Origin: Malacoraja senta
Lineage: Eukaryota
Reading direction: 5' to 3'
Assembly: GCA_038087875.1 (NCBI GenBank)
Contig: CM075977.1
Span: 186,868,001-186,932,000 of the forward strand
DNA: 64,000 nt
Shown: positions 1-64,000 of the stretch, piece by piece
Position numbering within the stretch: position 1 is the stretch's first letter
How the letters are laid out: each line of letters begins with the position of its first letter
Made by a program: the position numbers and the translations under genes
Notes under the pieces: generated by a model
Told to the model about the DNA's origin: nothing
Database searches by the model: none
What the model saw: the letters and a program-made list of their open reading frames with translations, nothing else

Positions 1-40
1 TTCCCATCCAGCCCATTCAAGAAATCGGTTTCCCGAGACT
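1..40 (-). CDS. ABCA1-like: ABCA1-like exon 28 equivalent (5' part; runs off window)
   Basis: tttgcag acceptor, then (E)SRETDFLNGLDGK; human ESRETDLLSGMDGK. Confidence 0.9.
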
Positions 41-563
41 CTGCAAATGCATCCAAGAATGCTTCAAATATGACCAATTGCTCACTTATAACTGCACACA
101 GAAGTACCAATTTCTGTTGTGCAACAAAATGTAATCACTCGAAATAAATCAATTCACGTGCGCACTTGTTAATCCATAGCAATCTCAATGATCTTAAAAC
201 ATAATGATAAAGAAGTAACACGAAAATGACTTATTTTCTTTTAAAATAATGTAGTGTAATTTATCCCTCAAAAATATCTCAAGGAGTTTTACAGCCAATG
301 TATGTTTGAAACTTAATCACTCTTATGATATCAGAAACACCGTAGCTAACTTGTTCCAGAAGTAACATTATGATCACAAAATAATCTATAATGGAGAAGT
401 TGGTTAAAGGGCACACATATGGTCGTTGGGGTCTTTGGTTTAATGAATTATCCAAGAGTTAACACTTGTGACTGAAACTCTGTCTGTGCCAATAAAGACA
501 GCTAAATGATAATAGTTTAAACAGAGCGGAAGGGTAGAGCAGAAGAAACTGGAAACATTTGTG

Positions 564-838
564 GACAGAAATTGCTGAAGTAAATCAGCGGGACAGGCAG
601 CATCTCTGGAGAGAAAGAATGGGTGACATTTCGGGTCGAGACCCTTCTTCAGACTGATGTCAGGGGAGTTGGCGGGACAGATATAGAATGTAGTCAGAGA
701 CAATAAGCTTGGTGGGAGAACGGGGAAGGGGGACGGATGGAGAGAGAGAGAAAGCAAGGGCTATTTGAAGTTAGAGAAGTCAATGTTCATACCGCGTGGG
801 TGTAAGCTACCCAAGTGAAATATGAGGTGCTGTTCCAG
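564..838 (-). mobile_element. Penelope-derived repeat
   Basis: Shares the terminal repeat and ORF end with 7215-7745. Confidence 0.8.
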
Positions 839-1394
839 GAAACATTTGTGTTCCACGGTCAAGCTGCTAAAAACTGAGTGAAAGGATCAACATCAGAGAG
901 AGTGTATCTATGGCCTAATTTCCACTTTACACTAATTCCTGTGAAACACGAGAATTATACAGTTGAGGGTGAATGGAAAAGATCATAAACCATCTCAATA
1001 AAGCAGTGAAAGAATGTCGAGATAACAGGAGAACTGTGGCAGTCTACTTTCTTCTCTGACGAATGTGATCACAGGCCATTAAAGAGAAGCTAGAGATATG
1101 AAGTTAAGTGTAAGGAAGCGGTGCTGAGGTAAAATATTTGCCATGAATTAATTGAATGATATCAAAGGCATTAAGAACAAATGGCCAACTCCTATCTTTA
1201 ATTATTTTATCTTAAAGTGGACTGTCTATGTAACTGTGAAAAATGGTATTTGAGAGACGATAAACAACATTTTCCACATACAGCAGTAGTGTATTAAAAA
1301 AGTGCACTTGGACTATTCTGGTTACAAACTGACACCAGGGTAATTTTTCACTCCCCTACTTTCCCAAAAGGTGAGTGAAATGAGGGTGAAATGT

Positions 1395-1710
1395 GGATAG
1401 ACACAAAAAGCTGGAGGAACTCAACGGGTCAGTCAGCATCTCTGGAGAAAAGGAATAGGTGATGTTTCGGGTCAAGACCCTTCTTCAGACTGAGAGTCAG
1501 GGGAAAGGGAAACGAGAGATATAGACGGTGATGTAGTGAGATAAAGAACAAATGAATGAAAGATATGCAAAATAGTAATGATGATAAAGGAAATATGCCA
1601 TTGTTAGCTGTGGCCTAGGTGAGAAAGAGTACAGAAAATGAGACTCAACAAGACAACTTGGATGCTGGTACGACTTGGGTGGAGGAGGGAATACAAGGGT
1701 AACTTGTGGA
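1395..1710 (-). mobile_element. Penelope-derived repeat
   Basis: Same family as 7215-7745. Confidence 0.8.
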
Positions 1711-2186
1711 TATATTTCCTTGTTCTTTGCTCGTGAACTCACTCTATGTGATAGATGAGTTGGTTGCCATGGTTCATACATTGCAAGAGAGACCTTATTT
1801 TAAAAGTACTTCACTTGTGTTTTGCACTGGGCTGTGAGGGACATGAAATACACTTTACAAATGCAAGTATTTCTTGGCTTTACAATAGGATTTAAGTGTA
1901 CCTTTCACTTTAATATGGCTGCTCTGCGAAGGTTTTTGTTTTCTTTTGACGGTCCTTTCAAAGTGCCCATACGAGCACCAAATCAGTTGTACAGTAATGA
2001 GATGAACAACAAGCCTCATCATTGCAGGACTTTCCTGACTGTCAATGTTCTGTGTTAGCATGTGGTAAGAAAAGATCATCTATATATAATTTAAAATGGA
2101 GCTTAACAAGTGAGAGGTTGCCATTGGTTTATGTACCCTTGGAGGATATGTTATGATGATACACCAGCTTTCAACTCTGTATTTAC

Positions 2187-2306
2187 CTGGGTCAGCTTCT
2201 GAATCATTCACTTCATTCACATCGTCATCATCGGTAAATGGTCGGAGGCAACTCTGTCTGTCAACAAACCTCGATCTCCTGTTTCGGCAGGCAGGGATTG
2301 TGCCAT
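2187..2306 (-). CDS. ABCA1-like: ABCA1-like exon 27 equivalent (PEST region)
   Basis: 120 bp, AG/GT; [40 protein letters not shown]. Confidence 0.93.
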
Positions 2307-3393
2307 CTGAAGTGAAATCACATTAATTGGTTAGGTCAGCCTTAACTCAATGAGATACAGTGTGCAAGCTGGGTTTTTATATTTACAAAACTTGAAAAGG
2401 ACAATCTTAAATGAGAAAAAGCTAGCTAACTACCAAGACACTCAGTGACATTATAGCTGCAGTCTTTCTGCCCTGTAAATGCTGCGGGTAACTAAGGATT
2501 AGAAGCTGTTAATGTTGCAGTTGCGAATATAAGCATTGGCTACGGTATATATGCTATCTAAAAAATGCATGACACCAACTAGCTAAGGCTTCTTCATCAG
2601 CAACTTCCACACCTAGCACCAAGGGGGACAAGGGCTTCAAGTAGATGGAAACATCTTCAAATCCTTCATTGATACTGGGTCTAAATCCTGAACTTGATCA
2701 CATCATCTCCGTTGTTGCACCTTAACTAGAGAGAAGGCTCATCCCAACCCCTTCAAAGAAATTATGGATGGCAAATAGATACTGGTATCACCTATTGCGC
2801 CCCTTTCTGAAAATAATAAAATAAAAGAAGTGCTAGATATAATTTAGAATGTTACCAATTTTTGTTTCTTGTTTAGGCTCCATGAAACAAAGAATGATTA
2901 ACAAATTAACGTTTCAATACTGATCAAGGACAATGATATGCTTGTGTCTGTGACATATTTTCTGTGACTTGACATGGGCAACCCAACCACGTAATGGTTA
3001 AGTCCAAAAGGTCTGAACTGTCTCTAAAACTAAAAGAAAGTGTATCAGAGGTAAAAGCTATAGCTGTGTTTTAGAAGAAAGCCAATCCAATCCAATAAAA
3101 TGAAACAAAACCAATCTGATGTATGGTAATGTTTCACAAAAGCAGATTACAACCTTCAAATTTTAAAGGAGTAGGTGGACTTCGTAACAGCCACCTTCAC
3201 TTAACTATTCATGGCAATGATTTGGAGAATTCAGGTAAATTATGAAGTCAGAGGCAATTGCCTAAAGGACAACTCTGCTACTATTTAGGATTTAAAATGC
3301 AGGAGTAACTCAGCAGGGCAGGCAGCATCTCTGGATAGAAGGAATGGGTGACATTTGGGTCGAGACCCTTCTTGTTCACCTTATTCTGAAATA

Positions 3394-4143
3394 CCACCAG
3401 GGGCGCCGTATGATGGCTGCTCCGCCGGCACTCTGATAGTTTTTCAATTTTTAGTGTTTGTTAAAAGTTTGTTTTAATGTTCTCCGGTTTGTTTTATGTG
3501 GGGGGAGGGGGAGGGGATCGGGGGAAACTTTTTTTCAGGTTCTTACCTTGCCGGAGATATGATTAATTTTCAGATCACTTTCTCCGGGCGCTCTGCGGCC
3601 TTCCATCGATGGAGCTGGAGGCTTCCGCGGACTGTAATGAGTCCCACCGCGGGGCGCGGACTTAATATCGGAGCTGATTCATTGCCTGGGATCGCTCCAA
3701 CCACGGCATTGCGGACTTACCATCAAGAGCTCTCAGTCTAGGGAGAGGCCGAGTTGGGAGCTCCAAAGTCGCGGAAGGTTCGGCCAGCCCCGACGCGGGG
3801 TTTGATCGTCCAGCGCGGGGGAGCTGACATCCCCCGATGCGGGAGCTGATCGCCTCGACGCGAAGGCCCCGAACGCCGCCGGTTACGGGAGTCAAGATCG
3901 TCTCGTCAACGGAGGGCTCGAGGCCCCAGACCACAGCAGAACAAAGGGATAGGACGTGAACTTTATTTCGCCTTCCATCACAGTGAGGAATGTGCATGAG
4001 TCACTGTGGTGGATGTTCATGTTAAAATGTGTTTTGGGTGATCTGTTACTTTTTATTTATATGACTGACTTGGCAAATGAAATTCCTCGTATGTTGCAAA
4101 ACATACTTGGCTAATAAAGTACTATTCTGATTCTGATTCTGAC
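3394..4143 (+). mobile_element. GC-rich non-autonomous retroelement with LINE-type 3' tail
   Basis: CpG-rich body, AATAAA and (ATTCTG)n tail; same architecture as 35846-36695. Confidence 0.65.
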
Positions 4144-4346
4144 CTTGATTATACATACCAGCAGATTTGCCTCCACATGCTTAAAAAAACAATGTCCATG
4201 GGATTTGCTTACAGTCATTGCATTTAACATCACTTTATGCAGAACCTGTTTCGTAGGACTTGGGGATATGAAGAAAACCCCTGGATATAGATTTTGAGAC
4301 AGGGAAGAGTGTGGATTGTCAAAGGACTCGGCGCACATGAGGTTAC

Positions 4347-4395
4347 CTGAGATTTCAGCATCCACTCCATGATCTTCTGCAACCTTAAGGAATAT
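4347..4395 (-). CDS. ABCA1-like: ABCA1-like exon 26 equivalent
   Basis: 49 bp, AG/GT; IFLKVAEDHGVDAEIS. Confidence 0.93.
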
Positions 4396-5949
4396 CTGCA
4401 GATGGAAATGATAAAGAACATTAGAAATACATTTTAATGTATTTTCTGGAAACGCGCATAATGGTTAACCTCTAATTTTCATCATTTATACAGTGCAGCT
4501 TCTCACTCCTGCTCCTCTTGTTCAATAAGATTATCCTCTCTCATCCAGGCTCACCTAATCCCTAAATCCTTGGTTCCCTTGGCATCCAAATATCTATTGT
4601 TTGGATTTATACAATCTCAGTCAATAAGCAACCGCCACTCCCTGAAAAAGAGAATTACTAGGACATTTTCTATGAATAAATCCACCTATTACACAGCCAG
4701 ACATAACACCACTCGTTCTAAGGCTATGATCTCAGTTTCAGAAGATGTTGCCTTTCAGCACCTAACTTGTCAAGCTCTGCTCCAGGCAAGATGTGTTTTG
4801 TGATTGTTCCCACTTTGCCCATCAGAAAGCCTGCAGCCACTGCAATGGTAATTTATAGACAAACTCCAAACAAAAGGGTGCAGATATGGAATCTGATAAA
4901 GAAAATGGGGAGTGAAATGTGGAATCGGAGGGAGGAGAATTGGGTGGAAGGGAATGAGGGAGTGGGGTGGGGCAAGAAGAAAAATGGGGTTCCCAGTGGA
5001 GGAAGGGTTGGAGATCAAGGAAAGGAACACGAGCAGGAGTAAAGTGGATAGAGACCTGTATGCAGGAGTAATGGGAAACTGGGTGGTGGGGGAGAGGGAA
5101 GGGGTTACACTCATGTATAAAGTGGTAAAGATGGTTTTACAAATCCTAAAAAGTTTGACAATTTTAAATCTTTCAGTTCTTGTTATGTTAGAAAAAATTG
5201 GAGATATATTTTTGCTTAGACAGCATGATTAATATGTAATGAGCGGGTAAAATCATAGATAGGCCGGGCAATGGTGAGAGTTACAGAGGGGGCTATAAAC
5301 CATCAGGCTCGGACAAGCAATAAAGCATTCTTCTTCCATACAGTGTTAAGTATTAATTAGGGAAGGATTTTTCTTGCAAACTGTATTTCTGTGTGGATAA
5401 GCCTAGGCTCCTTGGTGTGAATGCAAAATATTTAAACTTTGAAGTCTTCAGAAAAGGATTTTCAAAAGCAGTGGGTTTATTCATGACCATTACCATTTTT
5501 CTACAACTATGCTGAAAATAATTCCCCATCCATCCTCCTCACCAACATCATGCTTTTGTTGCATTTTCCCTAAAAGTGATGCGGTGCTTTAAATGCTGGA
5601 ACCCTTTTAGTTTCCCAGTGACACTTTATCATTTGTCATCCTAGAATATTAAGTTTGAACAGTTATTCTATTGCAGGGGCCTCCTGTCTGAGTCTAAATC
5701 AACCTCAGCAGAAGGCACAGAAAGCTTGGGTGATTTTGCTTCAGGCATCAAACACGATCAAACGTTGCAGATTGTAAAGGGAATGTCACAACAGATCGAA
5801 GAGCGAAAACCCTCCTCGCAGTACTTTCATGACACTACCCAAAGACAATACCAAATGCAGTCAGGTGTGGTCCTTGTCAGTGCTGATGGATTAAAGAGCA
5901 GATGGCTGGGCTAAAACCAAACATGCAGCGGAGAGTTTAGAATGCTTAC

Positions 5950-6152
5950 TTCTTCCAGGGTGGTGTCAGAAATTCCGTAACTGGAAATTCCCAGGTCGGC
6001 GAGCCTGTCATCCATCTCATGGAAAAGTTCCACAAAAGCACCATCTTTGGCAGCCTCATAAGGCAACACATACGTCAATTCATGGCCAATGTCTTCGACC
6101 AATCGAGCATTTGCCACGTGCTTTAAGATTAGATTGGAAATTGCCGAAACAT
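5950..6152 (-). CDS. ABCA1-like: ABCA1-like exon 25 equivalent (R1)
   Basis: 203 bp; [30 protein letters not shown]...ISDTTLEE. Confidence 0.95.
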
Positions 6153-6303
6153 CTAGAAAATGGAGAGTAAAAGAGGATAGTTATTAATAACGCTGCAGGA
6201 CGACAGTACTGGTCTTACTGGCAATCCCATTGAGTTTTAATATATTAAAGGACTGAGCTTGATAGACCACATAATCCTTCGATTAAGAGTGCTTGGAAAG
6301 GCA

Positions 6304-6306
<3 letters not shown>

Positions 6307-6345
<39 letters not shown>

Positions 6346-6364
6346 ATATATACACACACACACA
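6307..6364. repeat. (TG)n/(TA)n/(CA)n microsatellite within a Rex-like tail
   Basis: Visible directly in the sequence. Confidence 0.95.
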
Positions 6365-7097
6365 TTGCACTGTTTTTCTCATTTATTACATTGTTTGCAG
6401 AGTGCTATGTTTACATATTCTGTTGTGTTGCTGCAAGTAAGAATTTCATTGTTCTATCTGGGACATATGACAATAAAACACTCTTGACTCTTGAGAAGTG
6501 GACAGCCATGGTGAGCGTGGGGTCGCAGCCAACACTGGCATCTGGTTGGACTACCTTCAGCTTATATTATTCTGCAACCTAAAAGAGAAGATTTGAGGGA
6601 TCGGACGCCTCTCCTCCTTTCAACAGATGTCCAACTTGCACTCAGGTCTGACACACCCAGACTAGCACTAAGGACTGAGGGATTGCTTCACAACTGGAAA
6701 TGCCTTCTATCAGAAAAGCCGCTTCTCTTCATGCTGACACAAAAAAAATGGCATGATTTTGAAGAAGAAAGGGGTAATTATCTCAGGTGTCCTGTATGAT
6801 ATTTATCCATCACTCCATGTTACAAAAGAAAATTGCATTGGCATTATTACATTGGCATTTGCGGGAGCTTGCTGGTGCATAACTTGTGTTGCCTTTCCTG
6901 TATTAAAACTGTGACTACATTGCGGAAGTAGCTATATAAAACTCGGAAATGGGCTGACGTCCTGAACAGCATTTTATTAATGCTGATATGTATTTGTTTC
7001 TTTAGAAGTACTAAAATATAACTATAAAAATGCCCAACCCATTCCGTGCTGCTGTAAATAGGACCCACTGAATTGCTAACGAATGGATTGTGCTTAC

Positions 7098-7170
7098 CTA
7101 TTGTCGTAGTATCACTGTCTTGATCACTGCCAAGTCCAGCGTCTGAACTACTTTGAGAAACACTGTCATC
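7098..7170 (-). CDS. ABCA1-like: ABCA1-like exon 24 equivalent
   Basis: 73 bp; DDSVSQSSSDAGLGSDQDSDTTTI. Confidence 0.95.
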
Positions 7171-7214
7171 CTGCGAAAGAAACCAATAAAATATATACCC
7201 ATCAGTCCAAATAA

Positions 7215-7745
7215 AAGAAGATAGACTCAAAAAGCTGGAGCAACTCAGTGGGTCAGGCAACAGCTCTGGAAAAAAGGACTAGGTGATGTTTCAGATCGAG
7301 ATCCTTCATCAGACTGAGAGTCAGGGGAAAGGGAAATGAGAGATATAGATGGTGATACAGTGAGATATTGAACAAATGAATGAAAGGTATGCAAAAAAGT
7401 AACGTTGACCAAGGAAACAGTCCATGATTGGCTGTGGGCTAGGGGATAAAGAGTTATACAGACAATGAAACTCCCCAGGAAGACAGTGAAACTAGTACAA
7501 TGACATGGGGAGGTGAGAAATGGAGAGAGAGGGATACTTGAAGTTAGAGAAATCAATATTCATACTGCTGGGTTGTAAGTTGCCCAGCCAAAATATGAGG
7601 TGCTGTTCCTCCAATTTGCATTTGGCCTCACACTGACAATGGAGGAGGCCCAGGACAGAAAGGTCAGTGTGGGAATGGGAAGAGGAGTTAAAGTGTTTGG
7701 CAACCGGAAGATCGCATAGGCCAAGGCGGACTGAGCAAAGGTGCG
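7215..7745 (-). mobile_element. Penelope-like element 3' part (GIY-YIG endonuclease C-terminus plus terminal repeat)
   Basis: DLPVAKHFNSSSHSHTDLSVLGLLHCQ...KLEEQHLIFWLGNLQPSSMNIDFSNF; CTGATGA...GAAA core at 7285-7312. Confidence 0.85.
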
Positions 7746-7804
7746 CCTCCATCTTCAGTCCATCTACAAGAATTGTCTTGGAAACTCTGGCCACCGACTC
7801 CTCA

Positions 7805-8215
<411 letters not shown>

Positions 8216-8379
8216 TTATATCTCTCATGAAGGCCCTTACCTCCCTGTAGAAACATCACACACCATACACCTTGACGGACATGGTTTCAAACACATGCAT
8301 TTAATCCATATGTGGGTGAATTTTACCCTCATGTCTTGGTGCCTCATTGCAAACCTAGTGAGTTAAGTTTTGGGTAAAG

Positions 8380-8668
8380 CAATAATGCAGCAGTAGAGTT
8401 GCTGCCTTACAGCGCCAGAGACCTAGGTTCAATCCTGACTATGGATACTGTCTATATGGAGTTTGTACGTTCTCCCTGTAACTGTGGGTTTTCATCCGGG
8501 TGCTCCGATTTCCTCCCACACTCCAAAGACGTACAGGTTTGTAAGTTAATTGGCTTGGTAAAATTGTAAATTGTCTCTAGTGTGGTGTATAGTGCTAGAG
8601 TATGGGTATCGCTGGTCAGCACGGACTCGGTGGGCCAAAGTGCCTGTTCCCGCGCTGTGTCTTTAAAG
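8380..8668 (+). mobile_element. tRNA-derived V-SINE (HE1-like)
   Basis: tRNA-like head, V-domain ggagtttgtacgttctcc..., CR1-like tail. Confidence 0.8.
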
Positions 8669-10490
8669 TAAAGTTTACAGTAAATAGACATAAAGTGCTC
8701 GAGTCTCAGAGGGTAAAGCAACATCCCTGGACAACATGGATAACTTACCCTTGTTCTCCAGAGATGCTGCCTGACCTGCTGAGCTATTTCAGCATTTTGT
8801 GTCTTTTTTTAGTAAACCAGCATTTGTAGTTCCTTGTTTCTACAAGTTAACCAATATGTGCTCACTGATGATATCTCCGTGTCAAGATGTAATATAGTTT
8901 CTGATTTCAATACACTTCACGCTTTTTTAATGTGACCGATTAATATTGACAACACTGACATCATTCCATTAAACACAAAATCATCAATTAGTCAAGCTCT
9001 CTACTTTATTTTATCAAATTATAACGTTTGGAAGATCTGAATAATCGAAGGGGTACGCAATTCAATACCAGTATTTGCCACTCTTTCTAAACCATGGCAT
9101 TCAGCTGTCAACTCATGCATAACAGTCCAAAACTCCTGGTATACTACTTGCAAAACATAGTTTATTTAAACCTTGTGCTTCAGTGACATTCAAAGTAAAG
9201 TTAAAGTGCAATTTCAAAACAGACTGGGGCAGGACATCACTGGCTACATTAGAAACCAAGGAAATGGCATGGAGTTGGAGTAGTCACACCATTTTGGAAG
9301 CCTCGGCATTTCACCATAATGTGGCTCCATGCAAGTAGAGCTCATATCCATTTCATTAGTTCTGCACTTTGCATATGAGAAACCCAAACTGTTCTCAGAT
9401 AACTAATGTGAACGGATGATGGATAGCATGGACTTGGTGGGCCAAACTACCTGTTTCAATCAAAACATGGATTGTTTGTATTCTCTTGTGGGTGTCTTCA
9501 GCAACACCAACATGTAATGCCCATCCTTATTTGTTGTGGTGATGCTTCTCATGAATTTGTGTTATTGTGGGGGGGGTTTTGCAGCAGTGGTTTGGTCCAA
9601 CTGTGTGGAATGCCACACAATTGCAGAGGCCGGTTAATAATTAATTATTTTGCTGTGCGTCTGGAGCTACTCTAAGACCAGACTAAGGATGAATGGCAGA
9701 CCTCTTTCTCTGATGGACATCTGTCATTTGGCTGAAGTTCTGCAACAAAGAGACCATTACTGATACCAGTTGTTTTTTATCATGTGGAATTTGTTTAAGA
9801 AATAAAAGTTAACTTCTCGAGCAGGTGTGATGAGATTTGAATTCATATCTATTTCTGAACTCTTCTTCAGTCAGGACCCTTCTTCAAACTGTCAGAAGAA
9901 GGATCCTGATCTGAAACTTCTATGTTCTCCTGAGATACTGCCCGACCGGCCGAGTTTCTCCGGCAGTCTGTGCCTTCTTTTGTAAACCAGCATCTGCAGT
10001 TCCTTGTCTCTACTGTACTCAGCACTTGTTAATTTACAGACCAAATCCTGATCACCACATCACAGCACAGAAATGATTGCACTGGAAAAGGTGCAGGGGA
10101 GATTTATAAGGATATTGGCAGGATTGGAAAATTGTAGCTGTGAAGAAAGAATGGATAAACTGGTATTGCTCTCTGTAGAACAGAGGCTGAGGATAGTCTA
10201 CTGAGGTGCTTAAAATAAGGAGGCGCTCTGATAAAGAGCCCTATTTCCTTTAGCAGAGGAGCCAAAAGCCAACGGCGTGAATTTAAAGTAACTGGTCTTG
10301 GCATTAGAGGGATGATGAGGAAAACCATTTTCACCCAGAAGGTAGCAGGGGCTGGAGCCCACAGCCTGAAAAGGTGATTTTCAGCACATTTAAAAGTGCC
10401 CGAGTGTATACTTGGAAAGCCTTGACCTGCAGAATGATGGGATGAAATGCCTGAAGGTGAGATGAGGCCAGAGAACTCTTTCCCAACTAA

Positions 10491-10788
10491 AGCCCCTGTC
10501 CCACGATGCGAGTTTACCCAAGAGTTCTCCCGAGTAAAAAAAAAAAAAATCCAACTCGTGGTACTTCATCAAGAATATTTTTTTACTCTTGGAAATTTTT
10601 CACACTGTTGAAAAAACTTCACGAGTTTCCGCGTTCCCGAGTACCTGCCATTAGCATTACGAGCCGCTACGAAACAGTCACGAGCTTAGACGTACCCGCT
10701 ACATATATGCTACGTACCTACTACGAGTTTGATTGTTTTTAAAACTCGGGAGAGCTCTTGGGTAAACTCACATCATGGGACAGGGCCT
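10491..10788. mobile_element. PIF/Harbinger-type MITE
   Basis: ~45-bp imperfect TIRs starting AG(C/G)CCCTGTCCCA; TAA target-site duplication on both sides. Confidence 0.85.
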
Positions 10789-10879
10789 TAACACAGGCAT
10801 GATGAACTGAGAGACCACCTTTTATGCTGTATGGCCTTTTTAAAGGACGCATACTAAAAACACAATCACTTTGCACCTA

Positions 10880-11056
<177 letters not shown>

Positions 11057-11879
11057 TTAATCTCAATGTGAAGTTAAATTACCAAACAAATAAAGAACAC
11101 CTCATGCACTCCAAAATATACAACGATTGCGCTTTAATGTTCCGAGAGAACAATTCCCATGATTGAATGGCAGAGTAGACGATGGGCCGAATGGCCTAAT
11201 TCCACTCCTATTCCTTATGACCTTCTGAGATGCCATCCAGAGGAAAGGCTGAAGGCATGGAGTATGATTCTTTATAAGAAGTCACTGGTTGTGGGTATAA
11301 CTGGAAAGGCCAATACTTAATTTCCCATGCCTAATGGCTTTGTAGCACATGGCTTGGCCATGTGCTACAAAGAGGGGCAATTGAGTTAAAGGAAAGGTAG
11401 GGTATATTTATAGTTGGAGAGGAATAGGGCGAAGGTCTGTGTGGGATATAAATATGGAGTATACCGACTAGATTGAATATATGAGCGATAAATACCAAGA
11501 AAGGCCTAGTGAGGGAGGGTGCTGTAGCTAACCTGAATGATAATGCTAGATTCCTCGATCAGGGAAGGGGAAGACTTATCAAAACAAATCTTTCTTACGG
11601 CAGAGACTGGGTGTCATTTGACTTTGGGTATGAGCTCCACTGTTCCTCCAGTAGAGAGTAAATTGACAGGTGCTATTAATGGAAAGAATGGCCCTGACTC
11701 GTTCAATGCATTGCACATGAGCAATGTCCAGTATTGTACGAAAAGAGCAATTAGAAACCTAGTTGAGGGCAATGAAAGTTAAAATGATCATGAAATGTAA
11801 AGTGTTTTAATGATCAACATCCGGACAATGGAAATGACAATGCAAATTCTGTTCCCATAAATAAATGGTCTTTACATTC

Positions 11880-12042
11880 TAGCCTTGTCCCACCCCCTCC
11901 CCTGTCATCAGTCTGAAGAAGGGTGTCGACCCGAAACGTCGCCCATTCCTTCTCTCCAGAGATGCTGCATGACCCGCTGAGTTACTGCAGCATTTTGTGT
12001 CTACCTTCGATTTAAACCAGCACCTGCAGTTCTTTCCTACAC
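11880..12042 (+). mobile_element. Penelope terminal repeat with hammerhead-like core (11913-11940)
   Basis: CTGAAGA-aGGGTgtcgACCC-GAAA-CGTC. Confidence 0.8.
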
Positions 12043-14153
12043 AATAAATGAAGTCCGTTGACTGAAAGGAAAGACACTCTGTCCTCAGTTTCTGCTGCCA
12101 ATGAACTCGAGTAACCCTTGTGAGAGTACAGTAGGTACACCAGGGACAAGTAGTCCTATGGCTGCACACTTTGTACACTTAATAAAGCTGGCAGCTGCAA
12201 ATGATTTGTGACTTAATTCCAAGCAGTATTTCATGGAGGAGACTGCTCCAGTAGGACTTGGAGAGATGCCACAATGGGGCTCCCAGCATTCTAAATGTTG
12301 GGTCCCTGCCAAGTGGGAGAGTAAATCCATCAACTGGAGGCCGGCCAGTTTATTTCTTTCCAGCCTCTACTGTGAGCAAAAGTTATCGTCACAACCATTG
12401 GGCTGCTTCTGGGAACTGAGGGAACATTGACATTTGCGCCAGATCAAGCCGGGAGTAAGAGAGTACGTCATTTACTTATGGGAAATTTGCAGCAACCTTG
12501 TGGATTATGTGCACAGCTATAATAAACATATTTCAACAACTATTATGCATTAAACAATGGCCCCGTGCATGTCTTCAAACAAGGGATATTTCCTGCCTGC
12601 ACCATTTCCTTTGTTTGCTCAGGTTATATCTCCGTACACTGCACAGTGGTGGGGGGGGAGATTCATCCTCCAACAGTCAGCATTAATCTTCCGTTATGAA
12701 CTATGTTTACCTATTCCGTTGTGCTGCAGCAAGCAATAATTTAATTGTCCTATCTGGGACATATGACAATAAAATACTCTTTTAGTCAAGAGTCAAGAGT
12801 GTTTTATTAGTTGTTGAATTAGTCAATTCAATGGATCATTGTACAGACTTGGGTGCAACCAATGGCCGACATTCTTGCATGCACTTTTAGTGAGTGTGAT
12901 TAAAAATGAGTTCCTTCTGCATAATAGATCCATAAACCTTCAGTAAAGCTTTTCACTGTATTGACAATAAACTAAACTGACAATAAACTAAACTGAAATT
13001 AATGCATCGTATAAAGCTGTTCAGAATGAGTGATGTAGTGCAGGAGTTAGAACCATTCTGTAAGGACTCATGGGACTGCACAGACGGTACACCACTGAAA
13101 CAGGCCATTACCCAACAGGTATAATGGTACCGAACCTTTTATGCTACACGCAAGCTTCCTCTCACTCTACCAGTGCAAACCTCCTGTTCCATTCCCCTTA
13201 AACGCATTTATGCTATTGTGTTTACCTACTCTTTGAGGTAGGACACAGGCACTCCCACAACATTTAAGTACTTGAATATTCGTCAGACAGCCATAGACAA
13301 AATTGTCACTGATAAATATGATTAGTACAGTTAGATACTTGATGATTTGCCCTGTTTCTCGACTATAAGTCTCTATGACTCTAAATGGATACAGCTTCTC
13401 TATGATTGCCCTACTGATCCTCTCCAACACCACAAAGATCCCATGCACACCCCAAGTTTAAGTAAACAGGGCACTAGCTTTTTCAAGCTATCCAACATAA
13501 AACCCAGGGATGGATAAGAACCTGATTGAAGTGATCAGCAGGTTGTGACTTTGGGGTTGCTTTTGACATGGGAGGTCATGGGGGCCGATTTGAATGTTTC
13601 TACACTCATTGCTACTGTTCCTTATTTACACAATTAAATTCCAAAGTGCACATAAAATTGGTTATATTGGCAGCCCTCAGGCACTTGGCAGAGTGGTACA
13701 TAAAGCGGTCTCACTGATCCCCAGTACATTGAACTATCGAGGAGAGACTAAGACTTGAATGTGTGATCATTGGGAAGTAATACTTGAGATGAGGTTGTGT
13801 AGGTTTAGACCAATGGTATCATGAAAACTAATTTAGACATCGCCTATATTAAGCAATGATGGTAGGATGGGGAGATACGGATTCAAATGACAGCTATCAA
13901 CAATAATATGTGGGAGATTTAATGTTTTAAGGCATTTCTGAGAACAAAATGTGTTAAGCTTAACATGGATCCGATCAGACTTCAGGGTATCTTGATTAAA
14001 GTGGTATACTTTGAAGAGAGAAATAGAGGTGATGCTTCACATAAAACAATGTCTTAATCAAAGACAATTGACTGGTTATAGTGTAGAAATGTCAAAGAAA
14101 TAAATGGACTGCAGTTCTTGTCACTTTTTGCACTGTAAAGAGAAATAACCTAC

Positions 14154-14293
14154 CTGAAAGCTTGTTGGTCGTTTCTTTGCGTTTGTTTAGCAGCTTCACA
14201 TCCAGGACCATCTGCTCCACTTCTCTGTTCACTTCTTTTGCCGACAGCCCCTTGAGCCGAGCATAAAACCAAACATGCTCCTCGACAGTAAGC
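14154..14293 (-). CDS. ABCA1-like: ABCA1-like exon 21 equivalent
   Basis: 140 bp; [46 protein letters not shown]; AAG acceptor. Confidence 0.93.
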
Positions 14294-15975
14294 CTTATTG
14301 ATTCACAACAGTCTTAGTGTTAGACTCTGTGGACTCTTATGATGCACAGAAGTGCGGCAGCATAGAGGTTAAATTCTGCACTAATATGCAGAGATCAGAT
14401 AATTATTGAAATTTACTTTAATGTAAAAAAAACTATTAACAGTAATGCTGACCAACAAACTACAGGTTTGTTGATAAAAACCTATCCAGTTCATGGAAGA
14501 AAATAAGCAATCCTTCCCTAGTCTATATATGACTCCAAATCTATTCAATGTGGTTGATTCTCAGTTGCCCTCTGTTGATGTCCTGACAAGCACTCTGCTC
14601 GGGGACCAATTACAGATGGTCAATTTTCCAACACATAAACAATGTTTATTTGTTGGAAAACTGAGCGACTTCCAACAAATTAGTAACGTAAGTCTTCTTT
14701 TCAGCTGTGGCGAGGCAAAGCAGAGAAAAAAACCAGAAACCAACGAGGTTCATTTAAGATTCTCTTCTCATCACCTCAGTTAGATAGTTGAATTGGTTGA
14801 GGTTACACACGACAATATGGCTGTCCATTCTCTTGCTTTAGTTAAAATAGGCAATTAACAGAAAGTCGGCAGGAGGCACCAAGTGAAAAACAAAACAAAA
14901 TCTGTTGACATAAATCCCAACAATTTCATGTATTTACTCCATGTTTTGTTCTTTAGTATGTTAGTGGCTTCTCCGTTGCATCATCTATCGGGTAATGCTG
15001 GGCCACAGCTCCAGCAATGTGGTTGAAAATCAAGCTCAGAGGAGCTGATCCCAGTAGTAGGTGAAAACCTGAGCCCAGACCACCACTGGTCCACTCCCCG
15101 AGTGGCATGAAATGGGAGCAAGAGATGCATTTTGGTATTGAAATGCAGCACTGGGCTTGATCTCAGGTGGTCTAAAGTGGGAGTGTATGTGGTAGTGACT
15201 GCTTATAAAGAAGTTCCTGCCTAACTTGGCAGTAGCCCAGGCATTTATGTGACATTCATCTGCTGTTCCCGGCTGTTGTTGCCCCCATTTAAAGCTCACA
15301 CAGAGTCACTGTTAAACCATAATCCATTATATTGTAATTTCTCTAAAGGCTACCACCAAGAACTATGATTAGGATTGCCCCTAAAACAAGTCTTACAACA
15401 CATGATCATCACTGTTGACAGTTTTATGGTTTCCACCAGCGTTATTTAGTGGAGAAGTCTCAGAAGAATAGCACTATTTAGGGACAATCAATGGGATCAT
15501 TATTTGAAGAGATGTTATAAGCTGGAGGGTTGGAACCAAAAGGGCTTCACAGGGAGAATTTGTACAGAGAAATGGCTGACCATTTGATATATTTAAATAT
15601 TACCAATGTGTAGTGGGAATCATATGACGAATATATAAGGTGGTGAGGTTTGATTTATAGAACACAAATGAATCACTGCTATCCTCTCCCTTCTTCAGAC
15701 TGGCATTTGTTATTAAGGGCCCACAGCGATGTGGTCAGTGCAAAGTTTTGATCTGAAATGCCTTGTCAAGCCGCAGTGTTGTGTTAAGCCTATGTGATTC
15801 CCTATCCAACAGCAATGTGGGAATGCCTTCACCAGAAGGATTGTAGTGGTTCACAAAATGGCCCACCCCACCACCTTCCAATGAGCATTTGGAGGAGAGC
15901 AATAATTCTTGGTCTTGCCAGCAATATTGTTTCGCATGAGAGAGAGAGAGAGAGAAATACATTAACTGTACTCAC

Positions 15976-16107
15976 TGATCAAAGAGGACATTGTGCTGTG
16001 GACACACTCCCAGGCTTTGCCGGATGGAATTCAGGTCAGAACAAATATCTTTGCCCAGTATATAGGCTGTTCCAGAGGTTGGTGGGAACAATCCTGTCAG
16101 TATTGAC
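15976..16107 (-). CDS. ABCA1-like: ABCA1-like exon 20 equivalent (Q-loop)
   Basis: 132 bp; [44 protein letters not shown]. Confidence 0.96.
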
Positions 16108-16466
16108 CTGCAACAAGAATTGACAACGTTAGGGATTACATCAAAAAACGTTCTACATAACCTGAAACCACTACAATATATGTTAAACAAACTTAAGCAT
16201 TTGAATGGAAACACTTCAATCCCTCTCTTTATTTGCTATTTGTTTTAAATCAGGTTTGGCTTGCTGAAACATATTAATTCAAATATGATGTCAACATCAC
16301 AAGATTTCCTATGTGATGACCTTTTTTGTTTACAGAGCAAAAGATAAAACATTGCTCATTAGAATATTTCAGGATTGGATCCAGTGACAATGAAGGAATA
16401 TTGATATATCTTTCAGATGCAGAGCAACATGGACAGGAACTTGTATGTGTTGGTGTTTCCATGGTG

Positions 16467-16549
16467 ACCATATAACCATATAACCATATAACCATAACAG
16501 CACGGAAACAGGCCATCTCGGCCCTTCAAGTCCGTGCCGAACATTTAAA

Positions 16550-16582
<33 letters not shown>

Positions 16583-16938
16583 AAATAAAATACTTCCCCC
16601 TAGTCCCATCTACCTGCACTCAGACCATAACCCTCCATTCCTTTCCCGTCCATATACCCATCCAATCTATTTTTAAAGGATAACATCGAACCTGCCTCCA
16701 CCACTTCCACTGGAAGCTCATTCCACACAGCTACCACTCTCTGAGTAAAGAAGTTCCCCCTAATGTTCCCCCTAAACTTCTGTCCCTTAATTCTCAAGTC
16801 ATGTCCCCTTGTTTGAATCTTCCCTACTCTCAATGGAAAAAGCTTATCCACGTCAACTCTGTCTAACCCGCTCATAATTTTAAAGACCTCTATCAAGTCC
16901 CCTCTTAACCTTCTGCGCTCCAAAGAATAAAGACCTAA
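16467..16938 (-). mobile_element. CR1 LINE 3' fragment, same young subfamily as 45836-46968
   Basis: Near-identical 3' ORF, 3' UTR and tail. Confidence 0.93.
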
Positions 16939-17902
16939 GTTTAGCTCAGAGTGTAGTTCAGATGTTGCTACTAATATTGGTGCTCCTCCTACATTTTCAT
17001 GCATCCAGACTGTTCTTATTATGTAAATTATTTGTTTTAATGTGATACATTTATTGGGTAATATATCAGTTAATTAATCTGCACATCTGATTAAATGTAC
17101 CTGATATGTCTGGCATGTCCTGGATAACAGAACCTTGCAGTGTGTATCTTTAATGCAAAGGCTGTTTTAAATCAAGTCTTGGAGGTAGTAACTTGCCAGA
17201 TAGCATCCATTTATCCCCATTGACCTACAAGAACATGTGATCTACAAGAACTGCTGCCTCAAGAAGACAGTTAATATCATTAAAGACCCACACAACCCTG
17301 GCCACACTCTCATCTCACTGCAATTATTGGGAAATGATACAAGAGCTTAAACACTTTTGGGACACAGCACTTTTTGCATCTACGTCCGGCACACCAGGGG
17401 CAATATACAGAGGACAATTAACCTACAAACCCGCAAGTTTTTGGGATGTGGGGCGAAACTGGAGTAAATGGGGGAATCCCTCGCGGACACAGAGAGAACA
17501 TGCAAAATCCACACAGACAGCACCCAAGATCATGATCAAACCCAGGTCTCTGGTGCTGTGAGGCTGCAGCTCTACCAGTTACGCAACTGTGCCGGCCAGG
17601 TTCTCTCCGGGTTCAAGAACAGCTTCCTCCCAGGCTCTTGAACCACACTGCACAACCCTAACCGTAACCTTACCTCAGTACCGAACCACTATGGACCTTG
17701 TATAAGATTACACTTCTGTATATACCTTAGTTTGCACTATTATAGTCTGACTACCTAGAATAACATAATTTATTGCATTATTTTTTATTGTATATTTATT
17801 TTTTGTGTTGTTGCATTAATGTGCCTGCTAATCTGCAGCAAAGATAGATTTTATTGTTCTGGTCCCAATGCGTATGACAATTTGATTCTCCTGTCTCCTT
17901 AC

Positions 17903-18074
17903 ATTGTGGTAGTCTTGCCAGCACCATTATGTCCAAGGAACGATGTGATCTGCCCCTCATAAAAGCCTAGTGAGAGCCCATCCACTGCCAGCTTCTTGCC
18001 ATCTCGGTAAATTTTGACCAGGTTTTGAATGGACACACCAAGTTTTAGATGAGTTGGTTCCTCCTCCACGCAGA
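17903..18074 (-). CDS. ABCA1-like: ABCA1-like exon 19 equivalent (Walker A)
   Basis: 172 bp; [57 protein letters not shown]. Confidence 0.96.
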
Positions 18075-19160
18075 CTGAAAGAAAACAAGAAGCCATATAG
18101 CATGCAACCACTGAGTAACTTCATCCCAACAATACTTCATGGCACAGGATCAAAACACCACAGATGTTGGAAATCTGAAGTAAAATCAGAAAAAGTTGGA
18201 AATATACGATGGGTCATTCGTACCTCTGGAGAGAAAAAAAAAAACAAAGTTCAGATGAATAATCACTGCCCCTGAAGCTTGGGTCAGTTTCTCTTTCCAC
18301 AGCTAAAACCTGGCCCTCTGAGTGCTGTAAGCAAATTTTGAGTCAGGTTTGAGGGAAGATAAACCTGTTAAGGTTTATCTTCATAAATACAATTTCCTAT
18401 GAGAATAGCATGGTTTAAATCATAAGATGAGTGGCTTGCATTTTGTACATTTGAATATAATCAAACACTTTCCTCGGGTGCAGATACATTTTTTTCATTC
18501 ACAGGATTGAGTGCAAGGCCAACATATGATGCCTATTCCCTGAGTTGAGCAGAATCCTATAACACTTCAGAGGATAGTTAAATAACGTAATAACAAGAGA
18601 TAGTTTTTTTGCTAATGGGCATACCAAATCAGATTTAGCTTTATGATGGTGCACTTGCTTTATAGTCACTATTTGTAACTCTCAGTCCTTATTCTAGTGA
18701 TTTGATAAACTTACATTAAAACCCTCATTCCCCGTGACTTGGAACTGATTGTAATGAGTTTTAGTGCTGAATATATGGAGAGCTTTAATCATGTTTATCA
18801 AGACTGTGGGAATACAAACCCGTTAACAACTATTTTGCTGTGTAACCTTTGTGACTACTTATGGAGTAAACCAAAATGACGTTAACAGTTGGCAGACCAG
18901 ACTGCATCTAAGGAGAGAGGAACATAATCCAAATGTTTTTGACTTGAAACCATAACCTGCGGAGTATTCGTACTTTTCTATTTCATTAAAGACAACAAAC
19001 TGGACCAGTATGGTGAGCTGTGAAGAATCCAATGACATTTATGTCTGTTTTGATTATGAATCATAGCTGGAGATACTACAACAGAAATAATTATATTAAG
19101 AATATATCAACAACAACAAAATTGAAAGTCACATTCTTAAAGTTGTTCTGAACCACTTAC

Positions 19161-19274
19161 TTCGTGAATCTGCGCTCTTTGCATATGGAGACTGATTGAT
19201 GTTCTGAACTGGATCTCCACACCAATAGGACTTGGTGAAAGGAAAGTACCAAGGTTTGGGAATACCATATTGAC
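19161..19274 (-). CDS. ABCA1-like: ABCA1-like exon 18 equivalent
   Basis: 114 bp; [38 protein letters not shown]. Confidence 0.93.
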
Positions 19275-19669
19275 CTGGATAAGAAACAAGACACAAAATT
19301 ATTACGAAGAATGAGTCATAAAAGTACCTGCATTGTGCTCTTAGATTGAAAACCCAACTTCTTTTATTCATATTATATGTTGGGTGATAACCATTTACAG
19401 CCATATGATCTGTACAAACAGATATGGTTTGCTTTGAAATAGATGCTGCTGTGAGTCTTGCCACAAATCCTGTCCACCTCCAACACATTGGCTCATGCAG
19501 TGATGTCAAAAATAATTTTATATATTGTGGTGCAAAATGATTTAGAAATGCATGCGTAACCTTACAAAACACAGAAATGGTAAATGGCCACATTTATTCC
19601 AGGATACAATGGCCTTTACATGATGACTACAATTTGTTAGTAGGGAGAGGTATAAGAATCTTTCCATAC

Positions 19670-19874
19670 CTGGGAACACGGCCTCAATGTACCAGGTCAT
19701 AACTGCATAGAGGAAGGTGTCGACCATCATGAGAATCATGGACGTGGTGATGTTATACTCATTGCCTTTTGATGGGCTTACAAAGAGATTGCTCCACTGG
19801 ACGCCGATTCCCTGCTCCTCAAACTGTGCAAAATAGTCAAAGCCAAAGCCAAATGCGACTGGGGACAGGAGACT
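19670..19874 (-). CDS. ABCA1-like: ABCA1-like exon 17 equivalent
   Basis: 205 bp; [27 protein letters not shown]...WYIEAVFP. Confidence 0.95.
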
Positions 19875-20947
19875 CTGCAAACACAAGATGATGATGGAAC
19901 TGTGGTCAGCCAGCCAGTCAAGTGATCTTGCAGTGCCAAGTGGATGCACAACCATCTTGGTAATGATGGAGCTCCTTTGAAAATGGGTCCCAGAGTTACT
20001 TTGGGCACAACTACAATCACTCATGGAGAAGCTTGAAAATGTTCCAAAGTTTGTGTTTTTGGAGTCTCACTCCATAGCCTTGAGCACAATCTTGGAATGA
20101 CATTGTTGTGCAAAACTGAGGGGGTGTCTGATGCTGAATGAATCTTTTAAAAAAAAATCTCAGAGGTGATGGCTAGATCTTTCACCACTAGTCGCCAGTG
20201 GTACACATAGTAGGCATGGCCAATTTGCATTCCTCAATCAACATGACTAAAAGACCATCTGCCCATTATATTTCCGTGCCTTGTGCAAATGCATTAGTTA
20301 TATATTGGCTGCCATGCTGTAGACAGTACATTACAATGGTGAATAAACAATATAGAGCCTTCACTGTTCTAGTGTTTCCAACATTTAAAGGACAAAGTGT
20401 TTTGATTCTAAAGCAGTAGCACCACAAAACAAGCTCAGTCTTCCTAACTTTGCTTTCAGCAAAATGAATAGTGCAAGAGGGTGAGTGGTAACAGTAACAG
20501 AAACACTGACAAGTGTGTTTGTAACCACCATCATCAGGAACCACGTTATATCATCAGAAGATCCAGCCTTGTTTAATGGTCTGAATGAGGGCCCCTTCAT
20601 GTGTAGGAAAGTAAAAGTGCGTGCCCCCTCATGAAGTGTTATTAAATAAGCATGTACTCATTTTACATCGAGTACATCTAATGAAGGATATGTTTTACTC
20701 CTGCTATCAGTGATCATTTTTAATGTACTTCAGCAAGGCATTATCAAATCTGCACAGTTGGATGCAGATTGTTGTTGTAACCAGAGGGAATATGCGCTTC
20801 CATGCTTCTACTGATTTAGAGACATTTGAATCAGAAGATGATCTACACAATACTACTGCATTGTTAAAATCTCTCCCTAGAGCTAACGCCGCCTCAAAAA
20901 CTGATTGTGTAACAACATTTGTAATTTTGGTGAAATGACCTACTTAC

Positions 20948-21169
20948 AGCAAAGATTTTGACCGGGTAGGTAACGTATTCCTGCCAAGCCATACACAGCA
21001 CATAAGGAAGGTAGAGAGTGAAGTAGATAATCCCACCACAGGCTGCTGCCAAGTTCGCCTTTGAGAATATTGTGCTGATCAAGAAACACTGTAAGATGGT
21101 GACCACTGCAAACACCGCGAGAAACGTGAAGACAGCAAATGGGTTACTGTAAGGCAAGATATTCCCTTC
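20948..21169 (-). CDS. ABCA1-like: ABCA1-like exon 16 equivalent
   Basis: 222 bp; [20 protein letters not shown]...[19 protein letters not shown]...KIFA. Confidence 0.95.
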
Positions 21170-21857
21170 CTGAAAGAACAAGTTGAAAGAGCCTTCAAAT
21201 TTAATTAATGCTTTAAATGCAGCACCAAGAAGCAAAAAACTCCAAATACATTTGAATTGTTCTGTAAATGCAATAAAAAGAAGTGTCATATTCGGATGCA
21301 AACACAAACAACATCATTGATTCCAGGTGAATACCAAAGAATAGCTTGGAAAGAAGGAGCTATTTTCTTTCCAAAACCAAATAGCTGATTGTTTAAAAGG
21401 TACATTTATTTAAATCGCATACCTCAAGTATTTTCAAAACCTGCCATGAAATTAGAATGCTGAAATATGACACAATTGTAGAGCTGATTGCATTAACCAC
21501 TAGCTGCATGGCAGCATCCAGGTTAACATTTCAATCTCATTATGTTAAAAAGCCATGGTATTGTTTCTAGTGCAATACTGTGGGAATACTGCACAGTTGC
21601 GAGTCTCAGTTGAGAGGTTTAATCAAGACCCTTTCTGCTCTCACAGGTTAAAGTAATGGGGGGGGGGGGGTGTCACTGTTTACAAAAAGCATATCCTTCT
21701 AAGATATACATGCAAATCTTTTGGCTTGATGAGGGTCACGAGTCTTTCTACCTTAAAGGGTGGTGCAAGCATAATCTTAGAATATTTTTAAGGTTGAGGT
21801 AGAAAACATATAAGCAAGGGAAAACATTTACTAAGAGTAGATGAGAATGCAGAGTTA

Positions 21858-22082
21858 AGGGCCTGTCCCAATTTCATGACCTCTACCGAGTTTGCCCTTG
21901 ACTCATACTCACAGCATGGTCGTCATGAGGTCGTAGGAGGTTGTAGTTAGGTCGTAGGAGGTCGTGATGCTAGTCGTAGGTACTCGTGGCATCAAGTAGG
22001 TCGGGGCGTTTTTCTAGCATGATGAAAAATGTCCACGAGTAAAAAAGGTCGTGAATTGGATCGTGAAAGTGGGACAGGCCCT
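21858..22082. mobile_element. PIF/Harbinger-type MITE (second family)
   Basis: TIR AGGGCCTGTCCCA...TGGGACAGGCCCT; TTA TSD; interrupts a CR1 3' UTR. Confidence 0.85.
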
Positions 22083-22545
22083 TTAAGGTTACAATCAGAT
22101 CAGCTTTGATTTTACTGAATAGTGGAGCAGGCTTGTGTGGTTGTGTGGCCTACTTCTGGTCTGAATTCCCATGTTTGCCTGACTCTACAGGAAACTGTGA
22201 ATGTATCTCATCATCAGTATTCCGAATATCTGGACTGTGAAGGTGAAGGTGAAGGTGGGGGGAACATCCATGGATACCCATCTGAACTATCAACAGATCT
22301 GTAACTACAGAACAGGATTAGAATCAATGACATGCATCCTTGCAGTCACCTTCAAGTCCATAGAAACATCAACTGATGCCAGTTAAAAATGAAATATTGA
22401 ACAGTGCAAGACAGGTACAGACCTATCGGCCCTGAACGGCCATGCTAAACATGATGCCAAATTAAAGGAAATGAGTTAATAAAGGATGAAGTTCATGCAA
22501 AATATTTTCATTCGATTAACCACCATCTGGCAGATTTCCACCTAC

Positions 22546-22768
22546 CTTTAGAATTACTACCAGCAAGCCGGCACTGATGAGCAGAGGGATCAAACTGCTG
22601 ATGAACCAGCTGAGCCACAGGGTGCCACTGCTCAGTCCCATGATCCGCATGGTCTCCTTCAGCCTTGTTTCCTTCTCATACACTATCCCCTTGATTATCA
22701 CGGCCACCGAATATATCCAGGCCAGGGTGGTGAATAGAGGAAGGGACTGACTCAAAACACGAAGAAAC
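22546..22768 (-). CDS. ABCA1-like: ABCA1-like exon 15 equivalent
   Basis: 223 bp; [45 protein letters not shown]...VVILK. Confidence 0.95.
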
Positions 22769-23225
22769 CTAAGGTCAGATGGCAAAAGAAGAACAATTTG
22801 TTTCTTTTGGAATTCTTCAAACAATTGCTAAGTGAGTGAACTTACTCAAACACTTTCTTGTGATTCCTTAAGTCAGGTAAACATAATGAAAACTTCAATC
22901 TACTGGTCTGCATCAGATGCAGGTGTACGTGGAGTGTTGGATGGAAGTGCCAAACGCTTCCCTGCAAGAAAATTCAGGAGGAGCACTGCATTCTGCTCTC
23001 TCATATGTTTCAGACTGTTAAGTCAGTGCAGAAGGGGGAAGCTGTCTACTCTTTCCTACATCTTGGGAAGTTTATAGTATGGGAGGTCAGCTGGGCAAAA
23101 CAGCACCCACTCAATTGGAACATGGGGAACTTTACATAGAACAGTACAGCACAGGAACAGGCCTTTCCACTCACAATGTTCATGAGAACAGGATGCCAAG
23201 TTAATACTAATGCTCTTGAACTTAC

Positions 23226-23402
23226 AGGTCATCCACGTAGCAGGGGTATGGCATTTGCTGAATGTATACACCCGTCTCCTCCTTGTTGCCTGTTACAGTG
23301 CGGATAATTGCATGCTCTATCATATCCTGCAGGTAGGAAAAGCCGCCCCAGATGTAACGGAGATCTTCAAAAGGGTCAGCACGTGGACCTGGATCCCAGT
23401 AC
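23226..23402 (-). CDS. ABCA1-like: ABCA1-like exon 14 equivalent
   Basis: 177 bp; [33 protein letters not shown]...[11 protein letters not shown]. Confidence 0.95.
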
Positions 23403-23557
23403 CTTCAGGAAAAAGGCCACATTAGGAACATGAGTGATTCTGAACAATAAAGGGCAAGACAATGCAGCAAGCTGCCTTGACTACATAAGTTTGTTTTATT
23501 TTTAACTAAAACTTTTGCAGCTTTAAATGCCTTAATTGCAGCTATCTGAACCCTTAC

Positions 23558-23763
23558 CCATCCATTATCTTGTTTGTCCGTTCTACGTTGTCAATATCCA
23601 TCCGAATCTTGTACTTCATGTGCTCTGATGGCTTTGTACTGTTGGAGTTAGAGCTAAGGAACACAATTCCAGCCCAGAACTTACTCTCATCCAGCAATTC
23701 CATGGATTTGTTGATTAGTTTCTCCTCAGTGGACACAGGTTCCAGTTTGTCCCATTTTATGCA
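23558..23763 (-). CDS. ABCA1-like: ABCA1-like exon 13 equivalent
   Basis: 206 bp; [35 protein letters not shown]...[19 protein letters not shown]. Confidence 0.95.
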
Positions 23764-24554
23764 CTAGGGGCAGTAACAAATGATGGTTATAGTGAGCACA
23801 ATTATCACTCTCAGCTGTTAAATATAAAGACTTGCTTGTAATAAGGAACTTGCTTCTGCCTTCTCCCTCCTGAAGAGCACTACTGCACATGGCAGGAGTT
23901 GGCAAAATTTGTTCTGAACCCTTAGATTTGTAGCAATTAAGTCTAAGGGTAAATTCTCAGAGCTGCATATGGAATTACATAGAATGTACAGCACATAAAC
24001 AGGCTGTTTGGCTAAAATGGTCATGTTAATGTTAATTCTCTACACTAGTCTCTTTAAACCTTTCTAGATCTCATCAATCAACATAGTATTTTATTCCTTT
24101 CTAATTCATATATTTAGGTCACTTACCTTTGAACAATATTTGCTTCAAATACGTCTAACTTTTTTCTAAATATGCCTAAATACGCATTCCAACTACTGTC
24201 TGGGTAGATTCGTTTCTTTTGAATCCCCTATCTGATTTTTAGTAACTACGGTATCTTTTTGACCATTAATTGAGTTTTCACAACATGAGAGCCTGTACTT
24301 TTAGAATGCGAAACACTTACATCCTCTCCCCAACCCTTCAAATTTCAACAGAAAAGTGCCAAACCTCTTCAGTTGTTGCTAATAAATAAAACTTCTCAGT
24401 TCTGGTACCATTTATTAGCCCGGTATTAAACCTGGCTCTCCTCTGTGGTAGAGTTTTATCTCTGGAACCCAAAACCAAACAGCACCCACAGACCACAAAA
24501 AAATGATTCTATTGTGTTGTGCAAGAAGCATACCTTAAACCTCTTAAAACTCAC

Positions 24555-24752
24555 CTCCATCACAAGCGAAATTGTGTGAATTGCCTGTTCGGTCTCATTG
24601 TATGCCTCCCTCCAGGTATATGTTGACTTATTTGAATGTTTAACTTCCTCTGGGTATTTAGCAATGAAGTTGGAAATGTCATTGACTGTCCAAGAGGTTC
24701 CAGCCAACTTCGCATCAAAGTAATCAGCCATAACCCGCTTCTTCAATAGACT
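24555..24752 (-). CDS. ABCA1-like: ABCA1-like exon 12 equivalent
   Basis: 198 bp; SLLKKRVMADYFDAKL...YTWREAYNETEQAIHTISLVME. Confidence 0.93.
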
Positions 24753-24844
24753 CTGCGGAGATAAGCAAGGTTGAGAAAAAAATGACATCTTTACAGTGGA
24801 CAATGGCGATAAGACATATTTGGAATTTGTTCTTTTCAAATATT

Positions 24845-25146
24845 TAGTTTAGCTTAGTAGAGATGCAGCACAGAAACAGGCCCTTTGGCCCACCAAGTCT
24901 GCACCGACCAGCAATCTCCGCACATTAACACAATCAATTTACACTTATACAAAGCCAATTAACCTACAGACCTGTACGTCTTTGGAATGTGGGAGGAAGC
25001 CGACGACTCGGAGAAAAGCCACGTAGTCATGGGGAGAACGTACAAACTCCGTACAGACAGCACCCGTAGTCAGGATCGAACTTGGGTCTCTGGTGCTGAA
25101 AGCGCTATCAGGCAGCAACTCTACCGCTGCGCCACCGTGCCACCCT
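24845..25146 (-). mobile_element. V-SINE (HE1-like)
   Basis: Reverse complement of the family sequence. Confidence 0.82.
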
Positions 25147-25731
25147 ATCATTTATCCTGGTCCCTTTGGAAGATACGATTGAATTAGCTTCCATCACATT
25201 TTAGGTAGTGCTTTCCTGATTATTTAAGTGTATTGTACAACAACAAAAAAACGAATTTCCCCTCTTCTGGCAATTAAAAACTGTTGCTGATGGTTTGACA
25301 AAGTGCCTGTCCTTCATGTCATCTCATGGAGTGCTAATGGACTGGAGAAGGAATCATATCAAAGTACACTCATGTACACTTTACAGTGGAAACCCCTGAC
25401 TTTCTTTCCTCATTTCTGCAGGACCAGGAAGTTCCCACCCTCTCAGCTTTGGAAGAGATCTGCCATTTAAGACCTTCCCAGCTCAGCATAAACTCACTCT
25501 GTATTGAGTCTAAACAATGCATAGGCTTATTGAACCGTTAGGAAATTCAGTCACAATTCATTCCATCAATAAAAATTCACCCTTTTTTAGTGTGGCAAGG
25601 CACCAATTTGATAGCAATCTGCCGCATGCTTCGACATGTTTTGTCCTGTTTTGTTAAAGGAGCAAAGTAATGAAGCTATTACCGAAAAGCAGCAATGCCT
25701 TTAAATTTGCAACATACATTATTTGCATCGT

Positions 25732-25744
25732 CCAGCAGAGGGCA
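25732..25744 (+). promoter_or_regulatory. Putative CTCF core site
   Basis: CCAGCAGAGGGCA fits the consensus CCASYAGRKGGCR. Confidence 0.4.
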
Positions 25745-27287
25745 ATACAAGGCAGAGGGCCATTGACAGGAAGCCGTTGAACTAAGTACACTGAGCACAA
25801 AGAATCCCTGCTTGATGCACGATATGCTCTTCGGTTACAAACCAGACTTAACTTGGGTGCCTACTTGCTCAAAGAAAGAGTGTACTGAGAAAATATCATG
25901 CCTGAAAAATCAGCATTACAACTGATTTCACACCTGCCTTTCTTTAACTAGGCTTGTTTTAATTGCAACAGAATACATGCTTTTAGATTTAGAAATGGGT
26001 TTTTCACCAGACAACTGACTTCTAAATAAAACCAAATAAGTTAGGATCCCAAATCCCTTCTTGTGTAAAGCTAGGGAATGAGGGAAACACATTTGTCCTA
26101 AGAAAATGAAATGCTTGTAGGTGATCTACAATGCATTGGTTAATGGTGAATGAAGCTAACATTGTATTTTGGTATCATAGAAACGGAAACATAGAAAATA
26201 GGCACAGGAGTAGGCCATTTGGCCCTTCGAGCCAGCACCGCCATTCAATATGATCATGGCTGATCATCCAAAATCAGTGCCCCATTCCTACTTTCTCCCC
26301 ATATTCCTTGATTCCTTTCCTTGATTCCATGTACAATGTGTATTAATATGGTAATACGATTTCCTTTAACAACAGTTTGGTGAAGTTGTTGTTAGGCAGT
26401 GTGGTATAGGTAGGGGTTGGTAGGGGTCTGTTTTATATGTGCACACACCTGCTCAGCATGTCTGTGTGCGTAAACATTCACAACGCAGTAAGTCATGGGA
26501 CTCCAGCGGAGGAAAATACGCAATGGCTCAGTGTGGCCTCAGGACAATGGGAGGGACAGCCCCCATCTATGTTTCACATTCCCAAATTTCATGTCATTCT
26601 GCTGCCCCTTCCCATTCACCCATTCCCCAAATCTTCGGCTTTCTGACCAACAGCTCACAAATGGAACAAGGAGTAATCTTCCCCCCCACCCTACAAATAC
26701 TTTACCACTTGCAAGATGTTTCTTGCAATATTTACTGTTTTTCAACTCGTTAATGATTGAACTAAAGGATTTTCCCCGTTTTTTTGTTGTATGGTAACTA
26801 GGGTAAAGGTTAACAATGGTAAACAAGCTACATTAACTTGCCTGACGTTTTGTGTGCTCACCCTATATTTTCACTTTGGTGGCAATCAGTCATAGAATTT
26901 CTGCTCAGATCGTTATGGATTGTGTGCTTGCAAACACTTGTTGCTATCTCTCTTTAAGCTGAAAGGCTTAGTGCTGAGCTGCCTCCTGAATGGTGCTTTT
27001 GTACAACAGCTTTGCTGGACCTTTTCAAAAACCTAGCGTTAGCGCCAACGTTGATGCAATCTGTAATCACTGAGATGCACATCGGAGCTTTCATTCTAAC
27101 ACTCCACGGCTGACAGCTGAGTAAAATGGTAATTGTTCATTGGGGGGTGCTGTGGGTCATGATGCAGAGAAACCAGTGGAAATTAAAAAAAACTGCAGAT
27201 GATGGAAATCTGAAATCGAAGACCTGTGGTCAGAACTCTAAAGAAAGAGTAGCATTGGGTCTACAACCCATGAACCACATGTGATGT

Positions 27288-27910
27288 AAACATAGACAAT
27301 AGGTGCAGTAGGCCATTCACCGCTTCGAGCCATTCAATATCATCATGGCTGATTTCCAAAATCAGTACCCCATTCCTGCTTTCTCCCCATATCCCTTGAT
27401 TCCGTTAGCCCTAAGAGCTATATCTAACTCTCTCTTGGATACATCCAGCGTATTGGCCTCCACTGCCTTCTGTGGTAGAGAATTCCACAGATTCACAACT
27501 CTCTGGGTGAAAGAGTTTTTCCTCATCTCAGTCCTGTGTCAGAGAATCTGTGGAATTCTCTGCCACAGAAGGTAGTTGAGGCCAGTTCATTGGCTATATT
27601 TAAGAGGGAGTTAGATGTGGCCCTTGTGGCTAAAGGGATCAGGGGGTATGGAGATAAGGCAGGTACAGGATACTGAGTTGGATGATCAGCCATGATCATT
27701 GAATGGCGGTGCAGGCTCGAAGGGCCGAATGGCTTACTCCTGCACCTATTTTCTATGTTTCTATGTTAATGATACCCCTTATTCTTACACTGTGACCTCT
27801 GGTTCTGGACTCCCCCAACATCAGGAACATTTTTCCTGCATCTAGCCTGTCCAATCCCTTAAGAATTCTATATGTTTCTATAAGACTCCCTCTCATCCTT
27901 TTTAAATTCC
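27288..27910. mobile_element. Nested CR1 3' ends: plus-strand copy (~27536-27767) inside a minus-strand copy
   Basis: Both copies show a CR1 3' UTR with (TTCTATGT)-type tails; the host copy resumes with RGSLIETYRILKGLDRLD. Confidence 0.85.
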
Positions 27911-29888
27911 TGTGAATGTAGCGATTGGAGTCACATCTAGAACAAGTTGGGTTAGAATAGCAGAATTCCTTCCCTCGTCTCAGAGTCAGAATGTTGTGGG
28001 GTTTAAGCACCACTCCAGACACTTCACAAGAATACTAGATCGACACTGAGGGAATGCTGCATTATTGTATGTGCTGATTTTCATTTGAGATCTTTACTGC
28101 TCTTCCAGGTTAGAAGTTTAAAAAAATTCCACAAGGCTTAATGAAGAAGGACAGATGTGCTTGTTTGCAATGGACCCTCAGAAAATAATAATTAAGAAAA
28201 CATTATATTAACAACATAGTAAAAAGCTGGTTTCTAAAGGATATACCTTACATCATTATCCACAGCAGCTCCCATTGAATAATTGCCAATGTTCGCAGCT
28301 GTGGGTATTATAATGGAAGCTCCGGTGTATCTCAGTGATCACAGATTACCGCAATGTTGGCACCAGCACCAGCAAACTCAAGCACACATGTACGCCAGCA
28401 CAACTAGCTGGGGAGATGCAGATTCAATAAACTGATTAATTCTATGCCTCTATTAATTAAATTACACGGCAGAATGTTGTTTCTTTTATAAATTATACAA
28501 GACAGGATCAACAAATGAGGCTTGTATGGGATGAACTGAAGAATGAACAAAGGGGCTTCATGGTGCACGATGGGTCCCCCTACCTAAAGGAGGAAAGTAA
28601 AAGTTCAAATATGCATGCAAATTTCTGAGATGAAAAAGCAACAAAATTAGCAACAAAGCTGGATCAGTTCTTGTGCAAAGAGGGCTAATGGAACACAATT
28701 CTTTAGGTGCTTTCAAGAGAACTGCTTTAATCAGTATGTGAAAATCCCAATAAAAAGACAGTAGTGGATAGATTTAAGGAGTAGAGATTGGCATATGGAC
28801 AAATGACCAGCAAAGGACTTCAGTATGAATCATAATCCAATTCAGTATATTTATTGAAAAAGATTAAAATAAGATGGGAGTATACACTACAAATGAGGGG
28901 AATAACGAAAGTTTGGTGGAGATGTGATTTAGCACAAGCGGACTGGGAACGATAACTTCAAAGACATGTTTCAGAGAAGTTGGAGTTGACCATGAAGGTT
29001 CACAACAGAAATATAGTCATTAAACAAAGAGAATGAACCAGTGGTAGAGCCCGTGATGATGAGGAAAATGTATAAAACAAAATGGATAAAATAAAAATGG
29101 GAAGCTTATGACAAATACTGAGAGTTCAACGCAGCAGAAAGCCTGGAGCACAGAAATTGCAAGGGAGAAATTCAAAGAGAAATTACAAAGAGGCTACAAT
29201 TTAAAAAGAAACAATGTGGAGCAAACCACAGAGGTTATTACTAAAGAATGAGAATTAAAGAGGGGGAATGTTTAAAGTTAACTCTCCGAGTATGGAGGTA
29301 GATGGTGTGTATAACGTTTTGGACAAATACTTTGGGTCCACCTTCTCTTTCATTGGGGAAAGGGGTGATATAGCCATGATCATTTAGAAATAAGAATGTG
29401 AAGTATGAGAAGAGAAACAGAGAGAGAGAGAGGTTTGACATCTTTAAAATTGGATATATTGCTAAGCCCGAGTAAGATGTCACCCACTTTCTTAAAAGAA
29501 GCAGAAGAGGAAATGACACATTAACTGATCTTAGCTGATTATTGTCCATCCTACCACTGGGACAGTTATTTTCTCCTTAATATATCAAAATTACATCTAG
29601 AGTATTGTAAAATATCAATTTCCTTATTTTAAGGATGTTAGTGCTTTTGAATTAGTTTAGGGAAGGTCGACCATTCTGAAACTGAAAGTTGGCTTAAGAG
29701 GAAAGGTCGGATAGACCGGGCGTGATTCTGTTGCGGTGCAAAAGGTGAGAGGGCACTTGTTCAAAACAGGAAATACTGAGGGGTCATGACAGGGTGGACA
29801 TTCCAGAATTAATCAATGATTTGATGACAAATATTGACAACATAAGCAGGTTGACCTCTCTGATCGATATTACAAAGCCAGTACTCAC

Positions 29889-30005
29889 TCGAATCAGATC
29901 CATGGCTTGACTTTTTTCCATAAATTCCCAGATCTTTGGTCCCACTTCTTCCCACATCCCTCCAGCTTCCCTGAAGACACTAAGCTCTTGAAAAGTCTTG
30001 TTCAC
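29889..30005 (-). CDS. ABCA1-like: ABCA1-like exon 11 equivalent
   Basis: 117 bp; [39 protein letters not shown]. Confidence 0.95.
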
Positions 30006-32184
30006 CTAAAATTAATTTCAAAAAACACTATTGATATACATGAGAAACAGACATGCTTGTGACAGCCATAGATGGATGAATTTTGCTTAAATGATCACTG
30101 CAATCTCATTCCAAAAATTGTGGCATAAGCATTGAACAAAAAATATTATCATTTGGTTTCTTGATTTTAGAGTGTCAAAATAATATATAATAGTATTTAC
30201 AATATACAACAACAACAAAAATTACAGTTTAATCACTACTGATCTAATCTAAGCTTAGATCGTAGTTTATAGCATTGAAAGAGCCTTGAAATAAGATGGG
30301 AAAATAAAGGAGAAATAGGCAATATGGCTATCAAACTTGCTCCCCTGTGCAATTATATGATATTTGTCCCTTTCTCATATCCCTTAATACTTTTGGGTTA
30401 AAGATTTGGTTTTATCTCGCAAATTTAAAATTAACACTAGTATAATTTGCAGAAGAGAAATTCCAAATTTCTACCACCATCTGTGTGTAAGAATGTTTTC
30501 TAACTTCGCAGCTCATTTTGCCCACACGTCCTTTGACTGTCCAACTAGTCTGAATTTAGAGCCTGAAGAACAGTCTCGACCTGAAACGTCACCCATTTCT
30601 TCTCTCCAGAGATGCGGCCTGTCGCGCTGAGTTACACCAGCTTTTTGTGTCTATCTTTTAGTTTAAATAATTATGTGCTCTGTAACCTATTGATTCCCTT
30701 GAATATCTTAGAAATTTCAATTAAATTATTTCTTTCTTTTCTAAATTCCAGAGAATATGCATGATCGTTCATAATCTGATTTTTGGAGCCCAGATGTTAT
30801 ACTGGCAAATCTATGCGTGTCTCTCTCCAAGGGCAATATACAGTATCTATTAAAGGTACGGTGCCTAGAATGCTCACTGATGCTCCAGATGTGGTCTCAG
30901 CTGCAATATAGCTTCTACTGCCTTGTAGTTTGGAATTGAAAGTCAGCATCTGAATAGCTCTTCTGATTCTTCTGTATCATTCATTATATTGTTGTGAGCA
31001 ATAAAACTGGACTCTTAAGACACTTTGGAACTCAACTGTGTGTAACATTTCACTTTTTAGATAGAACTCTGTTCTGTCCTTTGTCGGTCCATTTGTCTGT
31101 CCTTTGAATTTAATTTACGACAGTTTTGCATATTCATTCAATTTATTAATATCTCTTTGTAATTTAAAGCGCTTGTCTACACCGTTCGCAATACCAGTAC
31201 ATTCTACACTCATGTCATCACTCTAGGGCCAATTATCTTTTCAAAACAATGAAGGCTCGGATTGCATTATGGACAAGTAAGTATCCTGTCATTGCCAAAA
31301 TGGATTGTTTTCTTATGAAAATAAAACATGATTTTCTAGCATTGTATTCTATGCACTACGATGTTCTTCACCATTCATATTAGAATAAGAATTTAACCAT
31401 AGATATTGCACAATAAAATAATATATGCACAGTTACAGGGGATTTGCAACTGTAGGGTTTTCCTTCGGTCTCTTGTAGTGATGAGCTACTTACAATCATA
31501 TGTGCAATCTAAATGCTGGTCTTCTAGAAGAACCCTATCAATCTCATGGCAACAGTATCATCAGGAAATAGTTTCACAGTTTTGAGTACAAACCGTGAAG
31601 TTTAAAATGGAAACCCTATGAACAGTGAGGTGAAGAAAATGCAGATAAAAATGCGGCATGGAATCATTCCTGCGTTTGGCAGCCTAATGGTTGGACTGAC
31701 CTAGAAGGTCATCTGTTCCCCATCTTACTATTGGTAAATCGTGTGAATGGCTTCAGTAAAACTGATCACTTCCAGGTTGTAAACTATAAGAACATGGGCA
31801 AACCTTTTGCTCATTAGGTTCCTATTCTTCAGCTCAATAGAATCACTCATATTAATTCTTCCAAATAAGGCACCCATTTTGTGTTTGAATCCAAATCCCT
31901 AAGAGCTGAAAGACTCTCACTGCCTTCAGATTAATTTGGTTGCTGCATAAATCACAACAAAGAAAAGTGCTTTGGAAACTACCAATTAGATATTCAACGA
32001 GTTCCCTTTTAACCCATCTGAAGATAAAGTCAATCGTAAAGTCGAATTGATGATCATACTTTTCTTTCAACTAAACTTTCTAGATGCACAACTTTCGCTT
32101 TTTCGCTTCAGATATTTTCAACATTCTAGATGCACATTGTTTTAAAACTTTTGCTTCAGATGCTTTCAACTTTCAACTTTCTAG

Positions 32185-32505
32185 ATGCATAATCTCTTGC
32201 CCAGTGTAGGGGAATTGAGGACCAGAGGACATAGCTTCAAGGTGAAAGGGAAAAGATTTAATAGGAATCTGAGGGGTAACATTTTCACACAAAGGGTGGT
32301 GTGTATAAGGAAAAGGTGCCAGAAGAAGTCATTGAGGCGGGGACTATCCCATCGCTTAAGAAACAGCGATGGTACATGGATAGGACAGGTTTGGAGGGAT
32401 ATGGACCAAGCGCAGGCAGGTGGGACTAGTGTAGCTGGGACATGTTGGCCGGTGTGGGCAAGTTGGCCGAAGGCCTGTTTCCACAAAGTTTCACTCTATG
32501 ACTCC
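32185..32505 (+). mobile_element. CR1 3' fragment
   Basis: RTRGHSFKVKGKRFNRNLRGNIFTQRVV. Confidence 0.85.
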
Positions 32506-32710
32506 ATACGTGGGTTGATAGCTTGGAATCCTGAAGGTAATCAATCACACTGAAGCTTGCCCTAACTGAGTGCATTTTATCACATTAAGTTGCTTTCCCA
32601 ATAGGAAAAGTATCCAAAGAAACATGGGTAGATTGAGACAAAATTGAATTAGGAATTTGAAAACTAAAAAACAGGTCTTGGCTAACTCTCCATAAAATAA
32701 GAAAGCTTAC

Positions 32711-32849
32711 CTCTTTGACAATTTTACGGGTTACAGGGGTATCGGGAGTGTACAGAACTTTACCAATCAACAATGGTTTCATCGCCCTCCAGATCATTTT
32801 TGAGATGGGATTGGATCCAACGTCTTCATTAAATCATTGCAGTATGGAG
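32711..32849 (-). CDS. ABCA1-like: ABCA1-like exon 10 equivalent, with a 1-bp frameshift
   Basis: 139 bp where 140 is needed; TPYCNDLMKTL / SNPISKMIWRAMKPLLIGKVLYTPDTP...KE lie in two different frames. Confidence 0.9.
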
Positions 32850-33904
32850 CTTAAAAGGAAAAACAACTTTTATTCTTGGAAATGATATACAACTGGACTT
32901 TGTGATATTTCTCATCGAAAATATGATNNNNNNNNNNNNNNNNNNNNNNNNNNNNNNNNNNNNNNNNNNNNNNNNNNNNNNNNNNNNNNNNNNNNNNNNN
33001 NNNNNNNNNNNNNNNNNNNNNNNNNNNNNNNNNNNNNNNNNNNNNNNNNNNNNNNNNNNNNNNNNNNNNNNNNNNNNNNNNNNNNNNNNNNNNNNNNATG
33101 AAGGTAGGTTAGGGAAAAGAAAGACAAAATACTTATTTTTCAGTCGCTCCTGCCATGTCCTCAGGATGCCCCTGTGCATATACATTCAATGTGCAAATAT
33201 CAAACTCCAGCAAAAGCATTTATTTAACCCTTGGTTATGGATTCAACATCAGACTTGTTCATCAAAATTTGGCTGTGATGTCTGTTTGCATCCACCTCTG
33301 ATTGTGGTACCACAACCAAAGAGCAGTGCTGAACTACTATCTGCCTCTTTGGTGACCCTCGGACTATCCTTGATCGGATTTTGCTGGCTTTACCTTGCAC
33401 TAAATGTTATTCCTTATCATGTGTCTATGCACTGTAAATGGCTCGATTGTAATCACATATTGTCTTTCCGCTGACCTCGGTACACGTGACAGTAACCTAA
33501 ACTGCAAACTGCAACTGCTAACTGAGGAAAGATGGGGTCTTTGCTTAATGTGTATTCTGAAAGACACATTAAGATTTATTTATTGATTCTCTATAATGAG
33601 GGTCACCATCTCTGACTGGATATATTGTAGGAGGTTACATCACTTGACCTCCTGCCTTCAACAGCCCCACCTGATCAAGTAGCCTGTCTCCCATTTCAAA
33701 AGTCTTTAGCACCAATGAATGAATTTGTCAAAATCTTCCATTTTGTAGTAATGTCCCTCGACTTCAATTTCCCTGACACCCCCCGCCCCCCCCAATACCG
33801 TCACCCCCCTACAAGTTGATCTCCTTTCTGAATTTGTTTTTGTTATTCTTGGAAGGTCCACAGCAATCCTGCAAAGTTGGCAAATTATTTATGATTAATT
33901 TGGC

Positions 33905-33908
<4 letters not shown>

Positions 33909-33941
<33 letters not shown>
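33909..33941. repeat. (CT)n microsatellite
   Basis: Visible directly in the sequence. Confidence 0.95.
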
Positions 33942-33945
<4 letters not shown>

Positions 33946-34034
33946 CTTGTGCAATATAGTTCAGCCTATCACATCAGTTATTTATTACACAAGTACTTTT
34001 ACATGTGTGGCAAAGACTAATGGCAGACACTCAC

Positions 34035-34272
34035 TTGTTGAATTGTCATAGTGCGAGGACTCTTCTTCCGTGCTATTTCTGCCCAGAAGGAACTTGTAGT
34101 TGTTGTCTTCGTACCAATTCAGGGATTTGATTTTTAAGCCCCCGCCCTCTGGGTGCCCACACACAATCCTCGACACGGTTTGGTACAGCTCCTGTGGTGA
34201 CCCCGTCAAGCTGTCGTTGTTCAGCAGCTTCACCTCTCTTCTCATATCGCTCCAACTCTTAACCTCAGTCAG
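34035..34272 (-). CDS. ABCA1-like: ABCA1-like exon 9 equivalent
   Basis: 238 bp; [14 protein letters not shown]...[28 protein letters not shown]...YDNST. Confidence 0.95.
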
Positions 34273-35671
34273 CTGTACACAGACAGAGAGACAGGGAATC
34301 GAGAGGTTTAGTGTGTACCCAGGAACAAAGCTGGTACCTCCCCGTCCTCCCAACTGCAGGAAAGATTAGTTTTCACCCAAAGATGGACACAAAGTGCTGG
34401 AGTAACTCAGCGGAACAGGCAGCATCCCTGGAAAGAAGGAAGGGGTGAAGTTTTGGGTCGAGATCCTTCATCCGTGTGAAGAAGTTGAGAGGGGCAACGT
34501 TTTTAGATGATGTGTGTGGCATTTTTTTTTACACCGAGGATGGTGAATGCATGGAATGTGCTGCCATGGTTGGTGGTTGAGACAGATACGATAGTGGCAT
34601 TTAGGAGAGTTTTAGATAGGCATATGGATACATAGGGAATGGCANNNNNNNNNNNNNNNNNNNNNNNNNNNNNNNNNNNNNNNNNNNNNNNNNNNNNNNN
34701 NNNNNNNNNNNNNNNNNNNNNNNNNNNNNNNNNNNNNNNNNNNNNNNNNNNNNNNNNNNNNNNNNNNNNNNNNNNNNNNNNNNNNNNNNNNNNNNNNNNN
34801 NNNNNNNNNNNNNNNNNNNNNNNNNNNNNNNNNNNNNNNNNNNNNNNNNNNNNNNNNNNAGGGGGAGAGTGTCAATATTTTTGGTTGGAATCAGTGTTAG
34901 GTTATTGACCTGAAACTTTGAGTCTGATTCACTCTCCACACAACCTGCTGGGTACCGCCAGCATTTTCTGTTTTAGTTAACAGCAGCTCATGTCTTATGG
35001 TCTGATTGACAGTACAAGAAATGTAGTTAACTGGCAGTTGGCAGAAGTCCAAATGAAATGCAAGTTCTCCTTGATAGTGTGTTCTGGGACAACTTGGCCA
35101 CGTCAGCCGATTTGATATCACATGGCTTCAATTATTTTTAACAGACAAAGGCAAACCAAAGTGGTGTAACAGGAAAAGTGTAACCTGACACTGCAGCATG
35201 CTCATACTGTAAGCCTACTTCTGCTCATTTACACTCATGCAACAGAGAGAAAAAATAGATATATTCAACATTTTATGCAGCAGTGTTTGTAGCCAGTTCA
35301 CTTGTTTTTGGTGTTTTTATTTTCTGTGACATGGACCAGAAAGGAAAAGGATATGAAACCACACTGTAAAATCTTAATCCAGAAATAACCTTGCGGCTTG
35401 TCAGCCTCTGTTGTACAGCAGGGTTACTAAAGTTCATTTGACAGAAGGCTCCTACCCGATTAAAATGCATAATTCATAAACCTTGTGTTGAAGGGAGGGG
35501 AGATCCTGGGATAATAGCCACTATTCAATTAATGAAGGATCAAACAAAGAAATGCTGCAGACACGATAGAATATAGCACCAGTGTAATGTGTCGAAACAT
35601 GCAAACAGTGTGCCAACATGGAGCAGGCAAAAGAACAACAAACAAGGGAACGGAGCAGAAAAGGCAGAGAT

Positions 35672-35845
35672 GTGTAGGAAGGAACTGCAGATGCTGGTTT
35701 AAACTGAAGATAGACACAAAATGCTGGAGTAACTCAGCGGGACAGGCAGCATCTCTGGAGAGAAGGAATGGGTGACGTTTTGGGAAGAACCCTTCTTCAG
35801 ACTAGAGTCCGGGTAAAGGGAAACGAGAGATATAGACGGTGATGT
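35672..35845 (-). mobile_element. Penelope terminal repeat
   Basis: Family sequence gtaggaaggaactgcagatgctggtttaaa...cccttcttcagac. Confidence 0.8.
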
Positions 35846-36695
35846 ACAAAGGACAAAGGACATTTATTGTCACATACACCAATTGGTGCAGTGAAATTTG
35901 AGTTACCATGCAGCACACAAATAAGATAAACACAACACTATAGAATTTAACATAAAACATAAAAAACATCCCCCCACAGCAAATTCAACATTTCCCACTG
36001 CGAGGGAAGGCAACAAAGTTCAGTCCTCTTCCTCTTGTTCACCCGTGGTCGGGGCCAATTTGAGGCCTCCGCAGTCGCCGCACGGTGGCAAGATGTTTCA
36101 GGCCCTCTCGCCGGGATGATGGAGATCCGGCGTCAGAACGGAGAACACTCTCAGCGGCCTGCAGTTCCAAATTGGCCGTTTCCTACCGGAGACCGCGGCT
36201 TCGGAAGTCCTAAGGCCGAGCTGGGCGGAGCTCCAACACTGGCGATCCTCGGCGAAAGATCCCAGGCCTCCGCGATGTTAAAGTCAGCTCCGCCCGCAGC
36301 TGGAACTCCGCAGACCACAGCTCCACGGTGTTAAAGTCGGCAGGCCCAATACTCCGGAGCTCCAACACGGCGATCTGGGTAGGGCATCGTCCGCTCCGCG
36401 ATGGTCATACAGTGCTGCGCTGCTGCTGAAGCTCTGGCCGGTCTCCAGCAGGAAAGGCCGCGCCAATCCAGATGGTAGGCCACGAGGGGAGGGGGGGGGG
36501 CGAAGATGCGACTCGGAGAATAGACGCATCCTCGACCAGGAAGTGACTGAGAAGACGGTTTCCCCCTCCCCCTGAAAATAAAAAGGACTAAAAGACCTCC
36601 AAAAACAAACTTTTAGACAGACTAAAAATAACAAAAAGAAAGAAAGGACATACAGCTGCTGGCAAGGCTGCCATACTCGATAGCACCACCACTCG
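35846..36695 (-). mobile_element. GC-rich non-autonomous retroelement with Rex/Babar-like 3' tail
   Basis: Minus strand ends aatttcactgca...tgtgacaataaa(tgtcctt)n; abuts a Penelope repeat. Confidence 0.65.
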
Positions 36696-36864
36696 ACGAG
36701 TCAGTGAAGAGATATACTGAGAAGAGATATACTGAGAAGTGAGTTGAGTGCAGCCTTGAGGACAGTATAGGTTTTCTTCACAGAGCAGACTAACCAAAGA
36801 ATGTTTCCGCCAACAGGGAGATCCAAGGACCATCGGTGTAAGGCGGTCACTAACAAATCCAACA

Positions 36865-37250
36865 TTGCTCATTGAAACATACAGAATAGTGAAAGGCTTG
36901 GATAGAGTGGATGTGGAGAGGATGTTTCCACAAGTGAGAGAGTCTAGGACTAGATGTTATAGCTTCAGAATTAAACGACGTTCTTTTAGGAAGGAGATGG
37001 GGAGGGATTTTTTTAGTCAGAGGGTGGTGAATCTGTGGATTTCTTTGCCACAGAAGGGTGTGGAGGCCAAGTCAATGGATGTTTTTAAGGCAGAGACAGA
37101 TAGATTCTTGATTAGTATGGGTGACAGAGGTTATGGGGAGAAGGCCGGAGAATAGGGTTAGGATGGAGAGATGGATCAGCCATGATTGAATGGTGGAGTA
37201 GACTTGATGGGTTGAATGGCCTAATTCTACTCCTATTCCTGATGACCTTA
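36865..37250 (+). mobile_element. CR1 3' fragment (duplicate at ~55855-56240)
   Basis: LIETYRIVKGLDRVDVERMFP...FFSQRVVNLW plus 3' UTR. Confidence 0.88.
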
Positions 37251-37536
37251 TGAATTGTATTTGATAAGAATAGGTTTCTGAGGGAAAGCTCGATAAACAT
37301 AGGAAGGATAACTGAAAAGAAAATTAAAATGTAAACAAAATGTGCTGGGAGCAGTCAGCCAGTCAAGCAGCTTCTCTGGGGAGTGGAACAGTGAACATTT
37401 CAGTTTCTTTTTCCACGTTTGAGCAGTTGCAGCATTTCCTGGTTTTCTTTAGGATTTCCATAACTTGCTTCAAAAAGGAAGGGATTCAAGGAATATGGAA
37501 ACAACAAACTGCAGATGATGGTTTACACAAAAACCA

Positions 37537-37830
37537 GGGCGGCACAATGGCACAGTGGTAGAGTTGCTGCCTTACAGCGCCAGAGACCCGGGTTCGATCC
37601 TAACTACGGGTGCTGTGTGTATGGAGTTTGTACATTCTCCCTGTGACTGCGTGGGGTTTCACCGGGTGCTCCGGTTTCCTTCCACACTCCAAAGACATAC
37701 AGGTTTGTAGGTTAATTGGCCTCAGTAAATTGTCCCTAGTGTGCAGAATAGTGTTAGTGCACAGTGTGATCGCTGGTTGGCACGGACTCGATGGACCGAA
37801 GGGCCTGTTTCTGTGCTGAATCTCTAAAGA
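37537..37830 (+). mobile_element. V-SINE (HE1-like; duplicate at ~56525-56820)
   Basis: ggcggcac..tggcacagtggtagagttgctgcc..ggttcgatcc A/B boxes plus V-domain. Confidence 0.85.
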
Positions 37831-39140
37831 CTAAGGAGGGGAGATTAATTTGCATCGTACATAAATGTGGGCCAATTGGTATTTTGTGCCTGTCCACTTT
37901 ATTTTTTGGAATGACAATTTTCTGTGAAGTATAAACTTATGAACTATATGGTATCGTAACCCGAGGAAAGCAGCAAGAAGAGCAGACGAACAATCACAAA
38001 CCCCAAACTCATTACATCACTGACATTTGGCAAGAACATTTTGTTTTTCACTCTTGAGTCACAGCAGTTTTAAGTCAGGTAAGCAGGAACTGTCCTCCTG
38101 TAGCCAAGCAACTGTATTTTCTTCATGCATGGGTTAATTAGGTATGTCAAATTAGTAGCAAAGTTAAAGGCTACCATAAGGGCATTTTTAAGCAATGCGC
38201 TGGCCCTAAAACCCGCACATTGAAAGGAATGCCACTTTTATCAGATTCCTGTTAGCTGTGTCAGGTTAAAATTGCCCCCATTATATTGCAGCAGAGTTGC
38301 ATAGGTTTGACCTTTATACCGAGTGCTATCAGTTAGTTTACCTGAGCGGATAAACTGCCTATTTTCAAGCAAACCTTATGTAAAGCCCATTGATATCCAA
38401 CGGGTCAAATTAGGCGAGTTCCACAATGGGCAGACCTACCCATGATCTTTTGTACCTTGCCCTTTTGCCTAAATCTACTTTATACAGGCAGAAAAACAAT
38501 CTGTGCTGATGTCGTGAAGGATCCATATGCATCGTATTTGGGCAAAGTTAATGCAATTTGGGTTTTGGAAATGAAACAATAACTCTGATTCTTTTTCCAG
38601 GGGTGCAATCTGACCTGCTGAGTATTTCCAGCATTTTCTGGATTTATTATAAATGAATTTCCCAAAGGCCTGAGTCTGTAGTAGGAAACTGCAATACCGT
38701 GACTCTAAATTGGCATTCCTAAGGAGAGGCACAGCGATGTTGGAAATGGGAAGGGTCAACTGGCGAGACATGTTTTCTAATGATTGGATCAAAACCATTG
38801 TTTGTGGATTATGCTTGGGGTGCTCTGGATATCTCTGTGGCAGACTGAACCACTGGAATGGAGGGGAAAATATCATCTTCACTTTAATCGTTTCAGATGT
38901 TCACCCAAAAAGAAAGAAAAACAACAAACATCTCAGAAAGGTGCAGTTACATTATGAGACCAGCCGACTAACTCTGTCACACACAAACAGACTATCACAT
39001 GGCACAGGAACCCATGCATACCTCTGTACAAAAGGAACACCAAGTGTAAAACAAAGTCTTGCGGAAATCAACAATGGTCACCTGGGCACCATCTAATACC
39101 AGTTCCCAAACCTACTAATTCAGCTGCTAGGTCATCGTAC

Positions 39141-39230
39141 CTCTTGAGTGAGAATCATGAGATTTTTAAGCACTGAGTCCATGGCATTAACTACTTCTAA
39201 TGTTGCAGGAGGATCAATGGCCATTCCCTT
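39141..39230 (-). CDS. ABCA1-like: ABCA1-like exon 8 equivalent (copy 1)
   Basis: 90 bp, phase 0-0, AG/GT; KGMAIDPPATLEVVNAMDSVLKNLMILTQE (divergent; human ends ...LAQE). Confidence 0.8.
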
Positions 39231-39911
39231 CTGTAAAAGAAAGGAAGGAAAATAACAACAAATGTGCACAGGTAATGACAACCATCCATTAGAGAGTGTC
39301 CAGCCTGTCGTTAACTTTAAGCATGCATTACAGTTCAGCACAAGATCACAAGAAAAACACTGGGACACAGGCCATCAGTCCAGTGATCTGTTCGCCTTTG
39401 GCACCATGACTTTCTCTCATACTTTATTAATTGTGTTCGGGATTTTTCTAAGTTCCTCCCTGGTATTTGAAATTAAACCATCTTTAACCTTAGTGTCCTC
39501 AATGATGAAGACTGGCACAAAAGATTGATTTAACATATCTGCCCTTTCTTTGTTTACTGTTATTAATTCACCAGCCTTGTTCCTTCGAGGTCTCACTTAC
39601 CTTAGTTGCCACCTTCCTGTTTACATATTCACAGAAACTCTCTCTTGATTAGCTTCCTTTCTGAATATTGATTCCCTCACCACTGGTGCATTGAAAATCC
39701 TCAAACCAGCAGTTCTTCATCGACCATGAATGTTGTAATTAGTCTGATGGGAATATTCAATCGTATAGTAGGGAGAATATCTCTCATCTTCTTTAAAACA
39801 GCTCTGTGGTATCTCTGATGCCTTGTCCAAAGACAGGCTCCTCTGACATTGCAGTTCTTCCTTGGTGATGTCCATCTATGTCATCTTCAATTTGGTACCT
39901 AAGAGTCTAGT

Positions 39912-40226
39912 GTTTAGTTTAGAGTTATAGCGTAGAAACAGGCCCTTTGGCACAGCGAGGTTACGCCGACCAGTGATCTCTGCACACTAACACTATCCTA
40001 TACACACAAAGGACAACTTACAATTATGCCAAGCCAATTAGCCTACAAACCTGTACGTCTTTGACATGTGGGAGGAAACCGGAGCTCCCAGAGAAAACAC
40101 ACACAGGTCATGGGGAGAACGTACCAACTCCTTACAGACAAGCACCCATAGTCAGGATCGAACCTGGGATCCTGGGCTCTGGCACTGTGAGGCAGCAACT
40201 CTACCACTGCGCCAATGTGCCGCCCA
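39912..40226 (-). mobile_element. V-SINE (HE1-like; duplicate at ~58900-59213)
   Basis: Reverse complement of the family sequence. Confidence 0.8.
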
Positions 40227-41021
40227 TATTGAGCCTCTCTATCATGTAACAACACAAATGTCTTCAAAACAGGAAGTGAGGGAGGAACACAGCAGGTCGG
40301 GCAGCTTCCGTGGATGGAAATGGACAGACAATGTTTCAGGTTGGGACCTTTCTTCAGAGGTTTTGCCCCTTGTCCATCGCTCTGAAGAAGGGTCCCAGCC
40401 TGAATCCATTCCCTTCCACAGATGCTGCCTTACCCACTCAGTTCCTCCAGCACTTTGTGTTTTGCTCAAGATTCACACTGCCAAGGGTGGTGGTGGAGGC
40501 AGATACGATCGTGACATTTACGAGGCTTTTAGATATGGATATGTAGGAAATGGAGGAATCTACAGTGTGCAGGCAGATGAGATTAGTTGATCTTGGCATC
40601 ATGTTGGGCACAGACATTGTAGCCTGTGTTCCTGTGCTGTACTGTTCCATATTCGGCACTCTCTTGTGTCACTATCTATGTGACCCACTCGATGGAAGCA
40701 GAAGTTGCACTGCTGGGTCATCAATCAATTGATAAGAGGCAGCACCTGTCTTTGGGACAGTGCCTTAGATACCTGTCTCACCCTTGGCACCTTTACGTAT
40801 CGCTTAACCATCTTTAGCTCCTTCAGGCATGTCCTCATTCTTGATATATTGCGTTTTTCAGCAAGAAATAGCCATTGAAATAGAATTCCATTTCCACAGC
40901 TTTCCTCGTTGCTCGTTCTTTCCCCGGCCCCAGTGGAAAATATTACCAGAGATAAATAAGCCTAAAGTACGTAGACCAACAGGACTCCAAACCTTTATCA
41001 TAGAAAGTCCAGTTGCATCCC

Positions 41022-41225
41022 TGTGTAGGAAGGAACTGCAGATGCTGGTTTAAACCAGATAGACACAAAATGCTGGAGTAACTCAGTGCGACAGGCAGCA
41101 TCTCCGGAGAGAAGAAATGGTGACATTTCAGGTTGAGAGTCCTCTTCAGACTCCTTCTTCACCCATTCCTTCTCTCCAGAGATGCTGCCTGTTTTGCTGA
41201 GTTACTCCAGCATTTTGTGCCTCTC
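41022..41225. mobile_element. Inverted pair of Penelope terminal repeats
   Basis: Two arms in opposite orientation; similar pairs at ~40270-40455, ~43995-44180 and ~9860-10012. Confidence 0.75.
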
Positions 41226-41283
41226 ACTCTCCAATTGTATCCCTGTTTGATGTACAGGCAGAGTAATGGACTCAATCACTTAC

Positions 41284-41475
41284 TTTGGTTAACATTAGGA
41301 TATCCAAGTTGGAAAAAAAAGCTCTTTCCACTCTTCTTAGCTCCTCGTCAGACAGTGTGCAAATGAGAGATTGAGTGCGTGTGGCAGTAGAGGGATCTCC
41401 AATGATAACAAAGTCATCCAGCTTCGTGTCATTGCAAAGGTCTTTCAGCTGCAACCCTTGCCCAACTGTAATCAC
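41284..41475 (-). CDS. ABCA1-like: ABCA1-like exon 7 equivalent (copy 1)
   Basis: 192 bp; VITVGQGLQLKDLCNDTKLDD...ICTLSDEELRRVERAFFSNLDILMLTK. Confidence 0.88.
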
Positions 41476-42798
41476 CTGAAATGAATGACATAATACTTAA
41501 TGCTTTCTATGTCCGGAGTGCGCAGAAAGCTTATGTTTCATGATTTTACTATGGCACTACTATCACTGTGATAAGTGCTCCATGTAATAAAGTCAGTTGA
41601 CGTGAATGACAGTATACTGAACATGTTTAGGAATATAACAAATGGATAGAACTCTGAGCTTGATCCGCTCTTCAAATTGAATTGTGACTAGTCTTTAATT
41701 CCACCATATATATCCTAATATAATATTCCTTAACATCCTTGTATAACAAAAATGGATAATCTTCTGTAGCTTTGAAAATCAAATAGACAACCATTTAACT
41801 TAGTGCGTCCAAATCAAAATTAATTTCATCATAAACATCATTATCCAATCATTTAATCTTACACAATCTACCAACTCCAAACCTTTATCACTCGTGGCAA
41901 ATCTTGTTTGAGTTAAAATTAAAAACATAATGATTATATAGTGTCATTTGTTAGCTGCAAGGTTAACATGACCTCAAGTGGGCCGAATTGATACTATTTA
42001 TGTCATGGCAGAGTTTAACTGCTACCTTAGACTTGAAATTAGAATACAGCATGATAGTTAATTAAAAAGATGTCCAAATGACCCAAGGTAAACCTGCAAG
42101 TAGTCCAACCAAAGAATCATTCCTCATTCATTTCATGGACAGTACTTTACATGGCTTTTTCAGTCATGTAAATATTGAGTTGAATTAATCTACTTCCACA
42201 TTTCTCACTGGGTGGTTGCAAGTTAGAGTTTTAACAGCGTTTTTGCTATTTATTTCTGTCCAGTAATTATTTGTTGTATCTATCCCACATAACATGCACA
42301 TTGAATTACTGAATCAATGTCTGCTAGGTGAGCTCTTGCAAAATGATTGGCTTCATTGGTTTTAACCACCATTTGTAAAAGGTCCAATCCAAGGAGAATT
42401 TATTATTTCTGAAGGTGTGTTTGGCTCAGCAGGTAGCACTGTAACTCAAGACTGAAGGTCATGGGCCCATCATCTATCTCCCAGTGTGCAGTGTATTTGC
42501 ATGTAGATCTACAAAGAGATGCAGTCCTCCCCCAACCCCCCCACCCCACCCCCTAAAAAAAACTAACCGCTGGATGAACTCAGCAGGTCAGGCAGCATCA
42601 GTGAGGGAAATAGTATAAATGACGTTTCGAGTCAGGAACTATGCTGCTTGGCCCACTGAGTTCATCTTGAAGTTTGTTTTCTTTTTACGCAAGATTAGTG
42701 CAAATGCAAAGTGCTGCAAGCAGACACAATGTCTTATGATGGATTGTAGGCAGCTAAGAGTGGTTATTGTTGTTGGGATTATTATCATTTGTTTTTAC

Positions 42799-42920
42799 CT
42801 TTCCAAAATTTACATCAGCATCCAGGATGTTATCCACTGTAGAACGATCAAATGACATATTTTGGTACAGAAATTCCGATAGAGTCTCATTCTCGATTAA
42901 GAAATCCTGGAGCCTGAGAT
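42799..42920 (-). CDS. ABCA1-like: ABCA1-like exon 6 equivalent (copy 1)
   Basis: 122 bp; LRLQDFLIENETLSEFLYQNMSFDRSTVDNILDADVNFGK. Confidence 0.92.
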
Positions 42921-43039
42921 CTGCACAAATAATAACACACAATCAGTGATCAAATAATAAGAGCAGGGCCGATACCCCCCAACAAAATGAATCACTATTA
43001 CACTGAATGTAATACCATAGGTCCCATGGAAAATTAGAT

Positions 43040-43950
43040 CTATCAAATGGCATATCACATTTGCAATAAGAGAGATGAGTTGACAGCACGGATAGCAATA
43101 TATGAATATGATCCAATTGCTATAACAAAGACATGCTGAGGGGTGACTAAAGTATACTATCCAGTCGCATCACAGCTTGGTATGGCTACTGCTCTGCCCA
43201 AGATGGCAGGAAGTTGCGAACACAGCCCAGTCCATCACATAAACCAGACATCCCCCACCCCTTCACGCTGGCTCGGGAAAGCAGCCAACATAATCAAGGA
43301 ACACTCACGTCCCCGTCTTCCTCTCTCTCGTCAGGCAGAAGGTACAAAGGCTTGAAAGGCTTGAAAGGACATTCTTTCCCTCTGTTATCAGACTCTTGCG
43401 TGGAACTCTCAAGTGCTAAGGAGGAAAACTTCTTCTCCCTACTCACCTCACTGCGTCCCTTGCTCACTTAAACTAAACTAATAAGCCATACTGGGTGTTC
43501 AATATTACAGGTTATACAATGTTCCAAAAGAACAGAACAAAAGGGAGAGAAGGTAGAGTAACATTGTTAAACAAGGAAGGTATCAGAGTGGTGTTGAGTC
43601 ATGTTAAAGAGGCTAGTTATGTAAAACCATTATGGGGTGAAAATCAGGAAATGGCAGAGGAAAGACAACACAGATAAAAGTGATCTAGAGGACATAAATG
43701 TGACCTCTCAATAGGTTGGACCATTACTGGGGCATATTTGAAGGGAACTGTAATTGCCATGGGAAATGTTAATCTACATTTTGTTTGGACATATCATCTG
43801 GCAAGCATATCATTAAGAAATTAAATTTATCTTTGCTCAACATCTGCAGTTTTTTTGTGTTTCACTGGCAAGAGCATTGTTTAAGAAGAATATGTGGAGT
43901 GTGCCAGGGATTGCTTTTAGAACAGCATGTTACGGAACAAATCATCTAAA
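43040..43950 (+). mobile_element. Decayed CR1 endonuclease remnant with an inserted Rex/Babar 3' fragment
   Basis: NITGYTMFQKNRTKGREGRVTLL (APE-like) and SSGRRYKGL (Rex-like). Confidence 0.55.
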
Positions 43951-44874
43951 ATTTGTTGATGAGAAAAGCGGACACTCCCACAAGTGAAAATATCTCAGCA
44001 TCTGCCCTGGAGAAAAGGAATAGGGGATGTTTCAGGTTGTGACCCTTCTTCAGACTGAAGAATGGTTTCAACCCAAACGTCACCTATTCCTTCTCTCCAG
44101 AGATGCTGCCTGTCCCGCTGAGTTACTCCAGCATTTTGTGTCCATCCTCGGTGTAAACCAGCATCTGCAGTTCCTTCCTACCCTTTCAAGTCCCCTTAGG
44201 ATCTTATACAGCTTGTCAAGTTATGCATTGGGTCTCTCCTTTAGAGCACCCCAACAAGTAACCTTAACTCTAGGCTGTTGTTGCCAGCTGATGAGACCAA
44301 GCTTTAGCTTTGAATTCGGGGAATGGTTTGAAAAAAAACAACTTTGTAAACTTATCTTTACCCCTGCATTTTTGGACTTCACTTAATAATAACAATTATT
44401 AAGTATTTTAGAAGTGCAGTCGTGGTTGTGATGCAGGAAGCCAACTTGCATGCAGCAACAATGTGATGGTGATAGACCTTTCCTTCCAGTGCTGTGATGT
44501 CAGCTTTAAATAGTGACAGTGGCATTCACAATAATTCTCTTACAGCTTTTCAAAACAATGCCACGGATCTTTCACAACCCCTTGAGAGAACCGGTGGAAT
44601 CTCAGTTTAAAATAAGTAGTTGGCACATTCGGAAGAGCATTCCTAGCTTTTCTCCAATGTAACTGAATTTCTGGCAAGTGAAGAAAAAAACAACTTCTGA
44701 CATTATGCCAATTAAAGAATCGAGTGTATGATCTCTGCATACTTCGTTGGGGTTACTATAGTTTACACGGCGGCTGTGTTCATCGCTTAGACTCAAACAG
44801 AAACTCATTAATATTCATAGCAACAGATGGACCATGCGCAGGGGGATGCCAGTGACTTGTACAAGCATGTGAAA

Positions 44875-44890
44875 TGACCGATAGTAACCT
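44875..44890 (+). promoter_or_regulatory. LXR response element (DR4), TGACCGatagTAACCT
   Basis: 16/16 match to the human ABCA1 promoter DR4 (AGGTTActatCGGTCA), recalled from the literature. Confidence 0.75.
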
Positions 44891-45835
44891 CGCAGCCTGC
44901 ATTTCCTTCAAGAGCAGTTGCATGTTTTAACAGTAACTTCACAATCTGTGAAGTTGCAAAGGTGTCAAACCTCTGAAACAGGTTTAGCAGTTTAAGTCAA
45001 TAAGGTAGAAATTCAGCCTCAAGATACAGTATTTACACAACAGCATGCACCACTGTCAGACTGCTGTTGTTCGGCTTAAAAATAACTTGACTCAATATTG
45101 GGGAGAAAGGAAGGCCACCGAACTTGGCTCTATCCAACATACTGGGTAAATACAGAACAGAATCTGGTCGGCTGGATTCCAGCTGTATACTTTTTCCATG
45201 TATGATGATCCACAGCTTCAGATTACATCATAAGAAAATGACCATGCCAAGCATTTTGCAAAGTTACATGTCAGTAACGGCAAGCAAATAGGAATTGTGC
45301 ATGAGGGAGGAAGGGATGGAGGGGGGATCGGGATAGTGTGGCCAAGAATACAGGTGGGATGGGAGAGAGTAGGACATTCAGTACAGTATCAAAACATCTT
45401 CATGTTTTTCAACTGGCATTAACCACCCCAAACAGGAATGTGCAGTTGTTTCCGGCAGTTTGAAAGGGATTATTGTCACTCCTTACTGTAATAATTATTT
45501 GCTTTTGTATACAATTCTATCCATAACCAAATAGTCTATAACAGTTCAGTCAGGCAGCCCTATGTCATTGCCCTATCTCCCCTCTCAATAATTGATGCCT
45601 TAATGCTGCATCTTGTCTCCAGCAAGTTTCCCATTGGAGTGGAAGTAATCCACAAGGAGACCATTTCACTCCACAAGCAAAGTCATCCGAACCTCCGTCA
45701 ATAACAGCCACTTCCCATGTTTTGGGTACCATGTCTCAGTGAAGGCAGATGATGAAATTCACCAGTATGCCAACTGGATAGCTGATGAAAAAGTGTCTGG
45801 TGATCAAGATCTCCAAACTGACACTAGCCTCACAG

Positions 45836-46968
45836 CCATATAACCATATAACCATATAACCATAACAGCACGGAAACAGGCCATCTCGGCCCTTCAAGTC
45901 CGTGCCGAACATTTTTTTTAATTTTTTTTTTTTTTAATTAAAAATAAATACTTCCCCCTAGTCCCATCTACCTGCACTCAGACCATAACCCTCCATTCCT
46001 TTCCCGTCCATATACCCATCCAATCTATTTTTAAAGGATAACATCGAACCTGCCTCCACCACTTCCACTGGAAGCTCATTCCACACAGCTACCACTCTCT
46101 GAGTAAAGAAGTTCCCCCTAAACTTCTGTCCCTTAATTCTCAAGTCATGTCCCCTTGTTTGAATCTTCCCTACTCTCAATGGGAAAAGCTTATCCACGTC
46201 CACTCTGTCTAACCCGCTCATAATTTTAAAGACCTCTATCAAGTCCCCTCTTAACCTTCTGCGCTCCAAAGAATAAAGACCTAACTTGTTCAACCTTTCT
46301 CTGTAACTTAGTTGCTGAAACCCAGGCAACATTCTAGTAAATCTCCTCTGTACTCTCTCTATTTTGTTGACATCCTTCCTATAATTAAGCGACCAAAATT
46401 GTACTCCATACTCCAGAATTGGCCTCACCAATGCCTTGTACAATTTTAACATTACATCCCAACTTCTATATTCAATGCTCTGATTTATAAAGGCCAGCAC
46501 ACCAAAAGCTTTCTTTACCACCCTATCTACATGAGATTCCACCTTCAGGGAACTATGCACAGTTATTCCTAGATCCCTCTGTTCAACTGCATTCCTCAAT
46601 TCGCTACCATTTACCGTGTACGTCCTATTTTGATTTGTCCTGCCGAGATGTAGCACCTCACATTTGTCAGCATTAAACTCCATCTGCCATCTTTCAGCCC
46701 ACTCTTCCAAATGGCCTAAATCTCTCTGTAGACTTTGAAAATCTACTTCATTATCCACAACACCACCTATCTTAGTATCATCTGCATACTTACTAATCCA
46801 ATTTTCCACACCATCATCCAGGTCATTGATGTACATGACAAACAACAGTGGACCCAACACAGACCCCTGAGGCACCCCACTAGTCACCGGCCTCCAACCT
46901 GACAAACAGCCATCCACCATTACTCTCTGGCATCTCCCATTCAGCCACTGTTGAACCCATCTTGCTAC
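45836..46968 (-). mobile_element. CR1-clade LINE, 5'-truncated, young; open RT C-terminal ORF (45958-46920)
   Basis: SGVPQGSVLGPLLF..YINDL and YADD motifs, CR1 C-terminus LERRRLRGDLIEVFKIM, (TTATATGG)n 3' tail. Confidence 0.95.
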
Positions 46969-47049
46969 AAGCTACAGTGATCCTTGTCCTCATGTTCTGA
47001 GGCATGAATTACTTAAAGTGATCACCTTAAAGAGCAGAAGAAGAGCCAC

Positions 47050-47600
47050 CATTGTTATCCTGGGAAAACCCACGATATCCACTAGCAGGATAAGTGAATC
47101 CTCTCCGAGGTCAACGATCCAGCAGTGAGGTTCAAATTATGTTCAATCTGCTTCAATGGGCAGATATACTCACCACTAGACTCCCAAAACAAGCATTCTA
47201 TTTTGAGCTTCTTCACGGCAAGAGATTACCAGAAGGAAACTACAAGGATGTTCTCAAAGCCTCCTTGACAATGTGTAAATCCCCAATAACTCCTCGCCTA
47301 TGATTGAGCAAAATATAGAGGGAACCTTCAAGATAGCACTAAGATCCCACTGCTGGGAACACAAGGTAGTCAAGGAAAAATGGTGGAAGGATCATTGCAT
47401 AAGCTATCTAACCTGATATGCACTTGCTGCCCCTATTGTGGCAGAGTTTGTAGGTCACACATTAGCCTCAGCAGCCACCTCGCAACCCATGAAAATGGCA
47501 TATAAGTAAATTACCCTCAACCCTGAGAGATTCTTGGTCATAAGTAGAGAGCATCTTTAATGCCCAAGTCATTTCCAGGAAGCATGAAGATATAGGGGCC
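47050..47600 (+). mobile_element. Decayed RTE-clade (BovB-like) LINE 3' fragment
   Basis: RLPKQAFYFELLHGKR...YKDVLKASL resembles the RTE C-terminal motif. Confidence 0.65.
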
Positions 47601-47635
47601 AGTAGAGACCATGTGTCTTCTTGACATGACACCAA

Positions 47636-47925
47636 GGGTGGCACGGTGGCGCACCGGTAGAGTTGCTGCCTTACAGCGCCAGAGACCCGTGTTTGATCCT
47701 GACCACGCTGTCTATATGGAGTTTGTACATTCTCCCTTTGACCTGCGTGGGTTTTCTCCGGGAGCTCCTCCCACATTCCAAAGATGTACAGGTTTGCAGG
47801 TTAATTGGCTTGGTAAAATTGTAAATTGTCCCTAGTGTGTGTTGGATAGTGTAAGTGTGTGGGGATTGCTGGTCGGCGTGGACACGGTGGGCTGAAGGGC
47901 CTGTTTCCACGTTGTATCTCTAAAG
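47636..47925 (+). mobile_element. V-SINE (HE1-like)
   Basis: Matches the family sequence. Confidence 0.82.
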
Positions 47926-48288
47926 TTATAGGGACAGGTGCCCAAAATATTTTAAAAGAGTTTGGCTAATTGGAGTGTCTCAACTGAAAAAAGCGAGGCA
48001 TAGCAGTTTAAGGAATGAACAGCTTGATGTAATGAGGGAAGTGGGACTTCTGTTTAAAATATATTTGCATTAGTGTTCATAAATGTTTCATGGCATTGCA
48101 GTTCTGAAGATTCTATGTGGGAGGAAAGTGCATGTTGCTCGAACATAACAACTTCAGCCAGTCAGCGCTTCCTTTGTGCTGCTGCTCGAAGCAGTTTTTT
48201 GGCAGCGGTCCCAGTCTGGCAGCTCAGCTGATGATTGAAGGAGCAACACGCCTCATTCCCTGGAGCTGAGCAATGTGAACGAGAGAGG

Positions 48289-48304
48289 AGGTTACTATCG
48301 GTCA
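48289..48304 (-). promoter_or_regulatory. LXR response element (DR4), AGGTTActatCGGTCA
   Basis: Second, independent 16/16 match in the opposite orientation, with unrelated flanks. Confidence 0.75.
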
Positions 48305-51300
48305 TTGCTCTCCAGCCTACATTTGCCGCTATCAGATTACACCCAAGCTTAGTTCTCTGCCTGGGAGCGAGTCGAGATAGCCGATCATTTCAATTTGAAT
48401 TCAAGCAAATTTGATGGGAAAACAATTGTTCATTATATGAACAGCAGGAGACCTACAAGCCACTGAGCCTTCTTCAACTCTTCATTGCTTATGAGGCAGA
48501 ATCCTCGCAAATCATCATGCAAATCAAAACATGTTGGTGATCACAGGGAAACAGATTGCTAAAATGACATCTGTTTACAATCACAGCTTGCATGTTGTGC
48601 CTTTAATACGGTGAAGCATCCCACCCTGCTTCTCATTAGAGGTACTTGTCCATTCCTCCTGTTCTTACCAACCTTCACTTTGTCCGTAAGAAAAAACACA
48701 AAGTGCTGAAGTAAATCAGCGGACCAGGAGGCGGATCTGAAGAACATGGACAGACAACATTTCGGGTTTAGATGCTGACCGACCCACAGGGTGCTCCAAC
48801 ACTTTGAGTCCATTTTTGTAAAACCGCATCTGCAGTTCCTTCTATCTTCACTTTGTCCATACCTGGGATCCATCCCGGATTGTGATGGAATCTTCACCTT
48901 CCATGTTCTCATCCTCTAAGAGTCATAAAGCACGATACAGGCCCTTTGGCCCAACTCGTCCATGCTGATCAAGATGTCCTTTTAGACTCATTTGCCCACA
49001 ATTGGCCCATATTCCTCTAAACCTTTCCTATCCTTGTACCTGTACAAATGTCTTTTAAATGTTATTATCGTACCTGCCTCAATCACTTCCTCTGGCAGCT
49101 TGGGTTCTATATACATACACTCACTGTGTGAAACATTGCCTCTCGGGTTCCTATTTACTCACTCACATCAAATTTATATCCTTTAGGCTTTGGTTTCCTA
49201 ACCCGTGGGGAAAAAAAAGACTGTGTGCATTCACCCCTCTTCTAGTCCATGATAACATTTCTTCTTACAATTCATCAGGATCGAGAACGGCTTGTTTCAA
49301 CTTCTGCTTTATGGTTTCTGAGGTAGCTGATGAGGCCAATGATGTTTCCTGCAATGAGGGTGACACAGGCGGAGTGGGACATGGTTGATGGCATAGGTGG
49401 TTGGGAAGTTTTGGAGGTGGAACACACTCTTCAGCTGAATTTCTGTTTGCTTGTGGCAATAGGAACTGGAAATTCTCAGTGCTAAACCTGAACGATTCTT
49501 CTCCATTTTGAGCAGGCATGGGCCAAGACTTTCCACAGATTGGTAGGGACATTGCACTTTCTCAATGAAGACACATGTTGTTTTATCTCTCTTCTGGAAA
49601 TCTCCTGTCCTGGAGTAGCTCAGAATGAGAGTTTGGTGTTGCATGCATGCACTGAGACCTGTACAGTGGACTGATTGAATGCAATTGGGACCTTAGTGCT
49701 GAGGACATTGATTAGGAAAAGGATGGCAATATTGGTTATCTTATTCTTTTAGTGGATTTGGAAAAATTTACGCAGACAGCAGTTATCTCTCCAGTGCTTT
49801 ATGAATACACTGCTTATGAATGATAATCCCTTGTATTTAAGATAGACACAAGATGCTGGAGTAACTCAGCGGGATAGGCAGCATGTCTGGAGAGTAGGAA
49901 CGGGTGAAGTTTCAGGTCGAGACTCTTCTTCACACTTGTATTTACACAGATACAAGAGATTAAGCAAAACTTGCTTCCATTCCAGTTCTATGGATTCTGA
50001 GATGCCCAATGTGTGGTTTACAGTATATGCACTTTATGAATACATGCATGACCTTTAGAATGCAATCACAATTGTTGCTCTGGCTAAGCAATTTTCCATC
50101 AATTATCAGGAGAAGAAGCAGCTGGTTTAAGTTAGAAACAACCAGGTATTACAAGTTTTTTTTAAACTTTTACTAACACTACACCCACTCCATGAGATAT
50201 ATTGCACTCATCTAAATAAGAAGTCATCTTCCTCATATTCAAGTTATTCCATCTGGCTGCAAAAATGTTTGAGAAGGAGCAATGCACCAGGGAAAACACC
50301 TTGAAAATACTTCAAGCCCCTCTGCTGTTTGAAAGGACCAGCAGTACAGTGTCCTCCTGTACTGTGATCCTATCATTCACATGAAACACCAACAAACTGG
50401 CCATACTGACCTCAACATCAGCTGATAGCATGAACTCGTTGTTCCTGCATTTTGATAATAGTGCTAGTGTCAGCGTCTATCACAATCACCCTCCAATCTT
50501 TGTTCTACAAACATGACTCGTTTGCAGTGATGACACATTTGCACAGCCTTATGACAGATGACAAATTTCTTTCAGTTTTCAAACCATTAAAAGCTTCTTT
50601 TTTTAATGTTCCCAAATAAGATTCTCATAGGGCTACATCTCCCAGGAAACAAGCCCTACAGCTGATCATCCACACCAATTATCAACCACCCATCCACACT
50701 AATCCCATGTTATTCTCCTAATGTTCCCACCAACTCCCCACAGCTTCCACCACTCACCCACACACCAGGGACAATTTGCAGTGGCCAATTCACCTACCAA
50801 TCCACATATCTTTGCGATGTGGGAGGGCATTGGAGTACCAGAAGGAAACCCAAGTGCTCACAGGAAGAATGTGCAAATTTCACATGGACTGCTTCGGATG
50901 TCAGGACTGGGCCTTAACCACTGAGCTGTGAAGCAGTGGCTCTACTAGCTGCACCGTTATGTCTTTCACTTGCCGATCATTATTTCTCACGTGATCGTTC
51001 TAAAAATGGTGATTTCACTGAAATGTTAAAGGCCTAAATTTATTTCGGTTGAAGCAGAAATACATCTCTTGTTGCATGATTTAATAATATCGTGCAGCAA
51101 GTTAAAATTCCCTTCTGAGTTTGGGTTTTGACCACTACAGAACCACACTTCCGAAGCAGCATTCAATGTTTGTATGTTTTACCACAGCACTTCATCTCGT
51201 GTAAACAGCAGAGGAAGTAACTTTTTCCCATCTTGTCATATTCTGCAGTTTTCTAAGCTCGAGCTGAGAGAACACAGAAGAGCATGCTCCCCAAAACACA

Positions 51301-51779
51301 GGCACAAAAACTGCTGAACTACGCCACATGAATGGGCTCCTTACATATAACAGCAACCACACCAACCTGACCTGCATTGCAGAGGACTGTGAATAAAACA
51401 ACATGTATGGGAGATCAGCAAATCCAAAAGCATGTTACAACCAATTGAGTTTTAATCGTGCAAAATTAACACCACAGACCATTCAGCTCACACTTTTCTA
51501 CAGGCTCAGAAGGGCTGCCCCATCTAATCCCACATTCCAACTCTAAATCTAATGCACCGTAGGTCACAGCTCTTCAAATACACACTCAGACACTGTTTAA
51601 ATGCAATATCTCCACCTCCGTCACCCTTAAAGGCAGCAAATTCCAAACCTACAACACTCATTGTAGGAGAAAAAACAAATCCTCCTACCAGTTACTTTAA
51701 ATCTACGCCCTTGATATTTGACCACTGGTAAGAGAAGTAGTCAATCTATCTAGTCCCAGCTAATTCTATACATCTCAAT

Positions 51780-52812
51780 GCATCTCAACGCCTCTACTTC
51801 CTGAGAAGATTACGGAGATTTGATGCAACAGAGAGGATTCTCTTGAACCTTTACAGGTCTATAGTAGAGAACATATTGACTGGTTGCATCATGGCCTGGT
51901 TCGGCAACTTGAACGCCCTGGAGCGGGAAAGACTACAAAAAGTTGTGAACACCTCCAGTCCATCATCGGCTCCGACCTCCCGACCATCGAAGGGATTTAC
52001 CCGAGTCGCTGCCTTAAAAAGGCAGCCAGCATCATCAGAGACCCAGACCATCCTGGCCACACACTAATTTCTCCCCTGCCATCGGGAAGAAGATACAGGA
52101 GCCTGAAAACAGTAACGTCCAGGTTCAGGAACAGCTTCTTTGCTACAGCTATCAGGCTATTAGACAATAGACAATAGACAATATGTGCAGGAGTAGGCCA
52201 TTCGGCCCTTTGAGCCAGCACCGCCCTTCAATGTGATCACGGCGGATCATCCACAATCAGTACCCCGTTCCTGCCTTCTCCTCCTATCCCCTAACTCTGG
52301 TATCTTTAAGAGCTCTATCTAACTCTCTCTTGAAAGCATCCAGGGAACCGGCCTCCACTGCCTTCTGAGGCAGAGAAATCCACACTCATAACTCTGTGTG
52401 AAAAAGTTTTTCACTACTGCACATCACAACCTCAAATAAGCTCTGAACTACAATAGACTATTATTATTATNNNNNNNNNNNNNNNNNNNNNNNNNNNNNN
52501 NNNNNNNNNNNNNNNNNNNNNNNNNNNNNNNNNNNNNNNNNNNNNNNNNNNNNNNNNNNNNNNNNNNNNNNNNNNNNNNNNNNNNNNNNNNNNNNNNNNN
52601 NNNNNNNNNNNNNNNNNNNNNNNNNNNNNNNNNNNNNNNNNNNNNNNNNNNNNNNNNNNNNNNNNNNNNNNNNNNNNNCACACTGAACTTTTTTTTCTCT
52701 CTCTCTTTTATCATATTGCTTACAGTGTACTATGTTTACATATTCTGTTGTGCTGCAGCAAGTAAGAATTTCATTGTTCTATCTGGGACACATGACAATA
52801 TGACTCTTGAAT
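51780..52812 (+). mobile_element. Rex1/Babar LINE 3' portion, interrupted by a minus-strand CR1 3' end (~52160-52410) and an N run
   Basis: CIMAWFGN..RLQKVVNT; DPDHPGHTLISPLPSGRRYRSLKTVTSRFRNSFF; ...gacaatatgactcttga tail. Confidence 0.8.
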
Positions 52813-52819
52813 TACGTCT

Positions 52820-54900
52820 CCCCTCAATCTCCTCCGTTGTGAAGAAAACAATCCTAGTCCATCCAATCTTTGGTCATGGCTATAATTATGCCGTCCATCA
52901 ATATCCGTGCAAACCTCCCCTGCACCCTCTGGTGCAACGATATCTCTCGTTGAATTGGTGATGAGAACTGTATGCAGTACCTAATCTGTGGCCTAACAAG
53001 TGTTGCATACAGTTCTATCTTAGCCTCTGCTCTTATATTCTATGTTTTTCTAATTAAAATGAAAACATTCCTATTTCTATCCATTTGTTTTGCTTTTAAG
53101 AATTTTGGATGTTCCCTCCCTCTAGTCCTCCGCACCATTCAATATCCAATCATTTATTGTATATATTTATTGTTGAACATCCCCAAGTGCACTCTCTCTC
53201 TCAGGATAAAATTCCATTTGCCCTTTTTCTGTCCAATTGCCAAGACTCCTTATAACTCCCTACACTCTAAAGCCTTCCTCCACCCTATCAACCACACAAT
53301 TTTTGCATTTACTGCAAACTTCTTAGTTTTGCTTCTTACTTTTAGTTTTGAATCACATAAAAATGCTAGGGAAAGCAAAGTAGCAAACATTGAAACCCAC
53401 GGAACTTCACAGGACTTCCTGTCACAAAACACTCATTAACCGTAGCCTTTTTCTTCCGGCCACTGACACAATTTTGAATCTCATCTGCCACTCTCTCTTG
53501 AATTTCATAGGTTTATACTTTGCAACCAGCTATACACGTGAGACCTTGTCAAATGGCAAGTTAATATACATTGATGACATTAAAAGCCTCATGCACCTCC
53601 TCATTGCTTTCACCAATAATTCAATCGTTAATTGGGCACAATGTGCTCTTGAAAGAAATCCATATTGGCTGTCCATGATTGATCAGTTCTTTCCAGATGA
53701 AGGTTCATATGCTCTCTTAGAATGGATTCCAATGATTTTTCACCAACAAAGATAATCTATCTGGCTATTAATTATATGATTTTTCCTGACTACCTTGTTG
53801 TGACAACAATATAATGTTAACAGAACCCTAATCCTCAGTCTGAAGAAGGGTTTCGGCCCGAAACTTTGCCTATTTCCTCCGCTCCATAGATGCTGCCTCA
53901 CCCGCTGAGTTTCTCCAGCAATTTTGTCCACCCCTAATCCGCTAACACCACTTCTATTGCCAGAGGGTATTGAAGAATAAAAGGAGTCACAAACTTTGCA
54001 ATGTCTTCCTGATTCTTTAACATCCTGGTGAATACATCATCTGGGTCTGGTGCATTATTTACTTACAAAGATGGTAAGCCCATTAATAATTCCTCTTCCA
54101 CTTTGTTTATCCTATCCAATATTTAATTTGTGTTTATCTGAATTGGCGAGTCTAAAGATGGTGTTGGAACTGTACCTGGTTTCGCAGTCATGGATGTGGA
54201 GAGAACAGAGCAGGGGACTGCGCATAATGCCTCAAGGTGGTCCTGTGTTGAGGGTCTGACATAAACTTCAATTTTCTGCCTTACCTTAATCTCTATGCAC
54301 CTTACCATCAGGGTTTATTGGATTTGGCAGTATGGTCCTTTCTCTTTGGAAGAATGTTTACCCTAAGCCCCTTGCATCTCATCATTAAATGCCTTCCTGT
54401 TGCTCCGAGATTGATTTATCATTGCATAACTGTTTCCTGTCCACATTTTGAAAATCGCTCCTCAGTCTAGTGAAATAAGCTTCACTCCAATTCAAAACCT
54501 TTTTTCCTCCTATTTTACCGCTGCTCTTTTCTATAATCATGCTAAACCCAACTGAATTAGGATCATTTTTACAAAAGTATTTCTTCTACTGAAGTTCCAT
54601 CTGACCGTTCAGCCTCATTTCCAAAAATCAAACAAAGAACTGCATCCCCATCCCATCTCACTCACACCTCCCATATCGATCCCCAAATGTTTGCCACATA
54701 TTGGGTAAAAATGTTCTTCTAAATGCAGTTCAAGTTCATTTCAAGTTCATCTTCCCCCCTTCCAAATCTTTGCTCAACTCCCATCCTGCCCTGCCGTGCT
54801 ATTAGGACCCTGCCCAATAACCCAACTGGTCCTTTCTGGGATGTTATTCTTCCTGGCTCTGTCGCCATGTGATCCATTTGGCCTGTGCTTGCACTACCTC
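52820..54900 (-). mobile_element. Old decayed CR1 ORF2 remnant, interrupted by a Penelope fragment
   Basis: Patchy CR1-like sequence without an intact ORF. Confidence 0.5.
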
Positions 54901-54976
54901 TCCTGAAACTTGTCTTTGAGGTGTCATGATGATTTCACTATTGAAAGTAAGGCAGCCATTTTATACAATGGAAGCC

Positions 54977-55176
54977 NNNNNNNNNNNNNNNNNNNNNNNN
55001 NNNNNNNNNNNNNNNNNNNNNNNNNNNNNNNNNNNNNNNNNNNNNNNNNNNNNNNNNNNNNNNNNNNNNNNNNNNNNNNNNNNNNNNNNNNNNNNNNNNN
55101 NNNNNNNNNNNNNNNNNNNNNNNNNNNNNNNNNNNNNNNNNNNNNNNNNNNNNNNNNNNNNNNNNNNNNNNNNNNN
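54977..55176. other. 200-N gap (other N runs at 32928-33097, 34645-34859, 52471-52678)
   Basis: Runs of N. Confidence 0.99.
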
Positions 55177-58128
55177 CGGAGACCGCGGCTTCGGAAGTCC
55201 TAAGGCCGAGCTGGGCGGAGCTCCAACACTGGCGATCCTCGGCGAAGATCCCAGGCCTCCGCGATTTTAAAGTCAGCTCCGCCCGCAGCTGGAACTCCGC
55301 AGACCACAGCTCCACGGTGTTAAAGTCGGCAGGCCCAATACTCCGGAGCTCCAACACGGCGATCTGGGTAGGGCATCGTCCGCTCCGCGATGGTCATACA
55401 GTGCTGCGCTGCTGCTGAAGCTCTGGCCGGTCTCCAGCAGGAAAGGCCGCGCCAATCCAGATGGTAGGCCACGAGGGGAGGGGGGGGGGGGCGAAGATGC
55501 GACTCGGAGAATAGACGCATCCTCGACCAGGAGTGACTGAGAAGACGGTTTCCCCCTCCCCCTGAAAATAAAAAGGACTAAAAGACCTCCAAAAACAAAC
55601 TTTTAGACAGACTAAAAATAACAAAAAGAAAGAAAGGACATACAGCTGCTGGCAAGGCTGCCATACTCGATAGCACCACCACTCGACGAGTCAGTGAAGA
55701 GATATACTGAGAAGAGATATACTGAGAAGTGAGTTGAGTGCAGCCTTGAGGACAGTATAGGTTTTCTTCACAGAGCAGACTAACCAAAGAATGTTTCCGC
55801 CAACAGGGAGATCCAAGGACCATCGGTGTAAGGCGGTCACTAACAAATCCAACATTGCTCATTGAAACATACAGAATAGTGAAAGGCTTGGATAGAGTGG
55901 ATGTGGAGAGGATGTTTCCACAAGTGAGAGAGTCTAGGACTAGATGTTATAGCTTCAGAATTAAACGACGTTCTTTTAGGAAGGAGATGGGGGAGGGATT
56001 TTTTTTAGTCAGAGGGTGGTGAATCTGTGGATTTCTTTGCCACAGAAGGGTGTGGAGGCCAAGTCAATGGATGTTTTTAAGGCAGAGACAGATAGATTCT
56101 TGATTAGTATGGGTGACAGAGGTTATGGGGAGAAGGCCGGAGAATAGGGTTAGGATGGAGAGATGGATCAGCCATGATTGAATGGTGGAGTAGACTTGAT
56201 GGGTTGAATGGCCTAATTCTACTATTCCTGATGACCTTATGAATTGTATTTGATAAGAATAGGTTTCTGAGGGAAAGCTCGATAAACATAGGAAGGATAA
56301 CTGAAAAGAAAATTAAAATGTAAACAAAATGTGCTGGGAGCAGTCAGCCAGTCAAGCAGCTTCTCTGGGGAGTGGAACAGTGAACATTTCAGTTTCTTTT
56401 TCCACGTTTGAGCAGTTGCAGCATTTCCTGGTTTTCTTTAGGATTTCCATAACTTGCTTCAAAAAGGAAGGGATTCAAGGAATATGGAAACAACAAACTG
56501 CAGATGATGGTTACACAAAAACCAGGGCGGCACAATGGCACAGTGGTAGAGTTGCTGCCTTACAGCGCCAGAGACCCGGGTTCGATCCTAACTACGGGTG
56601 CTGTGTGTATGGAGTTTGTACATTCTCCCTGTGACTGCGTGGGGTTTCACCGGGTGCTCCGGTTTCCTTCCACACTCCAAAGACATACAGGTTTGTAGGT
56701 TAATTGGCCTCAGTAAATTGTCCCTAGTGTGCAGAATAGTGTTAGTGCACAGTGTGATCGCTGGTTGGCACGGACTCGATGGACCGAAGGGCCTGTTTCT
56801 GTGCTGAATCTCTAAAGACTAAGGAGGGGAGATTAATTTGCATCGTACATAAATGTGGGCCAATTGGTATTTTGTGCCTGTCCACTTTATTTTTTGGAAT
56901 GACAATTTTCTGTGAAGTATAAACTTATGAACTATATGGTATCGTAACCCGAGGAAAGCAGCAAGAAGAGCAGACGAACAATCACAAACCCCAAACTCAT
57001 TACATCACTGACATTTGGCAAGAACATTTTGTTTTTCACTCTTGAGTCACAGCAGTTTTAAGTCAGGTAAGCAGGAACTGTCCTCCTGTAGCCAAGCAAC
57101 TGTATTTTCTTCATGCATGGGTTAATTAGGTATGTCAAATTAGTAGCAAAGTTAAAGGCTACCATAAGGGCATTTTTAAGCAATGCGCTGGCCCTAAAAC
57201 CCGCACATTGAAAGGAATGCCACTTTTATCAGATTCCTGTTAGCTGTGTCAGGTTAAAATTGCCCCCATTATATTGCAGCAGAGTTGCATAGGTTTGACC
57301 TTTATACCGAGTGCTATCAGTTAGTTTACCTGAGCGGATAAACTGCCTATTTTCAAGCAAACCTTATGTAAAGCCCATTGATATCCAACGGGTCAAATTA
57401 GGCGAGTTCCACAATGGGCAGACCTACCCATGATCTTTTGTACCTTGCCCTTTTGCCTAAATCTACTTTATACAGGCAGAAAAACAATCTGTGCTGATGT
57501 CGTGAAGGATCCATATGCATCGTATTTGGGCAAAGTTAATGCAATTTGGGTTTTGGAAATGAAACAATAACTCTGATTCTTTTTCCAGGGGTGCAATCTG
57601 ACCTGCTGAGTATTTCCAGCATTTTCTGGATTTATTATAAATGAATTTCCCAAAGGCCTGAGTCTGTAGTAGGAAACTGCAATACCGTGACTCTAAATTG
57701 GCATTCCTAAGGAGAGGCACAGCGATGTTGGAAATGGGAAGGGTCAACTGGCGAGACATGTTTTCTAATGATTGGATCAAACCATTGTTTGTGGATTATG
57801 CTTGGGGTGCTCTGGATATCTCTGTGGCAGACTGAACCACTGGAATGGAGGGGGAAAATATCATCTTCACTTTAATCGTTTCAGATGTTCACCCAAAAAG
57901 AAAGAAAAACAACAAACATCTCAGAAAGGTGCAGTTACATTATGAGACCAGCCGACTAACTCTGTCACACACAAACAGACTATCACATGGCACAGGAACC
58001 CATGCATACCTCTGTACAAAAGGAACACCAAGTGTAAAACAAAGTCTTGCGGAAATCAACAATGGTCACCTGGGCACCATCTAATACCATTTTCCAAACC
58101 TACTAATTCAGCTGCTAGGTCATCGTAC

Positions 58129-58218
58129 CTCTTGAGTGAGAATCATGAGATTTTTAAGCACTGAGTCCATGGCATTAACTACTTCTAATGTTGCAGGAGG
58201 ATCAATGGCCATTCCCTT
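58129..58218 (-). CDS. ABCA1-like: ABCA1-like exon 8 equivalent (duplicate copy)
   Basis: Same sequence as 39141-39230, inside the duplicated block. Confidence 0.75.
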
Positions 58219-60268
58219 CTGTAAAAGAAAGGAAGGAAAATAACAACAAATGTGCACAGGTAATGACAACCATCCATTAGAGAGTGTCCAGCCTGTCGTT
58301 TAACTTTAAGCATGCATTACAGTTCAGCACAAGATCACAAGAAAAACACTGGGACACAGGCCATCAGTCCAGTGATCTGTTCGCCTTTGGCACCATGACT
58401 TTCTCTCATACTTTATTAATTGTGTTCGGGATTTTTCTAAGTTCCTCCCTGGTATTTGAAATTAAACCATCTTTAACCTTAGTGTCCTCAATGATGAAGA
58501 CTGGCACAAAAGATTGATTTAACATATCTGCCCTTTCTTTGTTTACTGTTATTAATTCACCAGCCTTGTTCCTTCGAGGTCTCACTTACCTTAGTTGCCA
58601 CCTTCCTGTTTACATATTCACAGAAACTCTCTCTTGATTAGCTTCCTTTCTGAATATTGATTCCCTCACCACTGGTGCATTGAAAATCCTCAAACCAGCA
58701 GTTCTTCATCGACCATGAATGTTGTAATTAGTCTGATGGGAATATTCAATCGTATAGTAGGGAGAATATCTCTCATCTTCTTTAAAACAGCTCTGTGGTA
58801 TCTCTGATGCCTTGTCCAAAGACAGGCTCCTCTGACATTGCAGTTCTTCCTTGGTGATGTCCATCTATGTCATCTTCATTTGGTACCTAAGAGTCTAGTG
58901 TTTAGTTTAGAGTTATAGCGTAGAAACAGGCCCTTTGGCACAGCGAGGTTACCCGACCAGTGATCTCTGCACACTAACACTATCCTATACACACAAAGGA
59001 CAACTTACAATTATGCCAAGCCAAATTAGCCTACAAACCTGTACGTCTTTGACATGTGGGAGGAAACCGGAGCTCCAGAGAAAACCCACACAGGTCATGG
59101 GGAGAACGTACCAACTCCTTACAGACAAGCACCCATAGTCAGGATCGAACCTGGGATCCTGGGCTCTGGCACTGTGAGGCAGCAACTCTACCACTGCGCC
59201 AATGTGCCGCCCATATTGAGCCTCTCTATCATGTAACAACACAAATGTCTTCAAAACAGGAAGTGAGGGAGGAACACAGGAGGTCGGGCAGCTTCCGTGG
59301 ATGGAAATGGACAGACAATGTTTCAGGTTGGGACCTTTCTTCAGAGGTTTTGCCCCTTGTCCATCGCTCTGAAGAAGGGTCCCAGCCTGAATCCATTCCC
59401 TTCCACAGATGCTGCCTTACCCACTCAGTTCCTCCAGCACTTTGTGTTTTGCTCAAGATTCACACTGCCAAGGGTGGTGGTGGAGGCAGATACGATCGTG
59501 ACATTTACGAGGCTTTTAGATATGGATATGTAGGAAATGGAGGAATCTACAGTGTGCAGGCAGATGAGATTAGTTGATCTTGGCATCATGTTGGGCACAG
59601 ACATTGTAGCCTGTGTTCCTGTGCTGTACTGTTCCATATTCGGCACTCTCTTGTGTCACTATCTATGTGACCCACTCGATGGAAGCAGAAGTTGCACTGC
59701 TGGGTCATCAATCAATTGATAAGAGGCAGCACCTGTCTTTGGGACAGTGCCTTAGATACCTGTCTCACCCTTGGCACCTTTACGTATCGCTTAACCATCT
59801 TTAGCTCCTTCAGGCATGTCCTCATTCTTGATATATTGCGTTTTTCAGCAAGAAATAGCCATTGAAATAGATTCCATTTCCACAGCTTTCCTCGTTGCTC
59901 GTTCTTTCCCCGGCCCCAGTGGAAAATATTACCAGAGATAAATAAGCCTAAAGTACGTAGACCAACAGGACTCCAAACCTTTATCATAGAAGTCCAGTTG
60001 CATCCCTGTGTAGGAAGGAACTGCAGATGCTGGTTTAAACCAGATAGACACAAAATGCTGGAGTAACTCAGTGCGACAGGCAGCATCTCCGGAGAGAAGA
60101 AATGGTGACATTTCAGGTTGAGAGTCCTCTTCAGACTCCTTCTTCACCCATTCCTTCTCTCCAGAGATGCTGCCTGTTTTGCTGAGTTACTCCAGCATTT
60201 TGTGCCTCTCTCTCTCCAATTGTATCCCTGTTTGATGTACAGGCAGAGTAATGGACTCAATCACTTAC

Positions 60269-60460
60269 TTTGGTTAACATTAGGATATCCAAGTTGGAAA
60301 AAAAAGCTCTTTCCACTCTTCTTAGCTCCTCGTCAGACAGTGTGCAAATGAGAGATTGAGTGCGTGTGGCAGTAGAGGGATCTCCAATGATAACAAAGTC
60401 ATCCAGCTTCGTGTCATTGCAAAGGTCTTTCAGCTGCAACCCTTGCCCAACTGTAATCAC
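60269..60460 (-). CDS. ABCA1-like: ABCA1-like exon 7 equivalent (duplicate copy)
   Basis: Same translation as 41284-41475. Confidence 0.8.
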
Positions 60461-61781
60461 CTGAAATGAATGACATAATACTTAATGCTTTCTATGTCCG
60501 GAGTGCGCAGAAAGCTTATGTTCATGATTTTACTATGGCACTACTATCACTGTGATAAGTGCTCCATGTAATAAAGTCAGTTGACGTGAATGACAGTATA
60601 CTGAACATGTTTAGGAATATAACAAATGGATAGAACTCTGAGCTTGATCCGCTCTTCAAATTGAATTGTGACTAGTCTTTAATTCCACCATATATATCCT
60701 AATATAATATTCCTTAACATCCTTGTATAACAAAAATGGATAATCTTCTGTAGCTTTGAAAATCAAATAGACAACCATTTAACTTAGTGCGTCCAAATCA
60801 AAATTAATTTCATCATAAACATCATTATCCAATCATTTAATCTTACACAATCTACCAACTCCAAACCTTTATCACTCGTGGCAAATCTTGTTTGAGTTAA
60901 AATTAAAAACATAATGATTATATAGTGTCATTTGTTAGCTGCAAGGTTAACATGACCTCAAGTGGGCCGAATTGATACTATTTATGTCATGGCAGAGTTT
61001 AACTGCTACCTTAGACTTGAAATTAGAATACAGCATGATAGTTAATTAAAAAGATGTCCAAATGACCCAAGGTAAACTGCAAGTAGTCCAACCAAAGAAT
61101 CATTCCTCATTCATTTCATGGACAGTACTTTACATGGCTTTTTCAGTCATGTAAATATTGAGTTGAATTAATCTACTTCCACATTTCTCACTGGGTGGTT
61201 GCAAGTTAGAGTTTTAACAGCGTTTTTGCTATTTATTTCTGTCCAGTAATTATTTGTTGTATCTATCCCACATAACATGCACATTGAATTACTGAATCAA
61301 TGTCTGCTAGGTGAGCTCTTGCAAAATGATTGGCTTCATTGGTTTTAACCACCATTTGTAAAAGGTCCAATCCAAGGAGAATTTATTATTTCTGAAGGTG
61401 TGTTTGGCTCAGCAGGTAGCACTGTAACTCAAGACTGAAGGTCATGGGCCCATCATCTATCTCCCAGTGTGCAGTGTATTTGCATGTAGATCTACAAAGA
61501 GATGCAGTCCTCCCCCAACCCCCCCACCCCACCCCCTAAAAAAAACTAACCGCTGGATGAACTCAGCAGGTCAGGCAGCATCAGTGAGGGAAATAGTATA
61601 AATGACGTTTCGAGTCAGGAACTATGCTGCTTGGCCCACTGAGTTCATCTTGAAGTTTGTTTTCTTTTTACGCAAGATTAGTGCAAATGCAAAGTGCTGC
61701 AAGCAGACACAATGTCTTATGATGGATTGTAGGCAGCTAAGAGTGGTTATTGTTGTTGGGATTATTATCATTTGTTTTTAC

Positions 61782-61903
61782 CTTTCCAAAATTTACATCA
61801 GCATCCAGGATGTTATCCACTGTAGAACGATCAAATGACATATTTTGGTACAGAAATTCCGATAGAGTCTCATTCTCGATTAAGAAATCCTGGAGCCTGA
61901 GAT
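61782..61903 (-). CDS. ABCA1-like: ABCA1-like exon 6 equivalent (duplicate copy)
   Basis: Same translation as 42799-42920. Confidence 0.82.
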
Positions 61904-63857
61904 CTGCACAAATAATAACACACAATCAGTGATCAAATAATAAGAGCAGGGCCGATACCCCCCAACAAAATGAATCACTATTACACTGAATGTAATACCA
62001 TAGGTCCCATGGAAAATTAGATCTATCAAATGGCATATCACATTTGCAATAAGAGAGATGAGTTGACAGCACGGATAGCAATATATGAATATGATCCAAT
62101 TGCTATAACAAAGACATGCTGAGGGGTGACTAAAGTATACTATCCAGTCGCATCACAGCTTGGTATGGCTACTGCTCTGCCCAAGATGGCAGGAAGTTGC
62201 GAACACAGCCCAGTCCATCACATAAACCAGACATCCCCCACCCCTTCACGCTGGCTCGGGAAAGCAGCCAACATAATCAAGGAACACTCACGTCCCCGTC
62301 TTCCTCTCTCTCGTCAGGCAGAAGGTACAAAGGCTTGAAAGGCTTGAAAGGACATTCTTTCCCTCTGTTATCAGACTCTTGCGTGGAACTCTCAAGTGCT
62401 AAGGAGGAAAACTTCTTCTCCCTACTCACCTCACTGCGTCCCTTGCTCACTTAAACTAAACTAATAAGCCATACTGGGTGTTCAATATTACAGGTTATAC
62501 AATGTTCCAAAAGAACAGAACAAAAGGGAGAGAAGGTAGAGTAACATTGTTAAACAAGGAAGGTATCAGAGTGGTGTTGAGTCATGTTAAAGAGGCTAGT
62601 TATGTAAAACCATTATGGGGTGAAAATCAGGAAATGGCAGAGGAAAGACAACACAGATAAAAGTGATCTAGAGGACATAAATGTGACCTCTCAATAGGTT
62701 GGACCATTACTGGGGCATATTTGAAGGGAACTGTAATTGCCATGGGAAATGTTAATCTACATTTTGTTTGGACATATCATCTGGCAAGCATATCATTAAG
62801 AAATTAAATTTATTTTTGCTCAACATCTGCAGTTTTTTTGTGTTTCACTGGCAAGAGCATTGTTTAAGAAGAATATGTGGAGTGTGCCAGGGATTGCTTT
62901 TAGAACAGCATGTTACGGAACAAATCATCTAAAATTTGTTGATGAGAAAAGCGGACACTCCCACAAGTGAAAATATCTCAGCATCTGCCCTGGAGAAAAG
63001 GAATAGGGGATGTTTCAGGTTGTGACCCTTCTTCAGACTGAAGAATGGTTTCAACCCAAACATCACCTATTCCTTCTCTCCAGAGATGCTGCCTGTCCCG
63101 CTGAGTTACTCCAGCATTTTGTGTCCATCCTCGGTGTAAACCAGCATCTGCAGTTCCTTCCTACCCTTTCAAGTCCCCTTAGGATCTTATACAGCTTGTC
63201 AAGTTATGCATTGGGTCTCTCCTTTAGAGCACCCCAACAAGTAACCTTAACTCTAGGCTGTTGTTGCCAGCTGATGAGACCAAGCTTTAGCTTTGAATTT
63301 GGGGAATGGTTTGAAAAAAAACAACTTTGTAAACTTATCTTTACCCCTGCATTTTTGGACTTCACTTAATAATAACAATTATTAAGTATTTTAGAAGTGC
63401 AGTCGTGGTTGTGATGCAGGAAGCCAACTTGCATGCAGCAACAATGTGATGGTGATAGACCTTTCCTTCCAGTGCTGTGATGTCAGCTTTAAATAGTGAC
63501 AGTGGCATTCACAATAATTCTCTTACAGCTTTTCAAAACAATGCCACGGATCTTTCACAACCCCTTGAGAGAACCGGTGGAATCTCAGTTTAAAATAAGT
63601 AGTTGGCACATTCGGAAGAGCATTCCTAGCTTTTCTCCAATGTAACTGAATTTCTGGCAAGTGAAGAAAAAAACAACTTCTGACATTATGCCAATTAAAG
63701 AATCGAGTGTATGATCTCTGCATACTTCGTTGGGGTTACTATAGTTTACACGGCGGCTGTGTTCATCGCTTAGACTCAAACAGAAACTCATTAATATTCA
63801 TAGCAACAGATGGACCATGCGCAGGGGGATGCCACTGACTTGTACAAGCATGTGAAA

Positions 63858-63873
63858 TGACCGATAGTAACCT
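63858..63873 (+). promoter_or_regulatory. LXRE DR4 (duplicate of 44875-44890)
   Basis: TGACCGATAGTAACCT inside the duplicated block. Confidence 0.7.
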
Positions 63874-64000
63874 CGCAGCCTGCATTTCCTTCAAGAGCAG
63901 TTGCATGTTTTAACAGTAACTTCACAATCTGTGAAGTTGCAAAGGTGTCAAACCTCTGAAACAGGTTTAGCAGTTTAAGTCAATAAGGTAGAAATTCAGC

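What the first reader, a model, noticed from the sequence alone, without database searches (positions are those of the whole stretch)
44875..48304. Two perfect copies of the human ABCA1-promoter LXR element deep inside an intron
Seen: TGACCGATAGTAACCT at 44875-44890 and its reverse complement at 48289-48304, 3.4 kb apart, in opposite orientations, with unrelated flanks and not in any repeat I recognise. Established (from memory): AGGTTActatCGGTCA is the LXR/RXR DR4 of the human ABCA1 proximal promoter. Even the 4-bp spacer and the following C match. A given 16-mer is expected about 3e-5 times in 128 kb of random sequence. Inference: this is an oxysterol-responsive intronic enhancer cluster or internal promoter 5' of the exon 6 equivalent. 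If the gene is the ABCA7 orthologue (mammalian ABCA7 is reported to be SREBP2- rather than LXR-driven), it would imply ancestral LXR control of the whole ABCA1/7 clade.
Basis: partly seen in the sequence, partly recalled or inferred. Interest (0 to 1): 0.85.

Follow-up and report, generated by a model that had tools for sequence, protein, structure and literature searches.

The report
Ancient LXR element in ABCA1 intron
A skate's cholesterol-export gene ABCA1 carries, in intron 5, a short DNA block holding a binding site for the oxysterol sensor LXR that is also present at the same spot in sturgeon, bowfin, tarpon and turkey, so one of the two reported copies is an old conserved candidate regulatory element rather than a coincidence.

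Summary
TGACCGATAGTAACCT, the published human ABCA1 promoter LXR element, occurs perfectly at 44875 (+) and 48289 (-).

The gene is ABCA1 itself, on the minus strand, not ABCA7. Both sites lie in intron 5, 1.95 and 5.4 kb upstream of exon 6. Both are single-copy DNA, not transposon sequence.

Site B (48288-48326, gene-sense) is the orthologue of a roughly 40-nt conserved non-coding element in intron 5 of sterlet, bowfin, tarpon and turkey ABCA1. A profile built without the skate finds it with E = 1.2e-7. Across the five species the site varies mainly at degenerate positions of the LXR consensus.

Site A has no counterpart outside skates, but it keeps 7 of the 9 invariant flank positions (P about 0.002). 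It is probably an old inverted paralogue.

An intronic oxysterol-responsive enhancer is well supported by sequence and conservation. Binding and ligand response are untested. An internal promoter is not supported.

This is a new member of a known kind. The new part is the age of the intronic element (shared by cartilaginous and bony vertebrates). The scan had not noted it elsewhere.

The parts
48289..48304 (-). Site B: perfect DR4 (TGACCGATAGTAACCT), in the sense orientation of the gene
   Evidence: Unchanged in four related species.
48288..48326 (-). Conserved non-coding element of intron 5: about 20 nt of flank (AAATGTAGGCTGGAGAGCAA) followed by the DR4
   Evidence: Top hit of a bowfin+sterlet profile, E 1.2e-7. 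Blastn against sterlet gives 94% over 34 nt, E 5e-7, and against bowfin E 2.6e-4. Five-species alignment A10.
44875..44890 (+). Site A: perfect DR4, antisense to the gene, 1951 nt upstream of exon 6
   Evidence: Single copy. Related species B, C and D carry T>C at 44882, in the spacer.
44857..44874 (+). Flank of site A that keeps 7 of the 9 positions invariant in the five orthologous intron-5 elements
   Evidence: empirical P 1.6e-3. Fifteen control DR4 sites score 1-5.
44750..44765 (-). Weak DR4-like site (TAAACTATAGTAACCC), gene-sense, 110 nt from site A
   Evidence: 2 mismatches to the consensus. Not followed further.
63858..63873 (+). Third copy of the 16-mer: the duplicate image of site A
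55177..64000 (.). 99.65% identical copy of 36187-45017 starting at the edge of an N gap: probably contig ends that overlapped and were not merged
   Evidence: Depth not doubled, and a single allele at 44852 in run X1.
42796..42924 (-). ABCA1 exon 6 (aa about 140-182), the exon downstream of both sites
   Evidence: tblastn with bowfin and skate ABCA1.
45770..47092 (-). LINE fragment with a reverse-transcriptase ORF between A and B. Absent in related species, so A and B are about 2.3 kb apart there.
47534..47974 (.). High-copy SINE between A and B
35421..35436 (-). Intron 8 DR4-like site (TGAACTTTAGTAACCC), gene-sense, 1.1 kb upstream of exon 9. Same type and place as in bowfin, sterlet and tarpon.
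   Evidence: The leave-one-out test was not significant on its own.
35097..35191 (-). Intron 8 conserved non-coding block (core ATAATTGAAGCCATGTGA...GCTGACGTGGC)
   Evidence: Blastn against sterlet E 4e-5 and turkey E 1e-4. Four-species alignment.

Best explanation
The window holds the 5' half of the ABCA1 gene of a skate-like fish, on the minus strand.

Site B is the skate copy of an old intronic regulatory element of ABCA1: a DR4 nuclear-receptor site with about 20 nt of conserved flank. It lies in intron 5, in the sense orientation, 0.5-5 kb upstream of exon 6. It was already there in the common ancestor of cartilaginous and bony vertebrates.

Most likely mechanism. The LXR/RXR heterodimer sits on the DR4, with RXR on AGGTTA and LXR on CGGTCA. 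When oxysterols rise, it recruits co-activators and raises ABCA1 transcription from the promoter. The promoter carries its own DR4. Further DR4 sites lie in intron 8.

Site A is a second, inverted copy that is absent from the four bony vertebrates in which the element was found. It probably arose as a paralogue of B and has been held by the same constraint.

The copy at 63858 is an assembly duplicate of A.

The letter-perfect match to the human promoter element reflects repeated retention of, or convergence on, the same near-optimal DR4 variant. It does not reflect descent from the promoter site.

Shown here: presence, single-copy state, gene identity and position, orthology and conservation of B, and the pattern of constraint. 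Inferred: LXR/RXR binding, ligand response, enhancer activity, and the origin of A.
For: - Gene: the exon at 33985-34353 (-) matches human ABCA1 with E 3.7e-30, against ABCA4 at 2.7e-11. Exon order is colinear with bowfin and skate ABCA1.
- The 16-mer is an experimentally used human LXRE.
- Not a repeat: single-copy depth.
- Orthology of B: same intron, same orientation, and similar distance to exon 6 in sterlet (661 nt), bowfin (1791), tarpon (about 530) and turkey (1280).
- Flank-only match to bowfin is reached by 1 of 1000 shuffles. The 20 nt upstream of the DR4 are 17, 16 and 13 of 20 identical to skate B in sterlet, bowfin and turkey.
- A profile built from bowfin and sterlet only finds 48288-48326 as the best hit in the window, E 1.2e-7. 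It finds the tarpon element at E 4e-7.
- An unbiased intron-against-intron blastn finds this block as the only non-coding match with bowfin.
- Constraint fits LXR. In the five orthologues, DR4 positions 2-5 and 9-15 never vary. Positions 1, 6, 7, 8 and 16 vary, close to the consensus TGACCKNNAGTRACCY.
- ABCA1 loci are enriched in such sites: bowfin has 6 against 0.12 expected. The same layout is seen in sterlet and tarpon.
- Human ABCA1 has five LXR ChIP-seq peaks, three of them with a DR4 (PMC3295715).
- Cartilaginous fishes have functional LXR alpha and beta (PMC5381633).
- Site A keeps 7 of the 9 invariant flank positions, P 1.6e-3, while controls score 5 or less.
Against: - No binding, chromatin or expression data for this species could be obtained.
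- DR4 sites are also bound by other receptors (TR/RXR and others), so conservation alone does not name LXR.
- The bowfin and tarpon copies have a weaker first half-site (AGACCT, CGACCT).
- The element was not found in Xenopus laevis or in zebrafish abca1b.
- No shark, ray or chimaera locus could be read, so within cartilaginous fishes the evidence comes from one group of close relatives.
- Among those relatives (about 4% divergence), conservation of 16-19 nt is weak evidence.
- The test on site A's flank was designed after seeing the alignment.
- A and B are identical at all five variable DR4 positions but random at the variable flank positions. A simple old-duplicate model does not predict this.
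Confidence: 0.75

Rival explanations
1. Chance or neutral sequence: the sites are fortuitous matches without function.
For: Only 16-19 nt are shared between A and B. Conservation among the close relatives is uninformative at about 4% divergence. For site A alone there is no counterpart outside skates.
Against: About 3e-5 matches to one 16-mer are expected per window, and shuffles give 0.02 even with 2 mismatches. Site B is conserved with its flank in four bony vertebrates. Variation is confined mainly to degenerate positions of the motif.
Confidence: 0.04
2. Repeat origin: the 16-mer is part of a transposable element or other dispersed repeat.
For: The window is full of SINE, LINE and Penelope-like repeats, and other short isolated exact matches in it are repeat fragments. 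In two related species the assembly graph branches at 48280-48309.
Against: Depth at both sites is single-copy, next to repeats with depths in the millions. Flanks are unrelated. Unbroken unitigs cross both sites in the species' own run. B has orthologues at the same intronic place in distant vertebrates.
Confidence: 0.03
3. The element works as a DR4 site for another nuclear receptor pair (thyroid hormone receptor/RXR or another DR4 binder), or as a composite site in which the conserved flank factor is the main actor, rather than for LXR.
For: DR4 is shared by several RXR partners (established knowledge). Nine flank positions are as invariant as the half-sites, so a second factor probably binds next to the DR4.
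Against: The invariant AGTAACC with a TGACCK partner is the LXR-type variant. The 16-mer itself is the validated LXR site of the same gene in human. ABCA1 is the textbook LXR target, with several LXR peaks in human.
Confidence: 0.13
4. Internal promoter: the sites mark an alternative transcription start 5' of exon 6.
For: In the real promoters of bowfin, sterlet, tarpon and zebrafish a DR4 sits about 30 nt before the TATA box, so a DR4 can be promoter-proximal. Local CpG content is somewhat above the intron median.
Against: There is no TATAAA after site A or site B, in contrast. CpG observed/expected is only 0.52-0.59. Conservation stops right after the DR4. In other species the element lies 0.5-1.8 kb from exon 6, with no conserved downstream block.
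Confidence: 0.05

Closest known systems
Human ABCA1 proximal-promoter DR4 LXR response element (TGACCGatagTAACCT)
   Same: Identical 16 bases. Same gene family member (ABCA1). Same DR4 geometry.
   Different: The human element lies about 30 nt before the TATA box. The skate sites lie in intron 5, without a TATA box. The fish counterparts of the human element are the promoter DR4s of bowfin, sterlet, tarpon and zebrafish, not sites A or B.
Intragenic LXR binding sites of human and mouse ABCA1 seen by ChIP-seq (five peaks, three with DR4; PMC3295715)
   Same: Several LXR sites spread over one ABCA1 locus, some with DR4 motifs, acting with the promoter site.
   Different: Conservation down to cartilaginous fishes is not described in the papers I could search.
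Intronic LXRE-A and LXRE-B of ABCG1 and the paired LXREs of SREBP-1c
   Same: Paired or multiple DR4 sites of the TGACCG..AGTAACCC type drive an LXR target. The turkey intron-5 site (TGACCGCCAGTAACCC) matches, from my memory, the SREBP-1c type.
   Different: Different genes. No orthology. Those elements have been tested experimentally; these have not.
Vertebrate conserved non-coding elements (CNEs)
   Same: Single-copy, same position and orientation across more than 400 million years, short core.
   Different: Much shorter (about 40 nt) than classical developmental CNEs. It lies in a metabolic gene and is centred on one recognisable receptor site.

Membership tests
LXR/RXR response element (DR4 LXRE) | Two hexamer half-sites as a direct repeat with a 4-nt spacer, matching the LXR-type consensus TGACCKNNAGTRACCY | tested here: met
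   Sites A and B have 0 mismatches.
LXR/RXR response element (DR4 LXRE) | Sequence shown experimentally to mediate LXR response | tested here: met
   The 16-mer is identical to the human ABCA1 promoter LXRE used and mutated in published reporter work. The evidence is for human proteins, not skate proteins.
LXR/RXR response element (DR4 LXRE) | Purifying selection follows the binding motif | tested here: met
   In five orthologues, positions 2-5 and 9-15 are invariant and only 1, 6, 7, 8 and 16 vary.
LXR/RXR response element (DR4 LXRE) | The receptor exists in the taxon | not tested
   Taken from a paper: LXR alpha and beta orthologues with functional assays in chondrichthyans (PMC5381633). Not checked in this genome.
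LXR/RXR response element (DR4 LXRE) | Bound by LXR/RXR and responsive to oxysterol or synthetic agonist in the species | not testable with these tools
   Needs gel-shift, ChIP and reporter assays.
Conserved non-coding element | Orthologous position and orientation | tested here: met
   Intron 5, sense strand, upstream of exon 6 in skate, sterlet, bowfin, tarpon and turkey.
Conserved non-coding element | Similarity beyond chance, found without using the query species | tested here: met
   Leave-one-out profile E 1.2e-7. Unbiased blastn E 5e-7.
Transposable-element-derived repeat | Many genomic copies with homologous flanks | tested here: not met
   Single-copy depth. Flank alignment at shuffle level.
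Alternative (internal) promoter | Core promoter signals (TATA box or CpG island) and transcript starts | tested here: not met
   No TATA box after A or B, unlike the true promoters. CpG observed/expected 0.52-0.59. Transcript starts were not tested.

The most novel reading that the evidence does not exclude
ABCA1 was already wired to LXR through a fixed multi-element layout before cartilaginous and bony vertebrates split more than 400 million years ago. The layout is a promoter DR4 with a TATA box, a second 5' DR4, the intron-5 element, and an intron-8 module with two DR4s. The skate lineage later added an inverted paralogue of the intron-5 element (site A), which selection has held at every constrained position. 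This would make the locus one of the oldest traceable ligand-receptor-enhancer circuits in vertebrate lipid metabolism.
Probability: 0.45. Interest if true: 0.6.

Novelty: new member of a known kind. Interest (0 to 1): 0.5.

Why it matters
LXR control of ABCA1 is central to cholesterol efflux and HDL formation. It has been studied almost only through the mammalian promoter element.

This work points to a 40-nt intronic element that selection has kept from skates to birds. It names the bases that matter: the two half-sites and nine flank positions. That gives a compact, directly testable enhancer. It also hints at a partner factor binding next to LXR, and it dates the LXR-ABCA1 link to the ancestor of jawed vertebrates.

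It also shows why an exact match to a famous human element need not mean descent from it. The same near-optimal variant recurs at different ABCA1 sites in different lineages.

In practical terms, the finding exposes a false 19-kb duplication that doubles three ABCA1 exons in this assembly.

Tried and rejected
- Repeat origin was rejected by read depth and flank tests.
- ABCA7 identity was rejected.
- A terminal-inverted-repeat transposon bounded by A and B was considered and rejected. There is no target-site duplication in the flanks. The interior is a nested LINE and SINE that is partly absent in relatives. B is ancient.
- A structured RNA was considered: no Rfam family in 44000-49000.
- The bacterial-type promoter scan is irrelevant to a vertebrate and was ignored.
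- Profile searches combining a scaffold protein with skate exon fragments mostly failed, because MAFFT scattered the fragments. A cleaned version (A9) recovered only skate ABCA1 proteins.
- The thorny skate, little skate, reedfish and anole ABCA1 genes are longer than 100 kb, so no DNA was served.
- Two proteins were not on record.
- Human peak coordinates were not in the held supplements.
- The intron-8 DR4 of the skate did not pass the leave-one-out test on its own: E 0.45. Only the neighbouring block did.
- No RNA evidence could be collected, because both read-laying runs went to DNA comparisons.
Full report
**Observation.** A search for TGACCGATAGTAACCT finds three perfect matches: 44875-44890 (+), 48289-48304 (-) and 63858-63873 (+). 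Shuffled sequence gives 0.02 matches even with two mismatches allowed.

The third copy has flanks identical to the first. It lies in a 99.65% identical repeat of 36187-45017 at 55177-64000. This second copy begins exactly at the edge of the N gap 54977-55176. The offset (about 18,990) is what two contigs overlapping by 36187-54976 would give if they were not merged.

In the species' own run X1, the contig over 44300-45862 has word depth 28, against 34-44 for the neighbouring non-duplicated contigs. At 44852 it shows only the allele of the second copy. I therefore read the third copy as an assembly artefact.

A and B share exactly 19 nt. Beyond that, their flanks align no better than shuffles.

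Four papers give the 16-mer as the DR4 LXR element of the human ABCA1 proximal promoter.

**Gene and position.** The exons are on the minus strand. The ORF at 33985-34353 matches human ABCA1 residues 269-353 with E 3.7e-30. ABCA4 scores 2.7e-11 and ABCA7 does not appear.

With bowfin ABCA1 and skate ABCA1 as guides, the exons are:
- exon 6: 42796-42924
- exon 7: 41296-41478
- exon 8: 39138-39239
- exon 9: 34033-34287

Both sites are therefore in intron 5. A is 1951 nt upstream of exon 6 and antisense to the gene. B is 5365 nt upstream and in the sense orientation. The ABCA7 alternative is not.

**Not a repeat.** I laid contigs of the species' own run and of three related species on 44300-48700. 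Both sites fall in bins of single-copy depth (28-47). The LINE at 45770-47092 and the SINE at 47534-47974 reach depths in the millions.

The LINE carries a reverse-transcriptase ORF. It is absent in the relatives, so A and B are about 2.3 kb apart there.

In relatives B, C and D, site A carries one change, 44882 T>C, in the spacer. Site B's 19-mer is unchanged in relatives B, D, E and F. At about 4% divergence this says little either way.

**The decisive evidence: other vertebrates.** I fetched annotated ABCA1 loci of these species:
- bowfin: L001
- Xenopus laevis: L002
- zebrafish abca1b: L003
- sterlet: L004
- turkey: L005
- tarpon: L006

NIPSNAP lies next to the gene in four of them, which fits orthology.

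The bowfin locus has six matches to the LXR-type consensus TGACCKNNAGTRACCY with at most one mismatch. All are in the sense orientation, against 0.12 expected. One of them, at 18545, lies in intron 5, 1791 nt before exon 6.

Aligned with skate site B, that bowfin site shares the DR4 and also the flank upstream of it. The flank alone reaches a score met by 1 of 1000 shuffles.

The other species have the same block in the same intron and orientation:
- sterlet: 661 nt before exon 6, DR4 TGACCGATAGTAACCC
- tarpon: about 530 nt before exon 6
- turkey: 1280 nt before exon 6, DR4 TGACCGCCAGTAACCC

The 20 nt upstream of the DR4 match skate B at 17 (sterlet), 16 (bowfin) and 13 (turkey) positions.

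A profile built from bowfin and sterlet only, searched against the whole skate window on both strands, puts 48288-48326 first with E 1.2e-7. Site A follows at E 0.03, through its core only. The same profile finds the tarpon element at E 4e-7.

I also ran an unbiased blastn of the skate introns 5-8 against those of each species. This block is the only non-coding hit with bowfin, and it gives 94% over 34 nt (E 5e-7) with sterlet.

The element was not found in Xenopus laevis or zebrafish abca1b.

**Constraint.** In the five orthologous elements, DR4 positions 2-5 (GACC) and 9-15 (AGTAACC) never vary. Positions 1, 6, 7, 8 and 16 do vary. Four of those are degenerate positions of the LXR consensus; position 1, a T in the consensus, also varies.

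Nine flank positions are also invariant: ATGT at -18 to -15, G at -13, G at -6, G at -4, and AA at -2 and -1. The flank suggests that a second factor binds beside the receptor. I did not identify it.

**Site A.** It has no counterpart in any bony vertebrate. Even so, it matches 7 of the 9 invariant flank positions in exact register, and only 3 of the 15 variable ones. The empirical probability over all positions of the window is 1.6e-3. Fifteen other ABCA1 DR4 sites score 1 to 5.

The simplest reading is an old inverted paralogue of the intron-5 element, kept under the same constraint. Two cautions apply. The test was framed after seeing the alignment. And the identity of A and B at all five variable DR4 positions is not predicted by simple old duplication. 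It may reflect selection for one optimal variant, or local gene conversion.

**Why the human 16-mer?** The promoter element of bony fishes is recognisable as a DR4 followed about 30 nt later by TATAAAAG. It reads TGACCGAGAGTAACCC in bowfin, sterlet and tarpon, and TGACCGACAGTAACCC in zebrafish.

The variant TGACCGATAGTAACCY turns up at different sites in different lineages: the human promoter, sterlet intron 5, tarpon's second 5' site, and skate A and B. The exact match to human is therefore recurrence of a favoured variant, not orthology with the promoter site.

**Wider layout.** Bowfin, sterlet and tarpon share five sites: the promoter DR4, a second DR4 about 0.6-0.7 kb downstream of it, the intron-5 element, and two sites in intron 8.

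For intron 8, the skate has:
- a first site, TGAACTTTAGTAACCC, at 35421-35436 (-)
- a conserved block at 35097-35191, matching sterlet (E 4e-5) and turkey (E 1e-4)
- a second intron-8 DR4 that looks decayed

Human macrophages show five LXR peaks on ABCA1, three of them with DR4 motifs (PMC3295715). I could not map them onto these elements.

Cartilaginous fishes have functional LXR alpha and beta (PMC5381633).

**Internal promoter.** I found no support.
- Neither site is followed by a TATA box.
- CpG observed/expected is 0.52-0.59, against a window median of 0.33 and values above 1 in true islands elsewhere in the window.
- Conservation ends at the DR4.
- No Rfam family lies in the region.

**Limits.** No RNA, chromatin or binding data could be collected. 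No shark, ray or chimaera locus was reachable, because the two skate ABCA1 genes on record exceed the 100-kb limit. The mammalian counterpart is untested.

**Verdict.** The finding is real and not an artefact, apart from the third copy. Site B is an old conserved DR4 element of ABCA1 intron 5 and most likely an LXR enhancer. Site A is probably its lineage-specific inverted paralogue. This is a new member of a well-known kind of element, with a noteworthy age.

Noticed in passing
window 55177-64000 (copy of 36187-45017), N gap 54977-55176: A probable false duplication doubles ABCA1 exons 6, 7 and 8 in the assembly (second copies near 61773-61907, 60269-60463 and 58126-58227). This would corrupt gene models.
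   Followed up: partly
window 45770-47092: A LINE fragment with a reverse-transcriptase ORF (Pfam RVT_1) is absent at this place in three related species. It is therefore a young insertion in the window's lineage.
   Followed up: partly
window 48280-48309; runs X4 and X8: In two related species the assembly graph branches at this 30-mer (DR4 plus GAGCAA). In X8, a 610-nt contig shares only these 30 nt and then continues with unrelated sequence where the conserved flank should be. Depths of 24 and 32 against 29 suggest a second locus rather than an allele.
   Followed up: no
window 35097-35191 and 35421-35436: Intron 8 holds a second conserved non-coding block, shared with sterlet, bowfin and turkey. 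Next to it is a DR4-like site of the same type as in bony fishes. The second intron-8 DR4 of bony vertebrates seems decayed in the skate.
   Followed up: partly
window 37537-37742, 39983-40230, 47711-47861, 50739-50884; L003 30825-43334: SINE copies in the skate introns align at 64-79% identity with sequences in zebrafish abca1b introns, which points to a very old shared SINE core.
   Followed up: no
window 3400-4150, 10400-10900, 36000-36400: CpG-island-like stretches (observed/expected about 1.0-1.26; GC up to 0.63 in the first and third) lie inside the gene. The last one sits at the start of the duplicated block.
   Followed up: no
window 21141-21156; L001 30926, L004 34170, L003 62044, L005 60507, L006 32338: A DR4 look-alike (TGCCYTAYAGTRACCC) lies inside a coding exon in every species. 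Coding constraint explains its conservation, so it should not be counted as a response element.
   Followed up: partly
L001 7169 and 7790, L004 5879 and 6561, L006 7210 and 7877, L003 4220: Bony-fish ABCA1 promoters keep the DR4-then-TATAAAAG arrangement known from human. Bowfin, sterlet and tarpon have a second perfect DR4 about 0.6-0.7 kb further on.
   Followed up: partly
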